The position numbers were made by a program, and so were the translations under genes. DNA of 62,058 nucleotides from the NCBI GenBank assembly GCA_046760445.1, contig JBHIEE010000002.1, forward strand, positions 1 through 62,058, in the 5' to 3' direction. Under the pieces are notes generated by a model. The model worked only from the letters and a program-made list of their open reading frames with translations, had not been told where the DNA came from and ran no database searches. The DNA is from Candidatus Aminicenantia bacterium. Lineage in GTDB: Bacteria; Acidobacteriota; Aminicenantia; JdFR-78. Of this stretch, positions 1 to 62,058 are shown one piece after another; position 1 is the first letter of the stretch, and each line of letters starts with the position of its first letter.

Positions 1-730
1 CTGTCCATTCACTCTCGCCTGAAAAAACATACTGATACAGCCAAATATTAAATTGTTCCCTTAAAAATTCCTTGGCATTTTTGTTTATAAAATAATCAAC
101 TTCACTTTGTTTTTCAAAAATCCTAAAAGCTCTTTCTAATATTTCCTCTGTTATTTTTACTCCGAGTTTTCTTAGTTCTCTTAAGATTTCATTAACTTTT
201 GTTTTCTTGCCCTTTTCAGTATATAAAACATTAAAAACCAGAGCCCCATCTTCTTTCCTTTCTCTAAATTCATAAATTATTTCTCTCTTTTCAAAAGCTT
301 TTTTATGCTCAAGAGCGGAAACATCAAAGAAGAATTTGAATCCATCTACTTCTACTTCGAGATTTTTGAATAATCTATCAGTTTTGACATAATAGAGCAT
401 GTGTGTTTTCCAAAATAAAATCACATCCTTATCGTCAGTATAGACCTTCTCATAAACATTCTGATGGACTGGAGTGTATCTAAAATAAATTGAACCACTT
501 TCAGAAAAGTAACGTTTGAAAAATGTATATAATTTATCAAATAGTTCCTCTTTAAAATCAGGAAAAGGCTCTAAAGCCTTTTCAATATCTTCTTTTAATT
601 TTGGAAAAACTCCTTTTTCATAATATCTCGATTTAATTTTCATTAAGTTGATATAGCCAGATTCCCCCTCTACTTTAGCTCCCACAAAGAAATCCCTTAA
701 TGCTTTATAGAATTTTTCTTCTTTAGTCAT
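1..730 (-). CDS. Type IIG restriction-modification enzyme / PglX-like N6-adenine DNA methyltransferase family, N-terminal part (gene continues beyond the window start)
   Basis: Absent from the ORF track because there is no stop inside the window. My translation of the minus strand from ATG (cat at 728-730, RBS-like AAGGGTGA upstream) stays open to position 1: MTKEEKFYKALRDFFVGAKVEGESGYINLMK...SEVDYFINKNAKEFLREQFNIWLYQYVF. The DYFI-K---FL block resembles N-terminal regions of Eco57I/MmeI/PglX-type enzymes. Assignment by eye only. Confidence 0.5.
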   Translation of the reverse strand, partial: MTKEEKFYKALRDFFVGAKVEGESGYINLMKIKSRYYEKGVFPKLKEDIEKALEPFPDFKEELFDKLYTFFKRYFSESGSIYFRYTPVHQNVYEKVYTDDKDVILFWKTHMLYYVKTDRLFKNLEVEVDGFKFFFDVSALEHKKAFEKREIIYEFRERKEDGALVFNVLYTEKGKKTKVNEILRELRKLGVKITEEILERAFRIFEKQSEVDYFINKNAKEFLREQFNIWLYQYVFSGESEWT

Positions 731-1053
731 GTTTTTCACCCTTTTATAATTAAGCCCCGCATTTTATAAATTTTAAAATTCTATCTGATTTAATTCCTTT
801 TATCTTCAAAACTAACCTCTAATTTGCTTTTAATATAACTTTAAACCACTCTTTTTTCAAGGAGAAGCTAAATGGGAATGCTTAAAAAAACTATAGAATT
901 CCGTCCAATTGTAGTGACCTCATCATGTTTAGTGCAAGACTATTTCTATAGCGATCAAGAGGATATCGCATTTTCTGGATTTGCAAGGAGCCGGAGGCAT
1001 CTGGGTGCGCAAAGCAAACCGCAAACATACTGGTATACGCTTTTTGAATTTGG

Positions 1054-1407
1054 TTAGTATCCACCTTCTAAAAAAGTAGAAAGGTCAATTGTGGAATATC
1101 CAATGCTGAATACAGGCTTTACCGGTGGAACTTGTTGAACTGATTTAACATGCTTCACTTGTTTGACAGATTTTACTGGTTCAACCTGGGTGACAGAAGG
1201 ACAAGTCTGTGGAGTAAATCCAATCCGCATACCTTGTCTATCATACATTATTCCATTCTCAAACCACCCAAAATGGGTCCCATTAAAACCGTAAACATGC
1301 TCTCCATCTAGGTACGCAACCGGTTTTCCATTCCAAAGATAGATAGTACCATCATCGGTAATATATGCATGAGGTTTTCCAGCTTTATCATAGATCGTTA
1401 ATTCCAT
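1054..1407 (-). CDS. 4-fold beta flower domain protein (function unknown)
   Basis: ORF 1054..1422. Repeated Y--NG-PVAY / Y-FNG-H-GWFENG strands are followed by a VKSVKQVKHVKSVQQVPPVKPV repeat tail, as in proteins annotated 4-fold beta flower. Start moved to the second ATG (1407), which has a GGGGG RBS 5-10 nt upstream. Confidence 0.6.
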   Translation of the reverse strand: MELTIYDKAGKPHAYITDDGTIYLWNGKPVAYLDGEHVYGFNGTHFGWFENGIMYDRQGMRIGFTPQTCPSVTQVEPVKSVKQVKHVKSVQQVPPVKPVFSIGYSTIDLSTFLEGGY

Positions 1408-1618
1408 TTTCCCCCTTTTCATAAGGCATATAACTCGTTCATATCCGAACCGAAGTTCGTATATTTTCCTATCTCAGGAATATGTACGAATAAAGGTCTT
1501 TCTTTCCTTAAAACTAACGCCTTATTTACCTTTAATATACCCTCCAAAATCACTTTTTTCAAACGAGATAGTTAACTCTTATTTACACTTTTAATTGAGG
1601 TTTCTTATTTCTTAATTA

Positions 1619-1891
1619 CTATTTAACAGCTTCTTTCAGTTTTTTCCCAGGTGAAAATTTCACCACTCTTTTGCTTGGAATATGAATTGTTTCGCCTGTG
1701 CGTGGATTTCTTCCTTTTCGTTCTTTTCTTCTCATTACTGAGAAGCTGCCAAATCCAACAAAAGTTACCTTTTGTCCTTTGCTTAAAGCATCTTCAATTG
1801 CTGAAAACAATGAATTTAGAGCCTTAGCTGCCTGTCTGGCTGTAATCCCTGAATCCTTTGCCATTTTCGTAATAACTTTTTCTTTATTCAT
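1619..1891 (-). CDS. hup: HU family DNA-binding protein
   Basis: 90 aa. FGSFSVMRRKERKGRNPRTGETIHIPSKRVVKFSPGKKLK is the classic HU/IHF arm. Strong RBS GGAGG upstream. Confidence 0.9.
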   Translation of the reverse strand: MNKEKVITKMAKDSGITARQAAKALNSLFSAIEDALSKGQKVTFVGFGSFSVMRRKERKGRNPRTGETIHIPSKRVVKFSPGKKLKEAVK

Positions 1892-1910
1892 TAAAACCTC
1901 CTACCTTAAA

Positions 1911-2007
1911 AAAATTCCAAATTCCAAAAACCAAATCTCAAATAAATTACAATTCTCAATTTCCAAATAGGTACATGGTTCTGAACATTTGTCCCGAGTA
2001 CTCGGGA
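1911..2007. repeat. Low-complexity word repeat (ttccaaa words) followed by the perfect 16-nt palindrome tcccgagtactcggga (1992-2007)
   Basis: Read directly: aaattccaaattccaaaaaccaaatctcaaataaattacaattctcaatttccaaat, then gtcccgagtactcgggatgg. Belongs to the intergenic element family described in findings. Confidence 0.6.
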
Positions 2008-2154
2008 TGGAATTTATCAACATCTCTATATATATAGTCCTTTCTTGGGTAAATTTTATTGGGTTTTCTTCAAAAAAATTCATTTTTCCTCCATTAATTT
2101 AGTCTTTTGAAAAGGCGAAATTCTGAAAAATTTTTTTAATTTTTCAAATTTTTC

Positions 2155-2182
2155 TTGACAAAATCGAAAAATCACTTATAAT
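2155..2182 (+). promoter_or_regulatory. sigma70-type promoter of the TetR/efflux operon
   Basis: TTGACA (2155-2160), 16-nt spacer, TATAAT (2177-2182), about 58 nt upstream of the tetR-like start. Confidence 0.5.
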
Positions 2183-2184
2183 TA

Positions 2185-2220
2185 AACTTTCAGTTTAAAA
2201 ATTGAACTATGAGTTCAATT
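2185..2220. promoter_or_regulatory. Probable TetR operator(s): palindromes aaact-ttc-agttt and aattgaact-atg-agttcaatt
   Basis: Perfect 9-bp inverted arms at 2200-2208 and 2212-2220, plus a smaller palindrome at 2185-2197. Both lie between the -10 box and the TetR start codon. Confidence 0.5.
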
Positions 2221-2239
2221 ATAGAAGGGAAGCCTGATA

Positions 2240-2872
2240 ATGAAAAAGGGTACAAGAAAAGAAAGGGAAACAGAAGAAAGAAAAAAATACATTATTGAGG
2301 CTGCCCGAGAAATGTTTGCCCGAAAAGGTTTCGCCTCCACTACTATGGATGAAATAGCTGAAAAAACAGAATTCTCTAAAGTAACCATTTATCATTATTT
2401 TAAAAGTAAAAAAGAGCTATTAAGTCAAATAATTTTTAATGCTTACAATGATCTGTTAATAATTACTCAAAAAATTCTCCACGAAAAAAGGGAGATACCT
2501 GAGAAAATAAAAGATTTGATTCATCTTCACCTTCAATTTGTCCAAAATAACAAAAATATCTTTAAAATTTTTATGGCTGAAAGAGGTCATGTCCATATAG
2601 ATATGAAAAAGAATTTCAAGCGTTCTATCCTTAACAGCCGTGCTAAAATGTTTAATCTATTAACTCAAATTTTTGACCAAGGAATAAAAGTCAAGCAATT
2701 CAAGAATTTCAATCCCGAAGATATGGCTCTAACTTTGTTAGGCCTACTCCATTCTTTTTCTTTTGAATGGATATTAGGGGAGAAGAAGGAACCATTAGAT
2801 GAAAAAGCAGAGATCATATATCAGATATTTCTAACAGGAATCCAAAAAGAGGAAACAGAAATTGGAAATTAG
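2240..2872 (+). CDS. TetR/AcrR family transcriptional regulator
   Basis: N-terminal HTH signature FARKGFASTTMDEIAEKTEFSKVTIYHYFKSKKEL. Sits upstream of efflux genes. Confidence 0.9.
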   Translation: MKKGTRKERETEERKKYIIEAAREMFARKGFASTTMDEIAEKTEFSKVTIYHYFKSKKELLSQIIFNAYNDLLIITQKILHEKREIPEKIKDLIHLHLQFVQNNKNIFKIFMAERGHVHIDMKKNFKRSILNSRAKMFNLLTQIFDQGIKVKQFKNFNPEDMALTLLGLLHSFSFEWILGEKKEPLDEKAEIIYQIFLTGIQKEETEIGN

Positions 2873-2973
2873 AAAATGGAAATTGGGGAGTGGAAATGGT
2901 TTTTTCTTCTTGCTTATTTTCAGGATTTTCCAATTTCAAATTTCCAGTTTCATTATTCTCCCAGGAGGAAAAT

Positions 2974-4317
2974 ATGAGCTTTATTAGAAAAATAGTCCTT
3001 TTATTAGCAATTTTTTCTTTGTTATCAAGCACTTCAGTGGCTCAGGAAAAGTTAAACTTAACCTTAGAGCAAAGTATTGACTTAGCTTTAAAACAGAATC
3101 CTTATTACTTAGCTTCTCGAGAAAGAGTCGAGGCAGCGAAAGCTGAGTTAACTGAAGCTCGCTCCGGGTTCTTTCCGAAATTGGAATTAAGAGGTGCCCA
3201 TACAGTCAAAGAAAAGCTTTTTGAGCTGGAAATGCCTTCTTTTATTCCAGGGCAGCCGCCCCAAAAAGTAGCAATAGATTTTACCAAAGATTACCAGTTT
3301 TCCTTAAACTTTACTCAACCTCTTTTTACCAGTGGAAAATTACTTTTCGCCTATAAGCAAGCTAAATATAATCTACAGTTGAATCAAGAGGTTAGAAGAC
3401 AGAGAGAACAGGAAACAATTTTTGAAGTAAAAAGAACTTTTTATGCCTCTCTTTTGGCACAAGAATTTATCAAGGTCTCACAAGAAGCAGTCACCTTAGC
3501 AGAAAAGCATCTTAACAATGTTAGGAATTTATATGAAGTCGGGATGGCTTCTAAATTTGATTTATTAAGAGCAGAAGTCCAATTAGCTAATTTAAAACCT
3601 CAGTTAATTAAAGCCAAAAATAATCTTAAATCAGCTGAATTAGGTTTCAAAATACTTTTGGGCCTTGAATTAACTCAAACAATAGAGCTTGAAGGGAAAC
3701 TAATATACAAGCCTTTTGAACCTGATTTGGAAGAGTGCCTTAAAATTGCTCTAAGAAATAGACCTGAATTGGTTCAAATGGAATATCAAGAGAAAATAGG
3801 AGAACAGATGCTAAAATTAGCGAAGGTCTATAATCTTCCCAGTGTGGCTTTAACCGGTAATTATAATGTTTGGGGGGATGAACTTTCCTTTAATAGAGAA
3901 AAATGGCAAGATTATTACACCATCAATCTTGTCCTTACTATCCCGCTTTTCAGCGGTTTTCTTACTTCAGCCAAAATTGGCCAGTCAAAGGCAATGCTGA
4001 ATGAAATTCAGTGGGGAAGAAAAGGATTGATCGAAAGAATCAAATTAGAAGTTCAACAGGCAATTCTAAATATTAAAGAAGCGAAAGAAACCTTAGAATC
4101 TCAAGAAAAAAATGTGGAACAAGCTCAGGAAAGTGTGCGAATTGCTGAATTGAATTATTCTGAAGGGCTGGCCACCAGTTTGGATGTCAGCGCTGCTCAA
4201 GTAGCTCTGACTCAAGCAAAGACAAATTATTCTCAAGCATTATTTGATTATGCCGTTGCTTTAGCTCAATTAGAGAAAGCAATTGGAACACGAATTCAGA
4301 TGGCAGATATCAGATAG
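2974..4317 (+). CDS. TolC family outer membrane efflux protein
   Basis: ORF 2890..4317. Start set to ATG 2974 behind AGGAGG (2963-2968). Signal peptide present. Two coiled/TolC repeats (RVEAAKAELTEARSGFFP..., SVRIAELNYSEGLATSLDVSAAQVALTQAKTNY). Confidence 0.85.
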   Translation: MSFIRKIVLLLAIFSLLSSTSVAQEKLNLTLEQSIDLALKQNPYYLASRERVEAAKAELTEARSGFFPKLELRGAHTVKEKLFELEMPSFIPGQPPQKVAIDFTKDYQFSLNFTQPLFTSGKLLFAYKQAKYNLQLNQEVRRQREQETIFEVKRTFYASLLAQEFIKVSQEAVTLAEKHLNNVRNLYEVGMASKFDLLRAEVQLANLKPQLIKAKNNLKSAELGFKILLGLELTQTIELEGKLIYKPFEPDLEECLKIALRNRPELVQMEYQEKIGEQMLKLAKVYNLPSVALTGNYNVWGDELSFNREKWQDYYTINLVLTIPLFSGFLTSAKIGQSKAMLNEIQWGRKGLIERIKLEVQQAILNIKEAKETLESQEKNVEQAQESVRIAELNYSEGLATSLDVSAAQVALTQAKTNYSQALFDYAVALAQLEKAIGTRIQMADIR

Positions 4318-4471
4318 CAGATGCCAGTAGATACTTGTTTCTTATCAGATGGCAGATGAAATTAGAAATTGGAAAATGTGTAGCTAAAACTTGACGACTG
4401 GTTGCTATTTTGGACATTAGAATTTTGAATTTAGAGTTTGTTTGGGATTTGGAAATTGAAATTTGGGATTT
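4297..4471. repeat. Low-complexity word repeats between the TolC and MFP genes
   Basis: cagatggcagat occurs twice (4297-4308, 4346-4357). gaaattagaaattggaaaatg reuses the same words as 2858-2880 (gaaattggaaattagaaaatgg). Followed by ttagaattttgaatttagag and tttgggatttggaaattgaaatttgggattt. Confidence 0.6.
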
Positions 4472-4477
4472 TTAAAG

Positions 4478-5584
4478 ATGGAGGATAAAGTGAATAAATT
4501 AATCAAAATTATTTTTATCAATTTCTTGGTGATAGTTTTGTTCCTCTTTCCTTCTTGCCGAAGACAAGAAGAAGCCGAAGATATACAGACTAGTATGACT
4601 CCAGTGGGAGTAATTGAAGTTAATTTGACAGAAATATCAAAAAAACTCACTTATACTGGAACCTTAGAAGCCTGGAAAAAAATTGATATCATTCCTGATA
4701 TTGCAGGAAAAATAGCTCATATTTATGTTCAAGAAGGAGAGTCTGTCAAAAAAGGCCAACTGTTAGCTGAATTAGATACAAGATCAATTAGACTTCAATT
4801 AGAACAAGCTGAGGCAGCTTTAGCTGTAACCAAGGCAAATTACCTTGATGCTAAAAGAAATAAAGAAAGAATGGATAAACTATATCAACAAAAAGCAGTT
4901 TCTGAGCAGCAATATGAAAAGATCAAGTTAGCTTATGACGCAGCCAGAGCTCAACTCCTACAGGCTCAAGCTGCGGTAAATTTAGCCAAATATAATCTCG
5001 ATATTTCCATTATGAAGGCTCCTTTTTCAGGAGTAATAGCTTCCAAGAATGCCGAAGTAGGAGATGTGATTAATCCTTTAATGGGTAGCTTCTCTCCAAC
5101 AAGCGGTGTTCTAACTTTGATGGATTTCTCGAAAATAAAAATAAATCTTAATGTTCCCCAGAGTGAGATTAACCAAATTAAAATTGGTCAGGAAGCCATT
5201 TTAAGGATAAATACTCTTCCAGGAAAAAAGTTTGAGGGAAGAGTGAATATCGTTAATTTAGCTGCTGATCCAGTGAGTAAGACTTTCCAAGTCCAGGTAA
5301 CTTTTGACAATCCTCACCTTCTATTGAAACCAGGAACTTTTGGGGAAGTTTCCATTTTAACTGAAATCCGTTCTCAAACAATTGTTCTTCCTGATAAAGC
5401 TATTATTGATGATAAATATGTCTTTGTTGTCGAAAATGGAAAAGCAGTTAAAAAGGAAGTAACAATAGGTATTAGAACAGGTCAGCAGGTAGAAATAAGC
5501 GGAGGAATTGAGCCAGGGGACTTGGTCATTGTTGAAGGAAATTATGGATTAGAAGATAAAACTACGATTAGGATTAAGGACTGA
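4478..5584 (+). CDS. Efflux RND transporter periplasmic adaptor (membrane fusion protein)
   Basis: ORF 4463..5584, whose track start is TTG. First ATG is 4478; GTG 4490 behind GGAGGA is also possible. Lipoyl/hairpin/beta-barrel pattern (GKIAHIYVQEGESVKKGQLLAELD, coiled coil, APFSGVIASKNAEVGD). Confidence 0.85.
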   Translation: MEDKVNKLIKIIFINFLVIVLFLFPSCRRQEEAEDIQTSMTPVGVIEVNLTEISKKLTYTGTLEAWKKIDIIPDIAGKIAHIYVQEGESVKKGQLLAELDTRSIRLQLEQAEAALAVTKANYLDAKRNKERMDKLYQQKAVSEQQYEKIKLAYDAARAQLLQAQAAVNLAKYNLDISIMKAPFSGVIASKNAEVGDVINPLMGSFSPTSGVLTLMDFSKIKINLNVPQSEINQIKIGQEAILRINTLPGKKFEGRVNIVNLAADPVSKTFQVQVTFDNPHLLLKPGTFGEVSILTEIRSQTIVLPDKAIIDDKYVFVVENGKAVKKEVTIGIRTGQQVEISGGIEPGDLVIVEGNYGLEDKTTIRIKD

Positions 5585-5673
5585 GAATTGAGAACTAAGA
5601 AAATTCTGAACTACTGTCTTAAACGCTGAGAACCGATCTCAATTCTAATTTTTTGACTGAATGGAGGAAAAAA

Positions 5674-8600
5674 ATGCGTTTACCAGAATTTTCAGTCAAC
5701 AGGAAAGTAACCACTATTATGATTGCCTGTATTCTGGTCGTCATTGGATTTATCAGCCTTTCTCGATTAGGACTTGATTTTTTTCCAGATATTGAATTTC
5801 CCACAGTGTCAGTTGTTACTATTTACAGTGGGGTTTCTTCTGAAGATATTGAAGCCACTATCACCAAACCCATTGAGTCAATTGTTAGTTCAGTTAATCG
5901 GGTAAAAAAAGTGAATTCTATTTCCCAAGAAGGAGTATCAGTGGTAATGATCGAATTTGAATGGGGAACAAACCTGGATTTTGCTGCGCAGGATGTGCGA
6001 GATCAAATTGGTCTTTACCAAAATTATCTTCCAGATGATGCCAGTGACCCATTAGTGGTGAAATTTAGTTTCTCTCAGTTTCCAATAATTTTCTATGGTA
6101 TTACTTCCAACCGAAGTGTGATTGAACTGAGAGATATAATTGAGGATAATGTAGCGGACAGACTGGAAAGGTTAGATGGAGTGGCCTCAGCGCAGGTGTT
6201 TTCCCCTGAAATAAGAGAAATATTAGTCGATGTGGATAAATCAAGTCTTGAATCAAGAAATCTTACCCTTGACCAAATTATTCAGGCTCTTCAGATTGAA
6301 AACATAAATCTTCCCGCTGGGCATCTCATTCGTTCTCATTCCGACTATTTAGTGCGGACAGTTGGCGAGTTTCAAAGTATTGAAGATATTAAAAATTTGA
6401 TTGTTGGCACTACACAAGAAGGGAAGCCTATTTATTTAAAAGAGGCAGCTGAAGTAAAAGATACTATCAAGGAAACAAGATTCACTAATCGAATCCAGCA
6501 GAAAAAAGGCGTATTTTTAATGGTCAATAAGCGCTCTGGAACAAATACAGTAACCACTGTGAAAGCAGTAAAAAAAGAGATTGAAAAAATAAAAAAATTG
6601 ATTCCCCCGGATATTAAATTCTATCCTGCCATGGATCAGGCAGAGATGATTCAACAAGTGACCAACAGGACAGCTAATAATGCTCTCGTTGGTGGTTTAT
6701 TAGCCATCTTTTTTATCTTTTTATTTTTAAGAAATTGGCGACCAACTATCACTATTGCTTTAGCTATCCCACTCTCAATAATAACTACCTTTATAACTTT
6801 TTATGCTGCTGGATACACGCTCAATCTCTTAACCTTAGGTGGACTGGCTCTGGGAATAGGAATGTTAGTTGATAATGCTGTTGTTGTTATAGAAAATATT
6901 TTCCGTCACCTAGAGGAAGGAAAAGATAGAGACTCAGCAGCAAAAATTGGCGCTTCAGAAGTGGGAATGGCTATTACTGCCTCTACGCTAACCACAATTG
7001 CTGTTTTCTTCCCAATGGTTTTTGCTTCTGGAATAACAGGAAAATTAGTGCGCGGATTAGCTCTTTCTGTATCTTTCGCCCTTCTTGCCTCACTTTTTGT
7101 CGCCTTAACTATTGTGCCTTTATTTGCCTCACTTTTATTTAAAGTAAAAACTTCAAAAGAAGAATATGAAAAGAGTTTTGGAGAGAAACAATTTTTCAGA
7201 TTAAAAAATTGGTATCAAAAACTCTTAACAAAAGCTCTCCAGCTTCGGGGAAGAGTATTACTCATTGCCTTTTCTCTTTTTATTATCTCTCTGCTTTTAG
7301 TTCCTTTAATTGGAACAGAGTTTATGCCTACTATGGACCGGGGAATGATTATTTTAGATTTAAAAATGCCAGTGGGAACTCCATTGGAGGAAACATCCCG
7401 GATAGCTTCCCTCATTGAGGAAGTGTTTTTAAAAGAAAAAAGCGTTGATGTGCTCAGTTCTTCTATTGGAACTCCAGCTGAAGAAAATCCAATGGATTTA
7501 GCTGGGGGGTTTTCAGCTGCTGGTCCTCACGAGGGCTTTATCTGGGCTGGGTTAAAGAGAAAATCTTCGAGGAAACTTTCAGCCAATCAAATCTTAGAGA
7601 AAATTCGTAAACAGTTACCCCGAATTAAAGGCGCAAAATTTGAAGCAATTGATATGGGTCAGATGATGTTTGGCGGCAGCCGTACACCAATTGATTTGAA
7701 AATTTATGGGAAAGATTTAGAATTAATGAAGAGGATTGCTGAAAATATAATTAACCGAATAAAAGATATCGAAGGTTTGAGGGATTTAACTCACTCCTTA
7801 GCTGAAGGAACGCCGGAATATCAGATTAAAATTAACCGAGAACATGCTTCTCGCTTAGGTTTACTGGTCGGACAAATAGCCAATACTATTAAAGTAGCGA
7901 CCCTGGGTAAAGTAGCTACCCGTTATCGGGTAGGGGGAGAAGAAATTGATGTCAGAGTGAGACTTCAAGAAAAAGACAGAAAAAGTGTAGAGGATCTGGA
8001 AAAGATAAAAATCAATACTCCTCTCGGTAAACCAATCTATCTCAGCCAATTGGCAACCATCACTCCAAGCCAAGGCCCAGTTCAAATTACCCGTGAAAAC
8101 CAGGCCCGGAAAATTTCAATTACCGCTAACATTGCTCAGCGAGATTTAGGAAGTATTGTTCAGGAGATAAAGAAAAGAATAGATGGATTAAAGAGTAAAC
8201 TCCCTTCTGGTTATTTCCTTGAGTTTGGTGGACAGTATGAGGAAATGCAAAATGCATTCATTATAATGGCTCAAGCATTTGCTCTGGCAGTATTATTAGT
8301 TTATATGGTTATGGCCTCCCAATTTGAATCTTTCAGTCATCCCTTTGTCATTATGTTCACTATTCCTTTAAGTTTTATCGGGGTAGTTTTAGCTCTTCTT
8401 ATTACTGGTAAAACACTCAATCTTCCTGTCCTAATTGGTTTTGTTATACTAGCTGGTATTGCAGTTAATAATGGTATTGTTTTAATAGATTACATTAATC
8501 AACTTCGCCGCCGAGGAATAGAAGACCAGCAGGCAGTTATTCAGGCTTCAAGTGTAAGATTAAGACCAGTGTTAATTACTGCTTTTACCACTATGTTGGG

Positions 8601-8769
8601 AATGTTACCAATGGCTCTCAGCACTTCAGAAGGAGCCGAAATGCGAGCTCCCATGGCAGTTACCGTTATCGGTGGATTGTTTGCCACTACTTTTCTTACC
8701 TTGTTTGTTATTCCAGTCATTTATAGTTTAATAAATAAAATTTCTTTTAAAGTTGAAAAGAAAAAATAA
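5674..8769 (+). CDS. Efflux RND transporter permease (AcrB/HAE1-like)
   Basis: ORF 5653..8769. ATG 5674 follows GGAGGA. About 1030 aa, 12-TM architecture with two large periplasmic loops. Typical N-terminus FSVNRKVTTIMI and GLALGIGMLVDNAVVVIENI. Confidence 0.9.
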   Translation: MRLPEFSVNRKVTTIMIACILVVIGFISLSRLGLDFFPDIEFPTVSVVTIYSGVSSEDIEATITKPIESIVSSVNRVKKVNSISQEGVSVVMIEFEWGTNLDFAAQDVRDQIGLYQNYLPDDASDPLVVKFSFSQFPIIFYGITSNRSVIELRDIIEDNVADRLERLDGVASAQVFSPEIREILVDVDKSSLESRNLTLDQIIQALQIENINLPAGHLIRSHSDYLVRTVGEFQSIEDIKNLIVGTTQEGKPIYLKEAAEVKDTIKETRFTNRIQQKKGVFLMVNKRSGTNTVTTVKAVKKEIEKIKKLIPPDIKFYPAMDQAEMIQQVTNRTANNALVGGLLAIFFIFLFLRNWRPTITIALAIPLSIITTFITFYAAGYTLNLLTLGGLALGIGMLVDNAVVVIENIFRHLEEGKDRDSAAKIGASEVGMAITASTLTTIAVFFPMVFASGITGKLVRGLALSVSFALLASLFVALTIVPLFASLLFKVKTSKEEYEKSFGEKQFFRLKNWYQKLLTKALQLRGRVLLIAFSLFIISLLLVPLIGTEFMPTMDRGMIILDLKMPVGTPLEETSRIASLIEEVFLKEKSVDVLSSSIGTPAEENPMDLAGGFSAAGPHEGFIWAGLKRKSSRKLSANQILEKIRKQLPRIKGAKFEAIDMGQMMFGGSRTPIDLKIYGKDLELMKRIAENIINRIKDIEGLRDLTHSLAEGTPEYQIKINREHASRLGLLVGQIANTIKVATLGKVATRYRVGGEEIDVRVRLQEKDRKSVEDLEKIKINTPLGKPIYLSQLATITPSQGPVQITRENQARKISITANIAQRDLGSIVQEIKKRIDGLKSKLPSGYFLEFGGQYEEMQNAFIIMAQAFALAVLLVYMVMASQFESFSHPFVIMFTIPLSFIGVVLALLITGKTLNLPVLIGFVILAGIAVNNGIVLIDYINQLRRRGIEDQQAVIQASSVRLRPVLITAFTTMLGMLPMALSTSEGAEMRAPMAVTVIGGLFATTFLTLFVIPVIYSLINKISFKVEKKK

Positions 8770-8823
8770 ATCTTCAAAACTTGTCTCTTCTTTTCTGCTT
8801 TCGTATAATATATTTATGAAAAA

Positions 8824-8909
8824 GCCGAAGTGGCGGAATTGGTAGACGCGCTAGATTCAGGATCTAGTTCCCGATTTCGGGAGTAGGGGTTCGACTCCCC
8901 TCTTCGGCA
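8824..8909 (+). tRNA. tRNA-Leu (anticodon CAG), long variable arm
   Basis: Folded by eye: acceptor GCCGAAG/CTTCGGC, anticodon arm CTAGA-TTCAGGA-TCTAG, long variable arm, T arm AGGGG-TTCGACT-CCCCT, discriminator A. CCA not encoded. Confidence 0.9.
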
Positions 8910-9136
8910 TTATATCTTTTTTATTTTCTTAGAGTTAAAGAAAACCACTTAACCGGAATAAACTCTTTTTAAGTATCGTGAACAAAATCCTGACTTTTAT
9001 CTTCCCTTTTCTCTCGACAATTACCTTCTAATGTGCAGCCTTATTTTTTTAGTCTTAAACGAACTTAAATCATGAAATAGTTGCTTTTATAATATATTCT
9101 ATGTTATACGTAATTTTATAAATAAAGAGAGTTAGT

Positions 9137-9976
9137 ATGGATAACGAATTTAGCTATACATCTCTCGGCAATTCCGGGCTAAAGGTTTTTCGTCTCGGTT
9201 TGTCAGCAACCTATCGCCCCGGCAAGAAGACCATCTATAAGGCTATCGATGAGGGAATTAATTTTTTCTTTTATTTTCATATAGATACCCAGATGGTCAA
9301 GGTGCTCCGGGATGTGCTTCAAAAAAAGAGAGATAATTATATTGTTTCGACCGGGGCTTACAACCTTGTGTTCGGTCATCTGAACCTGCGTAAAAGCCTT
9401 GAGAAAAGGCTACGACAACTGAAAGTTGATTATATAGATATTTTCTATTTCCTTGGGGTGCTCAAAGAGAAGGAGCTAACAGATCATATTCTGATGGAAT
9501 TACAGCGATTCAAGGAGGAAGGTAAAATCCGTTTTTACGGCATTTCGACTCACAACCGAAAATTGGCGGGCAAGCTGGCATCCGATGGAGCGCTGGATGT
9601 CATCATGATGCGCTATAATGCGGCCCATCGCGGTGCCGAAAAGGAGATCTTTCCTTATCTTGAAGCTCACAAGCCTTTCATTGTCGGCTACACAGCCACT
9701 CGTTGGCGTTTCATGATGCGCCGCCCTAAAGGCTGGCCTAAGGATGAGCGTGTGCCCACCGCTGGTATGGCTTATCGGTTCGTCCTTTCTAATCCACATG
9801 TCAATGTTTGCCTGACCGCTCCGATGAATATGAAACAGCTTGAGGAGAATTTCGCTGCAGTCCGTAAAGGTTCCTTAAACGAGGAAGAAATGGAATTTAT
9901 GCGTAAATTCGGAGATAAGGTGCATGAGACCGCAGGTAAAGGTTTGGCAGGATTGATTCCTTTTTCAAAAAGCTAA
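9137..9976 (+). CDS. Aldo/keto reductase family oxidoreductase
   Basis: 279 aa. LRQLKVDYIDIFYF, GKIRFYGISTHN and VIMMRYNAAH are AKR-like blocks. Visibly GC-richer than flanking DNA. Confidence 0.75.
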   Translation: MDNEFSYTSLGNSGLKVFRLGLSATYRPGKKTIYKAIDEGINFFFYFHIDTQMVKVLRDVLQKKRDNYIVSTGAYNLVFGHLNLRKSLEKRLRQLKVDYIDIFYFLGVLKEKELTDHILMELQRFKEEGKIRFYGISTHNRKLAGKLASDGALDVIMMRYNAAHRGAEKEIFPYLEAHKPFIVGYTATRWRFMMRRPKGWPKDERVPTAGMAYRFVLSNPHVNVCLTAPMNMKQLEENFAAVRKGSLNEEEMEFMRKFGDKVHETAGKGLAGLIPFSKS

Positions 9977-10471
9977 GAAAAAAATACGTCTTCTTTTTGA
10001 AACTTATAAACATTTCTTCTCCTGGTTTTATCATACTTAAACCATAGCTTAGGAAATACTATGAGTTGTCCAAATTCATTTGAAACGGAACAAAGTTGTT
10101 GTGAACTCAGGGGGGTCAAGGAGTAAGGGGGCATGTCCTCACATTTCACTTATTGATTTGCCGGTGAAATTCAAACATGAAGGGTGGTATGATTGATGGG
10201 GGATTTCCCTCATTTTTTCATTAGGAGGACCTATCACCAGGGAGAGATTTTATATAAAAGTTATTTAAGGAAGAAAAATTCGCCAAGTGATGGGGCAGAA
10301 AAGATGATTTAAAAGAACAAAATGAGATAAAAAATTTACTTAAGATTTGGCTAAGGAAATGATTAGGATAACTGATTTATTGTGGTTGATAGCTTTTTTG
10401 TGACCATTTTGTGACCATCTTAAACCAAAAAATATCAAAAAATATAAAATGAATTATAAAATTAAATGTAA

Positions 10472-10493
10472 TCGAATCCCCTCTTCGGCACCA
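10472..10493 (+). pseudogene. Isolated tRNA-Leu 3'-end copy (T-arm/acceptor plus CCA), possible att remnant
   Basis: tcgaatcccctcttcggcacca differs at one position from the 3' ends of both tRNA-Leu genes in the window (tcgaCtcccctcttcggca, tcgaGtcccctcttcggca). No D or anticodon arm lies upstream. Confidence 0.6.
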
Positions 10494-10630
10494 TTTTTAA
10501 AAACTACATTTTATAATAGAAACAAATTTCTTGAGATAGCTCCTTCCAAACATCCGGATTTAAAGTTGCTCAGCAACTGCTTAATTATCTAAAGAAAAAT
10601 AAGCAATAAAATTCTTTTCTAATGATTTTT

Positions 10631-10659
10631 TTGACAAAACCCTAAAAAATCATTAAAAT
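10631..10659 (+). promoter_or_regulatory. sigma70-type promoter upstream of the Rrf2 gene
   Basis: TTGACA (10631-10636), 17 nt, TAAAAT (10654-10659). Confidence 0.4.
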
Positions 10660-10699
10660 ATAAATTAACTATTTTTATCGGAAAAAGGGGATTTATAAA

Positions 10700-11134
10700 A
10701 TGATTAAACTTTCTACTAAAGGCCGTTATGGCACAAGAGCAATAATGGATTTAGCCTTACATTTTAAAGATAAACCGATTTTATTGAAAGATATTGCTAA
10801 AAGAGAAGAAATTTCTATTAGGTACCTGGAACAGATTATCATTCCTCTAAAAATTGCTGGATTAGTAAAAAGTGTTAGAGGAGCAAAAGGGGGATACAAA
10901 CTTGCTCGGCCACCTTCAGAAATAAAGTTAGGTGAAGTTATTCAAGCTCTAGAGGGTTCCTGGTCTTTCGTGGAATGCGTCGATGACCCTAGCTATTGTT
11001 CACGAATCAGTATTTGTCCAACCTATGAAATCTGGCGTAATGCGAAAAAAGTTCTGGATCAGGTTTTCCAGAATACGACTGTTCAAGATTTGGTAAATAT
11101 AGCTCAAAAGAAAAGAAAAATTAAAGCCAGATAA
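10700..11134 (+). CDS. Rrf2 family transcriptional regulator (IscR-like, three C-terminal Cys)
   Basis: MIKLSTKGRYGTRAIMDLA... and RGAKGGYKLARPPSEIKLGEVIQALEG are typical Rrf2. Cys cluster ECVDDPSYCSRISICP. Confidence 0.85.
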   Translation: MIKLSTKGRYGTRAIMDLALHFKDKPILLKDIAKREEISIRYLEQIIIPLKIAGLVKSVRGAKGGYKLARPPSEIKLGEVIQALEGSWSFVECVDDPSYCSRISICPTYEIWRNAKKVLDQVFQNTTVQDLVNIAQKKRKIKAR

Positions 11135-11225
11135 ATCGTGCTCTTTCCCCCAGAGGAAGCTGGGTAAAATTTTTTCCTGATAGGAAACTAAAAGAAATTT
11201 TCATCTAAAATTAAATTAATTCTAT

Positions 11226-12590
11226 ATGAAAAAAGGGAAAACCATCCTTCTCATAAATCCCTGGATTTTTGATTTTACGGCATATGATTTCTGGCTAAAA
11301 CCATTGGGTTTCTTATATATCGCTGGAGTGATTAAAAAATATACTGATTACAGGATAAAATTTATTGACTGTCTTGATCGAACTCATCCTCTTTTACCAA
11401 AAAAATTAAAGAGCAAAGAAGACGGAAGAGGACCATTTTACAAAGAAGAGATCGAAAAACCAGAAGTATTGAAACCAGTCCCCAGAAAATATTCTCGATA
11501 TGGAATACCAGTTGAAATCTTCCGGTCTGAGCTTAATGAAATTTCCTCGCCAGAGCTAATTTTAATCACTTGTGGGATGACTTACTGGTATCCTGGAGTT
11601 CAATTCACGGTCGAACTTGTGAGAAAAAAAATCGGTCATGTTCCAATCATTTTGGGGGGTATCTATCCTACTTTACTACCCGAGCATGCTAAGAGATATT
11701 CAGGAGTAGATTTTATTTTAGAAGGAGCAGGAGAAAGGAAAATTCTGGAATTAATCGAACAAATTACTGGAAATAAATTAGCCACCAAGCCAGAATTTGG
11801 TTCCTTAGATGAAATTCCTTTTCCTGCTTTTGAGTTTCTTCGAGATAAAAGATATCTCCCCCTTTTAACCTCTCGTGGCTGCCCTTATCGATGTACTTTT
11901 TGTGCTGCATATTTGCTGAATAAATCTTTCCAACAGCGCGAGTCTCACACAGTAATCCAAGAAATTGAATTTAACTTTAAAAAATTCAATCTCTCCCATT
12001 TAGCTTTCTATGATGATGCTCTTTTTATTGATAAAGAAAATCATATAATTCCTATTCTGAAAAAAATAATAGGCATGAAATTTCCAATTGCCTTTCATAC
12101 ACCGAATGGTCTCCAGGCAAAGGAAATTGATTATGAATTAGCCCTCCTTTTAAAAAAAGCAAATTTTAAGACTATTCGATTGAGTTTAGAATCCTCTAAT
12201 CAAGAGTTGTTAAAGAAAGTATGCCCAAAAGTTACTTTGGAGGATTTTGAAAAAGCGTTAACTAATTTAGAAAAAGCAGGTTATAAAAGAAAAGAAATTG
12301 AGGTTTATTTAATTGTTGGATTACCTGATCAGAAAAAAGAAGAAATTGAAGAAAGCATCTATTATGTTTATCGCTTGGGAGCAAAATCTAGATTAGCTTA
12401 TTTCTCTCCTATTCCAGGGACTTCGGAGTGGGAAAAATTGGTTGAAAAGGAACTAATTTCCCCTGAAGCAGACCCACTCCTTCATAACAAACTCGCCTTT
12501 TCCTATATAACTGGATCCATTTTACCTTCAGAATTTGAATATCTTAAAAATTTATCTTTCCAATTAAATTCAAAGATAGACAGAACATAA
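11226..12590 (+). CDS. B12-binding domain-containing radical SAM protein
   Basis: CxxxCxxC motif in LTSRGCPYRCTFCA. The N-terminal Rossmann-like region is typical of the cobalamin-binding rSAM class. Confidence 0.8.
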   Translation: MKKGKTILLINPWIFDFTAYDFWLKPLGFLYIAGVIKKYTDYRIKFIDCLDRTHPLLPKKLKSKEDGRGPFYKEEIEKPEVLKPVPRKYSRYGIPVEIFRSELNEISSPELILITCGMTYWYPGVQFTVELVRKKIGHVPIILGGIYPTLLPEHAKRYSGVDFILEGAGERKILELIEQITGNKLATKPEFGSLDEIPFPAFEFLRDKRYLPLLTSRGCPYRCTFCAAYLLNKSFQQRESHTVIQEIEFNFKKFNLSHLAFYDDALFIDKENHIIPILKKIIGMKFPIAFHTPNGLQAKEIDYELALLLKKANFKTIRLSLESSNQELLKKVCPKVTLEDFEKALTNLEKAGYKRKEIEVYLIVGLPDQKKEEIEESIYYVYRLGAKSRLAYFSPIPGTSEWEKLVEKELISPEADPLLHNKLAFSYITGSILPSEFEYLKNLSFQLNSKIDRT

Positions 12591-12797
12591 TTTATTTTTC
12601 TATTTTCATGAGTTTTAGAAAATAAGTCCAGACATACATTGCTCAGCTTAAACTCATAGTTTTTCACTTGACTTAGGTTATCTCCTATGTTATCCGTTAT
12701 CAAGGAATGATTAGGTAAAGAGAAATTAAGGGTTTTTAAATGATCCCAAAAGATATTTTTAAGGTATGGAAATTCAATATATGAATAAGGAGGAAGT

Positions 12798-12947
12798 AAA
12801 AATACTAAATACTAAATTCGAAATCCGAAACAATATCAAATCACCAAAATTCAAATGACCAAAACAAAAGTTGCTTTAATCCGTTTTGAATTTAGAACAT
12901 TTGGATTTTGGATTTGTTTAGAAATTAGTGTTTAGTATTTAGGATTT
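12798..12947. repeat. Long imperfect inverted repeat built from doubled short words
   Basis: Left arm aaatactaaatactaaattcgaaatccgaaac...ttcaaatgaccaaaac. Right arm gttttgaatttagaacatttggattttggatttgtttagaaattagtgtttagtatttagg is its imperfect reverse complement. Followed by the palindrome tctcgagtacttgaga (12972-12987). Confidence 0.6.
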
Positions 12948-13052
12948 CAATTTATGTGGAGGTGAGGCCAATCTCGAGTACTTGAGAAAAAACCCTTGTC
13001 AGTATTGGGATTCTAAAGATGAAAACGCTTAAATTAATGAGGAGGTTTTAAA

Positions 13053-14888
13053 ATGAAAGGCTGGACAGGCAAAATTCTTAGAGTAAATTTAACCACTAAA
13101 GAAATTAAAAAGGAAACATTTAATGAAGAATTTGCCAAGAAATGGGTAGGAGGAAGAGGTTTTGCCATTAAAATTCTCTGGGATGAGCTAAAACCAGGTA
13201 TTGATCCTTTAGGACCAGAAAATAAACTTATTGTTGCTTTGGGTCCCATTGCGGGTATTCCGGCTCCCAACACAGGTAAAACAGTCGTTGCTGCGAAATC
13301 ACCTCTTACAGGAGGCTATGGTGATGGCAATTTAGGTTCTCGAGTAACAGACCAGCTTAGAAAAGCCGGTTATGATCTTCTAATTATTGAAGGAAAACCA
13401 AATACTCCTACTTATTTATATATTGAAGACGATAAAGTAGAATTCCTTCCTGCTAAAGAAATCTGGGGAAAAGGTTCCTATGAAACGATGAATTGGCTGC
13501 ACGAGAAATACGGTCGAGCAATAGGTGTTCTCACTATAGGTCAGGCAGGTGAAAATAGAGTTTTGTATTCTATAATTCGCAGTATGGAAGGAAGGGCAGG
13601 CGGAAGACCTGGCATAGGAGCTGTTATGGGTTCCAAAAACCTAAAAGCAATTGTGGTTAAAGGAACTAAGGATATACCCGTGGCTGAGCCAGAATCGATG
13701 AAAGAACTTGGACTGGGTGATTTAAAAAAAGTAAGGGATATTGATAAGGAAACAGGATGGTCCAAACAGGGAACAACTGGAGTTTTAGCCTGGGTGAACG
13801 AAGTGGCTGCTTTGCCAGTAAGGAATATGAGAAAGACCTGGCATAAAGATGCCTGGAAGATAGATGGTGAAAGATTGGATGCTGTCAGGGTGGCAACCTA
13901 TGGGTGCCCAAATTGCACTATGCGTTGCGGCATAACTATTCTGGATAAAGAAGGTCATAAAGCAGAAATGGATTATGAAAATATTGGAATGTTAGGAAGC
14001 AATCTTGAAATTTTTGATTTAGCTCAGGTTGGCTCTTTAAATTATCTATGTGATGATTATGGATTGGATACCATTTCAGCTGGAAGTGTCTTAGCTTTTT
14101 ATGCAGATGCCATTGACCAGGGAGCTATTAAAGGAGACTTTAAATTTGGAGATGCTGAAAAAGCAAAGGAGCTTTTAAAGAAAATTGCTTATCGGGAGGC
14201 AGAAGGAGACCTTCTTGCACAGGGAACAATGAGAATGGCTGAAAAAACAGGCCAGGGCTCGGATGCTTATGCCATGCATGTTAAAGGCTTAGAAATATCA
14301 GCCTATAACTGCAAATTTATTCCTGGTATGGCTCTTGCTTTTGCTACAAGTTCGATTGGAGCTCATCATAAAGAGGCTTGGATTATTACTTATGAGATTA
14401 ATGAAACTTTACGAGATTCTTATGGTAAAGAAAAGGCTGAAAAAGTAATTGAATTGCAGCGGATCCGCGGGGGTCTTTTTGAGTTTATCGTTGCATGTCG
14501 ATTCCCCTGGATAGAATTAGGCTGGGAAGTTGATCATTATGTAGATTACTTTAATAAGACTACTGGATTAAATTGGTCCCTCGATGATTTCTGGAAAGTA
14601 GCAGATAGAATTTATGCCCTTATTAGAGCATTCTGGGTTCGAGAATTTCCCAACTGGGACAGAAAATGTGACTATCCTCCTAAAATCTGGTTTGATCCTT
14701 TAAACGCAGACCAAGAAGGTCTTATAGCCGGAAAAATTCTCGAATATGATAAATATGATCGATTGCTTGATCATTATTATGAATTGCGAGCTTGGGACAA
14801 AAGAGGCATTCCCAAGAAACAAACAATGAAAGACATGGATTTAGAAAAAGAGGCTACCGAACTTGAAAAATACACCCTCTTAGAATAA
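13053..14888 (+). CDS. aor: Aldehyde:ferredoxin oxidoreductase family (tungstopterin enzyme)
   Basis: 611 aa. N-terminus GKILRVNLTTKEIKKE..., GGRGFAIKILWDE and the C-terminal AOR domains are characteristic. Confidence 0.9.
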   Translation: MKGWTGKILRVNLTTKEIKKETFNEEFAKKWVGGRGFAIKILWDELKPGIDPLGPENKLIVALGPIAGIPAPNTGKTVVAAKSPLTGGYGDGNLGSRVTDQLRKAGYDLLIIEGKPNTPTYLYIEDDKVEFLPAKEIWGKGSYETMNWLHEKYGRAIGVLTIGQAGENRVLYSIIRSMEGRAGGRPGIGAVMGSKNLKAIVVKGTKDIPVAEPESMKELGLGDLKKVRDIDKETGWSKQGTTGVLAWVNEVAALPVRNMRKTWHKDAWKIDGERLDAVRVATYGCPNCTMRCGITILDKEGHKAEMDYENIGMLGSNLEIFDLAQVGSLNYLCDDYGLDTISAGSVLAFYADAIDQGAIKGDFKFGDAEKAKELLKKIAYREAEGDLLAQGTMRMAEKTGQGSDAYAMHVKGLEISAYNCKFIPGMALAFATSSIGAHHKEAWIITYEINETLRDSYGKEKAEKVIELQRIRGGLFEFIVACRFPWIELGWEVDHYVDYFNKTTGLNWSLDDFWKVADRIYALIRAFWVREFPNWDRKCDYPPKIWFDPLNADQEGLIAGKILEYDKYDRLLDHYYELRAWDKRGIPKKQTMKDMDLEKEATELEKYTLLE

Positions 14889-14934
14889 TTTATATTATAA
14901 TAAAAAAGGATAATATCATTTCTTACTTTAAATA

Positions 14935-15162
14935 ATGAAAATTAAATTAAAAATAATTGGCTATTTAATCTATCATGCCGGATTTAGTGAAAAAGAGCTT
15001 GAACTTTCTCAATCGATCACTGTAGAGGAATTATTGTCCAAGATTAATCTAAATAGGCAATCTCCAATGCTTATCATCCGCAATGGAAAAGGCATTCGCC
15101 TCACTGATAAAATAGAAGACGGAGATAGAATTGTTATCACACCTTTTTTTTCTGGAGGCTAA
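14935..15162 (+). CDS. MoaD/ThiS family small sulfur-carrier-like protein
   Basis: 75 aa, ends in ...PFFSGG (C-terminal Gly-Gly). Located directly after aor. Confidence 0.65.
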   Translation: MKIKLKIIGYLIYHAGFSEKELELSQSITVEELLSKINLNRQSPMLIIRNGKGIRLTDKIEDGDRIVITPFFSGG

Positions 15163-15173
15163 GTTTATTTAAA

Positions 15174-15914
15174 TCATTTAATCTTTTTCAACATTTCTTT
15201 GGCTTGTTCTTTAAACTCCTTGGTTTCAGGTATCCAGCGGGGATCTGGCTCCATATTTATCAGCTCTTCCAGTTCTTTCCGAGCCTTCTCTTTTTCTTTT
15301 AAAGCTAAATATGTATCTGCCAGATAAATTCGTGTTAAGGGATTAGTAGGGCACATTTCTTTAGACTTCAAAAGATGCTCCAGAGATTTCTTCTTACTTC
15401 CACCAGCAAAGCCAGGCACTTTATAATAAACTCGTCCCAAAGCTCTGTCTGCTCCTCCACCTTCTAATTCTGGATCAAGTTCTAAAACCTTATTAAATTC
15501 TTTTTTTATCGGCTTGACCAAAAACAAACTTTTTAATACTCCTCGTGCCTCACCATACTTTCCCCAGAGAGCACCTAACCAGAAATGACCTTCAGGTTTT
15601 TCGGGTTCAACTTGAACCGCTTTCTTAGCGTAGTAAACTCCCTGGGAAAAGATTGTTTTTTTCTCTTTCTTACTTGACTTATGAGAACCGACATAGTACA
15701 TGGTTTTAGCTATCTTCCAGTAACATTCATAATTGTTTTCTCCCTTGTGTAAGGCTTCTCGGTATTTCTTAATCGCTTCTTCTGCCTTAGTAATATCCTC
15801 CCTTTGAGCAAAGAGTTCATCTCCCTGCTTTATTAATTCGCTTTGTTTTTGGGCAAAAATGAAAAGAAAAAAACAACCCAAGAATATGGTCACCAAAACC
15901 AACTTATTTTTCAT
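15174..15914 (-). CDS. Exported TPR-like protein (TatT-like)
   Basis: Signal peptide. Helical repeat pattern with GGGADRALGRVYYKVPGFAGG, similar to TatT-type TPR proteins. Function uncertain. Confidence 0.5.
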   Translation of the reverse strand: MKNKLVLVTIFLGCFFLFIFAQKQSELIKQGDELFAQREDITKAEEAIKKYREALHKGENNYECYWKIAKTMYYVGSHKSSKKEKKTIFSQGVYYAKKAVQVEPEKPEGHFWLGALWGKYGEARGVLKSLFLVKPIKKEFNKVLELDPELEGGGADRALGRVYYKVPGFAGGSKKKSLEHLLKSKEMCPTNPLTRIYLADTYLALKEKEKARKELEELINMEPDPRWIPETKEFKEQAKEMLKKIK

Positions 15915-15964
15915 TGATAATCCCTCCTTTTTGTTTTCTGATTTTATAACATAAATTTAAAATC

Positions 15965-15993
15965 TTGACAACAAAAAACAATTTTTATAACAT
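15965..15993 (+). promoter_or_regulatory. Possible sigma70-type promoter upstream of the TonB-dependent receptor
   Basis: TTGACA (15965-15970), with TATAAC/TAACAT 15-17 nt downstream. Confidence 0.35.
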
Positions 15994-16011
15994 ACGCCAC
16001 TTTAGTGTGAA

Positions 16012-17796
16012 ATGTTTAAAAAATTATATTTTCCCTTCATCTTGATTATCTTCTTCACTTTTTTAAACGGACTAACAATTGCTGAAGAAACTTTTCCTCT
16101 AAAAGAAGAAGTAGTGGTCACTGGCTCACTGATTCCTACTGAGTTTTCAAAATTAGCTCGGAAAGTCACTATAATTAAGAAGGAAGAGATTGCTAAGGCG
16201 CCAGTAAATTCTATTTCTGATTTATTGAAATATGTCTTGAGCTTGGATTTAAGACAGCGAGGCCCTTTTGGAGTTCAAGCTGATATAAGTATTAGAGGAT
16301 CAAATTTCAGCCAAGTTTTAATTCTCATCAATGGAATAAAAGTATATGATCCCCAAACAGCTCACCACAATTTAGACATTCCTGTTTCTTTATCAAATAT
16401 TGAGCGAATTGAAATTTTAAATGGCCAAGGATCATCTATTTATGGAGAGAATGCTTTTGGAGGAGTGATTAATATTGTCACTAAAAAATCTCCACTAAAG
16501 AAAATTTCAGGGGGATTTTTGATTGGGGAGTATAAAACTCTTTTCGGAAATCTGTCTTTTTCACATTCAATTAATAAAATAAATCATACTATCGCCGTTG
16601 ATTATCAGGGCTCAGATGGATTTGAGTTTGACCGAGATTTTAATATTTTTAATTTATTGTCTAATTCCCAAATAGATTTTTCCCAAGGTAAGATTAATCT
16701 CTTGATTGGTTTTAATAAAAAAAATTTTGGGGCCAATAATTTCTATGCTTCCTTTCCTTCTAAAGAATGGACTAAAACTAAATTTATTAGCCTCAACTCT
16801 GATATTAGAAAAACAAAAATAAAATTATATTATCGTCAGCATTATGATAAATTCATGTTGGATATTACTCAACCAGACTGGTATGTAAATGAACATACTA
16901 CACAGAGTTATGGGACAGAAGTATATTCTTTCTTTGACTTAAATTCGCTTGGGAAAATTGTTTTTGGCGGAGAAGTAAGAGAGGACGAAATTAAAAGCAG
17001 CAATTTAGGAAGTCATTCTTATTATAAATTCAGCTTATTTTCGGAATATGAAACAATTTTATTAAATAAATTATACCTGGATGCAGGACTGAGAGGTGAT
17101 TATTACTCAAACTATGGATTAGAATTTAGTCCAAATTTTTCTTTAAGTTATTTATTTTCTTCTCAATTGAAGATTCGCTCTTCATTTGGTCAGGCTTTCA
17201 GAATCCCCTCTTTTACTGAACTTTATTACCACAGTCCAGCCAATACAGGTAATCCTGATTTAAAACCAGAGAAAAATTTTTCTTTCGAGATGGGAATTGA
17301 TTATTTCCCTCAAAATTTAGTCAAATGGGAGACAACTTTTTTTCTCCGAAAAGATAAGAATTTAATTGATTGGATAAAAGAAAAGAAAGAATTACCCTGG
17401 CGAGCAGAAAATATTCAAAGAATAAATTTTTACGGAATTGAAACTAAACTAAAATTTAAAGATGTCTTCTCTTTTGGGTATACTTATTTGAAATCCAGTC
17501 TAAAACAACCCATAAATTTTATATCTAAATATGTTTTAAATCATCCCGTTCACCAAATATCTTCTTCTTTAAATCTGGCCCTACCGCTAAAAATAAACTC
17601 AGGGGTGTATGGAGTTTATAAAAGAAGAAAAGGAGAAAAAGGTTATTTAATTTTAGATGTCAAAATTTCAAAAAGATTCAACCGATGGGAATTCTTTATT
17701 CAGGCAACAAATTTATTAAATACTCAATATCAAGAAATACTTGGAGTTTCTATGCCTAACAGATGGGTTATGACCGGAGTTAGATTTGGAATATGA
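16012..17796 (+). CDS. TonB-dependent receptor (small, BtuB-sized)
   Basis: Signal peptide. Plug domain (VVVTGSLIPTE, IERIEILNGQGSSIYGENAFGGVINIVTK). Beta-barrel ending in an aromatic residue region (RWVMTGVRFGI). Confidence 0.85.
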   Translation: MFKKLYFPFILIIFFTFLNGLTIAEETFPLKEEVVVTGSLIPTEFSKLARKVTIIKKEEIAKAPVNSISDLLKYVLSLDLRQRGPFGVQADISIRGSNFSQVLILINGIKVYDPQTAHHNLDIPVSLSNIERIEILNGQGSSIYGENAFGGVINIVTKKSPLKKISGGFLIGEYKTLFGNLSFSHSINKINHTIAVDYQGSDGFEFDRDFNIFNLLSNSQIDFSQGKINLLIGFNKKNFGANNFYASFPSKEWTKTKFISLNSDIRKTKIKLYYRQHYDKFMLDITQPDWYVNEHTTQSYGTEVYSFFDLNSLGKIVFGGEVREDEIKSSNLGSHSYYKFSLFSEYETILLNKLYLDAGLRGDYYSNYGLEFSPNFSLSYLFSSQLKIRSSFGQAFRIPSFTELYYHSPANTGNPDLKPEKNFSFEMGIDYFPQNLVKWETTFFLRKDKNLIDWIKEKKELPWRAENIQRINFYGIETKLKFKDVFSFGYTYLKSSLKQPINFISKYVLNHPVHQISSSLNLALPLKINSGVYGVYKRRKGEKGYLILDVKISKRFNRWEFFIQATNLLNTQYQEILGVSMPNRWVMTGVRFGI

Positions 17797-17805
17797 AAAA
17801 CAGAT

Positions 17806-18801
17806 TTAATAGCCCTCACTTTTTTTTACCCTATTTTTTAAAGGTAATCCTTTAAGATAAAGATTCAAATTATCACATAATAATTGATAAACATTATCCC
17901 AGAAATGAGGACTCACGCCAGCTACGTGAGGAGTAATAATTACATTGGGCAAAGAATAGAGTTCACTTTCTTTGAGTAAAGGTTCATTTTCAAAAACGTC
18001 AAGGCCGGCACCTAAAATCAACTTTTCTTTTAAGGCTTTGACCAAATCTTTTTCCTTAATTATTTTTCCCCGGGAAACATTAATTAAAATCGCTTCCCTT
18101 TTCATTTTTTTGAGTCTTTCATAGTCAATTAATCCTTCTGTTTCCTTGGTTCGAGGTAAAGTCAGCACCACATAGTCAGAATTTCCGAGAAGAAAATCTA
18201 ACCGGGATAAAGGAAGAATTAAATCAACTTCTGGTATTTTTACCTCTATATTTTTTCTAATGCCCATTACTTTCATTTCAAAAGCCTTTGCCCGCTCAGC
18301 TAATTTCTGACCAATTTCACCTAAGCCTATGATTCCTATTGTCCGGCCAGATAACTCTCTTGGAAGGGGTTTTTGATTCCAGATTATTTCCTGCGCCCAT
18401 AATTTTTGACTCTGGTATTTCCAGCTTAAGTAAAGATATCGGGAAAATGCGAACATTAAACCAAATATATGTTCTACTACCGAAGGTGAGTTGACTCCTC
18501 GACTGTTGGTCAGAAGAACTCGGCTGTTGACCAATTCAGGAAAAAGAAAATTGCCAATTCCCGTAAAGGGAGAATGAATCCATTTTAGTTCTTTTGCTTT
18601 TCGAAAATCCTCAGAGTTTATTTTTCCCGTAACTAAAATTTGGCATTTTCCAATAAGCGATGGTTCAAGTTTTTGTTCATATCTAAGATGAATTTCTATC
18701 TCAGGAAATTTCTTTTTTAAATTTTCAGCTTTTTCTTCTGGAAATCGCCATATGGAGTGCTTGGCTGGAGTATGAATGACCAGTAAAATTTTTCCTCTCA
18801 T
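17806..18801 (-). CDS. D-isomer-specific 2-hydroxyacid dehydrogenase family protein
   Basis: GIIGLGEIGQKLAERA NAD-binding loop, ILINVSRGKII, ITPHVAG catalytic region. Confidence 0.85.
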   Translation of the reverse strand: MRGKILLVIHTPAKHSIWRFPEEKAENLKKKFPEIEIHLRYEQKLEPSLIGKCQILVTGKINSEDFRKAKELKWIHSPFTGIGNFLFPELVNSRVLLTNSRGVNSPSVVEHIFGLMFAFSRYLYLSWKYQSQKLWAQEIIWNQKPLPRELSGRTIGIIGLGEIGQKLAERAKAFEMKVMGIRKNIEVKIPEVDLILPLSRLDFLLGNSDYVVLTLPRTKETEGLIDYERLKKMKREAILINVSRGKIIKEKDLVKALKEKLILGAGLDVFENEPLLKESELYSLPNVIITPHVAGVSPHFWDNVYQLLCDNLNLYLKGLPLKNRVKKSEGY

Positions 18802-19464
18802 TTAGTTTTTATTAAAATAACTGTCTGCTTTTTCATCCAGTCTTATCATTATTTCTTCTACTTTTTTTCGAAATTTTTCAAACTCTTCCTTGTCTAAATT
18901 CGGATTGACTTTTATTGGCTCACCATAGAGAACCACACATTTAGAAAAAGGAGGAAAAAGAAGAAAGCTGTCCCAGCTTTTAAGGGATATCTTTCGAGAG
19001 CTGGAATAGGAAATGGGGACCAAATAAGCTCCTGTTTTTTGAGCTAAATAAAGGCAGCCTGACTTTAAAACCCGATTAGGTCCTTTGGGACCATCTGGCA
19101 CAATGGCCAACTCAGCATAGCTTTCTAATTCATTCTGCATTTCACGGAAGGCTTCCCTTCCTCCGTGGGAACTTGAGCCTCTTATAGGTCGGTAGCCCAA
19201 TTGAGTGACGATTTGAGCGGCTATTTCTCCATCCTGACTGAGACTGATTAAAGGCTTAATACCTTGACGCCGATGAAGATAAACTGGCAGAAACATTCTT
19301 CCATGCCAGAGCAAGAAAATAAATGATTTTTTTTCTTCCCTTAATTTTTCATAGTTTTTTTGTCCAATAATTTTTATTCGAGCTGTTTTTCCCAGGAATA
19401 TAAAAAATAAATAGCCCGCTATTCTAATGAAAAATTGATAAATTTTATTTGTTAAATTACCCAA
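18802..19464 (-). CDS. DUF374-type lysophospholipid acyltransferase family protein
   Basis: LWHGRMFLP, SQDGEIAAQIV, IRGSSSHGGREA and VPDGPKGP blocks. Confidence 0.7.
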   Translation of the reverse strand: MGNLTNKIYQFFIRIAGYLFFIFLGKTARIKIIGQKNYEKLREEKKSFIFLLWHGRMFLPVYLHRRQGIKPLISLSQDGEIAAQIVTQLGYRPIRGSSSHGGREAFREMQNELESYAELAIVPDGPKGPNRVLKSGCLYLAQKTGAYLVPISYSSSRKISLKSWDSFLLFPPFSKCVVLYGEPIKVNPNLDKEEFEKFRKKVEEIMIRLDEKADSYFNKN

Positions 19465-19467
19465 TTT

Positions 19468-20856
19468 TTAAATAGAGTTTTCAGAATCTAAATTTTCAAT
19501 GCTGAATTCTTTTAATTTCTTGAGAAGGGTCTTGTAACTTATGCCTAATAGCTGAGCTGTTTTAGCTTTGTTACCTTTAGCTTGAAAGTAAGCTCTTTTA
19601 ATTTTTTCCTTTTCCACCTGATGCCTGACTTTATCAATTGTCTCTTTTAAAGTGCCTGATAGATCAAATTCCGGTATTTTAGACCAACGAACTTCGTCTT
19701 CTGGAAGAACTATATGTTCAGGCAATATCTCCTTTCCTTCACAAAGAATAACAGCCCGCTCAATGCAATTTTGGAGTTCTCGAACATTTCCTGGCCAGGA
19801 ATAGTTCATTAATTTTTTAATGGTTTGTTCTGAGAAATAAAGACCCTTTTTTCGGATTTCAATTGAAAATTTGTTAAGGAAATAACTTGCCAGGAGAGAA
19901 ATATCGCCTTTTCTTTCTCGAAGGGGAGGAAGAACAAGTGGAAAGACACTGATTCTAAAATACAAATCTCCTCTGAATCTTTCTTCCTCAACTTCTTTTT
20001 TTAAATCTTTATTGGTCGCCAGAATAAATCGAACATCAACCTCAATGGTAGAAGTTCCGCCAATTCGTTCAAAGGATTTCTCTTCTATCACGCGAAGCAA
20101 TTTAGCCTGAAGAGAAAAACTCAGGTCACCAATTTCATCAAGGAAAAAAGTTCCTCTATCAGCCAGCTCTAATTTCCCCAATTTTCGGGAAGAGGCGCCA
20201 GTATAAGCTCCTTTTTCATGCCCGAATAATTCATTCTCTATTAAAGTTTCGGGCACAGAAGCACAGTTAAAAGTAATGAAAGGACAGTCTCTTCTTGGAC
20301 TCAGTTGATGGATAGCTCGAGCAAACAATTCTTTACCCGTGCCGCTTTCTCCAAGTAAAAGAACAGTAGAGCTAGTCTGAGCCACCTTTTGAGCTTTCTG
20401 AGAAGCATCTTTAAGGCAGGGTTCTACACCAATTATTTCTGGAAGACCATACTTTTGAGCAAATTCCTCTTTTAAAAGAATATTTTCCCGAAATATTCTC
20501 TCTTGATTCAAAGCACGGTTAATCAAGAGAACAAGATAATCAGGGTCAACTGGCTTGGACAAAAAATCATAAGCTCCTTCCTTCATTGCTTCCACTGCTT
20601 TTTCTATTGTTCCATAAGCAGTGAGCATAATAACCGGCAGATTGGGATCAATCTCCTTGGCTTTTTTTAAAAGCTCAATTCCATCCTTTCCCGGAAGAAA
20701 AAGATCACTTAATAAAAGAAGGTACTTCCTTTTTTCAATTTTTTTAATTGCCTCTTCTGCAGATTCCGATTCATCTGTTTCATAGCCAGCCTTATTTAAA
20801 GTTAAAGCCAGCATTTCTCTCATGCTTAGTTTGTCTTCAACAATTAGGATTTTCAT
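19468..20856 (-). CDS. sigma54-dependent response regulator (NtrC family)
   Basis: Receiver domain (DLFLPGKDG), AAA+ domain (GESGTGKELFARAIH, GAYTGA loop variant of GAFTGA), C-terminal Fis-type HTH. Confidence 0.9.
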   Translation of the reverse strand: MKILIVEDKLSMREMLALTLNKAGYETDESESAEEAIKKIEKRKYLLLLSDLFLPGKDGIELLKKAKEIDPNLPVIMLTAYGTIEKAVEAMKEGAYDFLSKPVDPDYLVLLINRALNQERIFRENILLKEEFAQKYGLPEIIGVEPCLKDASQKAQKVAQTSSTVLLLGESGTGKELFARAIHQLSPRRDCPFITFNCASVPETLIENELFGHEKGAYTGASSRKLGKLELADRGTFFLDEIGDLSFSLQAKLLRVIEEKSFERIGGTSTIEVDVRFILATNKDLKKEVEEERFRGDLYFRISVFPLVLPPLRERKGDISLLASYFLNKFSIEIRKKGLYFSEQTIKKLMNYSWPGNVRELQNCIERAVILCEGKEILPEHIVLPEDEVRWSKIPEFDLSGTLKETIDKVRHQVEKEKIKRAYFQAKGNKAKTAQLLGISYKTLLKKLKEFSIENLDSENSI

Positions 20857-20993
20857 TTCTTCTTTAAATCTTATTTTGAATAAGCATTATTGTCAAGATT
20901 TGACATTTTATGCTGATTTTAAAGATTGCTTTGCTTTTTCTATAGAGGGCTTCTTTTCAATTAGTAGTTCCTTTTTGAAACAATCTTCAATAT

Positions 20994-21557
20994 TCACGGC
21001 AATCTACTTCCAGTTAATAAAATATAATTATTCACAATCTCCTGATAGAAAATCTTATTTTCTTTTTTTATTCTCTGCCACTTTGATAGATTAGAAACTT
21101 CCAAATTTACTTCTTTATTCATATATTTCTCTAAGGCTTCAATAAGATGGAGGAAATGCTCCTTTGGTTTCGAGGTAATTAATAACAAGTCAATATCACT
21201 CTTTTCATTAAATTCTCCTGTGACATAGCTTCCATAAATGACTAGAGAGACTAAATTTTCATCCTGATTTTTAAATTTTTCCACTATTTTCCATTTTTCT
21301 ATCATAGCTAAGAAATAAGCAATTTTGAGAAATTTTACGAAAGGGAGTTCATTATTTAAGATGTAATAATGAGCTTTACCTTTTTCTTCCTTAAATAGGA
21401 CCTCGGCTTTTGCTAATAATTTTAAAGCTCGATTTGTTCCTGAAGGGCTAATTTTAAGCTTCCTTGATAACTCCTTCACATAAATAGAGGTACTAGGATG
21501 GGATAAAAAATAAACCAATACTTTCCACAATATGGTTTCTTGAAATAACTCTAACAT
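20994..21557 (-). CDS. wHTH plus nucleotidyltransferase (MNT-like) domain protein
   Basis: N-terminal winged-helix-like segment. VIYGSYVTGEFNEKSDIDLLLI matches the GS-x-DxD NTase motif. No HEPN partner seen. Confidence 0.6.
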   Translation of the reverse strand: MLELFQETILWKVLVYFLSHPSTSIYVKELSRKLKISPSGTNRALKLLAKAEVLFKEEKGKAHYYILNNELPFVKFLKIAYFLAMIEKWKIVEKFKNQDENLVSLVIYGSYVTGEFNEKSDIDLLLITSKPKEHFLHLIEALEKYMNKEVNLEVSNLSKWQRIKKENKIFYQEIVNNYILLTGSRLP

Positions 21558-21656
21558 TTTACCGTTCTATGAAAAGTACCATCGTTCTTTTCAAAGCACT
21601 ATCGTATAATATATAGAACGATAATAAAATGTCAAGTAAAGATTAAGTTCAGACTC

Positions 21657-21685
21657 TTGACACAAAATAAGAACCTCTTTATATT
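21657..21685 (+). promoter_or_regulatory. Possible sigma70-type promoter
   Basis: TTGACA (21657-21662), 17 nt, TATATT (21680-21685), about 190 nt upstream of ORF 21876. Confidence 0.35.
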
Positions 21686-21875
21686 TTAAACAAATAAAAA
21701 TGAGGCATGATTTAAGGTGACTAATATAATAAGAATTGAAAAGGGGGTAAAGGAATTAAAATAGGCTTTCAGGGAAAAAATAAAATGAAGGGGATAAACG
21801 AACCTTCAGCTCGCAAACAACTGGTTAGGCGACCTTTTGCTTGGCGAGAGCCACAAAAAAAGGAGGTAAATTAAT

Positions 21876-22394
21876 ATGAAAGTTAAGTCTATGGATGAAC
21901 TGAAAAGGAGTTATAGACTTGCCACTATCATAGGCATAGCCATGATTGCAAGTCTTTTTGTTTATGTTGCAGTAATTGAATTCATAAAGAAAAACTCTGC
22001 TCCCCTCAATGGGTTCGCACCTTTCCCTGAAGTAGATATTCTTAGATATGTCCTTTTAGGAGTCGCAATAGCGTGTTTCTTTTTGATAAGATTTATCAAG
22101 AATCGTATCCTTTCGGGCAAGGCCACTATCCAAAAAGAAACTATAATGTATAACCTTTCAGCACCTATTCAGAGGTTACTTACAGCATCAATAATAACCT
22201 ATGCCTTTTGTGAATCGGTGGCTATCATTGGTCTCGTCCTCTTTTTTATAGCAGGAAACTCCTTAGATTTTTACACTTTTATGGTAATATCCTTAATTCT
22301 TTTTAGTATATATTTCCCGAGGTATAACCAGTGGGAAGAATGGATTAAAAAACAAGGCATAAGAAGTGAAAACATAGAAGAAAGAAAAATATAG
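21876..22394 (+). CDS. Hypothetical membrane protein (4 predicted TM segments)
   Basis: Good RBS (AGGAGG) and hydrophobic segments. No recognisable family. Confidence 0.5.
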   Translation: MKVKSMDELKRSYRLATIIGIAMIASLFVYVAVIEFIKKNSAPLNGFAPFPEVDILRYVLLGVAIACFFLIRFIKNRILSGKATIQKETIMYNLSAPIQRLLTASIITYAFCESVAIIGLVLFFIAGNSLDFYTFMVISLILFSIYFPRYNQWEEWIKKQGIRSENIEERKI

Positions 22395-22582
22395 TGTGAG
22401 GGCTATATTTATTACTAACCTGTTGGTATAAGTAGCTTGCAATGGCAGATAACAAAGGAGTCTGTCGAAAAACTATTCTCTGGTCATTCTTCAATCCCTC
22501 AATGTCTTTATCTTTTCAGGTAATTGAGAAGTTCTTCTGGATTAACTTTTCTTTTTAACAGATGGCTGGATTGGTCTTTTTC

Positions 22583-22610
22583 TTGACAATCTTTAGATAC
22601 TGAATATATT
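22583..22610 (+). promoter_or_regulatory. sigma70-type promoter upstream of the CPBP gene
   Basis: TTGACA (22583-22588), 16 nt, TATATT (22605-22610). Confidence 0.4.
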
Positions 22611-22631
22611 CTTTTTAAGAAAGGGGGAAAA

Positions 22632-23441
22632 ATGGTTATTTTATATTTTATCATTTGTCTTTTTTTAATTACCATTGGGGCATTAACCAAAAATTTTAAT
22701 TACGAGCAATTGTTTATCCTTCCTATTGGTGTCATTGCTATTCTATTTCAGAAATTTATTCACAGGGGAAAAATAAAAGATTTAGGCTTTAGAAAATGTA
22801 AACTAAAACAGATATTGGAAGCAATTATTTTCCCTTTAGTCATAATATTTCTAATCTTTCTCATAGATTTTATTTTCGGGTTTATAAAGATTCAATCTTT
22901 GAGCGAATTAAAAAATCCTTTTATTAAAGGACAAATTGGCATAGATATAGGAACTTTAATGCTCATTATATTAATTACTGCTCTCCTTACATTCATTGGC
23001 GCTTTAATTACCGAGGAACTGGCATTCAGAGGGTATTTAATTACCAGACTAAACAAATTAGGTGATCTGAGAGCTTTAATCTACTCCTCTCTCCTCTTTG
23101 GTATCTGGCATATTCCAGTTTCAGCTATTCTTTTAGGCACAGGAGCATGGAGAAGTGTTATTTATGCTTTCAATATCTTTTTACTGGGAATACTTTTTGG
23201 CAATCTGTTTCTTGAATCTAAAAGTTTAATACCTCCCAGTCTCTTTCATGGGGTATGGAATAGTCTAGAATATACTTTATTTGGATTTGGTAATGCCCAA
23301 GCAATATTTCTCGGAAGTTCAAGAATTATATTTGACCCAGAGGAAGGATTTGTAGGAACTATTATTTTAATTGCTTTTTCTCTCATTGCTCTCTGGAAAA
23401 TAAGAATGAAGAAAGTTGATGTCGAGAGTTCTAAAGACTGA
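22632..23441 (+). CDS. CPBP family intramembrane glutamic endopeptidase (CAAX protease-like)
   Basis: EELAFRGYL, FGIWH and FHGVWN motifs. Confidence 0.8.
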   Translation: MVILYFIICLFLITIGALTKNFNYEQLFILPIGVIAILFQKFIHRGKIKDLGFRKCKLKQILEAIIFPLVIIFLIFLIDFIFGFIKIQSLSELKNPFIKGQIGIDIGTLMLIILITALLTFIGALITEELAFRGYLITRLNKLGDLRALIYSSLLFGIWHIPVSAILLGTGAWRSVIYAFNIFLLGILFGNLFLESKSLIPPSLFHGVWNSLEYTLFGFGNAQAIFLGSSRIIFDPEEGFVGTIILIAFSLIALWKIRMKKVDVESSKD

Positions 23442-23454
23442 ATTTGAAATTTTT

Positions 23455-24411
23455 TTAAAATAGCTTGATTCTGATTCCCAGACAAAGGGCAAATCCACTA
23501 AAATCAACAATTGCTTTTCTGATATTTTGGAAATTAGAACCAGCGGGTTCTTCTTCCCAGATGTCAACTCTTTTGTACCAGTTATCTGTTAAATAGGATC
23601 TCCATTCATAAAAATATAACTTTCCGTGCTCTTTTGAAGAATCTTCCCAAGTGTCAATTAATGTTCCATTAAGATACTCTTTTTCTTGAGTATGGAAAGA
23701 ATAGTCACCTTCGAAATTTTTTATCTTGGCGTAGCGACCGATCCCCTCAAACACCAAGACTAAATTCTTAGAAATATTGTATTCTAATCCAAATCCTCCA
23801 TGGAATCCAAAGCCATTGGAGCTCGCCTCTTGTGTTTCTTTCCAATTTCCTTCCCAAGTATATTGCTTCCAAGAACTGGTATAATTCCCTGTCTCAGTTG
23901 AAGTGAGAGAAGTAAGATAGTATCCTCCTCCTGCTTTCAGGAATAAACTTAACTCATTCTTGAGAGGGAGATTAAAATACAGACTGAGCAAAATAGGGAT
24001 GGCGGTTGTTTTATAGGTAAAGGTTCTTTCAGTAGTATATTGGTAAAGTCCTTCATATATATTGCTCGTGTAACTATACTGAGGAGTGCTTTCTTTTTTA
24101 CCTGAGAGATATCCTGTGCCTAAGGCAAGGGCAAATCGAGGAGATAGAGTTATTCTTACTTCTCCTTCGCCACCAGGAGCAAAGTTAAACTTTCTATATT
24201 CCTTCTCAAAAGAGAAGGAAGTATATATTGGCAGATTCGCTCGATCGTGATTATAGTTATTCAAATCAACGATAAAGGAATTAATATCTCCGAGAATAAG
24301 ATAAGAAAAACTTCCTGAAATTTTTAAGCTTAATTCTGTCTGGTGAGCACTCATAATTCCAGAAAATAAGAGAAAAGACATCAGACAAAAAATAACTTTT
24401 CCCCTTTTCAA
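23455..24411 (-). CDS. Outer membrane beta-barrel protein
   Basis: Signal peptide, alternating beta-strand pattern, C-terminal ...GIRIKLF. Confidence 0.6.
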   Translation of the reverse strand: MKRGKVIFCLMSFLLFSGIMSAHQTELSLKISGSFSYLILGDINSFIVDLNNYNHDRANLPIYTSFSFEKEYRKFNFAPGGEGEVRITLSPRFALALGTGYLSGKKESTPQYSYTSNIYEGLYQYTTERTFTYKTTAIPILLSLYFNLPLKNELSLFLKAGGGYYLTSLTSTETGNYTSSWKQYTWEGNWKETQEASSNGFGFHGGFGLEYNISKNLVLVFEGIGRYAKIKNFEGDYSFHTQEKEYLNGTLIDTWEDSSKEHGKLYFYEWRSYLTDNWYKRVDIWEEEPAGSNFQNIRKAIVDFSGFALCLGIRIKLF

Positions 24412-24554
24412 TTTCTCCTCCTTTTTTTAATTTAGACTTTATTATATAAATATTTTTTGGTCAAGAATTCAAATTTTTAGGATTTGAAACTTTAATGAGA
24501 AAATCTTCGTATATGTAATTAGAGCAATGAGTAAGTCTATCTTATTTCCAGGTA

Positions 24555-24884
24555 GTGTCAAAAATAACATAAAAGAATATAAAAAACCACAGAGAACACA
24601 GATGAATAAAAAACTCCAAATTACAAATCCCAAATTACAAACAAATTCCAATGACCAAAATCCCAATGACCGAAACAAAAAATCAAGTAATTACGACTTA
24701 GAAGAGCGAATTTATCAGTTTGCTAAAAAAAGAAATCCTGGTAATTGTTTTGGTCATTGGTCATTAGAATTTGCCTGCCCTGTAGCATGCGAAGCATTGG
24801 TATAGGGGAATTTATTTGATATTTGGAGCTTGAGATTTGTGATTTAATATAATAGGTGACTTCTGTGGTTAAATTTGACAATAT
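24555..24884. mobile_element. MITE-like non-autonomous insertion carrying a four-helix-bundle-protein gene fragment, flanked by a 13-bp direct duplication
   Basis: ttatttccaggta occurs at 24542-24554 and 24885-24897. Inside: outer inverted aaccacagagaa / ttctgtggtt, and inner inverted word arms (ccaatgaccaaaatcccaatgaccgaaac / gttttggtcattggtcattag). The central piece encodes SNYDLEERIYQFAKK, like the N-terminus of TIGR02436-type four-helix-bundle proteins. Confidence 0.5.
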
Positions 24885-24908
24885 TTATTTCCAGGTAAGG
24901 AGGGAAGA

Positions 24909-26537
24909 ATGAAAAGAAAAAGAATTAATCTGGGATTAATCCTTGTTTTTGGGATTCTCGTTCTTTTTTTCAGTAATACATTTATTGAAGCAGAAGAAGA
25001 ACTTAACCAAGTGTGGGCAATTAAAGATTGTCGAATAGTTCCCATGAGCGGCTCAGTAATTGAGAAGGGAGTTGTGGTTATTCGTCAAGGACTCATTGAT
25101 GCAGTGGGGACTAACATAGACATACCAGCTGATGCAGAAATAATTGATGGTGCAAAATTAACAGTTTATCCGGGTTTAATGGATAGTCTAGGGAAATCTT
25201 TCCTTAAGCTCCCGGAGCAGAAGTTTGACTCTTCCAAGTTCTATACAGGTAAGTTCACTGATCAGGATCGCGGCTTAACTCCAGAGCTCAAGGCATTCGA
25301 TTATGTCGAGTTCGGTAAAACTGTCCTGGAAAAATTTCGTAAATTTGGTTTTACTAGTACTCAAGTAATGCCTGACCGAGGAATTCTCACTGGACAGGCA
25401 TCTGTTTTTTCCTTAAGCGATTCTGATAAAAACAAAGCCCTCCTTCTAAAAGATTCAGCCTTGGGGATTGGCTTCTCAGCAGGTGTTTTCGGCACCTACC
25501 CAAGTTCTCTAATGGGTATTGTTGCTTACCTGAGACAGACATTTTCTGATACGGCCTATTTTAATATGCATTCTCAGCGCTGGAAGAAAGAAATGATTTG
25601 GCTTACCAGACCTGTCTATGACCCAAAGCTTGAAACCCTAACTGATTTTGTGGTCAGAAGAAAGCCGATTATTTTCCTCTGTCGGAACCAAAATGACATT
25701 AAGCGAGCAATAAACTTAGGACAAGAATTTAAACTAAACTATTTTATCTGTGATTTAGGGGGAGAAGCTTTTAGAGTGATTCCCAAGTTAAAACAGGCGA
25801 AAGCCCGCCTTCTTCTAACCGTAAGATTCAAAGCCCCAGCTACCAGTATTTATGCTCAAAAAGGTAGAGAAGAAAGAGAAAAGGCAGAAAAAGAACTATA
25901 TCCTAAAAACCCAGCTAAAATGGCAGAAGCAGGTATTCCCTTTGCATTTTCTTCTCTGGGAATTGATGATCCAGAAAAGATGATTGAAGGAGTAATGAAA
26001 GCGATTGAGAATGGGATGTCTCATGAAAAAGCCCTTCAAGCTCTCACGATAATTCCTGCTTCTTTTTTAGGTTTTTCTAAAGCATTGGGAACAATTGAAC
26101 CAGGGAAAATAGCCAATTTAGTTTTGACCGAGGGAGATATCTTAACTAAAGAAGCCAAGGTTCGTTATGTTTTCACGGATGGAAAGAAATTTGAAATAAA
26201 AGAAAAGAAAGTAGAAAAAGGGAAGGAACCTACCGTTAATGTTACTGGTAGGTGGGAACTTTCTGTTGAAACTGGTATGGGTGCAATGACTATGACTGTT
26301 GAGTTCTTTCAGGAAGGATCGTCTCTTTCTGGTAAAATGACCACCCAATTTGGCGTCTTTGAATTTACAGAAGGAACAGTTTCTGGAAATGAAATTTCTT
26401 TTGATATGGTTATTTCAGTTGCTGGTCAGGAAATTGATCTTTACTTCTCAGCCATGGTAGAGAACGATACTATGACTGGTACTGTCATTCAGGGAACAAT
26501 GGGTTCGGCTGAGTTTACTGGTAAACGTATTCCTTAA
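24909..26537 (+). CDS. Exported amidohydrolase-fold protein, HxH motif absent (likely non-catalytic), with a C-terminal beta-rich extra domain
   Basis: Signal peptide. YPGLMDSLGKSF sits where amidohydrolases have PGxIDxHxH. C-terminal GKIANLVL... is typical of the family. Confidence 0.7.
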   Translation: MKRKRINLGLILVFGILVLFFSNTFIEAEEELNQVWAIKDCRIVPMSGSVIEKGVVVIRQGLIDAVGTNIDIPADAEIIDGAKLTVYPGLMDSLGKSFLKLPEQKFDSSKFYTGKFTDQDRGLTPELKAFDYVEFGKTVLEKFRKFGFTSTQVMPDRGILTGQASVFSLSDSDKNKALLLKDSALGIGFSAGVFGTYPSSLMGIVAYLRQTFSDTAYFNMHSQRWKKEMIWLTRPVYDPKLETLTDFVVRRKPIIFLCRNQNDIKRAINLGQEFKLNYFICDLGGEAFRVIPKLKQAKARLLLTVRFKAPATSIYAQKGREEREKAEKELYPKNPAKMAEAGIPFAFSSLGIDDPEKMIEGVMKAIENGMSHEKALQALTIIPASFLGFSKALGTIEPGKIANLVLTEGDILTKEAKVRYVFTDGKKFEIKEKKVEKGKEPTVNVTGRWELSVETGMGAMTMTVEFFQEGSSLSGKMTTQFGVFEFTEGTVSGNEISFDMVISVAGQEIDLYFSAMVENDTMTGTVIQGTMGSAEFTGKRIP

Positions 26538-26549
26538 GGAGGGGAGAAA

Positions 26550-27890
26550 ATGAAATCCAAAATTTTATCTCTTGGTTTAACTTGTTTTTTAGTTTTAAGT
26601 CTTAACGCCTTAAATTTTGGGGCTCAGGATAGTCTTCTTCTTAAAAATGGCAACATTATCACTATTAGTGGAGAAAATATTGAAGGAGGAGACATTCTGA
26701 TTAAAAAAGGAAAGATTGTCAAAATTGGTAAGAATATCCAGGTTAAACCAGATATCCAGGTTATTGACCTTCAGGGAAAATGGGTTATGCCAGGCATAAT
26801 TGATTCTCACTCTCACATTGCCATAGAAGGTGGAGTTAACGAAATGGGCGATCTTATAAGTTCAGAGGTGGACATTATAGATGTTATTAATCCAGAAGAT
26901 ATTAATATCTGGTATGCTCTGACTGGTGGAGTAACTTCTGTTCATGCTATGCACGGTTCAGGTAATCCAATTGGAGGTCGAGGAATAGTGCTTAAATTGC
27001 GCTGGGGAAAGAATGCTGAAGAAATGATTTTCAAGGGAGTGCCCAGAACAATTAAATGGGCTCTGGGCGAAAACCCAAAGCAGACTAATTTTATGAGACC
27101 AGGTAAACCTCGCTATCCAAAAACAAGAATGGGAGTTGAGGCTTCAATTCGAAAAAAATTTGAAGCAGCCAAGGAGTATCTTAGAAAATGGGAAGAATAT
27201 AACAAGTCGATTAAAGCCAAAAAAAGAAAAGGAATGGTTCCTCTTCCTCCCAGAAAAGATTACCGCTTGGAAGTAATTGCCGACATCCTGAAGGGAAAGC
27301 TCTGGGTCCGGTGTCATGCTTATCAATCAGAAGAAATGGTCTCTATTATGAAGCTCTGTCATGAATATGGAGTAAAGCTTGTTTGTTTTGAACATGGACT
27401 CGAAGGTTATCGAATAACTAATGAATTAGTGAAATATGGAGTAGCGGTCTCTACCTTTGTTGATTTTTGGGGCTATAAGTACGAAGCCTTCACTACTATG
27501 CCTCATAGTGTGGCTCTAATGGTTAAAAGAGGAGTATTGGTGGCTATTAATTCAGATGACCCTGAAAGAATGAGACGCTTATTTATTGATGCTGCTAAAG
27601 CAGTTCACTTCGGAGGTCTTTCTGAACTGGAGGCTCTCAAAACAATTACTATTAATCCAGCCAAAATCCTTGGTATTGACAAATGGGTAGGGACAATAGA
27701 AGTTGGTAAAGACGCTGATCTGGCTGTTTTTAATCGTCACCCATTAGACTCATATACCGTTTGTCAAATGACTTTGGTCGATGGACAGATTTACTTTGAC
27801 CGAGCCAAATATCTTGAAGAAAGGAAAAAGAAGGAAGAAGAAAAGAAAAAACAAGCAAAACAGAAAGAGAAGAAAACAGAAAAAGTTTAA
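26550..27890 (+). CDS. Exported amidohydrolase (metal-dependent hydrolase, intact HxH)
   Basis: MPGIIDSHSHIAIEGG (HxH), ...INSDDP..., GTIEVGKDADLAVF. Lys/Glu-rich C-terminal tail. Confidence 0.8.
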   Translation: MKSKILSLGLTCFLVLSLNALNFGAQDSLLLKNGNIITISGENIEGGDILIKKGKIVKIGKNIQVKPDIQVIDLQGKWVMPGIIDSHSHIAIEGGVNEMGDLISSEVDIIDVINPEDINIWYALTGGVTSVHAMHGSGNPIGGRGIVLKLRWGKNAEEMIFKGVPRTIKWALGENPKQTNFMRPGKPRYPKTRMGVEASIRKKFEAAKEYLRKWEEYNKSIKAKKRKGMVPLPPRKDYRLEVIADILKGKLWVRCHAYQSEEMVSIMKLCHEYGVKLVCFEHGLEGYRITNELVKYGVAVSTFVDFWGYKYEAFTTMPHSVALMVKRGVLVAINSDDPERMRRLFIDAAKAVHFGGLSELEALKTITINPAKILGIDKWVGTIEVGKDADLAVFNRHPLDSYTVCQMTLVDGQIYFDRAKYLEERKKKEEEKKKQAKQKEKKTEKV

Positions 27891-27904
27891 CGAGGAGGTG
27901 GATT

Positions 27905-29197
27905 ATGAAAAAAATATTGTTTATCGTATTAGCCATTTTAATCTTTTGTCTCCTTATTTTTGCGGAGAATTCAAATATCATTCTCATAAAAAATGTCACT
28001 ATTATTCCCGTAACATCAGGAAAAATTGAGGGAGGCTCACTTTTAATAAAGAATGGAAAAATTGCTGGGCTCGGAAAAGAGATTGAAGAACCTCCCGGAG
28101 CTAAAGTAATAGATGCCTCTGGTATGTTCATTTATCCAGGATTTATTGATGGATTCACTCGACTCGGATTATCAGAAATCTATGCTATTCCCAGTACAGT
28201 TGATGTTCGAGAGCTGGGTCAGTACAATCCTGAACTCCAAGCTGCTTGGGCAATAAATCCTCACTCGGTTCATTTTGCTAATAGCAGGATAAACGGGACA
28301 ACCGCAGCTCTGGTAGCCCCAAGTGGAGGAATTTTTCCTGGGCTCTCTGCTTTAGTTAAAATGGATGGATGGACTTTTCCTGAAATGGCAGTAAAAGAGG
28401 TTGCTACTTCTTTGATTAACTTTCCAATCACACCTAAGCCACCTCGAGGAGTAAGGCTAGCACCAAAGGAAAAAGCAAAAAAAGAGGTAACCTCAAAACT
28501 GGTTGAAAAAATTAAAAAATACCTTAAACAAGCCAGGCGATACTTTGAGTTAAAAAAAATAGCAGCCTCTAATCCTAAGATTTCTCCTCCAGAAACAAAC
28601 CTAAAGTTTGAAGCATTGGAGCCAGTGTTAAATGGCACTTTACCAGTGATAATCTCTGTTGAAAAAGCAAAGGATATTGAATTAGCCATTAAGTTTGTCC
28701 AGGAAGAAAAATTGAAGGCTATTTTTAGAGGCTGTGCTCAAGGATACAAAGTAGCAGACAAAATCAAGGAATCAGGTATTCCTGTAATTCTTAATGACCT
28801 TTATGCTGATCCTGCAGAGCCAGAAGATGGCTACGATGCTCCTTTTCGCAATGTTGTGGAATTGGCAGAAACAGGAGTTCTTTTCTGTTTCTCTTCAGGT
28901 GGAAACCCAGCAATTGCAAAAGATTTACCTTATCATGCTGCTCGAGCAATTGCTTTTGGTCTGAGTCATAAGGAAGCTATTAAAGCCTTGACCATTAACC
29001 CAGCCAAAATTTTGGGGGTTGATGACCGTTTAGGAAGTTTGGAGGTTGGCAAAGATGCAGATCTTTTTATCTGCACAGGAGATCCTTTAGATTTAAGAAA
29101 TGAGGTAACGCGCCTCTTCATTAATGGAAAAGAAGTTGACCTTTCTAACTGGTGGACTGAACTGGAAAAAAAGTGGGCTCAGAGACCCAAAAATTAA
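27905..29197 (+). CDS. Exported amidohydrolase-fold protein, HxH motif absent
   Basis: YPGFIDGFTRLGL replaces the HxH block. C-terminal GSLEVGKDADLFI is conserved. Confidence 0.7.
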   Translation: MKKILFIVLAILIFCLLIFAENSNIILIKNVTIIPVTSGKIEGGSLLIKNGKIAGLGKEIEEPPGAKVIDASGMFIYPGFIDGFTRLGLSEIYAIPSTVDVRELGQYNPELQAAWAINPHSVHFANSRINGTTAALVAPSGGIFPGLSALVKMDGWTFPEMAVKEVATSLINFPITPKPPRGVRLAPKEKAKKEVTSKLVEKIKKYLKQARRYFELKKIAASNPKISPPETNLKFEALEPVLNGTLPVIISVEKAKDIELAIKFVQEEKLKAIFRGCAQGYKVADKIKESGIPVILNDLYADPAEPEDGYDAPFRNVVELAETGVLFCFSSGGNPAIAKDLPYHAARAIAFGLSHKEAIKALTINPAKILGVDDRLGSLEVGKDADLFICTGDPLDLRNEVTRLFINGKEVDLSNWWTELEKKWAQRPKN

Positions 29198-29302
29198 TTT
29201 TCTTTTTTTATAGGTTATAAAAAAAGCTTGAAGATGGGATTTGAACCACTTTATTCTACTTAAGTTTTCAGAGGAAGAAATTTTCTAATAAGAAAACCGG
29301 AC

Positions 29303-29640
29303 CTCATTCCAAGTATTAATCCCACCATATACCCCTGGAGAGAATCAGCATAAGATAACCTGGTCTTAGGGACGCGATACCAATTAAAGCATTTTTTTAG
29401 TTATTACATTTGACTATTTTCTCTTTAAATATTATTATTTTATCAAATAAACAAAAGGAAACAACAGATTATGAAATGCTCCAAATGTCATTTTGATAAT
29501 CCCGCTGATACCCGCTTTTGCGGTAAGTGTGCAACCCCACTTCCTTCTCCAGATGAAATCTCTGTTTGCCATACTAAGACTCTCGAGACACCCATGAAAG
29601 ACTTAACCACAGGAATAACTTTGGCTGGAAAGTACAAGCT
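29303..29640 (+). repeat. Repeat R1: upstream region + promoter + Zn-ribbon 5' coding module shared with 43957-44295
   Basis: Aligned by eye with R2. The first ~120 nt have only a handful of mismatches. Similarity continues through the start codon and about 45 codons. Confidence 0.85.
29410..29438 (+). promoter_or_regulatory. sigma70-type promoter of kinase gene 1 (conserved in R2)
   Basis: TTGACT (29410-29415), 17 nt, TATTAT (29433-29438). Same boxes and spacing at 44064-44092. Confidence 0.5.
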
Positions 29641-31711
29641 CATTAAAAAACTGGGAGAAGGGGGCATGGGTGCCGTGTTTCTGGCCGAACAGACTGAGCC
29701 AGTCCGACGACGCGTTGCCCTTAAGATCATTAAACTAGGGATGGATACTAAACAGGTTGTGGCCCGCTTCGAGGCAGAGCGTCAGGCCCTCGCAGTAATG
29801 GACCACCCCAACATCGCCAAGGTCTACGATGGTGGAGCCACCCAGACAGGGCGTCCATACTTTGTGATGGAGCTTGTCCGTGGAATGCCTATTATTGAGT
29901 ACTGCGACAAACATAAACTCTCCATGCGCGAGCGGCTGGAGCTGTTCATTCCGATATGCCATGCGATCCAACATGCCCACCAGAAGGGTTTGATTCACCG
30001 TGATCTTAAACCCTCCAACGTGTTGGTGACGGTTCAGGACAATAAGCCTATTCCAAAGATAATCGACTTTGGCATCGCCAAGGCAATAGATCATCGCCTA
30101 ACCCAGCAGACACTCTACACAGAGCAGGGCCAGCTCATCGGGACACCTGAGTACATGAGTCCTGAACAAGCAGAGATGTCTGGTCTAGATGTGGATACGC
30201 GGACGGACATCTACTCCCTGGGAGTCATGCTCTATGAGCTATTGGTGGGAGTGCTGCCGTTTGACCCAAAAACACTCCGATCAGCTGGATTTGGCGAGAT
30301 TCAGCGAATCATTCGTGAAACTTATCCACCAAAGGCCAGCACTCGTCTAAGCAGCCTAGGCGATACCCAAAGCGTAATTGCTGAACACAGGCGGACAGAT
30401 CCGACTTCCCTTCATAGACAGCTTAAGGGCGACCTGGACTGGATTCTCATGAAGGCTATGGAAAAGGACCGTACACGCCGCTATGAAACCGCGAATGCTA
30501 TGGCCCTGGATATCCAGCGGCATATTAGCAACGAACCCGTCTTGGCTCGCCCTCCCAGCACCATGTACCAGCTACAAAAGCTAGTAGCGCGACACAAGAC
30601 TATATTTGCTTTTGTGGGATTACTGTTTGTGTTGCTTCTGGGATTCGCCATCACTATGACAGTGCAATCGGCCCGGATTGCCACCGAGCGTGATAGAGCC
30701 GATAGAGAAGCTACGAAGGCTATGGCTATCAACACGTTCCTAATGGAGACTTTAGGTTCAGCAAACCCGATTGAGGGAAGCAGCCGTGATATCACAGTAG
30801 TGGAGGCGCTGAAGACAGCAACTGAAAAAATCGCCGAGTCCTTTGTTGAACAACCAGAGGTAGAGGCAGAAGTCCGTCATACAATCGGGATTACATATCT
30901 AAGGCTCGGCCACTACGAGGACGCTGAGAAGTTGCTAAGGTCGGCATTAGAAATTTTTCAAAACACACTTGGTCGAGATCACCCGGATATAGCAGGACCG
31001 CTAACTAGTCTTGGTATATTAAGACATGAACTGGGTGATTATAATGAGGCTGAATCGCTTTATCGCGAGGCCCTGGCAATTAAACGCAAATTGCATGGAG
31101 ACGAAAATGAGGAAGTATTGAATATCTTGAATAACTTGGCTTTGTTAATTCAGGATAAAGGCGACATTGAGGCAGCCGAGCCACTATTCCGAAAGATCTT
31201 GGAAGTTGACCGTAAGCTATTGGGAAAGGAGCACCTTAATGTGGCAATTGACCTCAACAATCTTGGCAGGCTTCTTCAGAAAAAAGGGGATTATGAGTCA
31301 AGTGAGCTGCTGCTTCGGGAGGCAGTTACCATCCTCCGGAAGAAACAGCATCCATGGTTGTCCATAGGCTTAAGCAATCTGGGTGAGTTGCTGAATAAAA
31401 AGGGCGATTATAAGGCGGCCGAGCCGATTTTCGTCGAGGCTCTATCGATTGGGTTGAAGTATCTTGGTGATAAGAATCAGGATGTGGCTAAGCTTCGAAG
31501 CAGGTACGGTGCGTGTCTGATTAAGCTGAAACGTTTTGAAAATGCGGAAGAGCAACTCCTCGCTGCTCTCCCGGTCTTGCGCGATAGCCTGGGTGAACAG
31601 AATGAAAGGACTCAGCAGACGATCAGCTATCTTATCGAACTGTACGAAGCTTGGAGTAAAGAAGATAAGGCGGCTGAGTATCGAGCTCTTCTTGCCTCGC
31701 AAAGACAATAA
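29471..31711 (+). CDS. Hanks-type Ser/Thr protein kinase with N-terminal Zn-ribbon, one TM helix and C-terminal TPR (TPR_10/12-like) repeats
   Basis: CSKCHFDN...FCGKC; GEGGMGAVFLA, VALKII, HRDLKPSN, DFGIAK, SPEQ; TM IFAFVGLLFVLLLGFAITMTV; repeated LNNLA/LG--Y-EAE-L TPR units. The gene body is much GC-richer than its first ~170 nt. Confidence 0.9.
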   Translation: MKCSKCHFDNPADTRFCGKCATPLPSPDEISVCHTKTLETPMKDLTTGITLAGKYKLIKKLGEGGMGAVFLAEQTEPVRRRVALKIIKLGMDTKQVVARFEAERQALAVMDHPNIAKVYDGGATQTGRPYFVMELVRGMPIIEYCDKHKLSMRERLELFIPICHAIQHAHQKGLIHRDLKPSNVLVTVQDNKPIPKIIDFGIAKAIDHRLTQQTLYTEQGQLIGTPEYMSPEQAEMSGLDVDTRTDIYSLGVMLYELLVGVLPFDPKTLRSAGFGEIQRIIRETYPPKASTRLSSLGDTQSVIAEHRRTDPTSLHRQLKGDLDWILMKAMEKDRTRRYETANAMALDIQRHISNEPVLARPPSTMYQLQKLVARHKTIFAFVGLLFVLLLGFAITMTVQSARIATERDRADREATKAMAINTFLMETLGSANPIEGSSRDITVVEALKTATEKIAESFVEQPEVEAEVRHTIGITYLRLGHYEDAEKLLRSALEIFQNTLGRDHPDIAGPLTSLGILRHELGDYNEAESLYREALAIKRKLHGDENEEVLNILNNLALLIQDKGDIEAAEPLFRKILEVDRKLLGKEHLNVAIDLNNLGRLLQKKGDYESSELLLREAVTILRKKQHPWLSIGLSNLGELLNKKGDYKAAEPIFVEALSIGLKYLGDKNQDVAKLRSRYGACLIKLKRFENAEEQLLAALPVLRDSLGEQNERTQQTISYLIELYEAWSKEDKAAEYRALLASQRQ

Positions 31712-31749
31712 TGTAGATCCCTTTTTGGGTAGATTAGGGATTACCTTAA

Positions 31750-31890
31750 GAGATATCCTTACTCCCAAGTGGCAAAGATAAAGCCATAGAGCATTATCAG
31801 AAATTTCTCAATCTCTGGAAGGATGCTGACCCTGGTATTTCTGAATTAATCGATGCTAAAAAGCGACTAACTACCCTAAAAAGTCAGTAA
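31750..31890 (+). pseudogene. Orphan 3' fragment of a TPR/kinase-type gene
   Basis: The frame opens right after a stop and reads ...[40 protein letters not shown] recognise this as a C-terminal tail of TPR/kinase proteins of Acidobacteria/Aminicenantes-like genomes. No upstream coding body. Confidence 0.55.
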
Positions 31891-32041
31891 TTTTCTGTAT
31901 TGGCTGATTAGTTGATCTTTCTGACACTACTTTGCTTTTTATTTTAAAGAGAAGAATAGTGCAGAATTAATTATGTGGTTGAATTAATCCTTTTTTTTTG
32001 ATATGTAAGAAAGTGTTTGAAAAAGAAGAGATCAATTCAAA

Positions 32042-32452
32042 ATGAAGACATTAAAAATTACAAGTGATCTTACAGAGTTAGACAAAATAAGAAGTTTTTT
32101 GAAAAAAAATCTCAAGGGATTGAATATTTCAGATAAAGATTACTATAAAATTGAGCTATCACTACTGGAAATATGTGTAAATATCATCAGATATGCCTAT
32201 CCCAAGGAGAAAGGCGAGATCTCCTTTAAGACTTGGCATCGAGAGGGAAAGATATTTTTAGAAATAAGGGATAAGGGTATTCCTTTTGATCCAAGAAAAG
32301 CGAAGAAGCCTGATATAGGGGAAATCATCAGGAATGAGAAAAAAGGTGGATTAGGAATTCTCCTTTCCTCCAAGCTTATGGATGGATTTGATTATAAGCG
32401 AGAAAATAATCAGAATATTCTGACTATGTATAAGAAAATTAAAGAGGCTTGA
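32042..32452 (+). CDS. Anti-sigma-factor-type Ser kinase (RsbW/SpoIIAB-like HATPase_c_2)
   Basis: 136 aa. ELSLLEICVNIIRYAY (N box), IRDKGIPFDP (G1), GGLGILLSSKLMD (G2). Confidence 0.8.
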   Translation: MKTLKITSDLTELDKIRSFLKKNLKGLNISDKDYYKIELSLLEICVNIIRYAYPKEKGEISFKTWHREGKIFLEIRDKGIPFDPRKAKKPDIGEIIRNEKKGGLGILLSSKLMDGFDYKRENNQNILTMYKKIKEA

Positions 32453-32461
32453 GCCTCGGAA

Positions 32462-33289
32462 TCAGTATAAGACTTTATCCTCGCCCTGCTTCTGGATAAG
32501 TTTGTCGATTTCCTTGAGTATCAGCTCCTTCCGAGTGAGGACAGCGTTAATTTCTTTATCTTTCAAATATTCCCCGACAATGTCTTTTATCAATTCAAAA
32601 TTCAAGGCCTTTATTTTCTCGACAAAAGCCCGGGGAAGCTCTCTCATAAGCTTTGGTCCTTCTTTATGTTTCTCGGTAAAGATGAGTTCTTTAGTGAATT
32701 TTTTGGAAGATCTGAAGGAACGGGAGTGGTCGATGAGGATCATACGCCAATCCTTAGTAATGAGAATATTCCCCGCATGACGGTCTTCGTTGCCAATCAA
32801 GTTATCGAAGGCTCGTTGCAAGTAGATTGCCCTATTCCAATAGAAGACTTTGTAAGAGGGAATTTTAATTTTTCTCTCATTTTTCTCCCTAAGTTTCATT
32901 TCATATTCCACCCATAATTGACAGGAGCCTCGATCTCCCTGAAATCTTCTTTCCACAGTGGGTGAGACCATATTCAGACCTAAATACTTGTCTAATCGGT
33001 AGGCAGCGATTTCCCATTTCCAGCCTTCAATATACCCTTTCATCCGGCCCTCTGGGTTCTTCCACAACGCATCTCTAGTGATGCCGTCTTTTTCCAGAGT
33101 CAGCACCCAGGGTTCAGTGACTGCCTCTCGCCCTTTCTTCTGGTAAAAACTTGTAATTTCTGCTGTTTTGAGGAATTCTTCCCATTTGGCTCTTTCTGCC
33201 AGTTCTTCTGGAGTGAACTGAGCTATGGATTGAAAATGAAAACCCAGGAAAATTATAAAGAAGAAAAAGGTAATGATTCTTTTATTCAT
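32462..33289 (-). CDS. Exported PI3K/PI4K-like (SCO1664/HipA-like fold) putative kinase, paralog A1
   Basis: Signal-like N-terminus MNKRIITFFFFIIFLGFHFQSIA|Q. EIAAYRLDKYLGLNMVSPTVERRFQGDRGSCQLWVE. GNEDRHAGNILI (DRHxxN catalytic-loop-like). ILIDHSRSF (DFG-position equivalent). Confidence 0.55.
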   Translation of the reverse strand: MNKRIITFFFFIIFLGFHFQSIAQFTPEELAERAKWEEFLKTAEITSFYQKKGREAVTEPWVLTLEKDGITRDALWKNPEGRMKGYIEGWKWEIAAYRLDKYLGLNMVSPTVERRFQGDRGSCQLWVEYEMKLREKNERKIKIPSYKVFYWNRAIYLQRAFDNLIGNEDRHAGNILITKDWRMILIDHSRSFRSSKKFTKELIFTEKHKEGPKLMRELPRAFVEKIKALNFELIKDIVGEYLKDKEINAVLTRKELILKEIDKLIQKQGEDKVLY

Positions 33290-33356
33290 CTTTTCCCCTC
33301 CTTCATAATTGAGATTTTCTGATTAATTTATCTTAAATATGGCATAAAATAAGACA

Positions 33357-34178
33357 TTAATACAAAACTTTATCTTCGCCTTTTTCTTTTATCATTTCAT
33401 CGATCTCCTCTAAAAGAAGCTGTTTGCGGATGAGAATAGCTTTTATCTCTTTGTCCTTCAAATAGGGACCCACAGCTTTTTTGATGTTATCAAAGTTCAA
33501 GGTTTTAATCTTTTCCACGAAAGCCCGAGGAAGTTTTCTGAATGGTTGAGGGCGACCTTCGGCATTCTTTCCAAAAAGGAGTTTCTCAGTGAATTTCTTA
33601 GAGGAACGGAAAGAACGGGAATGGTCGATGAGAATCATACGCCAATCCTTGGTATAGCGGATATTTTGCTGGGTTCGGTCTTCGTTGGCGATCAAACTGT
33701 CAAAAGCTCTCATTAAATACTTCATTTTGCTCCAATGGTCGGACTTAGTAGGAGGAATCTGAATTTTTTGTTCCATTCTTTCAAGATCGCTGTATTCATG
33801 CTCAACCCAAAGCTGAAGAGACCCTCTCTTCCCCCTAAATCTTCTCTCGACTGTGGGCGGAACCATATTTAACCCCAAAAGTTTATCCATCTCGTAAGCA
33901 GCGATTTCATACTGCCATCCTTCAAGGTAGCCCTTCTGGATACCGCTGGGGTTCTTCCATACACCATTTCTTTCTACATCTCCCTTTTTTAAGTAGACCT
34001 CAATCGGCTTTGTAACACCTTCCCTTATATCTTTGTATTTTACTATCTCTGCAGTTTTGAGGAATTTTTCTATTTCTTCCCTTTGGGCAATCTCAGCAGG
34101 AGTGAACTGTCCGTTGGCCTTATAGCTTTGAGCTATGAGAAGAAATAGAGTGATAATAAGAAAAATTTTTCGTTTCAT
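33357..34178 (-). CDS. Exported PI3K/PI4K-like putative kinase, paralog A2
   Basis: ORF 33357..34208. Start moved to ATG 34178 behind AAGGAG, giving MKRKIFLIITLFLLIAQSYKA|NGQ. Same blocks as A1 (EIAAYEMDKLLGLNMVPPTVERRFRGKRGSLQLWVE, ANEDRTQQNI, ILIDHSRSF). Confidence 0.55.
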   Translation of the reverse strand: MKRKIFLIITLFLLIAQSYKANGQFTPAEIAQREEIEKFLKTAEIVKYKDIREGVTKPIEVYLKKGDVERNGVWKNPSGIQKGYLEGWQYEIAAYEMDKLLGLNMVPPTVERRFRGKRGSLQLWVEHEYSDLERMEQKIQIPPTKSDHWSKMKYLMRAFDSLIANEDRTQQNIRYTKDWRMILIDHSRSFRSSKKFTEKLLFGKNAEGRPQPFRKLPRAFVEKIKTLNFDNIKKAVGPYLKDKEIKAILIRKQLLLEEIDEMIKEKGEDKVLY

Positions 34179-34260
34179 TTTTTTCTCCTTATTCGAAGCT
34201 TTCCCCAAAATATTTTGATAATAATATAACTCTATTTTTTTAGAAAATCAAATCAAAACA

Positions 34261-34289
34261 TTGACATGAATTTTTTTAATGTTATAAAT
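34261..34289 (+). promoter_or_regulatory. sigma70-type promoter upstream of the beta-propeller lipoprotein gene
   Basis: TTGACA (34261-34266), 16-17 nt, TATAAA/ATAAAT (34283-34289). Confidence 0.4.
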
Positions 34290-34395
34290 TTTCTTTTCGA
34301 GGTAAAGAAAAAGTGATTGCCTTAAAAATAAATAAATGATATTTGGCTTTTTTTAAATCTCTTGCTAATATAATTTATTTAAAGGAGAATAGAGA

Positions 34396-35214
34396 ATGAA
34401 AATAAGGTTTTTCTTGTTGAGTGCCTTAATCCTATTAGCCAATTGTTTGCCGGCAAAATATTCCCCAACAATTCGATTTCCTTATACATGGCTTGGAAAC
34501 ATTGACCAGCAAAATTTTGTCGAGCCTTCTGGTATTTGTTTTCATCCCCTTAGGAAAACTCTTTTTGTAGTGAGTGATGAGGGAAAGATTGTTGAGATGG
34601 AGACTGATGGAACGCCTGTTTTTAATTTAAAGATTCCTGGAGATTTGGAAGGAGTAACAGTTAACCCTCAATCAGGGCTTCTATACCTAATAATAGAGGG
34701 AGAGGACATCATCCTTGAGTTTGACCCTGATAAGAAAGAAGTCACCCGAAAATTTCCCGTTAATAGAGAATTCCAAGGCGATCCCAACTTTCTCCAAAAG
34801 CAGGAGAAGGACTATGATAACGGCATTGAATCCATTGCTTTTATCTCGAATGAAAATCATCCTGAAGGAGGAACTTTCTATGTGGGTAATCAAGACGATC
34901 CTCCTTGTATAATGGAAATTCTGGTTCCTCTAAAATCAAGCCAAGCTGAGACTGCGGAAGCTCGGATTACCAGGGTTTTACCCTTCAAAATGGATGACCC
35001 TGCAGCTATGTATTATGATTCTAAAGCAGGACTCTTAAATGTTGTCAGCGATGCAGATAACATCTTGGTGGAGATAACCCTGGAAGGAAAATTAGCCAAA
35101 GAATATGCTTTTCTTGGGGACAATCAGGAAGGACTTGCCAGGGATGAGGAAGGCTATTTGTACATTGCCCAAGATTCAGGGGGAATAATTAAGGTAAAAG
35201 ACCTGAGAAAATAA
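34396..35214 (+). CDS. SdiA-regulated (YjiK-like) beta-propeller lipoprotein
   Basis: Lipobox LLANC. Repeated EPSGI / DLEGV / GIESIA / NQEGLARD blades typical of the SdiA-regulated domain family. Confidence 0.6.
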   Translation: MKIRFFLLSALILLANCLPAKYSPTIRFPYTWLGNIDQQNFVEPSGICFHPLRKTLFVVSDEGKIVEMETDGTPVFNLKIPGDLEGVTVNPQSGLLYLIIEGEDIILEFDPDKKEVTRKFPVNREFQGDPNFLQKQEKDYDNGIESIAFISNENHPEGGTFYVGNQDDPPCIMEILVPLKSSQAETAEARITRVLPFKMDDPAAMYYDSKAGLLNVVSDADNILVEITLEGKLAKEYAFLGDNQEGLARDEEGYLYIAQDSGGIIKVKDLRK

Positions 35215-35223
35215 AAAAACAAA

Positions 35224-35387
35224 GCTCAAAATCCAAATGTCAAATGAATGATATTGAGATTTATTGAAACTCATTGAGATTCTTTGAGATTTGTTAAGAT
35301 TTTTAATCTTCCTCCTTCCTAGTCTCCCAATCTCCTATTCTCATAGTCTCAGATTTTTCATTTGATATTTGAGTTTTGTCATTTGAA
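35224..35387. repeat. Imperfect inverted repeat of doubled words, overlapping the 3' end of the TLC gene
   Basis: ctcaaaatccaaatgtcaaatgaa (left) versus ttcatttgatatttgagttttgtcatttgaa (right). Inner words attgagatt / tctcccaatctcc. Confidence 0.5.
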
Positions 35388-36800
35388 ATTTTCATTGGAT
35401 ATTTTTCTTTTAGCTGATAATTCTTTGTGCTCTCGCATAATAAAAATGCAAAGGATTATCCAAATCACTACAATTGCAACATTGAATTGAGCAACTCTTG
35501 CTATATTTTCTATATTGAAAGCGAGATAAGTTGTACCCAGGAAAACGAGCAAAGCTGATAGTACATCACCTGCGCGCCAAAAAAAAGTGTCTATGGCTGC
35601 TTTGGCTTTATATTTGGCCTCTCTTGAAGTTATGAGGAAAAGGGCATGTCGGGTTGCATTCATAATAGAGTAATCAGTACTATTTTCAAAGGTTTTAACC
35701 CATCTTACTATTATCAAGGTTGCTCCAAAAGCAATAAAGAAATATCCCCCAAGGGCAACTAAGGGGAGGATGAACAGGGCTCCTCTAACTCCAAACCACT
35801 TAAAAATTCGAGACATCAGAAAGAGCTGAATAACCGCGGCAATAAGATTAACAATAAAATAGAAATCTGCATAGAGTTTGCCGATAAGTTCTGGCTTATC
35901 TAAACCTCCTGTTTCACCAATCAGGATGGCTTTGTCGGCATTGTGGATGATTACCTTCCCTAATATGTATTCGCCATTGGTGTTGACGAAATTAAGCAAT
36001 AAAATAAGAAAAGCTATGTAAAGAAGGTATCGACTTTTAAAAACAAAACGAAACCCTCCTCCCTTTTTAAGGGGCTTCTCCTGAACTTTTTTTCTTGATT
36101 CATTCTCAGGACTGACTTTTGCTGCTTTATCCTCAGTTCTTTTTATCTCTCTTTTATGAATAATAAGGGTTAATAAAATGCAAATTCCCAGTATTCCTCC
36201 TGCAACCAGCATCAATTGATAGAGACCCAAGGACCCCACAAGCCAATTATGGATATTAGGCCCCCATAAAGCTCCAAAGTTTGCTCCGAACATAACTATA
36301 GGGAACAAACGTTTCCCTGCTTCATGGGTGTATAGATCGTTAGCAAAGCCCCAGAATTGAGCAATAACCATCAAGTTAAATATACCTATCCAAACAAAAA
36401 AGATTATTCCCATTGTTCCTAACGGAATTCCAATTAAATTTAAAACATAAAAGAGGACTAAGTTGGAAATGAAAAAGAGCGTTACCCAAGTGATTAATAT
36501 TTGCCGGGGGACTTTAGAAGCAATATCACTGAATATTTTAATCACAGGAATAAACAAGATTGCGATAGCGCCACTAAGATAACTTCTAAGTTCAGCTCCC
36601 TTTCCAGCTAAAATTAAGGCTTCCCTTATTGGCTTTAAAATGTAATAAGCGGTAAGAAGGAGAAAAATGTTGAAAGTTAAGAGAAAAGCAGTAGGAGCTT
36701 CACCGGGGTAGACCACTGTAAAAATTCTAAGAATTCTATGAGCAAATCCAGGCGATTTTTCATAAGTTCTCTTCATCCCTTCATTGTTGTAAGCTTTCAT
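35379..36800 (-). CDS. TLC family (ATP/ADP translocase-like, Npt1/Npt2-type) membrane carrier
   Basis: 473 aa, about 11-12 TM. LLLTAYYILKPIREAL and AQFWGFANDLYTHEAGKRLFPIVMFGANFG match the TLC signature (FW-FAN-----EAKR-YP-FG-GAN-G). Confidence 0.7.
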   Translation of the reverse strand: MKAYNNEGMKRTYEKSPGFAHRILRIFTVVYPGEAPTAFLLTFNIFLLLTAYYILKPIREALILAGKGAELRSYLSGAIAILFIPVIKIFSDIASKVPRQILITWVTLFFISNLVLFYVLNLIGIPLGTMGIIFFVWIGIFNLMVIAQFWGFANDLYTHEAGKRLFPIVMFGANFGALWGPNIHNWLVGSLGLYQLMLVAGGILGICILLTLIIHKREIKRTEDKAAKVSPENESRKKVQEKPLKKGGGFRFVFKSRYLLYIAFLILLLNFVNTNGEYILGKVIIHNADKAILIGETGGLDKPELIGKLYADFYFIVNLIAAVIQLFLMSRIFKWFGVRGALFILPLVALGGYFFIAFGATLIIVRWVKTFENSTDYSIMNATRHALFLITSREAKYKAKAAIDTFFWRAGDVLSALLVFLGTTYLAFNIENIARVAQFNVAIVVIWIILCIFIMREHKELSAKRKISNENFK

Positions 36801-36931
36801 TGAATCCCCCTTTCATACTTTCCCCAATGGATTTTTCATGAAAATTATTCTTGAATTAAATAAAACACCCTTTCCTATAAAAAGTCAAAATAAATTCTGC
36901 TATTTTTAAATATTATTGACCGAGAAAATTT

Positions 36932-37735
36932 TTAGGAGAAGAGGACGGATTCTTCTCCTTTTTCTTCTATTAATTGTTGAATCTTCTCTATGATAATATT
37001 TTTTCGTTCCAGTAATGCTTCAATTTCCTCGTCATTTAGATAGGGCTTTAGCTTGGCTCTAACGATTTTGCTGTCCAATTTCAGAAAGTTTTGATAAAGC
37101 TTCTTCGAACAACGGGTGATTTCGCAACCAGGGATTAATTCTGAGAATGGTGAAAAGGCCCCAGAAAAGTCAACCCTCCATACTTTCCAATCCTCCTTAT
37201 GGATTAAAATATCATCCGTGTCTATGCGCTCGTTGTAAGTTAAATTCTCAAAAATATTTATATCTTCCAGGGTGTTTTCAAAACCCTTAGGGTCAGGTGG
37301 TTCAATATTTCTTCTTTTTCGGTCATTTTCTGTTATGCAGCCTCCGATGAATAGCTGAAGGGATCCTTTTATGCCCTTTATTTCTCTTTCCACAACAGGG
37401 GGAACTCTATTTAAATCAAGGAGTTTATCCAGCTCATAAGCAGCAATTTCATATTTATAACTATCAGGGAGAAACGATGGTCTACGACGATTGATATACT
37501 TGAAGTATCCTCGCCGTGCTATTTTCCCATCATCCAGCTTTATTACCCAAGCTGCCATTCTTCCTCCCCGTGGGTCTATTTCAACAGAAACAATCTTAGC
37601 GGTTCTTAAGTAATTCTCCAGGTCTTTTTGCTTCAAATCTTTTTGATTGGCCATTTGGGATTTACAATTACACCAATTGCCAAAAATGAAGCAGATAAAA
37701 AACATGATGGTCAAAGCTCTCTTATTTTTCATCAT
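36932..37735 (-). CDS. Exported divergent PI3K/PI4K-like paralog A3 (catalytic motifs altered)
   Basis: ORF 36932..37762. Probable start MMKNKRALTIMFF... at 37735/37732, overlapping the stop of the upstream phosphatase gene. EIAAYELDKLLDLNRVPPVVEREIKGIKGSLQLFI is conserved, but NERIDTDDIL replaces NEDRHAGNIL and VDFSGAF replaces IDHSRSF. Confidence 0.5.
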   Translation of the reverse strand: MMKNKRALTIMFFICFIFGNWCNCKSQMANQKDLKQKDLENYLRTAKIVSVEIDPRGGRMAAWVIKLDDGKIARRGYFKYINRRRPSFLPDSYKYEIAAYELDKLLDLNRVPPVVEREIKGIKGSLQLFIGGCITENDRKRRNIEPPDPKGFENTLEDINIFENLTYNERIDTDDILIHKEDWKVWRVDFSGAFSPFSELIPGCEITRCSKKLYQNFLKLDSKIVRAKLKPYLNDEEIEALLERKNIIIEKIQQLIEEKGEESVLFS

Positions 37736-38822
37736 TAACCCCCCATACCGAGAATTTTCCATTCTCTATAATCAAAGCGCTTAGATTACCACCATAGGCA
37801 TCTGAAATGCCAGTATCAATTATCCAAATCCTTCCTTGAAACCGTCTCATATCCTTCATTGAAACACCTTTGCCCCTTTTTGGTGTATGAGCTATTACCA
37901 TATATTTGGCGTCGAGGTTGGATAAGATTCTACCAATTTCTTTTTTTAAAACATCTTCATCCTTCTGAGCTAACTCCCGATACCAGAGGGGTCCATTGCT
38001 GTCAAAAACAATTTCAGGTTTAAAAGGAATTTTAGGCGGCTGAGAGCGCCTTCCTGCTCTGCGCAGGAAATTTAGTTCCTTGCGCAAGAGATTATTTATA
38101 TCCTCCAGCTTCCATTTAGAAAATTCTTCGCTTATTCCTCCATGGGCAAATACAATATCATTGATTTTAATTACGGCATTGTGTTTAAGAATCCATATTC
38201 CATATTTTTCATTAAAGGTGTTTATATACTTTCTTCGAGCTCCCCCGTCGTTTCTCATTATTTCTCTCCAAAACTCCTCTAAATTGATATTTAAAGAAAT
38301 ATCCGGATCCGTCTCTTTGAGGGCTTTCTGTCCTATTCTTTCTCTAAATTCTTTTTCTCTCTTCTCTCTATATTTATCAGGAAGAAAGGAAACAAATTGG
38401 TCTACAGTAACATAGCCAACATAGTCGAAGGCTATGCCTGTAATATTCATTTCCTCATGGTTACCGATCAACACATGAACTTTGCCCCCTGCCTCTTCAG
38501 CTTCTTTCTCCAATCTTATCAATAGGTCAAAAACTTTCTTTGCATCAGGTCCTCTATCCATGATATCGCCGGTTTGTACTAGATGAGTTTTCCCTCCTGT
38601 CCAATGAAGTTCCTCATTGATTAATTTTATTCCTTTTAAGATTTTTACAAAATTCTTATAATCGCCGTGTATATCTCCTATAGCGACAATTTTTTCAATG
38701 CCGGTCCATACACACTGTATGCTGGCGGCATAGAGATTGGTAAGAAAGGTGAAGATAAAGAAAGTGAAAATTAATTGAGTTTTAATTTTTCTCATTGGGT
38801 TTTTAATGGAGTTGTTCTTCAT
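37722..38822 (-). CDS. Exported PPP-family (calcineurin-like) metallophosphoesterase / Ser-Thr phosphatase-like protein
   Basis: Hydrophobic N-terminus QLIFTFFIFTFLTNLYA|AS. GDIHGD, GDIMDRG, GNHE, FAHGG and VIAHTP motifs. Confidence 0.75.
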   Translation of the reverse strand: MKNNSIKNPMRKIKTQLIFTFFIFTFLTNLYAASIQCVWTGIEKIVAIGDIHGDYKNFVKILKGIKLINEELHWTGGKTHLVQTGDIMDRGPDAKKVFDLLIRLEKEAEEAGGKVHVLIGNHEEMNITGIAFDYVGYVTVDQFVSFLPDKYREKREKEFRERIGQKALKETDPDISLNINLEEFWREIMRNDGGARRKYINTFNEKYGIWILKHNAVIKINDIVFAHGGISEEFSKWKLEDINNLLRKELNFLRRAGRRSQPPKIPFKPEIVFDSNGPLWYRELAQKDEDVLKKEIGRILSNLDAKYMVIAHTPKRGKGVSMKDMRRFQGRIWIIDTGISDAYGGNLSALIIENGKFSVWGVNDEK

Positions 38823-38943
38823 AGTCTTTTCCTATGTTTCCAAGCAATATCTTTTTATTCTTTCCTTCGACTTTAATACTGTTCACTAATATTTATAATA
38901 GAGTAATGATAAGGGATGTCAAGAATTAAAGACATAACTTATC

Positions 38944-38972
38944 TTGACAAGATGAGTTTTCTAATATATATT
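38944..38972 (+). promoter_or_regulatory. sigma70-type promoter of the STAS/TLC-HEAT/PP2C operon
   Basis: TTGACA (38944-38949), 17 nt, TATATT (38967-38972). About 270-nt leader before 39244. Confidence 0.5.
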
Positions 38973-39243
38973 TTTGAAGGAAAATACAGAAAATACGCAA
39001 ATCATGAGTTTTTTCGAAATTACAGTCTATCTCTCTTTTTTCAAAAATAAACTTATGCACTGGCTCTTAAATAAGATTTTTGAAGAAGAAAGATAAGCAG
39101 GATTTAGATCGAAAAAGACGGAAAAAAAAGAAAATTCCAGGTAATCGAAGAATCGGAAAAGGAGGAGAGGGGGATTATCCTATTGATTCAAACAAAACCA
39201 GAGAAGTAGCCAATAGTAAGATTCTAAAAGAGTAAGGGAAGAA

Positions 39244-39591
39244 ATGGTAATAAATACAAGAGAAAAAAACGATATCGTTATTTTTGACATTGAGGGAGAA
39301 ATCAAAAGATCGGAGATAACCGATGTAACTCTACACCAGATCGTTAAAGATCAATTAGATACCGGCAAAAGGAATATACTCTTAAATTTTGAGAAAGTTG
39401 AACTTATTGATAGCTTTGGAGTAGGAGAGATTTTAGCCAGCTACATTTCCACTCACAATTTAGGGGGAAAGCTGAAGCTCGCAAAAATATCAAAAAAACT
39501 TTACCTTGTCTTTCAAGTCACAATGCTTACTAATGTTTTTGAAATATTCGATGATGAGGAAGTGGCATTAAAAAGCTTTTTTAAAGAATAG
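39244..39591 (+). CDS. STAS domain anti-sigma-factor antagonist (RsbV/SpoIIAA-like)
   Basis: 115 aa. ...VELIDSFGVGEILASY contains the phosphorylatable Ser position (DS-G). Confidence 0.8.
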   Translation: MVINTREKNDIVIFDIEGEIKRSEITDVTLHQIVKDQLDTGKRNILLNFEKVELIDSFGVGEILASYISTHNLGGKLKLAKISKKLYLVFQVTMLTNVFEIFDDEEVALKSFFKE

Positions 39592-39624
39592 TCCACGGTA
39601 CTATCCTTCTTAAAGAGTCATTCT

Positions 39625-42111
39625 ATGGTGAAAAATCGCTTTTATAAAATTTTGTCGCGGATTGTAGAGATCAAACCAGGCGAGGAAATCATATCTATCT
39701 TCCTCTTTTCTTATTTTTTTTTAATCACCGCTCCGTACAACATTATTAAATCCCTTAGGAATGCGAGTTATTTAGACACGCTGGGAGCAAAAGGGCTTCC
39801 CCTTGCTTATTTATTGACAGCCGCTCTAATAGGCTTTGTTGTTGCTTTTCATTCCAAGCTTCAAGTCAAAATTCCAAGACATCTTTTAATAATATCCAGC
39901 CTCATTTTTTTCATTCTCACTTGTTTCCTTTTCTGGTTGCTTTTCCCCTATGGGTGGAGTTGGTTGCCACTCGCTTATTGGATATGGGCGAATATTTTTA
40001 TTGTAGTTCTAGTGACTCAATTCTGGGTTTCAGTTAACGATGCATTCAACCCGAGGGAGGCAAAAAGACTGATTGGCTTCTTTGGCAGTGGAGGAATATT
40101 AGGAGGTATAGTAGGAGGAGAGGTGACAGGTTTTTTAGCTAAGTCTAAGGTATCTTACGATCTTCTACTTGTAGCTTCTGGAATGCTCATCGCCTGTGTT
40201 TTTGTCGTAAATTATATATTTATTTGGCAGGCAAAAAGACAATCTATCACTGATAAAGCAGATAAAAAAGATAAAGAAAGAGGGGGAGAACTGCCTAAAG
40301 TAGGCTTTAAAGATTGCTTCGATACTGTAAGAAAACACTATTATTTAAAGCTCCTGGCAGCAGTAGTCACAACAACATTGATTGTTTCGACTCTTATTGA
40401 TTTTCAGTTTAATAGTGTAGTCGAAAGCACGCTGTCTGTAAGGAATAATCTGACAGCTTTTTTTGGACATTTTAATGCAGGATTGATGGTTCTTCCTTTT
40501 TTTCTTCAACTTTTGATGACGAGCAGCCTTATCAAACGCTATGGCATTCGTTTTACCTTATTGCTTTACCCCATGGTATTGCTCCTTTGTTCTTCGGGAA
40601 TTGCCGCTTTCCCGATTATTTATTTTGCTATACTCATTAAAGGCAGCGATAAAAGCCTCTCTTATTCCCTTAACCAGTCTGTCCGGGAGCTCCTTTATAT
40701 TCCTATTTCACCAGAGCTTAAGTACAAAGCAAAGATATTCATCGATATGTTTCTCAATAGATTTGCCAAAGGCATCGGAGCAGTGATACTTATGATACTT
40801 TTATACTTTCATCTTGGAATCCAATATGTGAGCCTTGCTTCTGCTGTTTTTATTTTTGTGTGGGTTATTCTCAATCTAAAGGTAAGTAAGGAATACATCA
40901 ATACTGTTAAGCAGAAATTAGAGGTGAAGTGGGAGCGGGCGGATAGATTAGTGGCTGAAAAAGTGGATGTTGATTATACAAAATTAGTCTTTGACACCTT
41001 AGAGAGCAAAAATCGAAGTTCAGTCTTGTATGCCATGCATCTCTTCGATTTGATAAAGCAAGATAAACTCACTCCTGAACTAAAAAAGATAATCTCATAT
41101 AAATCTGATGAAATAAGAGCGAGTTCCATGGATTCGCTTCTAGAATTGGATGGAGAGGTTTTAATCCCTGAAATTGATGATGCTTTGGACGATGAAAGCC
41201 TTGATGTCCAGGTTAAGGAAATCATGTCTTTGGATGTTTACCAAGAACTGATGAAAGAGCACATCAATAAAATCGTAAGTGAGGAAAGCAAGGAGGCAGA
41301 GGTTTCCAGAATGGAAGCAGCTAAGGTTCTGGGAATGATGGAGCCAACTTCCCCCCTCATCCATAACCTTAGTAAACTCCTTAGGGATGAATCGCCCGAA
41401 GTGATTAGGTACGCTGTTGAGAGTGCCGGAAAGCTAAAAAGGAGGGAGTTCGTTCCTCTTATCATTCAGCAATTGAGTAAGCCCTCCACCCAGGAAGTCG
41501 CCAGTAAAGCTTTAGTAGAATATGGAGTTAAAATTATAGGGACACTAAAAGATTATTTGGGGGATCCGGAAGAAGATATTCGATTGCGAAAGGCCATCCC
41601 AGACATCTTAGCCCGAATAGGCACCCAAAGAGTAGGAGATTTATTAGCTTTAGAATTAAAAAAGGAAATAAGGGATGTGGAATCTGAAATCATCGAAGCT
41701 ATGTATAAGATGAAATCGAAAAATCCTCAAATTCATTTTCAGGAAAAGATAGTATTGTCTGAAATAATTCTGAAAATAAAAGAAAGTTATTTGATTTTGA
41801 TGGAAATGCATGATTTAAAAGCAGATAAGAAAAAAGCGTTTTCGGCTACAGACTTAGAGAATAATTTAGCTCAACCTCTCAAACATATTTTTGAACTGTT
41901 AAGTCTTATTTATCCCCAAGAAGATGTCATTAAAGCCTATCAAAATATTTGTACTGGAACAAAAAAGGCAATAGACTATTCTATCGAACTTCTTGACAAT
42001 ATGTTAAAGAAAGAGATAAAAGAGGTTCTCCTTCCCTTGATTGATGATATTCCTTTTAAAGATAAGGTTAGGAAATGCAGAAAATTGCTTAAGACTTTGG
42101 AAAAAGTTTAA
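39625..42111 (+). CDS. TLC-like membrane carrier fused to a C-terminal HEAT/armadillo-repeat domain
   Basis: N-terminal ~440 aa with multiple TM segments and TQFWVSVNDAFNPREAKRLIGFFGSGG (TLC signature). C-terminal ~380 aa helical repeats (LLRDESPEVIRYAVESAGKLK, LGDPEEDIRLRKAIPDILARIG). Confidence 0.7.
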   Translation: MVKNRFYKILSRIVEIKPGEEIISIFLFSYFFLITAPYNIIKSLRNASYLDTLGAKGLPLAYLLTAALIGFVVAFHSKLQVKIPRHLLIISSLIFFILTCFLFWLLFPYGWSWLPLAYWIWANIFIVVLVTQFWVSVNDAFNPREAKRLIGFFGSGGILGGIVGGEVTGFLAKSKVSYDLLLVASGMLIACVFVVNYIFIWQAKRQSITDKADKKDKERGGELPKVGFKDCFDTVRKHYYLKLLAAVVTTTLIVSTLIDFQFNSVVESTLSVRNNLTAFFGHFNAGLMVLPFFLQLLMTSSLIKRYGIRFTLLLYPMVLLLCSSGIAAFPIIYFAILIKGSDKSLSYSLNQSVRELLYIPISPELKYKAKIFIDMFLNRFAKGIGAVILMILLYFHLGIQYVSLASAVFIFVWVILNLKVSKEYINTVKQKLEVKWERADRLVAEKVDVDYTKLVFDTLESKNRSSVLYAMHLFDLIKQDKLTPELKKIISYKSDEIRASSMDSLLELDGEVLIPEIDDALDDESLDVQVKEIMSLDVYQELMKEHINKIVSEESKEAEVSRMEAAKVLGMMEPTSPLIHNLSKLLRDESPEVIRYAVESAGKLKRREFVPLIIQQLSKPSTQEVASKALVEYGVKIIGTLKDYLGDPEEDIRLRKAIPDILARIGTQRVGDLLALELKKEIRDVESEIIEAMYKMKSKNPQIHFQEKIVLSEIILKIKESYLILMEMHDLKADKKKAFSATDLENNLAQPLKHIFELLSLIYPQEDVIKAYQNICTGTKKAIDYSIELLDNMLKKEIKEVLLPLIDDIPFKDKVRKCRKLLKTLEKV

Positions 42112-42163
42112 AAAATATCCTTGAAATATAGTTCTCTTTCGATTAAAATTAAAAAAAATATAA

Positions 42164-43840
42164 ATGTCGAAACTATTTGTTTATCCGAAAAAGGGGGAGG
42201 TATTTTGTTTTCCTCTCAAAAAAGAAAAAATATCTATCGGGCGTTCCGCTGACAATGACATCTCCACTCCTGATCCATTTTGTTCAGGGCATCATGCCTT
42301 CATTTATCCTTCGGAAGTGGGATATGTGGTTCGAGATAATAACAGCAAAAATGGAACCTTTGTTAATGGCAAAAAAATTCAATCCGAGACCGAACTCAAG
42401 AAAGGAGATGAAATCCTTATTGGCTCAACAAGGATTGTCTTTGATAAGGAACTTTCGACAAATATTGAAGTTGTGGAGATTCCATCCCCCTCTGCAAATG
42501 TAAATACCATAATTCATCTTAAAGAGATTCTGAAGAAGCCCGATATCGAGACAACTTTGAAAGCTAATGCAACACCTTTTGATTTGGAAAGGATCAAATC
42601 AGAACATAAAGCTTTTTCCGTGTTAAGTGAAGTCAGTAAAACTCTTATTTCCCATAGGCCCCCAGAAGAACTCTTAGACCATATCATGGATTTAATTTGC
42701 CAGAATCTCCCTATGGACAGAGGGATTCTGATGCTAAAAGAAGGAAATCCTGCTCAATTAATTCCAAAAGTTGTTCGTATCAATAACAAGAACCTTAAGA
42801 ATCAGAAAATTCAGGTGAGTCAAAGCATAATCAATATGGCTGTTAATAAGCATTCGTCAGTCCTCACTTATGATGCCCAAGCTGATCCTCGTTTCAGGAC
42901 TAAGGAGAGCGTTATTAAATCCAACATCCATTCGGCAATGTGTGTTCCTTTATGGAATAACAAGGAAATTATAGGAATAGTCTATTCAGACCGGATATAT
43001 CTCCTTGACCGGTTTTCGGATGAAGATCTAAAACTGTTGACTCTCTTATCCAATTTGGCTGCGATCAAGATCGAAAATGCTAAGCTTATCGAGCAAGCCA
43101 TCGAGAAAGAAAAGATTGAAAAAGAGCTTGCGTTGGCTGCCCAGATTCAAAAAGACTTTCTTCCTAAAGAAGATCCTGAGTGCGAAAATTTTAAAATCGC
43201 TGGCTCCAACATCTCTTGTTATCATGTTGGTGGGGATTATTATGATTTTATCACTATCGATCCTTGTCGCTTAGGGATTATTATTGCTGATGTTTCTGGG
43301 AAAGGAATTAGTGCTTCCCTTCTCATGGCTTCTTTAAGAGCAGCTCTTCATTCAGAGGTTCATCCTCAATACAAGTTAGAGGAAATGGCGGCTAAATTGA
43401 GCAATTTCGTTCACCGCAGTTCTGCCCAAAATCGTTTTATAAGTTTTTTCTTTTGCGAATTAAACAATAAAAGTGGCGAGCTAAGATATATCAATGCTGG
43501 ACATAATCCTCCCCTTATCCTCGATAGAAAAGGGAAAATTCATCGTTTGAAAAGCTGCGGCTTGTGCTTGGGTATGTTTCCTTCTGTTACTTATGAAGCG
43601 AAAAAAGTCACTTTAAAAGCCGGTGATATGGCCCTTCTTTTTACAGATGGAATCACCGAAAGTCGGAATAAAGAAAAAGAAGAATTTAATGAGAAAAGAC
43701 TCATAAACCTCCTTAAAAAGCATTCTAAATTACCTGCCCAGAAACTTCTGGAAAAAATTTTTGATGAAATCAATTTATTCACCTCTGGTGCTGACCAAAT
43801 GGACGATATGACTCTCGTCATCATTAAAAGAATCTCTTAG
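42164..43840 (+). CDS. FHA-GAF-PP2C (SpoIIE/RsbU-type) phosphatase
   Basis: FHA (ISIGRSADNDI...NSKNGTFVNGKKI), GAF (DRGILML...), SpoIIE-type PP2C (GGDYYDF, IADVSGKG, NAGHNPP, FTDGITE, DDMTLV). Confidence 0.85.
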   Translation: MSKLFVYPKKGEVFCFPLKKEKISIGRSADNDISTPDPFCSGHHAFIYPSEVGYVVRDNNSKNGTFVNGKKIQSETELKKGDEILIGSTRIVFDKELSTNIEVVEIPSPSANVNTIIHLKEILKKPDIETTLKANATPFDLERIKSEHKAFSVLSEVSKTLISHRPPEELLDHIMDLICQNLPMDRGILMLKEGNPAQLIPKVVRINNKNLKNQKIQVSQSIINMAVNKHSSVLTYDAQADPRFRTKESVIKSNIHSAMCVPLWNNKEIIGIVYSDRIYLLDRFSDEDLKLLTLLSNLAAIKIENAKLIEQAIEKEKIEKELALAAQIQKDFLPKEDPECENFKIAGSNISCYHVGGDYYDFITIDPCRLGIIIADVSGKGISASLLMASLRAALHSEVHPQYKLEEMAAKLSNFVHRSSAQNRFISFFFCELNNKSGELRYINAGHNPPLILDRKGKIHRLKSCGLCLGMFPSVTYEAKKVTLKAGDMALLFTDGITESRNKEKEEFNEKRLINLLKKHSKLPAQKLLEKIFDEINLFTSGADQMDDMTLVIIKRIS

Positions 43841-43855
43841 CAATCCAAGCAGGAG

Positions 43856-44041
43856 ATGTGCTCTATGATTGGCAAAACCATCTCCCATTGCAAACTCCTC
43901 GAAAAACTTGACAGAGGAGGGATGCTGGGTAAGATCTACCAAGAGAAAGGCAGGAGCTCATTTCAGGTATTAATCCCATCATATACCCCTGGAGAGAATC
44001 AGCATAAGATAAACTGGTCTTGGGGATGCGATACCAATTAA
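43856..44041 (+). pseudogene. Orphan 5' fragment of a Ser/Thr kinase gene fused to repeat R2
   Basis: MCSMIGKTISHCKLLEKLDRGGM... resembles the common kinase start IGKTISHY-ILEKLG-GGMG for about 23 codons. It then degenerates and runs into the R2 repeat, ending at 44041. Confidence 0.5.
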
Positions 44042-44295
44042 AGCATTTTTTTAGTTATTAAATTTGACTATTTTCTTATTAAATAATATTATATTGTCAA
44101 ACAAGCAAAAGGAACAATGAATTATGAAATGCCCTAAATGTCATTTTGAAAATCCCGCTGATACCCGTTTTTGCAACAACTGTGCAACACCACTTCAACC
44201 CTCAGAGGAAATCTCTATTTCTCAGACGAAGACTCTCCAAATACCCATGAAAGAGATAACCATTGGAAGCACTTTTGCTGGAAGGTACCAAGTCA
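43957..44295 (+). repeat. Repeat R2 (second copy of the promoter + Zn-ribbon module)
   Basis: See R1. Offset between copies is 14,654 bp, same orientation. Confidence 0.85.
44064..44092 (+). promoter_or_regulatory. sigma70-type promoter of kinase gene 2
   Basis: TTGACT (44064-44069), 17 nt, TATTAT (44087-44092). Confidence 0.5.
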
Positions 44296-46898
44296 TTGAA
44301 GAGCTTGGGAGAGGGGGCATGGGCGTGGTCTACAAAGCCAAGGACAATAAACTTAAACGCACCGTCGCATTGAAATTTCTCACACCCAAAGCCTTGGGAA
44401 GTGAGGAGGAAAAAACGCGTTTTGTGCATGAGGCGCAAGCTGCCGCAGCATTGGATCATCCTAACATTTGTACAGTCTACGAAATTGATGAAGCTGAAGA
44501 GCCTGCCCCGGTGGGCAGGCAAACCTTCATTGCGATGGCTTATATCAAAGGTCAAAGTCTAAAAGAGAAGATCGAATCAGGCCCCCTGAAACTGGATGAA
44601 GCGCTGGACATTGCCATACAGGTTGCAGAGGGCTTGCAGGAGGCACATGAGAAAAGGATCGTTCACCGAGACATCAAAAGTACCAACATTATGGTAACAG
44701 AGAAAGGTCAGGCAAAGATAATGGATTTTGGGTTAGCCAAGTTAGCTGAGGGAACGAAGCTTACCAAGGCGGCAACGATCATGGGTACGGTGGCATACAT
44801 GTCGCCGGAGCAGGTGAGGGGGGAAACGGTCGATCACCGCACGGACATCTGGTCGCTGGGTGTTGTGTTGCATGAGATGGTCACCGGGCAATTGCCCTTC
44901 AAAGGGGAGTATGAGCAGGCGGTGATGTATTCGATTTTGAATGAAGGTTCAGAGCCGTTGACAAGCGTGCGAAGTGGCATACCATTGGAGTTTGAAAGAA
45001 TCGTAAACAAGTGCTTGGAGAAGGACCCAACCGAGCGCTACCAGACTACCGCCGACTTGAAAGCAGACCTGAAGCGTTTGAAGCGCGACATAAGTTCAGG
45101 AAAGGCTGCTGTCCACATCGCAACGGCTGCCGTACCGCATCCTTTCCAGCGGCTTCTGCGTAAGACTGCTGTCCCCCTTACCGGGGTGATTATAGCAATG
45201 CTATTGTTATTGCTGCTGTCCTCAAACCGAAGAGCTGTAAAGAAGTGGTTGGGTTTTGAGGCGATACCTGCTGAGAAGCATCTTGCAGTGCTCCCCTTCA
45301 CCATTGTAGGCGGTGACTCAGAAGACCAGGCTTTTTGTGACGGCCTGGTGGAAACTTTTACCAGTAAGCTCACCCAACTGGAGCGCTTCCAAGGGTCGCT
45401 ATGGGTCGTGCCCGCGAGTGAGGTACGTGAACGGGGAATTACCAGCGTTAGCGAAGCCAGGAGGGCTTTTGGGGTCAATCTGGTTGTAACCGAAAGTATG
45501 CAACGCATAGATGACATGCTTCAGTTGACGTTGAACCTCGTTGATACGAAGACTCTGCGCCAACTGAGATCCGAAGTTATCAAAGGTGGTATTAACAATC
45601 TTTCTGATATGCATAACAATGCCGTCATCAAACTGGTCGGGATCCTAGACATAGAATTACAACCACAAACGAGTAGGGTATTAACCACTGGAGGCCCCAC
45701 TGTACCGGACGTTTCCGAATTATATGTGAAAGCCCGCGGTTACATGCAACGCTACGAGAAGGAGGAAAATCTCGACACTGCAATTAGCTTGTTTAAGCGA
45801 GCGATTGATAAAGATTCTTCTTATGCCTTGGCCTATGCAGGATTGGGGGAAGCCTATTGGCGCAAGTACAAACTTACGAAAGACCCCAACTGGGTTAAAA
45901 TAGCTCAATCATATTGTAACCGTGCAATTCAGCTCAGTGAAAGTTTGGCGCCAGTCCATGTCACGCTCGGAATCATTTATAGAGATACTGGTCGATATGA
46001 GGACGCCATTAAAGAATTTCAGCAGGCATTATTGCTTGATCCTGTAAACTCTGATGCTCACCGAGAATTAGCTTCGGCCTATGAGAAGCTCGGAAAACTA
46101 GAAAAAGCAGAAGCGACATATAAAAAAGCTATTGAATTGAGGCCAAGTTATTGGGCGGGTTACAGCTATCTAGGCGTTTTTTATTACTTCCAAGGCCGCT
46201 ACACTGAGGCAGAAAAAATGTTCCTCAAGGTTACGGAATTAACGCCGGACAATATTCGTGGTTATAATCTTTTGGGGGCTGTCTACCTTCAAATGGGTCG
46301 AATTGATTTGGCAACGGCAATGTTAAAAAAATCCCTCGCCATCAAACCTGATGCGGTCACCTACTCCAATTTGGGTACTTTATACTTTTATCAACGCAGG
46401 TATGCCGACGCCACGGCTATGTATGAAGAGGCGATCAAGTTGGGAGAGAATAGATATACGATTTGGGGGAATCTGGCTGATACTTACCGATACATGCCTG
46501 GATATTCGGAAAAGGAACGGGAAGCTTATCAACGCGCCATTCAATTAGCTGAGAAAGAACTGGAAATTAATCCTAAAGATGCCCACCTTCATGGAAATTT
46601 AGCCTTCTATTACGCAATATTAGGAAACCATAAAAATGCACTGACTAAAATCTCCAAGGCTCGAAAATTGGCGCCAAATGATGTATGGGTTCTCCGCAAA
46701 TGCGTCCAGGTCTTTGAACTCGCCAATCAACGCGACCAAGCACTTCAAGCTCTCGAAGAATTTATTAAACGAGGCGGCTCCATAGACGAAGTTCATAAAG
46801 ACCCTGATCTTTCTGAACTCCGTAAAGATCCTCTTTACCAACAATTGGTCATGAAAGAAGAATCCACTGTATTTGATTCTCCCGATATAAACAAATGA
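44124..46898 (+). CDS. Hanks-type Ser/Thr protein kinase with N-terminal Zn-ribbon, TM helix, extracytoplasmic domain and TPR repeats
   Basis: CPKCHFEN...FCNNC; GRGGMGVVYKA, VALKFL, HRDIKSTN, DFGLAK, SPEQ; TM VPLTGVIIAMLLLLLLS; then a ~130-aa domain and multiple TPRs (AYAGLGEAYW, AHRELASAYEKLG...). Confidence 0.9.
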   Translation: MKCPKCHFENPADTRFCNNCATPLQPSEEISISQTKTLQIPMKEITIGSTFAGRYQVIEELGRGGMGVVYKAKDNKLKRTVALKFLTPKALGSEEEKTRFVHEAQAAAALDHPNICTVYEIDEAEEPAPVGRQTFIAMAYIKGQSLKEKIESGPLKLDEALDIAIQVAEGLQEAHEKRIVHRDIKSTNIMVTEKGQAKIMDFGLAKLAEGTKLTKAATIMGTVAYMSPEQVRGETVDHRTDIWSLGVVLHEMVTGQLPFKGEYEQAVMYSILNEGSEPLTSVRSGIPLEFERIVNKCLEKDPTERYQTTADLKADLKRLKRDISSGKAAVHIATAAVPHPFQRLLRKTAVPLTGVIIAMLLLLLLSSNRRAVKKWLGFEAIPAEKHLAVLPFTIVGGDSEDQAFCDGLVETFTSKLTQLERFQGSLWVVPASEVRERGITSVSEARRAFGVNLVVTESMQRIDDMLQLTLNLVDTKTLRQLRSEVIKGGINNLSDMHNNAVIKLVGILDIELQPQTSRVLTTGGPTVPDVSELYVKARGYMQRYEKEENLDTAISLFKRAIDKDSSYALAYAGLGEAYWRKYKLTKDPNWVKIAQSYCNRAIQLSESLAPVHVTLGIIYRDTGRYEDAIKEFQQALLLDPVNSDAHRELASAYEKLGKLEKAEATYKKAIELRPSYWAGYSYLGVFYYFQGRYTEAEKMFLKVTELTPDNIRGYNLLGAVYLQMGRIDLATAMLKKSLAIKPDAVTYSNLGTLYFYQRRYADATAMYEEAIKLGENRYTIWGNLADTYRYMPGYSEKEREAYQRAIQLAEKELEINPKDAHLHGNLAFYYAILGNHKNALTKISKARKLAPNDVWVLRKCVQVFELANQRDQALQALEEFIKRGGSIDEVHKDPDLSELRKDPLYQQLVMKEESTVFDSPDINK

Positions 46899-46992
46899 CA
46901 AAACAAAATATAGCTAACTATTTAAATTAACATAATTAAACTGACCTTTATCGTCAGACAACATTGGGATAAAGGAAGGGGAAGGAGGTAAC

Positions 46993-47307
46993 ATGTCAAA
47001 TCATAATCATACCATTAAAATTTTTGTGGACGATGCTGGGAACATTTCTTACGACTTTCCCAGCCTTAGGTTAAAACGGGGGGATACCATTGAATGGGTT
47101 TGTACAAACGAATATACTTTTACTGTTCATATGGGTTGGGGTACACCTCTTGGTAAAGGGCGTAGCCAAACATCTCAAAAAGGTATAATCCGCGAGACAG
47201 TCCGAGAAAATGCACTGAATGGTCGCTATAAATATTTTGTTGCTGTTTATGATAAAAAAAGAGATAAAATCTGGACCGACGATCCTGAGCTTATCATCGA
47301 ACCCTAA
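46993..47307 (+). CDS. Hypothetical small protein
   Basis: 104 aa, GGAGG RBS. No family recognised. Confidence 0.45.
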   Translation: MSNHNHTIKIFVDDAGNISYDFPSLRLKRGDTIEWVCTNEYTFTVHMGWGTPLGKGRSQTSQKGIIRETVRENALNGRYKYFVAVYDKKRDKIWTDDPELIIEP

Positions 47308-47339
47308 ACAAGAGCAAACTGCAATAGCTAAGAGGATGC

Positions 47340-47615
47340 TGCCACCGTTGCACTAAGGATGACCTTTAGGTATTTGTTCACTGTGCACGACAGCTTTAAC
47401 TCCTGTTTGCGGCGTATCTGTCGAGACTCCAGGGCACCCGTCTGGGCAATCGTGCCGCAGCCGTGCGATAAACCATGGATCTTGAGTAGCCGGGCAGCAC
47501 GTCAGAGGCGAGCGCCCTGGACCGGTTACATTGCACGGAGCGTGCCCAGCGCAAGGAGCCCGGATACGTAGGCACTCGAGCAGTCCCAATAGCGACGTGG
47601 TAGAGAGAATCATTA
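47340..47615. other. GC-rich non-coding block (candidate structured RNA or foreign DNA remnant)
   Basis: Much GC-richer than its surroundings. Open in several overlapping frames on both strands with implausible translations. Complementary pairs seen: ccagggc 47429-47435 / gccctgg 47514-47520, and ccgtgcgat 47461-47469 / attgcacgg 47530-47538. Confidence 0.3.
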
Positions 47616-47770
47616 ATCACCTGAAATTGCATTTTATTGCTGAAAGACTTTCTCCACTTTCAGATTATCTTTTCTCAAAAGTAGCTGAAATCAGAAGTAA
47701 TTATATCTGTTTAAAGAAATGTTTTAATAGAATGTAGCATAATTAATTATTTCACGCGTATGTTATTTCC

Positions 47771-47829
47771 TGCCCAGCGCCGGTCTTACAAACCGGGGGT
47801 CACTGGTTCAAATCCAGTACTGGCCACCA
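47771..47829 (+). pseudogene. tRNA-Val(UAC)-like 3' portion (anticodon arm, T arm, acceptor 3' strand, CCA) lacking a 5' acceptor/D arm
   Basis: ccggt-cttacaa-accgg (47780-47796), gggtc, actgg-ttcaaat-ccagt, actggcc-a-cca (to 47829). No GGCCAGT-type 5' strand lies upstream. Confidence 0.6.
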
Positions 47830-47985
47830 ATCCTTGGTAACTGGTAAATAGTAATTGGTAACTGGGAATTGGAAAATGGGAATTGGGAATTAATGAAATT
47901 TTGTTTTTCTGCTTTTTGAAGTAAATCTTTGTTTTAGTTATATACAAAAGCATTAACTCTGCCAATTTTTTTAGAATACGTCAAG

Positions 47986-48014
47986 TTGACAAGCCATACT
48001 AAGATTTATATACT
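47986..48014 (+). promoter_or_regulatory. sigma70-type promoter. The -10 box ends 8 nt before ATG 48023, so the transcript may be leaderless or near-leaderless
   Basis: TTGACA (47986-47991), 17 nt, TATACT (48009-48014). Confidence 0.4.
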
Positions 48015-48022
48015 TTCACAAA

Positions 48023-48907
48023 ATGAGAATAAAACTCATAGTAAATCCCAGTTCTGGAAAGACAAAGGTAAAGAGATACCTGCCGACTATAGAAAAGATG
48101 CTTTCAAAAGAGAATTGGGTAGAGAGAAATTTTACCTCTAAATCCAACGATGCCTTCAATTTTACCTATGGAATGAACCCTGATAATTTCGACCTTATAG
48201 TTATAGCAGGCGGGGATGGGACCTTGAATGGGGCGATAAACGGTATGCTTAAGGCAAATTATTCGCTTCCCATAGGATTTATCCCCCTTGGAACCAGTAA
48301 TGTTTTTGCCCTCTGTAGTGGCATCCCTTTTGACCCTGTTGAAGCATGTAATACAATTTTAAAAAGAAGAACAAAAAGGGTCGACCTAGGTAAAATAAAT
48401 TCTGAGGATGGGATTAAATATTTCACATTTGTTGCGGGGACTGGGTTTGATAGTCTTGTAGTTAAAGAATTCAACTGGAATCTGAAAAAGATTTTTGGAG
48501 GGGTGATGGCTCATGTATTTTCGGCCATTTATGAACTTGCAAAATTAGACTTGCCAGAATTGAACATAGAAGCTGACGGCACTTTATATAAAGGTTACCA
48601 GGTTATTATCTCAAATGGAAAATATTATGGGGTGTCTTCCGTCATGGCTCCAGAAGCAGATATGTTTGATGGATATCTCGATTTAGTAATATTCAAAAAC
48701 AACAAGAAAAGAGATTTGATCAAGTACTTTTTGGCGCTTGGAATGGGTAAACATACAGACCTTGAAGATGTTAAATACTTCAAGGCAAAAAATATAAAGG
48801 TGGAAAGTAAGAAAACCTCATGGGTTCAAATCGATGGAGAAATTGGAGGCAAACTTCCTCAAAAATTTTCGGTGGTTTCAGGTGGATTGGAGGTGATACT
48901 TCCTTAA
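48023..48907 (+). CDS. Diacylglycerol kinase family lipid kinase (YegS/BmrU-like)
   Basis: IVNPSSGK..., VIAGGDGTLNGAING, IPLGTSNVFA. Confidence 0.85.
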   Translation: MRIKLIVNPSSGKTKVKRYLPTIEKMLSKENWVERNFTSKSNDAFNFTYGMNPDNFDLIVIAGGDGTLNGAINGMLKANYSLPIGFIPLGTSNVFALCSGIPFDPVEACNTILKRRTKRVDLGKINSEDGIKYFTFVAGTGFDSLVVKEFNWNLKKIFGGVMAHVFSAIYELAKLDLPELNIEADGTLYKGYQVIISNGKYYGVSSVMAPEADMFDGYLDLVIFKNNKKRDLIKYFLALGMGKHTDLEDVKYFKAKNIKVESKKTSWVQIDGEIGGKLPQKFSVVSGGLEVILP

Positions 48908-48908
48908 A

Positions 48909-49628
48909 ATGAGATTTAAAGAGATTATAAAAGAGGGGAACTTTAAAGAAAAATTGATACTTTTAAGTATCCCTGTAATTTTGACAGTTTATATTTATCA
49001 TGGCATGCCATCAAGTTTTGCCAACTTTTTCCCTTCATTTTCTGCTTCTACGCTATTTTCTGATTTTTACAGTCATATTTATCAGTTTATAAGTGTTTTT
49101 ATTCTTCTCTTCCTCTTCCCCGCATTTATCGTGAAGTTTATATTTAAAGAAAGGTTGAAAAATTATGGATTTTCGCTCGGCGATAAAAAATATGGATTTA
49201 AATTTGTCCTATTTACGATTCCATTTGTCATCTTTCCAATCATATGGTTTGCATCGAACATGGCGAATATTCAAGCAGAATACCCAATGTCGAAAAGTAT
49301 GCTCACCTCAACAGGCTATATCGCAATTTATGAATTTTTTTACATCTTTTACTACTTTGGATGGGAGTTTTTTTTCAGAGGATATATTTTATTTGGACTG
49401 AGAGAAAGATTTGGAAATTTTTACTCTATACTGATTCAAACTATCCCTTCAGTGCTTCTCCATATAGGAAAACCTGAAGGTGAAACTATAGGAGCTATCA
49501 TCGTTGGAATTGGCTTTGGATATCTGGCTTTAAGAACAAAGTCAATTTTCTGGCCATTTTTGATTCATCTTTTTTGTGGAGTCGTCTTAGACATTTTTAT
49601 CATTATTCAAACGATAATAACAGCTTAA
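48909..49628 (+). CDS. CPBP family intramembrane endopeptidase
   Basis: GWEFFFRGYIL, LLHIGKP, LIHLFCGVVLD. Confidence 0.7.
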   Translation: MRFKEIIKEGNFKEKLILLSIPVILTVYIYHGMPSSFANFFPSFSASTLFSDFYSHIYQFISVFILLFLFPAFIVKFIFKERLKNYGFSLGDKKYGFKFVLFTIPFVIFPIIWFASNMANIQAEYPMSKSMLTSTGYIAIYEFFYIFYYFGWEFFFRGYILFGLRERFGNFYSILIQTIPSVLLHIGKPEGETIGAIIVGIGFGYLALRTKSIFWPFLIHLFCGVVLDIFIIIQTIITA

Positions 49629-49629
49629 A

Positions 49630-50652
49630 ATGAAGGTTCTTGTTACAGGAGCAAATGGGTTCGTAGGTTCGAACCTCTGTGAAGGCCTTATTAAGAAAGG
49701 ATATAATGTGAGAGGTCTGGTGAGAAATACGAGTGATCTTTCTCTCATCAGAAACTTAAATGTCGAACTCACCTATGGTGAGCTTGGAAATATAGAGAGC
49801 ATTGAGGGTGCGATGAAAGGGATGGATATCGTTTATCATGTTGCAGCACTTTCCTCTGATTGGGGTCCACTTGAACTGTTTCTGAGAACGAATGTTGGTG
49901 GGACGAGAAATGTTCTGGGAGTCGCAAGAAAATCGAATTTGAAAAAATTTGTCTATATCTCTTCTGTAGTAGTTCATGGCTTTGAAAGTAAAGTCGATGT
50001 AGATGAAAATTCTTCATTTACGGATACTCCATTTCCTTATTGTATCAGTAAAAAGAAAGCAGAGGAACTCGTCTGGGAATATTACAATAAGTACAAACTT
50101 CCAATTACTATTATAAGACCAGGAAATGTTTTTGGGCCAAGGGATAGGGTCACTTTTTTAAAGATAGCAGAAGCAATAGATAAAGGATATATGCCATACG
50201 TTAAAGGCGGAAAAGCCATAACCTGCCTCACATATATTGAGAATCTTGTGGATGCCATAATTCTTGCAGGTGAGAGTGAAAAGGCGATTGGCCAGGCATA
50301 TATAATCACAGATGGAACAAAGGTCACATGGAGGGAATTTGCCGAAGCAATAGCAAAAGAGATGAGAAGAAAGAAGCCATTTCTAAGTTTCTGGGGACCT
50401 TTTGCTTATTTCATCGCATGGATGGTGGAGGCGGGAAATAGGATTCTTAAGAGAGAGAAAAGACCGCTTATTACAAGATACCTGGTAACTCAAGTAAGAT
50501 CCAATTTTCATTTTTCGATTGAAAAAGCAAAAAAAGAACTTGGTTATAATCCCAGAATTTCTTTTGAGGAAGCGATACGCCGTTCAGTGAAGTGGTACTT
50601 AAATCAAAAGGAAGGTAAACCCCCGTTAGATGTTCACTATCTAACGAGGTAA
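49630..50652 (+). CDS. NAD-dependent epimerase/dehydratase (3-beta-HSD-like SDR)
   Basis: VTGANGFVGSNL, Y--SK catalytic pair (PYCISKKKAE). Confidence 0.85.
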   Translation: MKVLVTGANGFVGSNLCEGLIKKGYNVRGLVRNTSDLSLIRNLNVELTYGELGNIESIEGAMKGMDIVYHVAALSSDWGPLELFLRTNVGGTRNVLGVARKSNLKKFVYISSVVVHGFESKVDVDENSSFTDTPFPYCISKKKAEELVWEYYNKYKLPITIIRPGNVFGPRDRVTFLKIAEAIDKGYMPYVKGGKAITCLTYIENLVDAIILAGESEKAIGQAYIITDGTKVTWREFAEAIAKEMRRKKPFLSFWGPFAYFIAWMVEAGNRILKREKRPLITRYLVTQVRSNFHFSIEKAKKELGYNPRISFEEAIRRSVKWYLNQKEGKPPLDVHYLTR

Positions 50653-50715
50653 AGGAGTTTGAGGATATTTGTTTTTAGATCATAGCATGTTAGCTATTTT
50701 AAAAAATTTTGCCTA

Positions 50716-50866
50716 TAGAATCTTTAGCCTTTTGCTGTTGGCCTTTAGCCCAAGACATGCCTAAATCAGTTTAAAGAACTTAGTTTAGAGTTTAGTAAAG
50801 TTATTCTCTCAACTCTAAACTCTCAACTTTTTGAGGCCAAAAGCTAAAAGCCAATGGCTAATAGCT
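50716..50866. repeat. Nested imperfect inverted repeat of doubled words
   Basis: tttagccttttgctgttggcctttagcc versus ggccaaaagctaaaagccaatggctaa. Inner gtttagagtttag versus ctctaaactctcaac. Confidence 0.55.
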
Positions 50867-51329
50867 TTTCTTTAGAATGACTTGCGTATTGCTTTAAAAC
50901 TTTTTCTGGTAGACCCTATATTTTATAGCTTCCTCCCATCATCTCTGCTGCCCTCTGAGTTAAAATGTTATCTTCAAGAACCTAGGAAACCTCACACCAT
51001 TTATCCCCAGCCTTTCTTGCTCCTTTTAATGATTCAAGGTAAAGAAAATACTTTCCTTTTAAATGAAATCATCTGGGTAGAAATGAAGTTGACCCAGAAC
51101 AATACTTATTTAATAACTGAGCAATAAAAATGTCAATTGAGATTGAAAACCTAGCGGAGGTTAATCTTCCTTTTCAGATCCCATCATGGATAAGATCCGT
51201 AGTGAATGGTGATGTTTAAAAAATCACAATGATGCGCTACCCTATTTGAAGAAAATTATGGAAGAATGAATTAATTGATATATTAATTAAGTAGTTATAT
51301 ACAATATGTTGATACTAAATTACTTAAAA

Positions 51330-51415
51330 TGCCGAAGAGGGGACTCGAACCCCTACTCCCGAAATCGGGAACTAGCCCCTCAAGCTAGCGTGTCTACCAA
51401 TTCCACCACTTCGGC
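51330..51415 (-). tRNA. tRNA-Leu (anticodon GAG)
   Basis: Reverse complement folds as GCCGAAG...CTAGC-TTGAGGG-GCTAG, long variable arm, AGGGG-TTCGAGT-CCCCT, CTTCGGC-A. Confidence 0.9.
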
Positions 51416-51499
51416 ACTATGTAAAAATCATATAAAAATAAATGATTTCTCTCAATTTTAATTCTGACTTTTTTCCTTTGATCCAGCCGAAGACGATGC

Positions 51500-51850
51500 T
51501 TACTTTTGCTCCTCCTGTTGAGCAGGCTGAGCTTTGCTTTCAGCTGGGATTTCTCTTTGGGTTTCAGTCTGAACAGCTTCTTCTTTAGGTGTCTCCACTC
51601 CCTTGATAACTGACTTGCCTCCCTTAGCTGAGAGAATCCACAGGCCCAAAGAAGTAAACATAAATAGCACAGCACACGCAGTCGTTACCCTGGAAAGTAA
51701 AGTGCCTGCTCCTCGAGGACCAAATACTGTTTGACTCCCGGCTCCACCAAAAGCACCGGCTAAATCAGCTGCCTTTCCCGATTGGAGAATAACAGCCAGA
51801 ATTAAGATAATGCAGATTATAATGTGAATTGCAGTCAATAAAGCTGACAA
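51500..51850 (-). CDS. secG: Preprotein translocase subunit SecG (with Lys/Glu/Gln-rich C-terminal extension)
   Basis: ILAVILQSGKAADLAGAFGGAGSQTVFGPRGAGTLLSR is the SecG signature. Confidence 0.85.
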   Translation of the reverse strand: MSALLTAIHIIICIILILAVILQSGKAADLAGAFGGAGSQTVFGPRGAGTLLSRVTTACAVLFMFTSLGLWILSAKGGKSVIKGVETPKEEAVQTETQREIPAESKAQPAQQEEQK

Positions 51851-51865
51851 TATCTTCCTCCTATT

Positions 51866-52639
51866 TTATTTTTCCTGATAAGCACGCCATGCTTCCTTTA
51901 TAATTTTACCAAAAGATTCTGCCTCTAAGGAAGCACCTCCTATTAAAGCTCCATCTATATCTTTTTCTTTAATCAAAGAATAGGTATTTTCTGGCTTAAC
52001 TGAGCCTCCGTAAAGAATTATAGCATAAGAAGCAATCCTTTTTCCATATTTTTGAGCTAATTTCTGTCGAATAAAATTATGCACTTTCTGAGCTTGTTCA
52101 GGAGTGGCTGTTTGACCAGTGCCTATTGCCCAGATTGGCTCATAGGCAATAACAATTTTTTTTATTTCTTCTTCACTTATCCCTTTTAATCCTTCTTCTA
52201 TTTGATGATCAATTTTGGAGATGGTTTTCTTTTTCTTTCGTTCCTCAAGAGTTTCTCCAATACAGAAAATAGGCATTAAAGAATGCCTTAGAGCAGATTT
52301 AATTTTTAAATTTACACTCTCATCAGTCTCTCCAAAATGCTCTCTTCTTTCTGAATGGCCAACAATAACATACTGACAGCCAATATCACTCAGCATCACT
52401 GGAGAAACTTCTCCAGTAAAAGCTCCTTTTTCCTTCCAGAAGACATTTTGTGCTCCAAGTTTAATCTCACTGCCAATTATAATTTTTTTAATTTCCGAAA
52501 GAGAAGTAAAAGGAGGAATAACCACAACTTCTCCTGTCTCTTCTCCTTCAATTTCTTCTTTCAATTTAGAGACTAAATCAACAGCTTCAGAAAGAGTTTT
52601 ATTCATTTTCCAGTTACCAGCAATGAAAGGTTTATGCAT
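51866..52639 (-). CDS. tpiA: Triosephosphate isomerase
   Basis: AGNWKMN, VGHSERR, AYEPIWAIGTG, YGGSV. Confidence 0.95.
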   Translation of the reverse strand: MHKPFIAGNWKMNKTLSEAVDLVSKLKEEIEGEETGEVVVIPPFTSLSEIKKIIIGSEIKLGAQNVFWKEKGAFTGEVSPVMLSDIGCQYVIVGHSERREHFGETDESVNLKIKSALRHSLMPIFCIGETLEERKKKKTISKIDHQIEEGLKGISEEEIKKIVIAYEPIWAIGTGQTATPEQAQKVHNFIRQKLAQKYGKRIASYAIILYGGSVKPENTYSLIKEKDIDGALIGGASLEAESFGKIIKEAWRAYQEK

Positions 52640-52708
52640 ATTATTTCTCCTAAAAATTAAAATGTAAGAGGTCCTTTCTAATTTTTCCCTTTTCTGCTAA
52701 TTTTAAGC

Positions 52709-53899
52709 TTAAATCTTTTCCGTTAGAACTTCAATTCCAGGCAATGTCCCTTTAGCTAAGAATTCAAGTGATGCTCCGCCGCCAGTTGAAATATGAGTAA
52801 TTTTGTTCTTAACCCCAGCTTTATAAACGGCCGCAACAGAATCTCCTCCACCAACAATACTTACTGCTCGAGATTCAGCCACTGCCCGGGCAATGGCTGT
52901 TGTTCCCCTTGAGAAGTCTTCAATCTCAAATACTCCCATTGGACCGTTCCAGACAATCATTTTTGCTTGAGAGATTATTTCTGAATATTGACGAATTGTT
53001 TCTGGTCCAATATCCAATCCAATATAACTTTCAGGAAAAGGCTCATCCTTAATAATCTTCACTGGAACATTGCTTTCTTTCCTTTCAGCAACCAGAGAAT
53101 CAACCGGCAGTTGAAAATTAATTTTTTTCTCCGCTGCCTCAGCCATTATTTTTTTAGCAATTTCAATCTTATCTTCCTCAACCAGAGACTTCCCTACTTC
53201 CTTTCCTTTTGCTTTAAAAAAGGTGTAAGCCATTGCTCCGCCAATTAGTAAATGGTCTACTTTACCTAACAGGTTTTCAATCACCGGGATTTTATCTGAG
53301 ACTTTGGCTCCCCCCAGTATCGCAACAAATGGTCTATCCGGAGAAGCAAGTGCTCTGCCCAGATATTCAATTTCTTTCTCAACCAAGAAGCCAGCTGCAC
53401 AGGTTTGAATAAATTTCGTTATTCCAACCACTGAGGCATGAGCTCGATGACAAGCTCCAAAGGCATCGTTCACATAATAGTCTATTCCTTGAGCTAATTC
53501 TCGAGCAAATTGATCATCATTTTCTGTTTCACCTGGATGAAATCTGAGATTTTCAAGAAGAAGGATCTGTTTTTCTTTCAAATCTTCTTTCAACCTTTCT
53601 ACTTCCGGACCAATCACCTGGGGAGCTAAGGTCACTTCCTGGTTTAATATTTCAGAGAGTTTTTGCTGAACCGGTTTTAAACTTAACTCAGGCTTGTATT
53701 TCCCTTTCGGCCGCCCTAAATGAGAGGCAATAATCAGTCTCACATCCTGATTGAGTAGGTAGCCAATTGTTGGAAGAACAGCTCTAATTCTGGTGTCATC
53801 AGTAATCTGGAGGTTTTCATTAAGAGGTACATTGAAGTCTACCCGTAAGAAAATCCTTTTTCCTTTTAAATCCAAATTTTTGACTGAAAGCTTATTCAT
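52709..53899 (-). CDS. pgk: Phosphoglycerate kinase
   Basis: RVDFNVP, SHLGRPKG, GGAKVSDKI, STGGGASLEFL. Confidence 0.95.
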   Translation of the reverse strand: MNKLSVKNLDLKGKRIFLRVDFNVPLNENLQITDDTRIRAVLPTIGYLLNQDVRLIIASHLGRPKGKYKPELSLKPVQQKLSEILNQEVTLAPQVIGPEVERLKEDLKEKQILLLENLRFHPGETENDDQFARELAQGIDYYVNDAFGACHRAHASVVGITKFIQTCAAGFLVEKEIEYLGRALASPDRPFVAILGGAKVSDKIPVIENLLGKVDHLLIGGAMAYTFFKAKGKEVGKSLVEEDKIEIAKKIMAEAAEKKINFQLPVDSLVAERKESNVPVKIIKDEPFPESYIGLDIGPETIRQYSEIISQAKMIVWNGPMGVFEIEDFSRGTTAIARAVAESRAVSIVGGGDSVAAVYKAGVKNKITHISTGGGASLEFLAKGTLPGIEVLTEKI

Positions 53900-53939
53900 T
53901 GCTAAGACCTTAAGACACCAACACCCTGAGATCCTCCAT

Positions 53940-54010
53940 TGGGTTATTAGGTGATTAGGATAACTGGGTAATTAGAAACAACCCAATAACCCAGTCACAC
54001 AGTAACCCAA
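53940..54010. repeat. Imperfect inverted repeat of doubled words between gap and pgk
   Basis: attgggttattaggtgattaggataactgggtaatt versus acccaataacccagtcacacagtaacccaat. Confidence 0.55.
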
Positions 54011-54040
54011 TCAACCAAAGCACACAGGCACTTTGACAGT

Positions 54041-55063
<1,023 letters not shown>

Positions 55064-55408
55064 TTATTATATTTCGATGACTTAAAATTATTAACATAAA
55101 AACACCCGAAAATCAAACAATTGAATAACTTATATAAATTTTAATTTTTCCTCTAAAATCTGAGAGGCAACAATAACCATCTCCTTAAAAAGATTGGGAG
55201 ATAATTCTCTCAGTTCCATTTTCTATTTTTTAGTTTTTATTCGAGTAATAAATAACTGGAGTTATTTCACTCCCACCAGAAAAGCAACAAAAAGGAAACG
55301 ACTATTGTTTTCATTTTAGTAATTTTCGGTTTTCAGGCTTCGAATTATTTTTATCAAAAATTAATTGACAAAACAATAGCAGAAGTTTTCCAGTTAAGCT
55401 TGAAAAAA

Positions 55409-56596
55409 CTAAAAGATTGTTTGAAGGAGATACATTAGCGAGGCACTGAATAATGAGACACTGAAATTATCGTCAATACCAAAGGGAAGAACCTCGACAA
55501 TAGCTGCTCCCAGAGCTCCGCTAAGAAAGATAAAGGTGGGAAGCTCAATATAATGAAGGAGAATATATCCTGCTATCAAGCAAGCATTAAAAAATGCTAA
55601 ACTTCCTTCCAAAGATTTATCGAAGATTTTAACTCTTCCATATCTCAAGCCAAAATATTTACTAAAAAAATCACCAAAAATTAAAAAAGTAACAGCCATA
55701 GCGGCTATATTTTTTTCAAACAATAGGAAAGTAAGAAAACAAGCAGTTAAGAATAAAGTCATTGAAGAAAATTCCCTATATTCTTTATTTTTGAAAATCT
55801 CTTTTGTTTTGAAAAGCAAAATATTAAATTTCTTGTAAATTAATCTGATTAAATCCACTACTAAAAAGAATGAAGCCACTCCACCAACTAAAATCAAAGC
55901 TTTCTTCTTATCCTGAGTGAGATAAAAGAGAACCAGAATGACAGCTGCTGGTCTTAAAAGCAATCGCCATCTGATAAGATATTGATCTGACTTAAGTTTT
56001 AATCTCAAGAAATTTATTTTGAGAATGTTTAAAAGATTAATAGAAAGAATATAAGCCATAATTATTCCACTGAAAATAGTAATTCTATTTAGAGGTGAGT
56101 TCAGAAAAATAAAAATTAAGAGAAAAGGCAAAACAACCAGCCCCACCATTTCTCCTTTTTTGGTGATGTATAAAAAGGAAAGGACAACTATCGCTAAAAG
56201 AAGAAGACTGGTCAACGTTAACCAATTGTTTTTTAAAATAAAGAAAAGATAATAGAGTAACATCCCGACTGCTGTGGCTATTCCCTGGCCACCTCTGAAT
56301 TTCAGGTAAAAAGGAAAAACATGACCAACAACAGCACTCAAGCCAGCCAGGCTGGAACAAATAGGCCCAGCTCCTAACTGGGAAGCAATAAACATTGAGA
56401 GGAGTCCTTTATTAACATCAATTAGGCCAGTTACTCCTGCTGCTTTCCAGCCAAGAACACGCCAGGTATTAACTGTCCCAGCATTTTTATCTCCATGCTG
56501 CCGAATATCAATTCCTTTTAATATTTTACCGAGAATACAAGCCGGAGAAATAGAGCCAATTAAGTAACCAATTATGATACTAAGTGAACAAACCAT
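55409..56596 (-). CDS. plsY: Fusion protein: PlsY (glycerol-3-phosphate acyltransferase) N-terminal half + CTP-dependent polyprenol/phytol kinase / CdsA-like C-terminal half
   Basis: N-half: GDKNAGTVNTWRVLG, GHVFPFYLKFRGGQGIATAVG. C-half: FGLRYGRVKIFDKSLEGSLAFF and EVLPFGIDDNFSVSL, like CTP_transf_1/DolK-type enzymes. Confidence 0.65.
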   Translation of the reverse strand: MVCSLSIIIGYLIGSISPACILGKILKGIDIRQHGDKNAGTVNTWRVLGWKAAGVTGLIDVNKGLLSMFIASQLGAGPICSSLAGLSAVVGHVFPFYLKFRGGQGIATAVGMLLYYLFFILKNNWLTLTSLLLLAIVVLSFLYITKKGEMVGLVVLPFLLIFIFLNSPLNRITIFSGIIMAYILSINLLNILKINFLRLKLKSDQYLIRWRLLLRPAAVILVLFYLTQDKKKALILVGGVASFFLVVDLIRLIYKKFNILLFKTKEIFKNKEYREFSSMTLFLTACFLTFLLFEKNIAAMAVTFLIFGDFFSKYFGLRYGRVKIFDKSLEGSLAFFNACLIAGYILLHYIELPTFIFLSGALGAAIVEVLPFGIDDNFSVSLFSASLMYLLQTIF

Positions 56597-56817
56597 TTTC
56601 TAAATCTTACCCTCCTTTAATAACAAAACTGGATATAAGTTTCAAGGAAATAAATGGTCTGTTTCTCCCTAACTAATTGTCTTCTTTCAGCTCAGGCTGA
56701 AGATAAACAGGCAGTCTCCATTGCTGAGACATTATTTTCTTGTGAATATAATGAAAACTGAAATTGAATTAATTCTCCGATATGTTTAAGACTTAAAAAG
56801 ATTGGACTGATGAAATA

Positions 56818-57953
56818 TTAAATTCTCTTGAATTTTTTATGGTTAATTATTAAATAAAGAAGCATAATTCCGCCGACAGCGCTGAGAAAAATAAAAGGAA
56901 AATTGATGCCTACAACATCAGAAAAATAACCTGAGACAAGGACAACGAATCCACCACCTAACATCTGAGAGTTAGCTGCCAGACTGAATGCCTGAGCCTG
57001 ATTTTTCTTTTGGGTATGTTCAGCAATAAAAGCCAGTAGCGAAGGATAAGTTAAGAACAAAAAAGGTTAATTAGAGGTTGGAAGATTAATCCAATCAGTA
57101 GAGAAAAAATACAGGTCCCCGCAAAGCCAAGAATTAAAGTTCTGAATCGGCCAATTAACTGATTGATTTTTCCGTAAGAATAGGTAACCATCGTTCCTGC
57201 TCCAATCCAGCCTGCTAAATAAAGTCCTGTTCTTCCCATGGAAATGTTCAGTTTATGGTGAAGAAATGAGGGAGCATAAAAAATAGTGGTTCCCCAGCTT
57301 GCTCCTCCAAATAGGAGCCCGATAATAAAAACTTTTATTTGCTTAAAAGTTTTAATCCATGAGGAAAGATTAATTCTCACTATTTCCTGACCTCGAGAAG
57401 TGCTTCCCTGGGAAAGTCTTAGACCGAGAAAGGCAATCATTATTCCTATTATCCCCCAGAAAATCAAAGGAATTTTCCAATTGTATTTTTGAGCTAAATA
57501 GCCTGTTGAAATAAAGGCAAGGAATACGCCTAAATTCCCTGAACCACTTTGAATTCCCATTGCCTGATCCAGACTTTTTCCTTTAAAAACATCTGAAATC
57601 CAGGCTACTCCCAGAGGATGATAAAAGCTGGATGAGATTCTTAACCAGATGTAAATGAAAAGAAAAATGAGAAAAATGGTTGCTCGAGTAATAAGGAACA
57701 TGGTTAGACTGAGAGAGCACAGGCTGATAAACAGCAGATGTCGATATTCAAACTTCTCAGCAATCTGGCCAACAATCATCTGAGAAATCACAGAAACTAA
57801 AAGACCAATATAGGACAGAATCCCAATGTAAAAATATTTTTCAATAATGAATTTTTGGTCATATAGAAGAGGAAAAATAGTCGGCACAGCAACTACTGCT
57901 GCGTCATTTAAAGCGTGGTAGAAAGATACAAAAGATAAAATTCTATTTTTCAT
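56818..57953 (-). pseudogene. MFS transporter interrupted by a frameshift at a homopolymer run
   Basis: ORFs 57051..57953 and 56818..57060 are consecutive MFS halves in frames offset by one. The junction lies at the a6 run (57058-57065 region). Could be a true pseudogene or an assembly error. Confidence 0.6.
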
Positions 57954-57986
57954 TATAAATGGTCAGGATAAATGTTGTAATTTCTT

Positions 57987-58502
57987 TTAAATTCCTTTCT
58001 TTTGTTCGGAAGATTTTTGAGGTTGATAGCTAAGTTCTTTTTTCAACTGGTAGGAATAGGGAAGGTGACTGTTTTTCCAGCCATTAACCGTCCGATAACC
58101 TTGTTCATCTTTTTCTCCTTCAAAACCTTCCTTTACATTAAAAAGCTTAATGAATCCCGATTGTTTAGCCAATTTTGCTGCCTCCAAACTTCTTCCTCCG
58201 CTTCGACAGAGAAAAATCAAAACATCATCTTTTTTGAAGCTTGATTTTATATCTTGAAGAAAGTTCTCATTAGGGATAAGCTTTTGCTCTTTTTCACTCC
58301 AGAACATTAAAGGAATATTATAAGCCATTTCTGGATGTCCAACAAAAACATACTCAGCTACACTTCTGACATCAATTAAGTAAGTTGATGAATTTTTAAG
58401 CATCTGATAGGCTTCTCGAGAGGAGACTTCTTCTATGTTTTGAGAAAAGATAAAACAAGAAAAAAGACCCAAACTGGTTAGAATTGAAGCTATTTTTCTC
58501 AT
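57987..58502 (-). CDS. Exported rhodanese-domain sulfurtransferase
   Basis: ORF 57987..58517. Start moved to ATG 58502 behind GGAAGGGAG. Active-site loop CRSGGRS. Confidence 0.8.
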   Translation of the reverse strand: MRKIASILTSLGLFSCFIFSQNIEEVSSREAYQMLKNSSTYLIDVRSVAEYVFVGHPEMAYNIPLMFWSEKEQKLIPNENFLQDIKSSFKKDDVLIFLCRSGGRSLEAAKLAKQSGFIKLFNVKEGFEGEKDEQGYRTVNGWKNSHLPYSYQLKKELSYQPQKSSEQKKGI

Positions 58503-58587
58503 TGAACTCCCTTCCATTAAATTTATTTGTGATAAGTCAAAAATTTAACTACTTCCTTTCTTCTTTTCAGCCATATATTACCTTAAA

Positions 58588-60267
58588 TTATTCTTCGACA
58601 AACTGCTGCACAAAGTATTTAGCAGTTAATGGCTCACCAGTAGCTCTTTCAATCATTTCATCCCAGGGATAGCGAGCACCTGGTTTCAACACTTTTTCCT
58701 TAATATAAGCTCCAATTTCTTTGTTATTTACATAGGATAAGCTTGCTGGACTCTGGTGAAGAATATTGTTAGTAATATAATTATGTAATTGAGAAGCCAG
58801 CATTTCACCTAACATATAATTGTGATAATAAACTGGAGCAGAGGTAAAATGAATTTTAGCTGCCCAATCCGGTTTATCTCTGTTTTCAGGTCGCGTAACG
58901 AACTGGTATTTCTCGACCATATCCCACCAGAGATTATTTAAATCTTGGTCAGGATTTTTATATAGTTCTCTTTCAAAATTGAACATTACTTGAGTCCAGC
59001 GAGCAAATATTAGTTGCTTAATGCGTAAGCTCTTTTTTACAATTTGTTTTATTTTTTCAACTTCAGATTCTTCCAGGCCTAATATATCTCTCATCCAATT
59101 AGGATCTCGGGAAAGCCGGCCAAATAACATAGCAATCGCCTCAGTGGTAAAAATATGAGCATATCTTCTTAAGAAAAAGGGAAGCTCGGGATTAATATAT
59201 TTGCTGTATATTCCGTGGCCGAATTCATGAAGAAGTGTTTCCATCCATTGTTCGTTATCCTTAACATTAGCCAATACTCGAACATCTCCTTTTCGGTCAA
59301 TATTGGTGCAATAAGCATGAGGATTTTTTCCTTCTTTTTCATAGAGATCGCTTCTTTCCAAAATATCCTTTATGGAAAGTGCAATACTGTTATAAAATTT
59401 AATCACTAATTCCTCTAAGTTTTTCCCTTTATAGTACTTATCCAGGTCAATTTCCTCCATGGTGGGAGCTTCCTGAAAGAAAGGATCATTGTAATGCCAT
59501 GGGCGGAGCTCTTCTTTCTTAATCCCGTATCGCCTGGATAAGGTCTCATCAAGTTCATCTTTTAATTTTCTAAAGGGGTCATCAGTTAGTTCTTTTAGTT
59601 CATTGAAGATCTTAACCAGTTCCTCTTCCTCTTGTTCCCTGAGAGTAAGAGCCATCGTGTAGTAATTGCCAAATCCGAGCTGATGAGCAGCCTCATTTCT
59701 AAGTTTGACCAGTTTGACTAAATTTTCATTCACTTCTTCCCCAACCTGTTTGCTTGCTAACCAGGCTTTTTTCCTTTTTCCTATATTCTTTGTTTCGGTC
59801 TTTAAAATTTCGCGAATGAAACTGTCTGTTACTTCCTGACCATCCATTTTGCCACGGAAGGTGTTAAACTGTTTTTCAACTGTGGTACTTAATTTGACTA
59901 TTTGTTCTAAAAGCTGTTTATCAATCTGATTCTCTAAGTAATCGTTGTAGATAATGGTCAACTGACGTTTGAGTAAGGGATCTTCAACTTTTCCAGATTC
60001 CTTAATTTTCTTCAACTCAGCAAAATCTTCTTTATTGGAGTAAATATTTACCAATTCCAACTGCAATTTCTCATATCGGTCGTAATCTTCTTTTTTACCT
60101 GTAATACTGGCATTCCAGTAAGCTAAATTAGTCTCTTTTAAAAGAGGTTCTACTTTTTCTTGATGCTGCTGAATAAAATTAGATAAATCCTTTTCAACTT
60201 TTTTGGTCGTGGGTGTACAAGAAGCTAATAAAAATCCGATAATAAAGAAAATAACTAAGTTTTTCAT
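58588..60267 (-). CDS. Clan MA zinc metallopeptidase lipoprotein (ACE-like M2 / M3-like)
   Basis: ORF 58588..60300 (TTG). Start set to ATG 60267 behind AAGGAGG. Lipobox FLLASC. HEFGHGIY zinc motif. ACE-like N-terminal NLAYWNASITG. Confidence 0.7.
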   Translation of the reverse strand: MKNLVIFFIIGFLLASCTPTTKKVEKDLSNFIQQHQEKVEPLLKETNLAYWNASITGKKEDYDRYEKLQLELVNIYSNKEDFAELKKIKESGKVEDPLLKRQLTIIYNDYLENQIDKQLLEQIVKLSTTVEKQFNTFRGKMDGQEVTDSFIREILKTETKNIGKRKKAWLASKQVGEEVNENLVKLVKLRNEAAHQLGFGNYYTMALTLREQEEEELVKIFNELKELTDDPFRKLKDELDETLSRRYGIKKEELRPWHYNDPFFQEAPTMEEIDLDKYYKGKNLEELVIKFYNSIALSIKDILERSDLYEKEGKNPHAYCTNIDRKGDVRVLANVKDNEQWMETLLHEFGHGIYSKYINPELPFFLRRYAHIFTTEAIAMLFGRLSRDPNWMRDILGLEESEVEKIKQIVKKSLRIKQLIFARWTQVMFNFERELYKNPDQDLNNLWWDMVEKYQFVTRPENRDKPDWAAKIHFTSAPVYYHNYMLGEMLASQLHNYITNNILHQSPASLSYVNNKEIGAYIKEKVLKPGARYPWDEMIERATGEPLTAKYFVQQFVEE

Positions 60268-60291
60268 TAGACCTCCTTTCTTTAAAATGAG

Positions 60292-60600
60292 TATTGTCAA
60301 ATTTAACCACAGAGGTCACAGAGAACATATAACTATAAAAACACTTATCCGTGTTTTTATACTTCTCTCCTCTGTGTGCTCTGCAGAGTTAACCTCTTTA
60401 TCTCATTGTTTTCTCTCTGTTGAAATTTATCAATGTATCTAATACCTTGCTTCATTGTCTTTAAGTTAAATGAACTTTCATAATACAAAAGATTATTTTT
60501 GCTATTGTGTTCTCCCCGAGTACTCGTGGGAGAACACAGAGATTTGAATTCTCTGTGTTCTCTGACTTCGACGAGCTCAGTCGAGTCGTGGTTTTCGTAT
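60292..60600. repeat. Cluster of element-family sequences: conserved terminus tattgtcaaatttaaccacaga, cacagag words and nested palindromes
   Basis: 60292-60313 is identical to the reverse complement of 24862-24883. Degenerate opposite end ttctctctgttgaaatttatcaatg at about 60411-60435. Palindrome tgtgttctccccgagtactcgtgggagaacaca at about 60507-60539. cacagag-atttgaatt-ctctgtg follows. Confidence 0.6.
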
Positions 60601-60725
60601 TTATCATGTTGTGAATTTTATACCTTGAATGAATTGATTGTCAATATAAGAAAAGATTGCTTAAAAATTGACATTTTATGGTAAAATTTTTAACTAGACT
60701 GTATTTCTAAAAATAGGGAGTAAGA

Positions 60726-62058
60726 ATGAAAATTTTAACTTCAGAACAAATGAGAAAAATTGATGGGATAGCAATAAATGAAATTGGAATCCCAGGATGC
60801 GTTTTAATGGAAAACGCTGGGCTGCAGATTTTTAAAGCAATTAAACAGAAATTTCCTATCTTGGAAAAAGAGAAAATCAGTATTATTGCTGGGCAGGGAA
60901 ATAATGGTGGAGATGGATTAGTTGTTGCCCGTCATCTTTTTAATCAAGGAATTGAGCCTAAAATTTATCTTTTGACTCTCAAGGAGAAAGTCAAAGGAGA
61001 TGCAGAAATTAATTTAAAAATTGCTGAAAAAATAGGACTACAAATAGTTGAAATAACTTCAGAAAAGGTCTGGGAGGAAAATAAGGCTGATCTTTTTCAG
61101 TCAACAATTATTGTGGATGCCATTTTTGGCACCGGTCTGACACGAGCAGCGGAAGGAATTTATAAAAAAGTAATTGAGGATATTAATTCAGCCAATGGAT
61201 TTAAAGTAGCGGTTGATATTCCTTCTGGACTCTCTTCTGATACCTTTCGGATAATTGGTCCGTGTGTCAAAGCTGATTTAACAATTACCCTAGCTGCGCC
61301 CAAAATTGCCCATATTCTTCCTCTGGCTGAAGAATATGTTGGAGAATTAATCATTGCAGATATCAGCATTCCTCAATTTTTATTTGAGGATGAAGAATTG
61401 AAACTGGAATTGATTGAAAAAAAGAGAGTTGCTCCTTATTTTAAACCCAGAAAAAAAGACACCCACAAAGGAACTTACGGCCATTTATTTATCTTGGCTG
61501 GTTCACTTGGGAAAACCGGAGCAGCTGTTATGGCAGCCAAAGCAGCTTTAAAAATGGGTGTTGGATTAGTTACTGTCGGCACTCCCCAGAGTTGCCTGCC
61601 AATTATTGCCAAATCAATGATGGAGATTATGACTGAACCGCTTCCTGAAACCAAGGAAAAGACATTATCTGCTGAAGCCTTGGACAGAATTCTCTTTCTT
61701 TTAAAAGACAAAGATGGAATTTTAATTGGTCCAGGAATTTCAACCCATCCTTCTACCTCTCAGCTCATTTTTAACTTGCTGGAAAAAATAGAAATACCGA
61801 TGGTCATTGATGCTGACGGATTGAATATTTTGGCTTTCCATCCTGAGGTTTTAAAAAACACTAAGAAGTCAGTAGTTTTAACTCCCCACCCAGGTGAATT
61901 TGCTCGATTGCTCAAGAAAACTACCAAGGAGGTTCTTGAAAACAGAATTGAATATGTTCAGAAGTTTGCTGCAGAATATAATGTTTACTTGGTGCTTAAA
62001 GGTTACCGAACTCTTATTGCTTCTCCCCAGGGAAAGGTTTTTGTCAATCCAACTGGCA
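60726..62058 (+). CDS. nnr: Bifunctional NAD(P)H-hydrate repair enzyme Nnr (epimerase/ADP-dependent dehydratase), 3'-truncated by the window end
   Basis: Absent from the ORF track (no stop in window). My translation from ATG 60726: MKILTSEQMRKIDGIAINEIGIPGCVLMENAGLQIF...AGQGNNGGDGLVVARHL..., later HKGTYGHLFILAGSLGKTGAA. Confidence 0.85.
   Translation, partial: MKILTSEQMRKIDGIAINEIGIPGCVLMENAGLQIFKAIKQKFPILEKEKISIIAGQGNNGGDGLVVARHLFNQGIEPKIYLLTLKEKVKGDAEINLKIAEKIGLQIVEITSEKVWEENKADLFQSTIIVDAIFGTGLTRAAEGIYKKVIEDINSANGFKVAVDIPSGLSSDTFRIIGPCVKADLTITLAAPKIAHILPLAEEYVGELIIADISIPQFLFEDEELKLELIEKKRVAPYFKPRKKDTHKGTYGHLFILAGSLGKTGAAVMAAKAALKMGVGLVTVGTPQSCLPIIAKSMMEIMTEPLPETKEKTLSAEALDRILFLLKDKDGILIGPGISTHPSTSQLIFNLLEKIEIPMVIDADGLNILAFHPEVLKNTKKSVVLTPHPGEFARLLKKTTKEVLENRIEYVQKFAAEYNVYLVLKGYRTLIASPQGKVFVNPTG

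Follow-up and report, generated by a model that had tools for sequence, protein, structure and literature searches.

The 5' ends shared by two kinase genes, K1 and K2, in a 62,058-nt stretch of Aminicenantes DNA (the window, meaning the whole stretch that was analysed) are best explained by recombination between paralogous kinase genes at a few conserved motifs; as an example of mosaic gene evolution they are clear, though fairly ordinary. In the explanation that we consider best, at a probability of about 0.65, the shared sequence belongs to the 5' unit of a kinase family, K2 would have received it in an old insertion and K1 would have been altered by a later gene conversion. K1 (29471..31711, + strand, 746 aa) encodes a predicted zinc ribbon (ZnR), a Hanks-type kinase, a TM segment and TPR_12/TPR_10 matches, and the chimeric K2 (44124..46898, + strand, 924 aa) encodes a ZnR, a Hanks-type kinase, a TM segment, a periplasmic domain and TPR_1/2 matches from Pfam, in agreement with the C-terminal difference that had been predicted (the TM segments and the periplasmic domain were read from the sequence). 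The Pkinase family PF00069 scored 144.8 bits (4e-42) in K1 and 193.7 bits (5e-57) in K2 against a cut-off of 31.7, with HRD, DFG and SPEQ motifs and the glycine loop readable in both proteins, which were 39% identical to each other over 356 aa.

Local alignment confirmed that the predicted repeat at 29303-29640 and 43957-44295 is real and colinear, the aligned stretches being 29284-29670 and 43935-44323 with four gaps of 1-2 nt; as direct repeats D1 (217 nt, 79%) and D2 (181 nt, 87%) these were the two longest in the window. Identity was 94% (92/98) in 29303-29400, 84% (58/69) in 29401-29470 and 82% in the coding segment 29471-29671 (about 80% through 67 codons). Across promoter and leader it ranged from about 75% to 84%. 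A sharper break, placed by the mismatch count in the local alignment, fell near 29422, with 7 mismatches in 29303-29422 and 11 mismatches plus one gap in the 48 nt of 29423-29470. The start codon and N-terminal codons were shared as predicted, over 60-67 codons rather than about 45. In this shared coding part dS was 0.46 and dN 0.195 (dN/dS 0.42), which contrasts with the 94% identity of the adjoining upstream block. "Near-identical", the original wording for the whole module, was therefore apt for about 120 nt of upstream sequence (94%) but not for the promoter and ZnR coding sequence: the latter was about 80% identical at the nucleotide level between K2 and each of three loci of other species (L008, L082 and L083), and K1 and K2 were no more alike than that, which argues for mostly family-level conservation. 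Recent intragenomic exchange is called for only by the 94% identical block of about 120 nt.

Past the kinase glycine loop the similarity collapsed abruptly rather than decaying smoothly along the genes. The fraction of identical K1/K2 residues that used the same codon was 0.94, 0.82 and 1.00 in the first three 20-codon bins and at most 0.44 in later ones, and third-position identity fell from 0.60-0.75 to 0.12-0.53. Identity was thus raised within the tract with abrupt drops at its edges, and tract and flanks had different nearest relatives, distinctly for K2 and more weakly for K1. No donor sequence was found, the only donor-type relatives being at loci L082 and L012; a module-only protein search, in which few candidates were scored and the matches were consequently all short proteins, likewise yielded minigenes and no donor. 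It is very improbable that K1 and K2 are simply an old paralogue pair of the ordinary kind, more alike at the N-terminus only because that part is better conserved. The ZnR module is indeed 60-79% conserved across the family, and the K1-K2 identity in module coding sequence does not exceed that between K2 and other species, but the reading is contradicted by the 94% identical non-coding DNA, by the abrupt break in codon sharing and, as set out below, by a start relic and by incongruent relatives of the K2 module and body.

The prediction that both kinase bodies stand out in composition held, but the abrupt break expected at the module boundary did not, the step there being weak. GC3 was highest of 41 genes in K1 (0.51) and second in K2 (0.48, essentially level with the gene at 9137..9976), against a mean of 0.318 +/- 0.056 in the remaining 39 genes; the modules (0.40 and 0.42) differed modestly from the bodies (0.52 and 0.49).

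Promoter, leader, ZnR and linker together make up a 5' unit that recurs throughout a large kinase family of Aminicenantes. The same TTGACT-17-TATTAT promoter was recovered, as predicted, at both loci (29410..29438 for K1 and 44064..44092 for K2, both + strand), matching the sigma-70 consensus at 10 of 12 positions. The sequence TTGACTATTTT was invariant in four loci. Of 65 upstream regions in the family, 53 contained TTGAC roughly 60 nt ahead of the start codon, nearly always at -55 to -66 and with a conserved spacer; the hexamers, their 17-nt spacing (within the 16-18 nt expected) and the conserved position identify it as a predicted sigma-70-type promoter. A search for further copies of the module and for kinase homologues without it found both, with 73 module loci (at least five in OY970261.1 and six in CAZIDN01) and ZnR-less kinases such as P0002, P0005, P0009 and P0011. 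This multi-copy family was mostly confined to Aminicenantes, and a literature search for it, or for a ZnR-kinase in Aminicenantes, returned nothing relevant.

The N-terminal module itself (29471..29671 in K1 and 44124..44324 in K2, + strand) comprises a four-cysteine ribbon and a TxTL linker and runs to the glycine loop (GEGGMG in K1). Cysteines C3, C6, C17 and C20 were each 100% conserved in 77 modules, in which T35 (96%) and T37 (97%) of the linker were nearly as constant, and the two CxxC knuckles with their conserved spacing suggest a putative metal site in a predicted zinc ribbon. In Pfam, K1 reached 20.5 bits with PF13240 Zn_Ribbon_1 (cut-off 25) and 19.7 with PF12773 DZR (cut-off 27.3), and neither was among the 25 families listed for K2; many homologues carry precomputed matches to PF13240 or PF12773.

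For K2 the predicted graft was borne out by incongruent relatives of module and body, by ZnR-less positional orthologues and by a relic of the original start. The K2 module was 72-79% identical in amino acids to X-type modules elsewhere, versus 64% to K1, and is of X-type origin; against individual X-type kinases (L008, L003, L009 and L012) it was 72-75% identical with a kinase domain of only 37-40%. That domain was instead 70-75% identical to those of ZnR-less P0002, P0005, P0009 and P0011. A zinc-ribbon Pfam match occurred in only 2 of the best-scoring 120 homologues of the K2 body. The closest bodies were 858-875 aa long and without ZnR, and all 16 homologues read among the roughly 60 closest were ZnR-less, starting with MIGxxISHY except for the truncated P0004 and the variant P0053. 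Three positional orthologues of K2 have this common short start, no ZnR and a homologous small downstream gene. In the window this small conserved gene (46993..47307, + strand), the synteny marker for positional orthologues, was 47% identical to the gene after P0005 (L080) and 32% identical to the gene after P0002 (L079), and 75% nucleotide identity continued past the stop into L079.

A profile built from the three orthologue starts had its best match in the window directly upstream of the K2 module, at 43865..43924 (+ strand; nhmmer E = 7.8e-9), where 20 codons of the original K2 start persist as far as the glycine loop; the relic ATG is preceded, at a distance of about 9-10 nt, by an AGGAG motif. 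This relic was 95% identical to L008 over 41 nt, and other kinases in metagenomes join 43889/43910 straight to 44312/44316. The FHA-GAF-PP2C (SpoIIE) phosphatase gene (42164..43840, + strand) stops 24 nt before the displaced K2 start, and for that reason is its probable former operon partner.

The DNA between the relic and the K2 promoter appears to derive from the other end of a family gene. The K2 copy of the upstream block (43925..44076, + strand) begins with LGKIYQEKG and continues with a decayed tail, an A/T tract and the -35 hexamer; LGKIYQEKG is an X-type tail motif, MLGKIYEQKG being found near the stop in 15 tails at 14 loci. The K1 copy (29284..29422, + strand), non-coding and 94% identical to 43935-44076, likewise ends in an A/T tract and the -35 hexamer and is probably the decayed 3' end of an X-type kinase gene. 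The K2 copy showed weak colinear similarity to an X-type tail (p ~0.05), and it is on this alignment and the 10-residue motif that the 98-nt block is read as a tail relic. When the tail HMM was run against the six-frame translated window it matched 31774-31887 strongly and did not match the upstream block, so the tail origin of the block stands on weaker evidence.

The layout of the inserted block has parallels in other genomes. A minigene (P0241 at L082; P0242 is similar) reads ZnR..GGMG|SKIYQKKG..LWKDANPG* and aligns to the window in three separate parts: its promoter and module align with those of K2 (79.6% over 260 nt), its junction with 43915-43954 (77.5% over 40 nt, E = 0.008) and its tail with 31780-31900 (79% over 121 nt). 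At the L012 tandem junction about 17 nt separate the tail stop from the -35 hexamer of the ZnR gene that follows. These minigenes also bear on an unlikely alternative, in which the relics at 43865-44050 belonged to another kinase gene, deleted internally (from GGMGxVY to YMLGKIY) within a tandem array, K2 being the next gene and already carrying its ZnR. The same deletion does exist as an ORF in P0241 (GGMG|SKIYQKKG) and in similar form in P0242, truncated relics are common (L008, P0243, P0249), tandem kinase genes occur in L003/L009 and L012, and L002 has a ZnR with a K2-type kinase and no detectable start relic. Yet the three positional orthologues have a single ZnR-less kinase with exactly the relic's start, and the incongruent relatives of K2 module and body would demand a second recombination anyway.

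The insertion into K2 that we prefer would be old. At L002 the 3' end of the SpoIIE gene was 86.5% identical to that in the window over 474 nt (dS 0.40) and was followed, at the same place, by a pseudogene with ZnR and a K2-type kinase. A ZnR-bearing gene in L002 had a kinase domain 76% identical to that of K2. The combination is therefore not unique to this genome and, with L002 already carrying the fusion, the fusion event is old. The claim that recombination or gene conversion shaped both 5' ends stands, but its picture of a host-adapted module placed before two independently acquired bodies was not supported, the fusion being present already in L002.

For K1 a graft was not borne out. Its nearest homologues (64-75% identity) were of similar length (744-750 aa) and most of those read had an N-terminal ZnR, so the ribbon is native to K1, whose linker was also closest to those of its orthologues. 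The source gene call for K1 begins at Met42, and gene callers can thus miss the ZnR. The K1 module nevertheless looks mosaic. Against P0123 and P0125 the kinase domain was 84-85% identical versus 64-68% for the module, and nucleotides 31-60 of the module were 0.50 identical to those of its own orthologues versus 0.83-0.93 to X-type and K2 sequences. Informative sites divided 10:0 and then 8:10 (p = 0.004, uncorrected for the breakpoint scan and based on two orthologue DNAs). The first ~55 coding nt were probably overwritten by K2-like (X-type) sequence, the rest being K1-type, and the upstream DNA looks overwritten by K2-like sequence as well; upstream of the K1 orthologue at L075 only the promoter aligned. 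To the left of the K1 copy a candidate canonical-start relic (local alignment p = 0.04) was rejected when nhmmer had no match there. Downstream of K1, an intact X-type kinase C-terminal tail of 38 codons (31774..31889, + strand; tail HMM i-E 7.8e-16) starts 63 nt past the stop, and the L075 orthologue has the same tail-relic junction 71 nt past its stop.

The 94% identical upstream block was exchanged recently. It exists in only two copies in the source metagenome with no third, an exact 20-mer from it had 0 matches in JGI metagenome contigs, nothing like it lay upstream of the 60-odd other family members, and the L002 spacer was not significantly alignable to the window spacer (p = 0.10). These results weigh on the distinctly unlikely reading without recent exchange, in which the ~120-nt block is a functional cis-element (an UP element, a regulator-binding region or a small transcript) held by purifying selection since an old duplication. 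Such an element would suit the position of the block, which adjoins the -35 hexamer and has its 3' A/T tract where UP elements lie, the conservation of the promoter itself across species, and the 6% divergence of the block against a pS of 0.34 at neighbouring synonymous sites. However, the block has no counterpart upstream of other family members, at L002 or in the JGI metagenomes, it resembles decayed coding sequence, and it gave neither an RNA structure signal nor an Rfam match. The weak hairpin with T-run that had been noted gave no sign of being a terminator: neither copy had an intrinsic-terminator-like site on the + strand, the only fold being an A-U hairpin at the T-run (z-scores 0.2-0.5). 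Folding of the 113-nt upstream block on both strands of both copies gave z-scores of +0.2 to +1.4, none better than shuffled sequence. When the entire window was scanned with Rfam, two tRNAs were the only matches above the gathering score, none at the block. A structured RNA leader, riboswitch or sRNA was accordingly rejected.

Two dispersed copies with sharp ends could also suggest a small mobile element (a MITE or IS remnant with an outward promoter) in front of two kinase genes, and an independent assembly whose contigs break inside the repeat could suggest an assembly artefact; we regard either as scarcely credible. No inverted repeat was reported at the copy ends, there are only two copies, unlike an IS or MITE, and the repeat consists of promoter and coding sequence that belong to the kinase family itself. 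An artefact was rejected on independent unitigs that phase the K2 copy and on equal read depth (28-30x on all four repeat flanks). A 313-nt unitig from run X2 spans 43841-44153 and a 220-nt unitig from run X1 spans 44126-44345, each with 0 differences, and jointly they phase relic, module and K2 body. An exact look-up of K2 in public assemblies returned no record. In practical terms, the repeat interrupts k-mer assemblies.

The history that we favour would run as follows. The shared unit would be a sigma-70-type promoter with leader, a four-cysteine zinc ribbon and a linker of about 30 residues to the glycine loop. The ancestor of K2 would have been a short-start kinase, probably co-transcribed with the upstream phosphatase gene, until its glycine-loop codons received, by recombination, a block of about 400 nt (the decayed 3' tail of an X-type gene, a short A/T spacer and the promoter and ZnR module of the gene after it), stranding the old start upstream and giving K2 a new promoter and N-terminus. 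The block has the layout of a tandem X-type gene junction or, equivalently, of a circularly permuted form of the minigene known in other genomes, and both junctions would be accounted for if crossover took place in the glycine loop and in the tail motif that resembles it, MLGKIY. This insertion would predate the split from the L002 lineage. K1 would have its ZnR by descent and, much later, a short gene-conversion tract may have put K2-type sequence over its upstream ~120-140 nt, the first ~55 coding nt probably being replaced in the same or an earlier event. Several observations count against this account, among them the lack of a detectable start relic and of a significantly alignable spacer at L002 and the presence there of a ZnR-bearing gene with a K2-like kinase domain. 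In addition, the patchy identity inside the repeat (94%, ~75%, 87%) is not predicted by one conversion plus drift, and the K1 block copy and the K2 insert share the same left end, which a K2-to-K1 conversion does not predict.

Ectopic gene conversion and segmental recombination between bacterial paralogues occur in tufA/tufB, in rRNA operons and in pilE/pilS-type cassettes. The tract described here resembles these in being short, highly identical and sharply bounded, with incongruent tract and flanks, and truncated copies could serve as reservoirs. Unlike in pilE/pilS-type systems, it consists of promoter, leader and N-terminal domain rather than an antigenic loop, with two block copies and no sign of a dedicated recombinase or, in this genome, of many silent cassettes. 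The K2 junctions recall homology-facilitated illegitimate recombination, which de Vries and Wackernagel are said to have described in 2002, or a Campbell-type single crossover: one junction lies in the truly homologous glycine loop, the other at a short similar motif (GGMGVVY versus YMLGKIY), and the insert is a circular permutation of the unit that is intact in L082. For K2, by comparison, this mechanism is proposed from the junction sequences.

Both proteins resemble Hanks-type PknB-like kinases with extracytoplasmic TPR sensors in combining Pkinase and TPR families. K2 residues 41-319 aligned to residues 2-281 of Mycobacterium tuberculosis PknB (E = 6e-60), and K1 and K2 add some 40 residues of zinc ribbon and linker ahead of the PknB-equivalent start; PDB sequence matches did not reach residues 1-40. 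M. tuberculosis PknG is a soluble protein with a rubredoxin-like Zn domain, a kinase domain and TPRs, in which the rubredoxin packs on the kinase. K1 and K2 would share with it a Cys4 metal site (predicted here) N-terminal to the kinase and a C-terminal TPR region, but they have a minimal CxxC-10-CxxC ribbon at the extreme N-terminus and a TM segment after the kinase, and we found no evidence that the Zn parts are homologous.

A wider reading, which we offer as a doubtful possibility, is that the promoter-ZnR 5' unit and the LWKDADPG 3' tail act as homology arms for recurrent swaps of kinase and sensor bodies between paralogues and genomes, with the glycine loop and MLGKIY as hot spots and deleted minigenes as a reservoir. 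Pointing this way are the mosaic structure of K1, of K2 and of the gene in L002, the minigenes P0241 and P0242, ORFs that end at the glycine loop (P0243, P0249, P0285), P0246, in which that loop is duplicated, and the retention of the tail relic downstream of K1 in two genomes. If true, new sensors would be wired into one co-regulated kinase regulon.

For K1 and K2 themselves, the consequences would be common transcriptional control and a ZnR/TxTL docking surface present in both, and K2 would be uncoupled from the phosphatase operon. The K2 locus suggests that a signalling gene can swap promoter and N-terminal domain in one step through recombination at a motif of a few codons; the start codon that it discarded is still there as proof. 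Should the family-wide promoter prove to be a real regulatory unit, common control would extend to dozens of sensor kinases in each Aminicenantes genome, and any kinase body that came to lie behind the unit by recombination would become part of that regulon, which would provide a simple route to the rewiring of signalling in this uncultured phylum.

Local alignment within the window paired 29284-29670 with 43935-44323, bearing out the original prediction of a colinear repeat in front of two divergent Ser/Thr kinase genes, and the two longest direct repeats of the 62-kb window are those of this 5' repeat. Both genes are intact and on the + strand: K1 (29471-31711, 746 aa) encodes an N-terminal four-cysteine zinc ribbon (ZnR), a kinase domain, a transmembrane segment and TPR_12/TPR_10, and K2 (44124-46898, 924 aa) a ZnR, a PknB-like kinase domain, a transmembrane segment, a periplasmic domain and TPR_1/2. 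Identity was uneven, at 94% (92/98) over 29303-29400, 84% (58/69) over 29401-29470 and 82% over the 67 common codons of the module, that is the ZnR and its linker up to the glycine loop (dS 0.46, dN 0.195, dN/dS 0.42). Mismatch positions in the local alignment placed a sharper break near 29422, the preceding 120 nt having 7 mismatches and the following 48 nt having 11 plus a gap. Past the glycine loop the DNA likeness ends abruptly rather than decaying smoothly along the whole genes: use of the same codon for identical residues fell from 0.82-1.00 to at most 0.44, third-position identity fell to 0.12-0.53, and the proteins are 39% identical. The stretches 43841-44153 and 44126-44345 were phased by unitigs with 0 differences in two independent runs of the same hydrothermal-vent study, and read depth was 28-30x on every flank of both copies, which excludes assembly error as the source of the repeat; smoothly diverged paralogues and a mobile element are likewise contradicted by the data. 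The repeat is genuine, with well-defined limits.

Both kinase bodies had been described as abruptly GC-rich. Third-position GC was indeed among the highest of the 41 window genes in K1 (0.51) and K2 (0.48), together with the gene 9137..9976, against 0.318 +/- 0.056 for the other 39, but the modules (0.40 in K1, 0.42 in K2) are intermediate between the bodies and the other genes, so GC3 rises little at the module boundary for a stretch of 67 codons. The third outlier (9137-9976; GC3 0.48, z = 3.0) encodes an aldo/keto reductase. The supposed hairpin plus T-run gave no recognisable terminator in a terminator scan and folds as an A-U hairpin only; it lies directly 5' of the -35 hexamer, the position expected for an A/T-rich UP-like tract. 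The upstream block of about 120 nt had no Rfam match, and no fold on either strand beat shuffled sequences.

Scanning one genome from each species for further copies of the module revealed 73 loci encoding the ZnR N-terminus, several per genome and nearly all in Candidatus Aminicenantes. Counting matches of at least 85% identity, the source metagenome holds only two copies of the upstream block itself, and an exact 20-mer search of JGI metagenome contigs found none. In an alignment of 77 modules the four Cys never vary, and N10, T35, T37, G48, A52 and Y55 show 94-100% conservation. TTGAC occurs in 53/65 upstream regions, nearly always 55-66 nt 5' of the ATG, and the family's spacer and leader are also conserved (ATTTGACTcTTTtCTCATTAATTGtTATtCTTTTGCCA...AGGGAAC), with TTGACTATTTT invariant among K1, K2, one K1 orthologue and one gene of the X-type, the ZnR kinases of about 1000 aa in other genomes. 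Conservation of promoter and leader, including the inter-hexamer spacer and GGGAAC-type ribosome-binding region, was seen upstream of the homologous loci L003-L062 and L075 as well as K1 and K2. This family-wide conservation suggests a common operator or regulon for the ZnR kinases. As the K2 promoter and module are as close to those of other organisms (79.6% over 260 nt for L082, 81% for L008 and 81% for L083) as to those of K1, most of the repeat reflects a conserved family unit and not private exchange; a recent exchange between K1 and K2 is needed to account for the upstream block (94%) only.

The ZnR had also been proposed as a graft onto both kinases, which does not hold for K1. The closest K1-body homologues (64-75% identity, 744-750 aa) that were read bear an N-terminal ZnR with the linker TKTLETPIKDLTxGxTIAGKYKL, except the 5'-shortened P0146 and the ZnR-less P0152 and P0154; the K1 module is nearest to theirs (70% to P0125 versus 64% to K2) and its kinase domain is 84-85% identical to those of its ZnR-bearing homologues. 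These likenesses indicate that the ZnR of K1 was inherited by descent. The very 5' end of K1 nevertheless appears to be mosaic, with coding nt 31-60 (NPADTRFCGKC) 50% identical to its own orthologues and 83-93% to X-type genes and K2, an affinity reversed from about nt 90 on; type-distinguishing sites are X-type at 10/10 up to nt 55 and then mixed, 8:10 (p = 0.004, uncorrected for the breakpoint scan and with two orthologue DNA sequences). The public gene call for K1 (P0121, 705 aa) begins at Met42, hiding the ZnR (29471-29593), and the ZnR may be undercounted by annotation in this kinase family. A 38-codon X-type kinase tail without stop or frameshift (31774-31889) lies 63 nt 3' of the K1 stop, and the junction recurs behind a K1 orthologue (L075, 8310-8365), the anchor AAAGCCATAGAGCAT being 71 nt 3' of the stop in both; the distal half of the L075 copy has decayed. 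The tail behind K1 is better preserved than expected of a neutral relic, and may be renewed by conversion from intact paralogues or be under selection. Just 3' of K1 are tandem paralogues on the - strand (32462-33289 and 33357-34208; repeats D3, D6 and D10) whose GC3 is elevated (0.475 and 0.433), the former with weak PI3_PI4_kinase and ABC1 matches below cut-off and the latter without any Pfam match; both are possible atypical kinase-like proteins.

For K2 the graft was upheld. Its module is 72-79% identical to X-type modules of other genomes, whose kinase domains are only 37-40% identical to that of K2. Nearly all of the closest 60 or so K2-body homologues (57-69% identity) are 846-882 aa long, the 16 of them that were read are ZnR-less and start MIGQ/..., save one truncated and one with a variant start, and a zinc-ribbon Pfam hit was present in 2 of the 120 best-scoring K2-body homologues (P0066 and P0085). 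Positional orthologues were found in three other genomes (P0002 in L079, P0005 in L080 and P0009 in L081), each followed by a homologue of the small gene 3' of K2 (46993-47307; 47% identical in L080), and the 75% DNA identity of the K2 region to L079 extends beyond the stop codon. A nucleotide profile built from the opening 66 nt of the three orthologue genes had its best window match at 43865-43924 (E = 7.8e-9), with an AGGAG motif upstream and 24 nt 3' of the stop of an FHA-GAF-PP2C phosphatase gene. Other kinases in these metagenomes have this relic-type start fused directly to sequence after 44312-44316, skipping 405-426 nt of the window. K2 thus has the sequence features of a chimera that retained its former start upstream. 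A 13-codon relic of a canonical kinase start, 95% identical to 43865-43905 over 41 nt, also overlaps an X-type kinase stop in L008 (5355-5407), and the canonical-start 5' coding stretch is unusually conserved in community DNA (depth 100-190x versus a 28x baseline).

Immediately behind GGM, the inserted block opens with LGKIYQEKG. X-type kinases of about 1000 aa conserve the motif MLGKIYEQKG some 40 residues ahead of their stop, found in 15 tails ending EVEDAKKRL at 14 loci, and the remainder of the block is colinear with the X-type tail in a weak alignment (p about 0.05). Other genomes hold minigenes in which the ZnR module is joined at the glycine loop to an X-type tail, such as P0241 on a 102-kb contig (GGMG, then SKIYQKKG, ending LWKDANPG) and the similar P0242. 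The locus encoding P0241, L082, matches the window in three pieces, promoter and module at 44064-44323, junction at 43915-43954 (E = 0.008) and tail at 31780-31900, which points to the K2 insert being a circular permutation of a minigene or, equivalently, the junction of two tandem X-type genes; in L012 a tail stop lies about 17 nt 5' of the next gene's -35. The right junction would derive from a crossover within the glycine loop, and the left from one at the similar MLGKIY/MGVVY motif or the minigene's own glycine loop, with entry by Campbell-type single crossover, double crossover or homology-facilitated illegitimate recombination, all of which the sequence fits alike. The main rival takes the relic pair 5' of K2 for a separate, internally deleted neighbour gene; deletions of this type are demonstrably recurrent, yet such a neighbour fits the synteny less well and an extra event would still be required for the incongruence of K2 module and body, and we prefer the chimera. 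Broken kinase forms occur as short ORFs on long contigs of other Aminicenantes (L082 5001-5345, P0241; L083 3063-3362, P0242; P0243, P0246, P0249 and P0285), some being ZnR-tail minigenes, some ending at the glycine loop and one having a duplicated loop (GKGGMGKGGM). Breakpoints seem to recur at the glycine loop.

In L002, a syntenic locus of another Aminicenantes MAG, the phosphatase 3' end occupies the first 474 nt (86.5% identical, dS 0.40); the family promoter, a ZnR module and a K2-type kinase that is truncated and frameshifted follow about 225 nt beyond, so the ZnR-K2 fusion is older than the split of the two lineages. The start relic was not detectable in L002, and its spacer gave no significant alignment with that of the window. 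The L002 ZnR-K2 gene (699-1188) is a pseudogene, and 1.8 kb away (3001-5574) another mosaic joins a ZnR module, a K2-type kinase domain (76% to K2) and an L008-like sensor half. The 94% identity of the upstream blocks (29284-29422 and 43935-44076) far exceeds the level implied by pS 0.31-0.34 at this divergence depth, and the stretch was therefore probably exchanged recently within the window genome. Purifying selection on the 120-nt block is an improbable explanation, the block being conserved in no other family member, nor at L002. We tentatively favour exchange from K2 to K1, since the copy in front of K2 runs unbroken into its own junction and the fusion at that locus is ancestral. We put at roughly two in three the probability that paralogous kinase genes recombined at conserved motifs, leaving an old chimera and, recently, a short conversion tract.

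Elsewhere in the window, a 48-nt inverted repeat (24856-24903 and 60272-60319, 85% complementary), containing TTGACA...AGGAGG, has both arms just 5' of gene starts (24909..26537, + strand; 58588..60300, - strand), making these genes another pair with a common promoter and leader. Two tRNA-Leu genes (anticodons CAG and GAG; 8824-8952 and 51287-51415) are alike at 81% over 129 nt, reaching about 43 nt beyond the tRNA.

The process is a known one and the example new, noteworthy for the preserved start relic, recurrent glycine-loop breakpoints and family-wide promoter unit. Partner-switching components lie around both kinases (32042-32452, 39244-39591 and 42164-43840), with an RsbW-like HATPase_c_2 protein after K1 and a STAS protein and the FHA-GAF-PP2C (SpoIIE) phosphatase before K2, and the K2 orthologue locus L080 likewise holds HATPase_c_2, STAS and sigma-70 genes. 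K2 would no longer be co-transcribed with the phosphatase gene, as it probably once was, and would have gained the family promoter and a ZnR-linker extension, and K1 would have the same upstream region as K2 after the recent exchange. The N-terminal surface includes the conserved T35-x-T37-L38, which we take to have the form of a putative phospho-threonine FHA-binding motif. K1 and K2 would be expected to answer whatever acts on the conserved promoter, with the same N-terminal surface.

Follow-up and report, generated by a model that had tools for sequence, protein, structure and literature searches.

A conserved envelope module in Aminicenantes with a gene content that suggests phosphorylation outside the cytoplasm

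What might kinase-like proteins, a phosphatase and homologs of nucleotide carriers do together in one bacterial locus? We analyzed a window, the whole stretch of 62,058 nucleotides from contig JBHIEE010000002.1 of a Candidatus Aminicenantia bacterium, for which an original prediction had proposed such a set. This region carries a copy of a conserved envelope module (Table 1), and its gene combination suggests phosphorylation outside the cytoplasm. We found no description of the module in the literature. The host is a sediment bacterium (Aminicenantes); outer-membrane genes are present in the organism, which therefore has a periplasm.

Table 1. Genes of the cluster and its flanks in the window
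Gene	Coordinates	Strand	Basis	Description
Receptor-type Ser/Thr kinase	29471..31711	+		Zinc-ribbon-like N-terminus, Pkinase, one TM, C-terminal TPR
RsbW-like anti-sigma-factor kinase (HATPase_c_2)	32042..32452	+	PF13581	Convergent with A1
A1	32462..33289	-	ORF and motifs	Predicted exported kinase-fold protein, "A family"
A2	33357..34178	-	ORF, also reaching TTG at 34208	A1 paralog
SdiA-regulated / phytase-like beta-propeller	34396..35214	+	PF06977, PF13449	Probable lipoprotein (LLANC)
TLC1	35379..36800	-	PF03219	Codirectional with the phosphatase and A3 genes, downstream of both
A3	36932..37735	-		Predicted exported A-family paralog lacking the catalytic Asp
Phosphatase (MPE)	37722..38822	-	PF00149	Predicted exported Shelph-type PPP
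STAS-domain anti-sigma-antagonist-like gene	39244..39591	+	PF01740	Directly upstream of TLC-HEAT
TLC-HEAT	39625..42111	+	PF03219, HEAT_2	
FHA-GAF-PP2C (SpoIIE-type) phosphatase	42164..43840	+		In third place in an operon with STAS and TLC-HEAT
Second receptor-type Ser/Thr kinase with TPR	44124..46898	+		Flanks the cluster

Results

We located all seven open reading frames of the original prediction at their coordinates, together with their motifs, including EIAAY..LD..LGLNMV.PTVERRF.G.RGS.QLWVE as quoted; the listed genes are present, but the prediction had overlooked the RsbW-like, STAS and FHA-GAF-PP2C genes. A1 to A3 are indeed paralogs, with A1 being 57% identical to A2 and 34% to A3. In 34 of the 49 informative Aminicenantes loci, an A2 ortholog is the immediate upstream neighbor of A1. 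Both A1 and A2 retain the lysine-glutamate pair, the Asp and Asn of the catalytic loop (NEDRHAGNIL in A1, NEDRTQQNI in A2) and the Asp at the DFG position; the catalytic set of A1 is complete (Lys-77, Glu-93, Asp-169, Asn-174, Asp-187), and A2 keeps the ILIDHSRSF motif. The catalytic Asp is gone from A3 (NERIDTDDIL; VDFS). A3 is probably a pseudokinase partnered with the phosphatase.

We compared the A family with proteins of known structure. A profile built from 64 diverse members matches FAM20A (E 2.5e-12), Fam20B (3.9e-9), Fam20C (1.4e-8) and PI4K2B (1.9e-4) in the PDB, with the match spanning the alphaC region, the catalytic loop, the DFG-like region and the C-terminal helix. An AF2 model of A1 (pLDDT 93.5, pTM 0.89) retrieves only Fam20 structures as its top five Foldseek hits (E 8.6e-9 to 1.7e-8, TMq 0.58-0.64), followed by PI4KII-beta (TMq 0.46-0.49). 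By profile, model and structure search, A1, A2 and A3 are soluble kinase-fold proteins. All three are members of a large uncatalogued family of 4074 clusters at 50% identity, for which Pfam holds no dedicated model. Its nearest solved relatives are the Fam20 secretory-pathway kinases, and the second nearest PI3K/PI4K, among which PI4K type II is closest. The proposed PI3K/PI4K-like, SCO1664-type assignment thus stands as regards the kinase fold, but Fam20 is closer, and neither PF00454 nor the SCO1664 model matches A1 to A3 above its cut-off; every Pfam match of A1 is under its cut-off (PI3_PI4_kinase, 25.2 versus 27.1 bits). The position aligned with the beta3 lysine, expected to bind ATP, is occupied in 187 family domains by Lys (49%), Arg (26%), Gln (18%) or His (5%).

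N-termini resembling signal peptides, in which a Lys/Arg n-region precedes a hydrophobic h-region and after which no further membrane segment follows, are found in all five proteins proposed to be exported (A1, A2, A3, the phosphatase and the propeller). The judgement was made by a home-made heuristic rather than by SignalP; of 32 other ORFs in the window, this heuristic flags 15 as well. With the same heuristic, no such N-terminus was found in the RsbW, STAS and PP2C proteins. In A1 it reads MNKRIITFFFFIIFLGFHFQSIA, then QF. Under strict criteria, 106 of 130 full-length A-family representatives start in this way; many of the remaining 24 also start hydrophobic, several of these lacking only the charged start. 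Sec-type signal peptides are thus predicted for A1 to A3. In fold, the exported A-family proteins resemble the animal Fam20 secretory kinases.

The assignment of a PPP-type phosphatase is borne out by matches to PF00149 Metallophos (E 8e-15) and to the Shewanella cold-active protein-tyrosine phosphatase 2z72/1v73 (E 1.4e-33). All four PPP signature motifs, defined as GDxHG, GDxxDRG, GNHE and (I/L/V)D(S/T)G (PMC535813), are present (GDIHGD, GDIMDRG, GNHE, IIDTG), and by sequence the protein is a Shelph-type PPP enzyme. It is translationally coupled to A3, the start codon of which lies within a 14-nt overlap with the end of the phosphatase gene. The two genes adjoin in 39 of 49 Aminicenantes loci. 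Fusion of the phosphatase to an A domain occurs in other lineages; the two form a single ORF in L150, P0145 and P0215, and Metallophos-A fusions make up 8 of 10 long A-family members tested.

Both putative carriers pass the Pfam TLC threshold; TLC1 carries the proposed signature as FWGFAND....EAGKRL, with EAGKRL instead of EAKRL. TLC1 matches PF03219 with 45.3 bits (cut-off 21; E 7e-12) and also MFS_1, but solved NTTs only at E 0.09; a crude map gives roughly 12 TM segments and no HEAT domain. In TLC-HEAT, an NTT-family carrier portion (residues 1 to about 430) is joined to a HEAT-repeat domain on the cytoplasmic side (PF03219, 69.1 bits, E 4e-19; HEAT_2, E 5e-10; solved NTT 9j3n, E 5e-15; AtNTT1 9j3j, E 9e-10), with a Lys/Arg-rich central loop in its TM map; this architecture is described as a monophyletic, uncharacterised clade (PMC5381601). 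The carriers stand very far apart from the ATP/ADP translocases that have been characterised; they score 72 and 44 bits, far under the NCBIfam NTP/NDP exchanger cut-off of 387. ATP/ADP exchange by AtNTT1 depends on four charged residues (Lys-155, Glu-245, Glu-385, Lys-527), which correspond to L/N/D/K in the TLC-HEAT and R/G/E/D in the TLC1 of the window, and mostly to K/G/E/D in TLC1 orthologs; in none of the linked carriers did we find all four together.

We analyzed whether the carriers accompany the other genes beyond this genome. A TLC gene lies within 7 kb in 34 of 49 Aminicenantes loci; several others, with phosphatase, A3 and A1 only, have none in the flanks examined. We also took 80 metagenome loci for which resemblance to a phosphatase-A fusion was the sole criterion of choice. 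Of these, 35 contain a TLC-family gene, and the gap between it and the phosphatase gene is usually 0-141 nt; among the 18 loci flanked by 3 kb or more on each side, the count is 9. No TLC gene was found in the flanks examined of 9 of the 18 informative loci outside Aminicenantes. Either the carrier is therefore optional or its gene lies elsewhere. TLC-family genes adjoin module genes in Aminicenantes, soil Acidobacteria (L165) and Steroidobacteraceae (L167, L169) in at least five arrangements, among them A-x-phosphatase-TLC-HEAT, phosphatase-TLC-HEAT-A, TLC-HEAT-phosphatase and a fusion convergent with a TLC1-type gene; such a gene adjoins the fusion in Steroidobacteraceae. Because adjacency recurs in several lineages and arrangements, the linkage is real, but it is not universal. 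The cluster also occurs in some Gammaproteobacteria besides soil Acidobacteria. TLC-HEAT linkage is tightest in a soil-Acidobacteria clade in which both A paralogs have Gln at the beta3-lysine position and Asn in place of the alphaC glutamate, and linkage thus does not track obviously ATP-competent kinases.

An RsbW/STAS/PP2C set is interleaved with the cluster and the TLC-HEAT gene and is conserved along with the cluster. The RsbW-like protein matches PF13581 (E 8e-27) and RsbW models weakly, far below cut-off; in 38 of 53 Aminicenantes loci its gene follows downstream of A1, no more than 3.5 kb away. The STAS protein (PF01740, E 2e-10; TIGR00377, 50.4 bits, just under the 53.45 cut-off) has a serine motif, LIDSFGVG, and the PP2C protein combines SpoIIE (E 1e-52), FHA (E 1e-20) and GAF (E 2e-14). 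Aminicenantes loci conserve the order STAS, TLC-HEAT, PP2C, with PP2C adjoining TLC-HEAT in L017, L035, L037, L042, L074, L078 and L150; in the rearranged L074 and L078, contiguous RsbW, PP2C, TLC-HEAT and STAS genes still sit beside A1. The SdiA-regulated propeller, as proposed a probable lipoprotein (PF06977, E 1.5e-13; PF13449, 31.1 versus 27.6 bits; weak PDB matches to designed propellers and YjiK), is accessory and, among the loci examined, limited to Aminicenantes (25 of 49 loci; 0 of 80 metagenome loci). Other loci, too, have STK-TPR genes next to A1 or the phosphatase; the first kinase of Table 1 is possibly an associated sensor of uncertain membership, and it is uncertain whether the second belongs to the cluster.

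Discussion

None of the findings named in advance as speaking against the original prediction (another fold for A1 to A3, lack of signal peptides, no co-occurrence beyond this genome, carriers of non-nucleotide substrates) was made, and co-occurrence extends to other lineages, fusions and gene orders. That the module is a phosphorylation/dephosphorylation system working outside the cytoplasm, with nucleotide fed by the carriers, is a tentative reading to which we give slightly less than an even chance. A1 and A2 would phosphorylate a periplasmic, outer-membrane or extracellular protein, glycan or lipid, and the phosphatase would reverse this modification. A3 would partner the phosphatase without being catalytic itself, an arrangement like that of the pseudokinase Fam20A with Fam20C. 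The TLC carriers would exchange nucleotide co-substrate and product over the inner membrane, ATP moving out and ADP or AMP in, and so supply a compartment without ATP of its own, a role likened to that of the ER and Golgi ATP importers that supply Fam20C. That exported ATP would fuel phosphorylation beyond the cytoplasm is plausible; against it speak the carriers, which lack the full set of four charged residues, and the ATP-binding lysine, which is conserved in about half of the family domains only. The HEAT domain of TLC-HEAT, on the cytoplasmic side, may in Aminicenantes be the output of the RsbW/STAS/PP2C partner-switching set, so that carrier activity would be gated from inside the cell.

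Results

The ORFs of the cluster lie exactly where the original prediction had placed them and contain the sequence motifs quoted there. They encode three kinase-fold paralogs (A1, A2 and A3, hereafter the A family), a PPP-type phosphatase, an SdiA-regulated-like propeller and two carriers of the ATP/ADP translocase (TLC or NTT) family, TLC-HEAT with a fused HEAT domain and TLC1 without one. Three interleaved genes had been missed: an RsbW-like kinase, a STAS protein and an FHA-GAF-PP2C phosphatase. The cluster is flanked by two receptor-type Ser/Thr kinases. Both have a CxxC...CxxC zinc-ribbon-like N-terminus, a single membrane segment and TPR repeats at the C-terminus. Elsewhere in the window, three tandem amidohydrolase paralogs with signal-peptide-like N-termini lie immediately upstream of the first of these kinases, and a B12-binding radical-SAM protein with an aldehyde:ferredoxin oxidoreductase fits an anaerobic lifestyle.

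Positions of the cluster genes, of other window features and of sites in homologous loci (L numbers)
Feature	Location	Positions	Strand	Match
A1, kinase-fold paralog	window	32462-33289	-	
A2, kinase-fold paralog	window	33357-34178	-	
A3, kinase-fold paralog	window	36932-37735	-	
Phosphatase, Shelph-type PPP	window	37722-38822	-	PF00149, E 8e-15
Propeller, SdiA-regulated-like	window	34396-35214	+	PF06977, E 1.5e-13; PF13449 (Phytase-like) cut-off also passed
TLC1	window	35379-36800	-	PF03219, 45.3 bits (cut-off 21)
TLC-HEAT	window	39625-42111	+	PF03219, 69.1 bits (cut-off 21)
RsbW-like HATPase_c_2 kinase	window	32042-32452	+	PF13581, E 8e-27
STAS protein, directly upstream of TLC-HEAT	window	39244-39591	+	PF01740, E 2e-10; LIDSFGVG serine motif
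FHA-GAF-PP2C phosphatase, directly downstream of TLC-HEAT	window	42164-43840	+	PF07228 (SpoIIE), E 1e-52
Flanking Ser/Thr kinases	window	29471-31711; 44124-46898		
Three amidohydrolase paralogs	window	24909-29197		
Radical-SAM protein and oxidoreductase	window	11226-14888		
Peptidase-like protein, signal-peptide-like N-terminus	window	58588-60300	-	families M2 (angiotensin-converting-enzyme type) and M3
Crp-like regulator, divergently adjoining the fusion, and Guanylate_cyc-TPR protein	L167	4668-7951		
Crp-like regulator, divergently adjoining the fusion, and Guanylate_cyc-TPR protein	L168	2765-7869		
Response-regulator cyclase	L169	3513-4676		
Small conserved ORF	L101	6614-6976		
Small conserved ORF	L105	6933-7409		
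Small conserved ORF	L117	11411-11881		
Small conserved ORFs	L165	11005-11364; 12581-12952		
Gene for a type I phosphodiesterase/nucleotide pyrophosphatase, immediately preceding the fusion, and Omp85-family gene	L085	7790-9808; 12387-13745		PF01663, E 8e-40 (phosphodiesterase)
Tandem TLC-HEAT genes	L001	1-3922		

A1 shares 57% identity with A2 and 34% with A3, and A1 orthologs across the phylum Aminicenantes are 62-81% identical; the nearest homologs of A1 carry the name Candidatus Aminicenantes. The three paralogs had been read as PI3K/PI4K-like kinases. The kinase-like fold of this assignment stands by profile comparison, AlphaFold2 (AF2) modeling and Foldseek, but the nearest known family is Fam20, with PI4K type II second. 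Taken alone, A1 and A2 gave sub-threshold Pfam matches to PI3_PI4_kinase, ABC1, Fam20C and HipA_2. With PF00454 (PI3_PI4_kinase), A1 scored 25.2 bits (E 1.8e-5) against a gathering threshold of 27.1, and A2 and A3 gave no match; with PF06702 (Fam20C), A1 and A2 reached 19.0 and 14.6 bits against 26.8, with no match for A3; HipA_2 gave 18.5 bits against a cut-off of 27. With the SCO1664 family model TIGR03843, A1, A2 and A3 scored 45.5, 44.0 and 22.4 bits (best E-value 5.7e-12), the cut-off being 172.4. The PI3_PI4_kinase and HipA_2 matches are all below cut-off, and by curated thresholds the A proteins belong to neither Fam20 nor PI4K type II. We found no Pfam model that covers the family.

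A profile built from A1, A2 and A3 retrieved a very large family, with 4074 clusters at 50% identity matching at E <= 1e-3 and 568 at E <= 1e-30. Its members are labelled "hypothetical protein" or, if fused, "metallophosphoesterase", and bear no other name in any source. Among 64 members, 25 have sub-threshold or threshold matches to PF00454, 17 have weak HipA_2 matches and 12 match PF06702 at E <= 0.01; one relative, P0124, reaches 29.4 bits with the last model. P0124 (671 aa) has tandem A domains, and P0163 (898 aa) has a phosphatase domain and, behind it, two A domains, mirroring the paralogs that are separate genes in the window.

Searching the PDB with the single A1 sequence gave insignificant matches only. 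A profile from an alignment of 64 diverse members found FAM20A (E 2.5e-12), the Fam20B xylosylkinase (E 3.9e-9), Fam20C (E 1.4e-8) and the Caenorhabditis elegans Golgi casein kinase (E 3e-6), followed by PI4K type II beta (PI4K2B, E 1.9e-4) and alpha (PI4K2A, E 1.7e-3). These alignments span the alphaC region, catalytic loop, DFG-position segment and a long C-terminal helix. Modeled from the same 64-sequence alignment, A1 has a pLDDT of 93.5 and a pTM of 0.89, and the five best PDB matches of this model in Foldseek are all Fam20 structures (E 8.6e-9 to 1.7e-8, TMq 0.58-0.64), ahead of PI4KII-beta (TMq 0.46-0.49) and then PI3Ks. A first AF2 model from 21 mostly close homologs was mediocre (pLDDT 69.5, with low values in the catalytic region), and the affinity to PI3K/Vps34 that it showed in Foldseek (TM 0.35-0.46) was superseded by the 64-sequence model. 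The A proteins are thus predicted to have a kinase fold, with Fam20 as their nearest known family and PI4K type II as the second.

Fam20 and A-family proteins share an alphaC block (EIAAY.LD..L....VPPTV), the catalytic loop FD.LIGN.DRH, an LxxD..RxF segment and the C-terminal helix. In both families we find N-terminal export signals and a degenerate paralog paired with intact ones. They also differ: identity to Fam20 is ~15%, the A proteins have ~250 mature residues and are far smaller than Fam20 catalytic domains, and five positions beyond the catalytic Asp they share an Asn with PI3K/PI4K and classical kinases, where Fam20 has Glu (DRHHYE). Fam20 genes, unlike those of the A family, have no linkage to PPP phosphatases or NTT carriers. 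PI4K type II shares the DRHxxN loop with A1. PI4KII is cytoplasmic and lacks a signal peptide, and the cytoplasmic SCO1664 proteins are not known to carry one either, whereas the A proteins have a predicted export signal, and nothing here supports a lipid substrate. CotH and HipA belong to the same protein kinase-like superfamily; no CotH match appeared in Pfam, profile-versus-PDB, family or Foldseek searches, and HipA toxins work in the cytoplasm and have an antitoxin as partner, whereas the A proteins carry export signals and lack such a partner. A defense or toxin-antitoxin reading was discarded, as PADLOC gave no match and the export signals argue against it; similarity to HipT was insignificant (E 0.37). 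A kinome survey from 2022 described FAM20 as eukaryote- or metazoan-specific and grouped it with bacterial CotH (PMC9758233), and prokaryotic homologs are not mentioned in the Fam20 reviews found.

We counted residue conservation over 187 aligned A-family domains. The DFG-position Asp is present in 98%, the catalytic Asp in 80%, the Asn five residues after it in 78% (Asp in 20%) and the alphaC Glu in 71% (Asn in 19%). The position aligned with the ATP-binding beta3 Lys is occupied by Lys (49%), Arg (26%), Gln (18%) or His (5%). A1 and A2 have the full catalytic residue set, including the catalytic loop and metal Asp (NEDRHAGN and LIDHS in A1, which thereby has a DRHxxN loop; NEDRTQQN and LIDHS in A2). 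Most fusions of a phosphatase with an A domain keep DRNxGN and IDH[ST]R, every residue expected of an active kinase. A3, as the original prediction had overlooked, lacks the catalytic aspartate (NERIDTDDIL against NEDRHAGNIL in A1), as do the A domains of the L150 fusion, P0145 and P0215, all of them attached to a phosphatase. In a clade from soil Acidobacteria, Gln and Asn replace the Lys-Glu pair, while the D..N and the DFG Asp are retained. By these residues, the A family, like Fam20, is a mix of apparently competent kinases and probable pseudokinases.

The signal-like N-termini proposed earlier were seen in A1, A2, A3, the phosphatase and the propeller, each of which opens with a K/R-rich start and a hydrophobic segment and has no membrane segment further on; this holds by a home-made heuristic rather than SignalP, and one of low specificity, flagging also 15 of the 32 other ORFs of the window, several of which resemble exported or membrane proteins. 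By the same heuristic, signal-peptide features are absent from RsbW, STAS and PP2C. A1 (SIA|QF) and A2 (ANG|QF) have a small-residue site before Gln. With strict criteria, Sec-type features occur in 106 of 130 full-length family representatives; many of the other 24 open with a hydrophobic segment, and several of those lack the charged start only, which is consistent with mis-called start codons. The fusions share the pattern. The simplest reading is a family-wide N-terminal export signal, parallel to Fam20. Since the window carries outer-membrane genes (OEP, RND pump, TonB-dependent receptor, OMP barrel), the organism has a periplasm. We saw no secretion-system genes linked to the cluster, either in Pfam matches of the window or in the neighborhoods of related loci.

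The exported PPP phosphatase of the original prediction was borne out by Pfam, by its motifs and, heuristically, by its N-terminus. Its closest PDB relatives are the Shewanella cold-active protein-tyrosine phosphatase structures 2z72, 1v73 and 2zbm (E 1.4e-33 to 4e-33, the best over both subdomains), followed at a distance by Rhilph (5vjv, E 0.0019). Bacterial-type PPP enzymes are marked by GDxHG, GDxxDRG, GNH(E/D) and (I/L/V)D(S/T)G, and their substrate specificity is not predictable (PMC535813). As all four motifs are present (GDIHG, GDIMDRG, GNHE, IIDTG) and the Shewanella enzymes are closest, we assign the protein to the Shelphs. Weak NCBIfam matches include Ap4A hydrolases, ApaH and PrpE. 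Unlike known Shelphs, the enzyme is translationally coupled to a kinase-fold protein or, in other lineages, fused with such a domain, and its gene is linked to NTT carriers. In the window, its stop codon overlaps the A3 frame by 14 nt, and a G-rich stretch immediately precedes the A3 start. Ten long family members were tested, and eight of them combine a Metallophos domain (N-terminal) and an A domain (C-terminal) in one polypeptide. This recurrent fusion is strong, Rosetta-stone evidence that phosphatase and A domain work together; we found no report of such an architecture in the literature.

The TLC signature noted in both carriers is confirmed by PF03219. In TLC-HEAT (828 residues) the TLC match covers residues 120-334 and HEAT_2 covers 561-629. 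Solved NTTs align with it from TM4 to TM12 (9j3n, E 5e-15; Arabidopsis NTT1, 9j3j, E 9e-10), sharing the blocks FW..N....EAKR...FG.G and S.(K/R)E..YIP....K.K.K..ID, and TLC1 is more distant (E 0.09). Both carriers lie far below the cut-off of the NTP/NDP exchange model TIGR00769 (71.7 bits for TLC-HEAT and 43.8 for TLC1 against 387.2) and are very distant from characterized ATP/ADP exchangers. A crude hydropathy map gives ~12 segments, with a K/R-rich N-terminus, central loop and C-terminal tail, from which we infer that the HEAT domain is cytoplasmic. By architecture alone (N-terminal NTT, C-terminal HEAT), TLC-HEAT matches the NTT-HEAT fusion clade, which is monophyletic, widespread in free-living bacteria and uncharacterized (Major, Embley and Williams 2017, PMC5381601); the literature found reports no function for these carriers.

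Four charged residues (K155, E245, E385 and K527) matter for transport by the Arabidopsis ATP/ADP carrier AtNTT1 (PMC4256464). Mapped from this older mutagenesis work, with canonical sequences available as fragments from the alignment of TLC-HEAT and solved NTTs, the full tetrad is kept by none of the linked carriers. The substrate range of NTTs is not predictable from sequence comparisons, and two microsporidian NTTs differ at three of the four positions, with matching residues within 3-4 positions (PMC4256464). The incomplete tetrad therefore weakens the case for adenine nucleotide transport without excluding it.

Residues of linked carriers at the positions of the AtNTT1 charged tetrad
Carrier	K155	E245	E385	K527
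Window TLC-HEAT	L	N	D	K
Window TLC1	R (K in most Aminicenantes orthologs)	G	E	D
Soil-Acidobacteria TLC-HEAT	L	K	G	D
Steroidobacteraceae TLC	R	S	D/E	D

We surveyed whether A-family, TLC and phosphatase genes co-occur beyond this genome, and they do so in at least two phyla. The best 80 genome matches to A1, counted as species-level genomes, are all Aminicenantes, with no relatives from outside among them. Gene order is conserved in this lineage at 45-80% amino acid identity, with PP2C, TLC-HEAT (one or two copies) and STAS on one strand and phosphatase, A3 and TLC1 on the other; next come the propeller, the pair A2 and A1, and finally RsbW. Where at least 6 kb of sequence upstream of A1 was available (49 loci), the phosphatase with A3 occurs in 39, a TLC gene in 34, A2 in 34 and the propeller in 25; the RsbW gene follows A1 downstream at no more than 3.5 kb in 38 of 53 loci. 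Variants have phosphatase-A3-A1 without a carrier, or A1 alone adjoining an STK-TPR gene. In the rearranged loci L074 and L078, RsbW, PP2C, TLC-HEAT and STAS follow A1 as one block. In many Aminicenantes relatives, STAS is followed by a tandem pair of TLC-HEAT genes instead of the single copy in the window (L001, L007, L008, L033, L041, L043, L060 and L069).

Metagenome contigs were scanned with an alignment of phosphatase-A fusions, so that loci were picked regardless of carriers, and annotated with HMMs from Aminicenantes orthologs. A TLC-family gene is present in 35 of 80 loci, and in 9 of the 18 whose flanks reach at least 3 kb on either side; its usual distance to the phosphatase gene is 0-141 nt. 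An A domain is fused or near in 51 of 80 (14 of 18). Soil Acidobacteria, which supply most of the linkage in this set, show A-x-phosphatase-TLC-HEAT or phosphatase-TLC-HEAT-A-small ORF-A (L165). In Steroidobacteraceae (Gammaproteobacteria), the 3' end of the fusion overlaps a convergent TLC1-type gene (L089, L096, L167, L169). Among the remaining contigs, some with 62-70% G+C carry TLC-HEAT as well, either upstream of the phosphatase (L097, L155) or separated from it by a few genes (L085), and L160 is a further high-G+C locus with TLC-HEAT. Linked contigs range over 36-70% G+C, with differing gene orders and orientations; Acidobacteria and Steroidobacteraceae are the only wider-family clusters that could be named. 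Many fusion loci have no carrier nearby, nor has one of three Steroidobacteraceae genomes checked (L168). With few TLC genes per genome assumed, chance adjacency is of the order of 0.1%, against 44-50% observed. The TLC association is real, spans at least two phyla and is not obligatory.

Several further genes accompany these loci. Upstream of the Crp-like cNMP-binding regulators of L167 and L168 lies a Guanylate_cyc-TPR protein, and in L169 a response-regulator cyclase is found ~3.3 kb upstream of the fusion. Proteins that bind cNMP have been reported beside or fused to NTT-HEAT genes (Major et al., PMC5381601), and a cyclic-nucleotide connection of the Steroidobacteraceae module is possible. 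Small conserved ORFs (119-163 aa; some with weak DUF5666 matches, others with none) accompany A genes in soil-Acidobacteria loci and may be further components. In L085, the fusion and TLC-HEAT are separated by a gene of the Omp85 family.

The RsbW, STAS and PP2C genes form, by domain-level matches, a partner-switching set (HATPase_c_2 kinase, STAS with its serine, PP2C) encoded together. The set resembles RsbW/RsbV/RsbU modules in its HATPase_c_2 domain, the DS serine motif of STAS and the SpoIIE-type PP2C, but no sigma factor gene adjoins it. Between STAS and PP2C lies the gene of a HEAT-domain membrane carrier, and this arrangement suggests that the output is non-transcriptional. STK-TPR genes similar to the flanking kinases adjoin A1 or the phosphatase in many loci, including the A1-alone loci L003, L004 and L019. 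The propeller is of the SdiA-regulated type, as had been proposed, and provided no functional lead. Nor did RNA elements hint at a ligand: two tRNAs are the only gathering-threshold matches in the whole window, and none appears at E <= 1 between 31.5 and 44.2 kb.

Discussion

Our analysis defines a conserved module of exported, Fam20-like kinase-fold proteins, a Shelph phosphatase paired or fused with an A domain, and TLC-family carriers. That it exists as a functional unit we regard with high confidence. It is scarcely credible that these genes are neighbors by shared ancestry or chance without functional coupling, for although the best 80 matches to A1 come from a single lineage whose gene order could be inherited, and half of the informative distant loci have no TLC gene, the phosphatase-A fusions link two components directly, in Acidobacteria, Steroidobacteraceae and further contigs TLC genes abut the phosphatase far more often than expected and in varied order and orientation, and the rearranged Aminicenantes loci keep their units together.

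Our favored, still tentative reading is phosphorylation and dephosphorylation outside the cytoplasm with carrier-supplied nucleotide. A1 and A2 would phosphorylate an envelope or extracellular substrate, the phosphatase with its putative pseudokinase A3 would reverse this, and nucleotide exchange across the inner membrane would be the task of the carriers. The STAS/RsbW/PP2C set of Aminicenantes may act on the cytoplasmic HEAT domain and so gate transport, with a possible feedback route from the envelope through the FHA domain of PP2C and the flanking receptor Ser/Thr kinases. What most restrains this model is the variable beta3 Lys, the Gln/Asn-type A proteins in the most tightly linked clade and the incomplete tetrad. 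The most similar working would be that of the eukaryotic secretory pathway, where Fam20 kinases act in an ATP-importing lumen. The ER/Golgi lumen is served by an ATP carrier of a non-NTT family, whereas the module has an NTT-family carrier and a built-in PPP phosphatase.

Nucleotide scavenging is an unlikely alternative, although one with several points in its favor. Here, the phosphatase would process extracellular nucleotides or organophosphates and the TLC carriers would import the products, with no ATP outflow and no regulatory phosphorylation; the kinase-fold proteins would perhaps be nucleotide- or phosphoester-binding partners, which the variable beta3 and alphaC residues of some clades would fit better than catalysis. 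NTTs are known to import nucleotides in intracellular bacteria. Every characterized NTT is an uptake system, working as an importer or an exchanger (PMC5381601; PMC4256464), and the weak matches of the phosphatase to nucleotide hydrolases, the pyrophosphatase gene next to the L085 fusion and the phytase-like propeller of the Aminicenantes cluster point the same way. The phosphatase is, however, firmly of the Shelph type, its nearest solved relative being a protein-tyrosine phosphatase and not a nucleotidase; a phosphate-stripping enzyme would destroy the substrates of a nucleotide importer; and a pure binding protein does not need the conserved catalytic Asp, Asn and DFG Asp. We also know of no energy parasitism in these lineages, which again speaks against import.

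Equally improbable in our judgment is that the A proteins serve the phosphatase as regulatory or targeting subunits, comparable to Fam20A, without any extracellular phosphorylation, and that the carriers move cargo other than ATP, for example a substrate or product of the phosphatase, a cyclic nucleotide or another anion. The phosphatase-tied A domains without a catalytic Asp are what one would expect of such subunits, and the Lys-to-Gln and Glu-to-Asn pair of the TLC-linked soil clade resembles the alphaC change carried by the pseudokinase Fam20A. For the carriers, the missing tetrad agrees with other cargo, and NTT relatives carry NAD and SAM besides nucleotides, according to entries in the reference list of PMC5381601. 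Regulators and cyclases for cyclic nucleotides upstream of Steroidobacteraceae fusions, and cNBD proteins accompanying NTT-HEAT elsewhere (PMC5381601), would suit a cyclic nucleotide. Against subunits of this kind, A1, A2 and most fusions retain all residues expected of an active kinase, and Aminicenantes maintain three paralogs, of which two are intact and highly conserved.

Very unlikely is a role of the phosphatase and the kinase-like proteins as secreted effectors that act on or inside other organisms with the ATP of the target, with TLC carriers serving unrelated nucleotide uptake from the partner. Many known bacterial atypical kinases are host-directed effectors (PMC9758233) and NTTs are classically tied to host-dependent lifestyles (PMC5381601), but the signals here are of the Sec type only with no linked secretion system, the module lineages come from sediment and soil metagenomes, and the tight operonic coupling of carrier and phosphatase would be left unexplained.

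Extracytoplasmic kinase/phosphatase systems and NTT carriers are each known as kinds; their combination is undescribed in the literature we found. For NTT-HEAT carriers, the neighbors reported are cNMP-binding proteins (PMC5381601), and the literature found contains no link to exported kinase-like proteins or a phosphatase such as we observe here. Nor did we find a description of exported bacterial Fam20-like proteins or of periplasmic kinases of this kind in a literature of incomplete coverage. The bacterial periplasm is generally held to be ATP-free, and ATP-dependent kinases lie outside the accepted picture of the envelope. There is a substantial chance that the module is categorically new for bacteria, should ATP-dependent periplasmic phosphorylation be confirmed. 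A large exported kinase-fold family with mostly intact catalytic residues, repeatedly fused to a PPP phosphatase and repeatedly linked to carriers of the ATP/ADP translocase family, makes nucleotide supply to the periplasm for covalent modification directly testable. Steroidobacteraceae and soil Acidobacteria would be experimentally accessible if cultured members carry the module too.

For two uncharacterized groups, NTT-HEAT carriers in free-living bacteria and bacterial Shelph phosphatases, the association provides a first functional lead. More doubtful than our preferred reading is the wider proposal that several diderm lineages carry out nucleotide-dependent phosphorylation in the periplasm or at the cell surface with Sec-exported Fam20-like kinases, opposed by partnered Shelphs and fed by NTT-family ATP export. 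The module would in that case be the bacterial equivalent of the Fam20C system in the Golgi, and the family would be sister to or the source of metazoan Fam20. The A family is closer to Fam20 than any prokaryotic relatives reported in the literature found and thus bears on the origin of the animal secretory kinases.

Follow-up and report, generated by a model that had tools for sequence, protein, structure and literature searches.

Partner-switching genes enclosing an NTT-HEAT carrier gene in a conserved operon of Aminicenantes

Genes at the locus

The window analysed here is a stretch of 62,058 nucleotides from one contig (JBHIEE010000002.1) of a Candidatus Aminicenantia bacterium (phylum Acidobacteriota). 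Three closely spaced genes on its forward strand encode a STAS-only protein of the anti-sigma-antagonist type (39244–39591; 115 aa), a carrier in which a nucleotide-transporter (NTT, Pfam TLC; TC 2.A.12) domain is fused to HEAT repeats (39625–42111; 828 aa) and an FHA-GAF-PP2C serine phosphatase of the SpoIIE/RsbU type (42164–43840; 558 aa). The STAS and carrier genes are separated by 33 nt and the carrier and phosphatase genes by 52 nt. A gene for an RsbW-type serine kinase (32042–32452, forward strand; 136 aa) lies ∼7 kb upstream of the STAS gene. The open reading frames of the window and their Pfam domains bear out the original prediction, made from the sequence alone, in all of these positions, domains and spacings.

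The STAS protein matched the Pfam STAS model with an E value of 2e-10 (40.8 bits against a cutoff of 22.6) and fell just below the cutoff of NCBIfam TIGR00377 (50.4 against 53.45 bits); its best solved relatives are SpoIIAA (6e-9) and RsbV. Residues D56-S57 are invariant in 25 orthologues, with Ser57, the putative phospho-acceptor, located in an ELIDSFG loop after β3. The kinase is a clear HATPase_c_2 protein (8e-27, 94.2 bits against 27.4) which retains the N-box, G1 and G2 motifs in 13 orthologues and matched a solved RsbW (PDB code 6m36) at 1e-5, and which scored far under the cutoffs of the RsbW equivalog models (38.8 against 145). The phosphatase matched SpoIIE at 1e-52 (179 bits), FHA at 1e-20 and GAF at 2e-14. 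The GGDYYD, DVSGKG, NAGH, TDG and DD motifs, which include the metal-binding motifs of PP2C, are kept in 29 orthologues, as are the phospho-threonine-binding residues of the FHA domain (GR..S.H..NG). Judged by these signatures, the module has all three parts of an RsbU/V/W-type partner switch with the key catalytic and phospho-acceptor residues intact, as had been proposed.

The likeness to the RsbV/RsbW/RsbU and SpoIIAA/SpoIIAB/SpoIIE modules of Bacillus thus covers the STAS-only protein and its conserved phospho-acceptor serine, the small HATPase_c_2 serine kinase and the PP2C/SpoIIE-family phosphatase, which has sensory domains at its N-terminus. Unlike in Bacillus, the inputs of the phosphatase are FHA and GAF domains and no sigma factor gene is adjacent. 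The original prediction had held that the window contains no sigma factor gene, and a domain search of its nonoverlapping open reading frames of at least 100 aa and of two partial frames at its ends found no sigma-factor domain. Positions 19468–20856 encode a response regulator of the NtrC type, which is an activator of sigma-54 and not itself a sigma factor.

Two Hanks-type Ser/Thr kinases are encoded on the forward strand to either side (29471–31711 and 44124–46898). Each has a Zn-ribbon, a kinase domain and extracytoplasmic TPR repeats, assigned from Pfam, and one transmembrane helix (residues 378–396 and 348–366, respectively), and the two are 39% identical to each other over 350 aa. In the closest relative the first is conserved at this position, and a counterpart of the second adjoins the phosphatase gene in three loci (L052, L004 and L045). 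The flanking of the module by Hanks kinases, a part of the original prediction, is a feature of the closest relative and of several others, but these kinases are absent within 10 kb in the deeper-branching relatives.

The NTT-HEAT carrier

The carrier comprises a 12-helix TLC/MFS membrane domain (residues ∼20–430) with ∼12 hydrophobic segments, a conserved linker (435–529) and a cytoplasmic HEAT solenoid (∼530–828). Pfam assigned it to TLC (69.1 bits against 21), MFS_1 and HEAT_2 (PF13646; 40 bits, 4.8e-10), and by sequence it matched solved ATP/ADP translocators (PDB codes 9j3n, 5e-15, and 9j3j, 9e-10). An AF2 model had a pLDDT of 77 overall, with a helical solenoid predicted for residues 530–828 at pLDDT 86–93. 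The top five Foldseek hits for this model were AtNTT1 and NTT1 of C. pneumoniae, with target-normalised TM-scores of 0.52–0.72 (0.70–0.72 for the top three). The TLC motifs FW..N..EAKR..G.FG and RE.LYIP...KYKAK.FID are conserved. Conservation of the HEAT half (0.55) is at least as high as that of the membrane half (0.50), and the best-conserved part of the protein is the linker stretch 450–510. The NCBIfam model of NTP/NDP exchangers, TIGR00769, gave 71.7 bits with a cutoff of 387.2, a score that places the carrier on a distant NTT branch, so that ATP/ADP cannot be assumed as its substrate.

A search of 1.84 billion representatives identified NTT-HEAT and NTT-HEAT-cNMP-binding fusions as the nearest relatives outside the clade, with 27–35% identity over the full length. 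Like these proteins (Major, Embley and Williams, 2017; PMC5381601), the carrier has HEAT repeats C-terminal to its TLC/NTT membrane domain, is uncharacterised and is paired with a small regulator gene; unlike them (920–1230 aa), it is shorter, at ∼830 aa. At the sister loci a stand-alone cNMP-binding gene of 137–159 aa directly follows the carrier gene in four of four cases, and the same pairing of NTT-HEAT carriers with a small cNMP-binding regulator has been described previously (PMC5381601); on these grounds, a small signalling protein beside an NTT-HEAT carrier is a trait of the family. In the relatives this partner is a cNMP-binding protein, downstream or fused, which is common in the clade without being universal, whereas here it is an upstream STAS protein together with a kinase/phosphatase pair. 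Pfam found no cNMP-binding domain in the window, and the gene downstream of the carrier is that of the FHA-GAF-PP2C phosphatase instead. A search seeded with a distant NTT-HEAT protein reached other lineages, where the partners were cNMP-binding proteins and not STAS proteins. Lipoproteins encoded beside one sister carrier (L053) had no Pfam or PDB match. The fused or adjacent cNMP-binding regulators of the sister genes are consistent with a cytoplasmic domain that receives regulation. A further difference from the NTT-HEAT relatives is that the present carrier gene is linked to an operon whose kinases and phosphatase are exported.

Exported enzymes and a second carrier

The 7 kb that separate the RsbW-like gene from the STAS gene are occupied by a second conserved operon, which forms part of the same conserved cluster. 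Its products are a Shelph-type phosphatase and three PI3/4K- and FAM20-like kinases (K1–K3), all four of them exported, and a second NTT-like carrier (T2). That these intervening genes belong to the cluster had been overlooked earlier, and it alters the likely biology. Signal peptides, which are conserved in all three kinases and in the phosphatase, were recognised from inspection of the sequences and from hydropathy.

The phosphatase (37722–38822, reverse strand) is a PPP-family phosphoprotein phosphatase (Pfam Metallophos, 8e-15) that matched the solved cold-active protein-tyrosine phosphatase of Shewanella (PDB codes 2z72/1v73) at 1e-33. Its GDIHGD, GDIMDRG and GNHE motifs and its N-terminal signal peptide are kept in orthologues; it thus shows the defining features of Shewanella-like PPP (Shelph) enzymes, namely GDxHG, GDxxDRG and GNHE motifs combined with Shewanella homology. 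K1 (32462–33289, reverse strand) has the signal peptide MNKRIITFFFFIIFLGFHFQSIA/QF and the motifs GNEDRHAGN (DRHxxN) and IDHSRSF. K2 (33357–34208, reverse strand; probable true start at an ATG near 34178) is included in the profile of the K family and has a conserved signal peptide and conserved NEDRTQQN and LIDHSRSF motifs. K3 (36932–37762, reverse strand) is a paralogue of K1 and K2 with a conserved signal peptide and RVDFSEAF motif; it lacks the DRHxxN catalytic motif and appears pseudokinase-like. In at least six relatives K3 and the phosphatase form a single open reading frame, and these fusions carry one signal peptide. T2 (35379–36800, reverse strand) is without HEAT repeats (Pfam TLC, 7e-12, and MFS_1), has ∼12 hydrophobic segments and the motifs EAGKR and REAKYKAKAAID, and is kept inside the exported-enzyme operon of relatives. 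An accessory lipoprotein with an SdiA-regulated-like β-propeller (34396–35214, forward strand; Pfam SdiA-regulated, 1.5e-13), with a lipobox in orthologues, is present in part of the clade.

A profile of the K family matched FAM20A (4e-7), Fam20B (1.5e-5) and Fam20C (4e-5), and a kinase-like fold is predicted for K1, the AF2 model of which (pLDDT 72) matched PI3K, PI4K, Vps34 and HopBF1 kinases in Foldseek (E value of 1e-4 for PI3K/PI4K). K1–K3 resemble the FAM20 kinases of the secretory pathway in their signal peptides, and K3, without its catalytic motif, recalls the pseudokinase FAM20A; the likeness is a distant one, with TM-scores of ∼0.3 and with the Pfam PI3_PI4_kinase model at 25.2 bits, below its cutoff of 27.1. 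A K1 search and a K-family profile scan of metagenomes returned close Aminicenantes orthologues only, at 65–80% identity. In 36 of about 44 K1-centred metagenome loci the RsbW-like gene is convergent with K1 at a distance of 3–30 nt, and across 80 such loci a set of ten genes was found in two circular permutations. Additional pairs of K1-like genes occur with no carrier gene nearby. A PADLOC search for anti-phage defence systems with ten cluster proteins gave no match.

Transcription signals

A sigma-70-type promoter-like site (38944–38972, forward strand; TTGACA-17-TATATT, 11/12) precedes the STAS gene and is the best match on the forward strand of the region. Consensus sites as a whole are no commoner than in shuffled sequences (24 found against 22.6 ± 3.7 expected), so the assignment rests on position and conservation rather than on statistics: TTGACA-17-TATACT occupies the equivalent place upstream of STAS in the closest relative, and a TTGACT-17(TGn)-TAAAAG block is conserved there in at least 14 further relatives. 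The original prediction placed the three genes behind this one good promoter. The site itself is confirmed, but a 10/12 promoter-like site in the gap preceding the phosphatase gene (42121–42149) marks a possible second transcription start. No terminator-like site was found in either intergenic gap of the three genes. A divergent promoter-like site (38895–38922, reverse strand; TTGACA-16-TATTAT, 11/12), a consensus match only, precedes the exported-phosphatase operon. Two other candidates were rejected: a sigma-54 promoter upstream of STAS, where the sequence contains no GG-N10-GC and the conserved element is of the sigma-70 type, and a riboswitch in the ∼265-nt leader, which had no Rfam match even at E ≤ 1.

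Conservation of the operon

The carrier gene is directly preceded by a STAS gene in 40 of 42 testable genome loci and directly followed by an FHA-GAF-PP2C gene in 41 of 42, and the few exceptions most probably reflect contig ends or alignment errors. At the compared loci the carriers show 34–80% identity; conservation of gene order, which the original prediction had put forward as a check, is thus strong down to 34% identity, and the order STAS/TLC-HEAT/PP2C is kept across more than 100 related loci. The three genes are a conserved operon of Aminicenantes, an arrangement of which we found no description in the literature searched. The carrier is often duplicated in tandem inside it. As a rule this operon adjoins that of the exported enzymes; in one complete genome the STAS operon has no exported-enzyme block within 7–10 kb, and the phosphatase of that genome is without the PP2C part. 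All close homologues come from Aminicenantes MAGs, which led us to reject the chlamydial affinity suggested by the low GC content, the TLC carrier and the Rsb module without a sigma factor. The Aminicenantes hosts are sediment bacteria.

In deeper-branching relatives the RsbW-like kinase gene ends the operon, 26–61 nt after the PP2C gene, in 17 of 17 loci, these being all those with enough downstream sequence. The order is thus V-carrier-U-W, with the gene of a membrane carrier between antagonist and phosphatase, unlike the U-V-W-sigma order of the Bacillus modules. No RsbW-like gene lies within 10 kb at L052, L014 and L027. It is missing from the cluster in the closest relative and two others, where the kinase step may be supplied by a gene outside the cluster or may not be needed.

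The proteins might instead form a classical anti-sigma system whose sigma factor is encoded at a distant locus, in which case the carrier gene would simply share the operon and might belong to the regulon. The STAS protein and kinase are indeed most similar to SpoIIAA/RsbV and RsbW, the inspection covered only ±10 kb per locus, and the chlamydial Rsb proteins, which also have no adjacent sigma gene, have nevertheless been linked to sigma-66 (reviewed in PMC8256260). However, the carrier gene stays between the STAS and phosphatase genes over deep divergence, even after tandem duplication, and a V-W-sigma order was never seen, the kinase gene always being followed by that of the convergent exported kinase K1. 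No sigma factor gene was found among the gene families conserved within ±10 kb of the more than 100 related loci, or around the STAS operon in one complete genome. We consider an anti-sigma role unlikely, although it is a real possibility.

Co-expression without any interaction would also produce linkage, for instance if the genes answered to a shared condition such as nucleotide scavenging in sediment while the switch regulated an unrelated process. The NTT-family carriers of free-living bacteria have no known function (PMC5381601), and many kinds of signalling genes lie near the sister carriers, both of which suit such an explanation. It accounts poorly for gaps of 30–50 nt and a fixed order that survive two rearrangements of the surrounding cluster, and the exported kinases would have no role if nucleotides were imported; we regard it as improbable.

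Functional implications

The gene neighbourhood and sequence features lead us to favour, with a probability of roughly 55%, a partner switch that gates the carrier post-translationally and does not act on a sigma factor. At plentiful ATP, the RsbW-like kinase would phosphorylate Ser57 of the STAS protein, and the PP2C domain would dephosphorylate it upon binding of a phospho-threonine protein by the FHA domain and/or of a ligand by the GAF domain. Candidates for the phospho-threonine protein are the receptor-type Hanks kinases encoded nearby. One form of the STAS protein, or the kinase that it releases, may then dock on the linker/HEAT domain of the carrier, and this docking would open or close nucleotide exchange. 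In favour of this reading are the synteny, the lack of a linked sigma factor gene, the intact key residues, the well-conserved HEAT half and linker, the small regulators of the sister carriers and the exported enzymes. Counting against it are the loss of the RsbW-like gene from three clusters, the low TIGR00769 score of the carrier, the complete genome with the STAS operon but no exported-enzyme block nearby, and the K1-like pairs away from any carrier gene.

STAS domains on the cytoplasmic face of transporters modulate activity in other systems, such as the C-terminal STAS domain of SLC26/SulP transporters and MlaB in the ABC transporter MlaFEDB, and provide a precedent for control of a transporter by STAS. 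These are fused domains or stable subunits in unrelated transporter families, and control of any of them by an RsbW/PP2C pair is not known to us. Non-sigma outputs have been described for several partner switches, among them SypE/SypA of Vibrio fischeri, BtrU/V/W of Bordetella, RbaV/W of Rhodobacter and HmpU/V/W of cyanobacteria, in which phosphorylation of the STAS protein appears to control the output and the unphosphorylated form may be the effector (reviewed in PMC8256260). The present module is similar in that its STAS protein apparently controls something other than a linked sigma factor. It differs in the nucleotide-carrier gene embedded in the operon: the targets of the Syp, Btr, Rba and Hmp systems are unknown or concern secretion, biofilm formation or motility, and no nucleotide-carrier gene within operons of these types is reported in the literature searched.

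The direction of signalling may also be the reverse, with the carrier acting as a sensor whose substrate occupancy or conformation is read by the STAS protein or the kinase through the HEAT domain. The switch would then act elsewhere, for example on T2, on the exported enzymes or on gene expression. Sensors that resemble transporters do occur in other systems, the conserved adjacency suits a sensor as well as it does gating, and a switch equipped with FHA and GAF as further sensory domains could integrate many inputs. Against this, the membrane domain retains the TLC motifs expected of a working carrier, and the sister proteins fuse a ligand-binding cNMP domain to the carrier C-terminus, which is the usual layout of a regulated transporter and not of a sensor. 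A sensor role seems distinctly unlikely to us.

If gating of the carrier is correct, a further step would be to suppose that its substrate is ATP/ADP and that in a free-living cell exchange runs in the ATP-out/ADP-in direction, supplying the exported kinases. The cluster as a whole might then allow a free-living diderm to carry out ATP-dependent phosphorylation beyond its cytoplasm. Both carriers, T2 and the NTT-HEAT protein, would export ATP in exchange for ADP, the reverse of the parasite mode; the exported PI3/4K- and FAM20-like kinases would use this ATP and the Shelph phosphatase would oppose them. The STAS/RsbW-like/PP2C switch would throttle export according to cellular ATP, the GAF ligand and phospho-threonine made by receptor-type Hanks kinases that read the periplasm. 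This extension is tentative, and its chances are well short of even. The general view is that the bacterial periplasm contains no ATP, which makes the linked carriers notable.

Chlamydiae, oomycetes and many free-living bacteria possess NTT-HEAT carriers, to which no function has been assigned since their description in 2017; ATP export, if true, would be the first function for this widespread family. The cytoplasmic domain of the carrier is also a concrete and conserved candidate target for a non-sigma partner switch, a class of systems that are mostly without an identified target. Should the exported kinases truly depend on the carriers, the cluster would challenge the textbook view of a periplasm without ATP-driven phosphorylation and would explain the presence of transporters of the energy-parasite type in free-living cells.

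Switch operon and gene-order conservation

All open reading frames of the original prediction are present at the coordinates that it gave and each domain is confirmed by Pfam: a STAS protein of 115 residues (39244–39591), an 828-residue carrier in which a TLC/MFS membrane domain is fused to HEAT repeats (NTT-HEAT; 39625–42111), an FHA-GAF-SpoIIE (PP2C) phosphatase of 558 residues (42164–43840), a 136-residue RsbW-type kinase with a HATPase_c_2 domain (32042–32452) and two Hanks kinases with TPR repeats (29471–31711 and 44124–46898). The STAS, carrier and phosphatase genes are separated, as claimed, by 33 and 52 nt, gaps in which no terminator-like sites were found. In the orthologue alignment Asp56-Ser57 of the STAS protein is invariant; the N, G1 and G2 boxes of the kinase, the metal-binding motifs of the PP2C domain and the phosphothreonine-binding residues of the FHA domain are conserved.

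The closest solved relatives of the switch proteins are SpoIIAA, RsbV and RsbW, a kinship that would suit a classical anti-sigma system with its sigma factor encoded elsewhere in the genome. We consider this alternative unlikely. The absence of a sigma factor from the window was borne out, with no sigma-factor domain detected in its real ORFs or in the partial ORF at each end. The product of 19468–20856 (− strand) is not a sigma factor but a sigma-54 activator of the NtrC type, with receiver, AAA+ and Fis-type HTH domains; its gene is unlinked to the cluster in relatives.

A low GC content (∼0.35) and the genes present might point to Chlamydiae, but this origin is rejected: carrier homologues at 57–80% identity all come from metagenome-assembled genomes of Aminicenantes (Acidobacteriota). 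Comparison of the window proteins by tblastn with genome loci of distinct Aminicenantes species (51 loci) shows that the proposed STAS/TLC-HEAT/PP2C order is conserved; the loss of order that would have spoken against the original prediction was not observed. The STAS gene lies directly 5′ of the carrier gene, at a distance of 30–50 nt, in 40 of the 42 loci with enough flanking sequence, and 41 of 42 have the FHA-GAF-PP2C gene directly 3′ of it; the small number of exceptions can most probably be put down to contig ends or to faults of alignment. This order is kept over the whole range of carrier identity, 34–80%, tandem-duplicated carriers included, and in the deeper-branching loci with enough downstream sequence an RsbW-like gene follows 26–61 nt after the phosphatase (17/17), giving STAS-carrier-PP2C-kinase. 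A partner-switching set without a sigma factor is thus conserved around the NTT-HEAT gene. Short gaps and constant order speak against co-expression of the switch and carrier genes without any interaction, a reading that seems to us very improbable.

The arrangement varies among loci. Most relatives, including most of L001–L033, have two carrier genes in tandem (gap 10–30 nt), whereas the window and L052, its closest relative, have a single copy. L052 and two other relatives (L014 and L027) have no RsbW-like gene in the cluster or in the 10 kb flanking it on each side, and all three keep the STAS serine. In the complete genome CP070825.1 (L007) the phosphatase ORF (12543–13871) stops after FHA-GAF, at 442 residues and without a PP2C domain, and the exported-enzyme operon described below is not within 7–10 kb; decay or an assembly problem may be responsible.

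The predicted promoter (38944–38972) matches the consensus at 11 of 12 positions and ranks first on its strand. Consensus promoter sites are no commoner in the region than in shuffled sequence, so the weight of this site comes only from its position and conservation. L052 has TTGACA-17-TATACT at the equivalent place, and at least 14 other relatives have, upstream of STAS, a longer conserved block: TTGACT-17-TAAAAG with a TGn extended −10. This block of ∼35 nt, ATTGACTTTnAATnnTTCTTTTGATAAAAGCT (L002, L014, L019, L020, L021, L023, L059, L067–L069, L082, L119, L120 and L133), is conserved well past the requirements of a promoter and may also include an operator; the −35/−10 pair of the window and L052 is a different one, placed further upstream. 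The leader that runs from the promoter-like site to the start of STAS (38980–39243, ∼265 nt) has no Rfam match; a 30-codon ORF lies within it, but its meaning is doubtful.

Block of probable exported enzymes

Downstream of the kinase gene, the deeper-branching loci have, in convergent orientation, genes corresponding to 32462–38822 of the window: K1 (32462–33289), K2 (33357–34208), T2 (35379–36800), K3 (36932–37762) and MP (37722–38822), all on the − strand of the window. In the clade of the window the kinase-to-MP block instead lies upstream of STAS, a circular permutation of the same gene set. The 7 kb between kinase and STAS belongs to the switch cluster. Both permutations are present among 80 further metagenome loci centred on K1, and the kinase and K1 genes converge, 3–30 nt apart, in 36 of the ∼44 that are informative. 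The switch set is tightly linked to an operon for a second carrier and for kinases and a phosphatase that are probably exported. Together with an accessory gene on the + strand (34396–35214), the block forms a conserved operon between the RsbW-like gene and STAS. A TetR-OEP-HlyD-AcrB efflux operon at 2240–8769 has similar counterparts 5′ of the cluster in two distant relatives (L034, 1014–4166; L037, 2094–4488), which suggests longer-range synteny.

K1, K2 and K3 are paralogues of ∼275 residues. A profile of this family matches FAM20A, FAM20B and FAM20C (4e-7 to 4e-5), and the AlphaFold model of K1 (pLDDT 72) matches protein-kinase-like folds only, led by PI3K, PI4K and Vps34. K1 keeps DRHxxN and a DFG-like IDHS, the catalytic-loop counterpart in K2 is DRTQQN, and K3 lacks the motif and is pseudokinase-like. 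MP is a PPP-family (Shelph-type) phosphatase homologous to the solved cold-active protein-tyrosine phosphatase of Shewanella (1e-33), and T2 is a second TLC/NTT-like carrier, without HEAT repeats. N-terminal signal peptides, judged by inspection, are conserved in K1, K2, K3 and MP, and a lipobox is present in the accessory SdiA-regulated-like protein. MP and K3 are joined in a single ORF with one signal peptide in at least six genomes; since the signal peptides are conserved and the fusion keeps a single one, the four proteins are, as judged from sequence, most likely exported. The fusion ORF is ∼620 residues long (L036, L037, L038, L040, L045 and L046) and lies at position ∼18–20 kb in the distant loci and at 4140–5996 in L045.

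A link from the switch to the two flanking Hanks kinases, also proposed originally, is plausible, though conserved only in part: the cluster has such kinases on both flanks in the window and L052 and next to it in several other loci, but none within 10 kb in deeper-branching relatives. The two share an N-terminal zinc ribbon and are 39% identical, and each has one transmembrane helix and extracytoplasmic TPR repeats. Their GC content is 0.47–0.49 versus 0.33–0.41 in the cluster genes between them. Four loci (L061, L076, L080 and L127) have extra K1-like exported-kinase gene pairs in a neighbourhood that contains several Hanks-type kinase genes but no NTT-like gene, which hints at a separate link between these kinase families.

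Carrier and NTT-HEAT family

In sequence, the membrane half of the carrier resembles solved ATP/ADP translocators from C. pneumoniae and from Arabidopsis (5e-15 and 9e-10), and these translocators are also the top five structural matches of its AlphaFold model (pLDDT 77), with target-normalized TM-scores of 0.70–0.72 for the top three. General TLC motifs are conserved and the score is far below the curated NTP/NDP-exchanger cutoff; it is by inference that a substrate is assigned. Conservation in the cytoplasmic half equals or exceeds that in the membrane half. The most conserved stretch of the protein, residues 450–510, has very low model confidence and would fit a partner-dependent docking segment. 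A carrier that is the sensor, not the target, of the switch is an alternative that we hold to be decidedly unlikely. Residues 435–529, from the last transmembrane helix to the confident HEAT solenoid, have pLDDT values of 30–46 and include an invariant Ser465.

A search of 1.84 billion representatives gave ∼11,800 carrier relatives, the nearest outside the clade being NTT-HEAT proteins of ∼925 residues and NTT-HEAT-cNMP-binding fusions of 1050–1235 residues. These belong to the family that Major et al. (2017; PMC5381601) described as monophyletic, widespread and uncharacterized. In sister loci (Zixibacteria, Aminicenantes and others) a stand-alone cNMP-binding gene (137–159 residues) lies directly 3′ of the carrier in 4/4, histidine kinases and response regulators are found nearby, with a response-regulator-PP2C protein in one locus, and none of the four has a STAS gene. 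The partner of the carrier is thus a cNMP-binding protein in the sister loci, whereas here it is a phosphorylatable STAS protein. In 13–15 close relatives a PilZ protein is encoded just 5′ of STAS; the window shows no trace of this gene. To have a small signalling protein encoded next to the NTT-HEAT carrier is thus the rule in this family.

The PilZ-domain protein (c-di-GMP receptor family) has 118 residues in L008 (225–581), is encoded in a subclade and occupies equivalent positions in L004, L009, L010, L045, L084, L092, L095, L097, L101, L115, L117 and L132. In one sister locus (L053, 1929–5359) two paralogous lipoproteins of 560 and 579 residues, with no Pfam or PDB match, precede the carrier in the same operon, with an Omp85 gene upstream and cNMP-binding and FadL-like genes downstream.

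Functional implications

We propose that the switch would gate the carrier through its cytoplasmic domain. The phosphorylation state of the STAS protein would be set by the ATP-dependent kinase on one side and, on the other, by a phosphatase reading phosphothreonine through its FHA domain and a ligand through its GAF domain. Both NTT-HEAT fusions and partner switches with non-sigma outputs were known before; a literature search found nothing that joins the two and nothing on this cluster. More speculatively, the carriers may export ATP for the exported kinases. This is less likely than gating of the carrier by the switch and much more novel, and it would account for the presence of a carrier gene within an exported-kinase operon.
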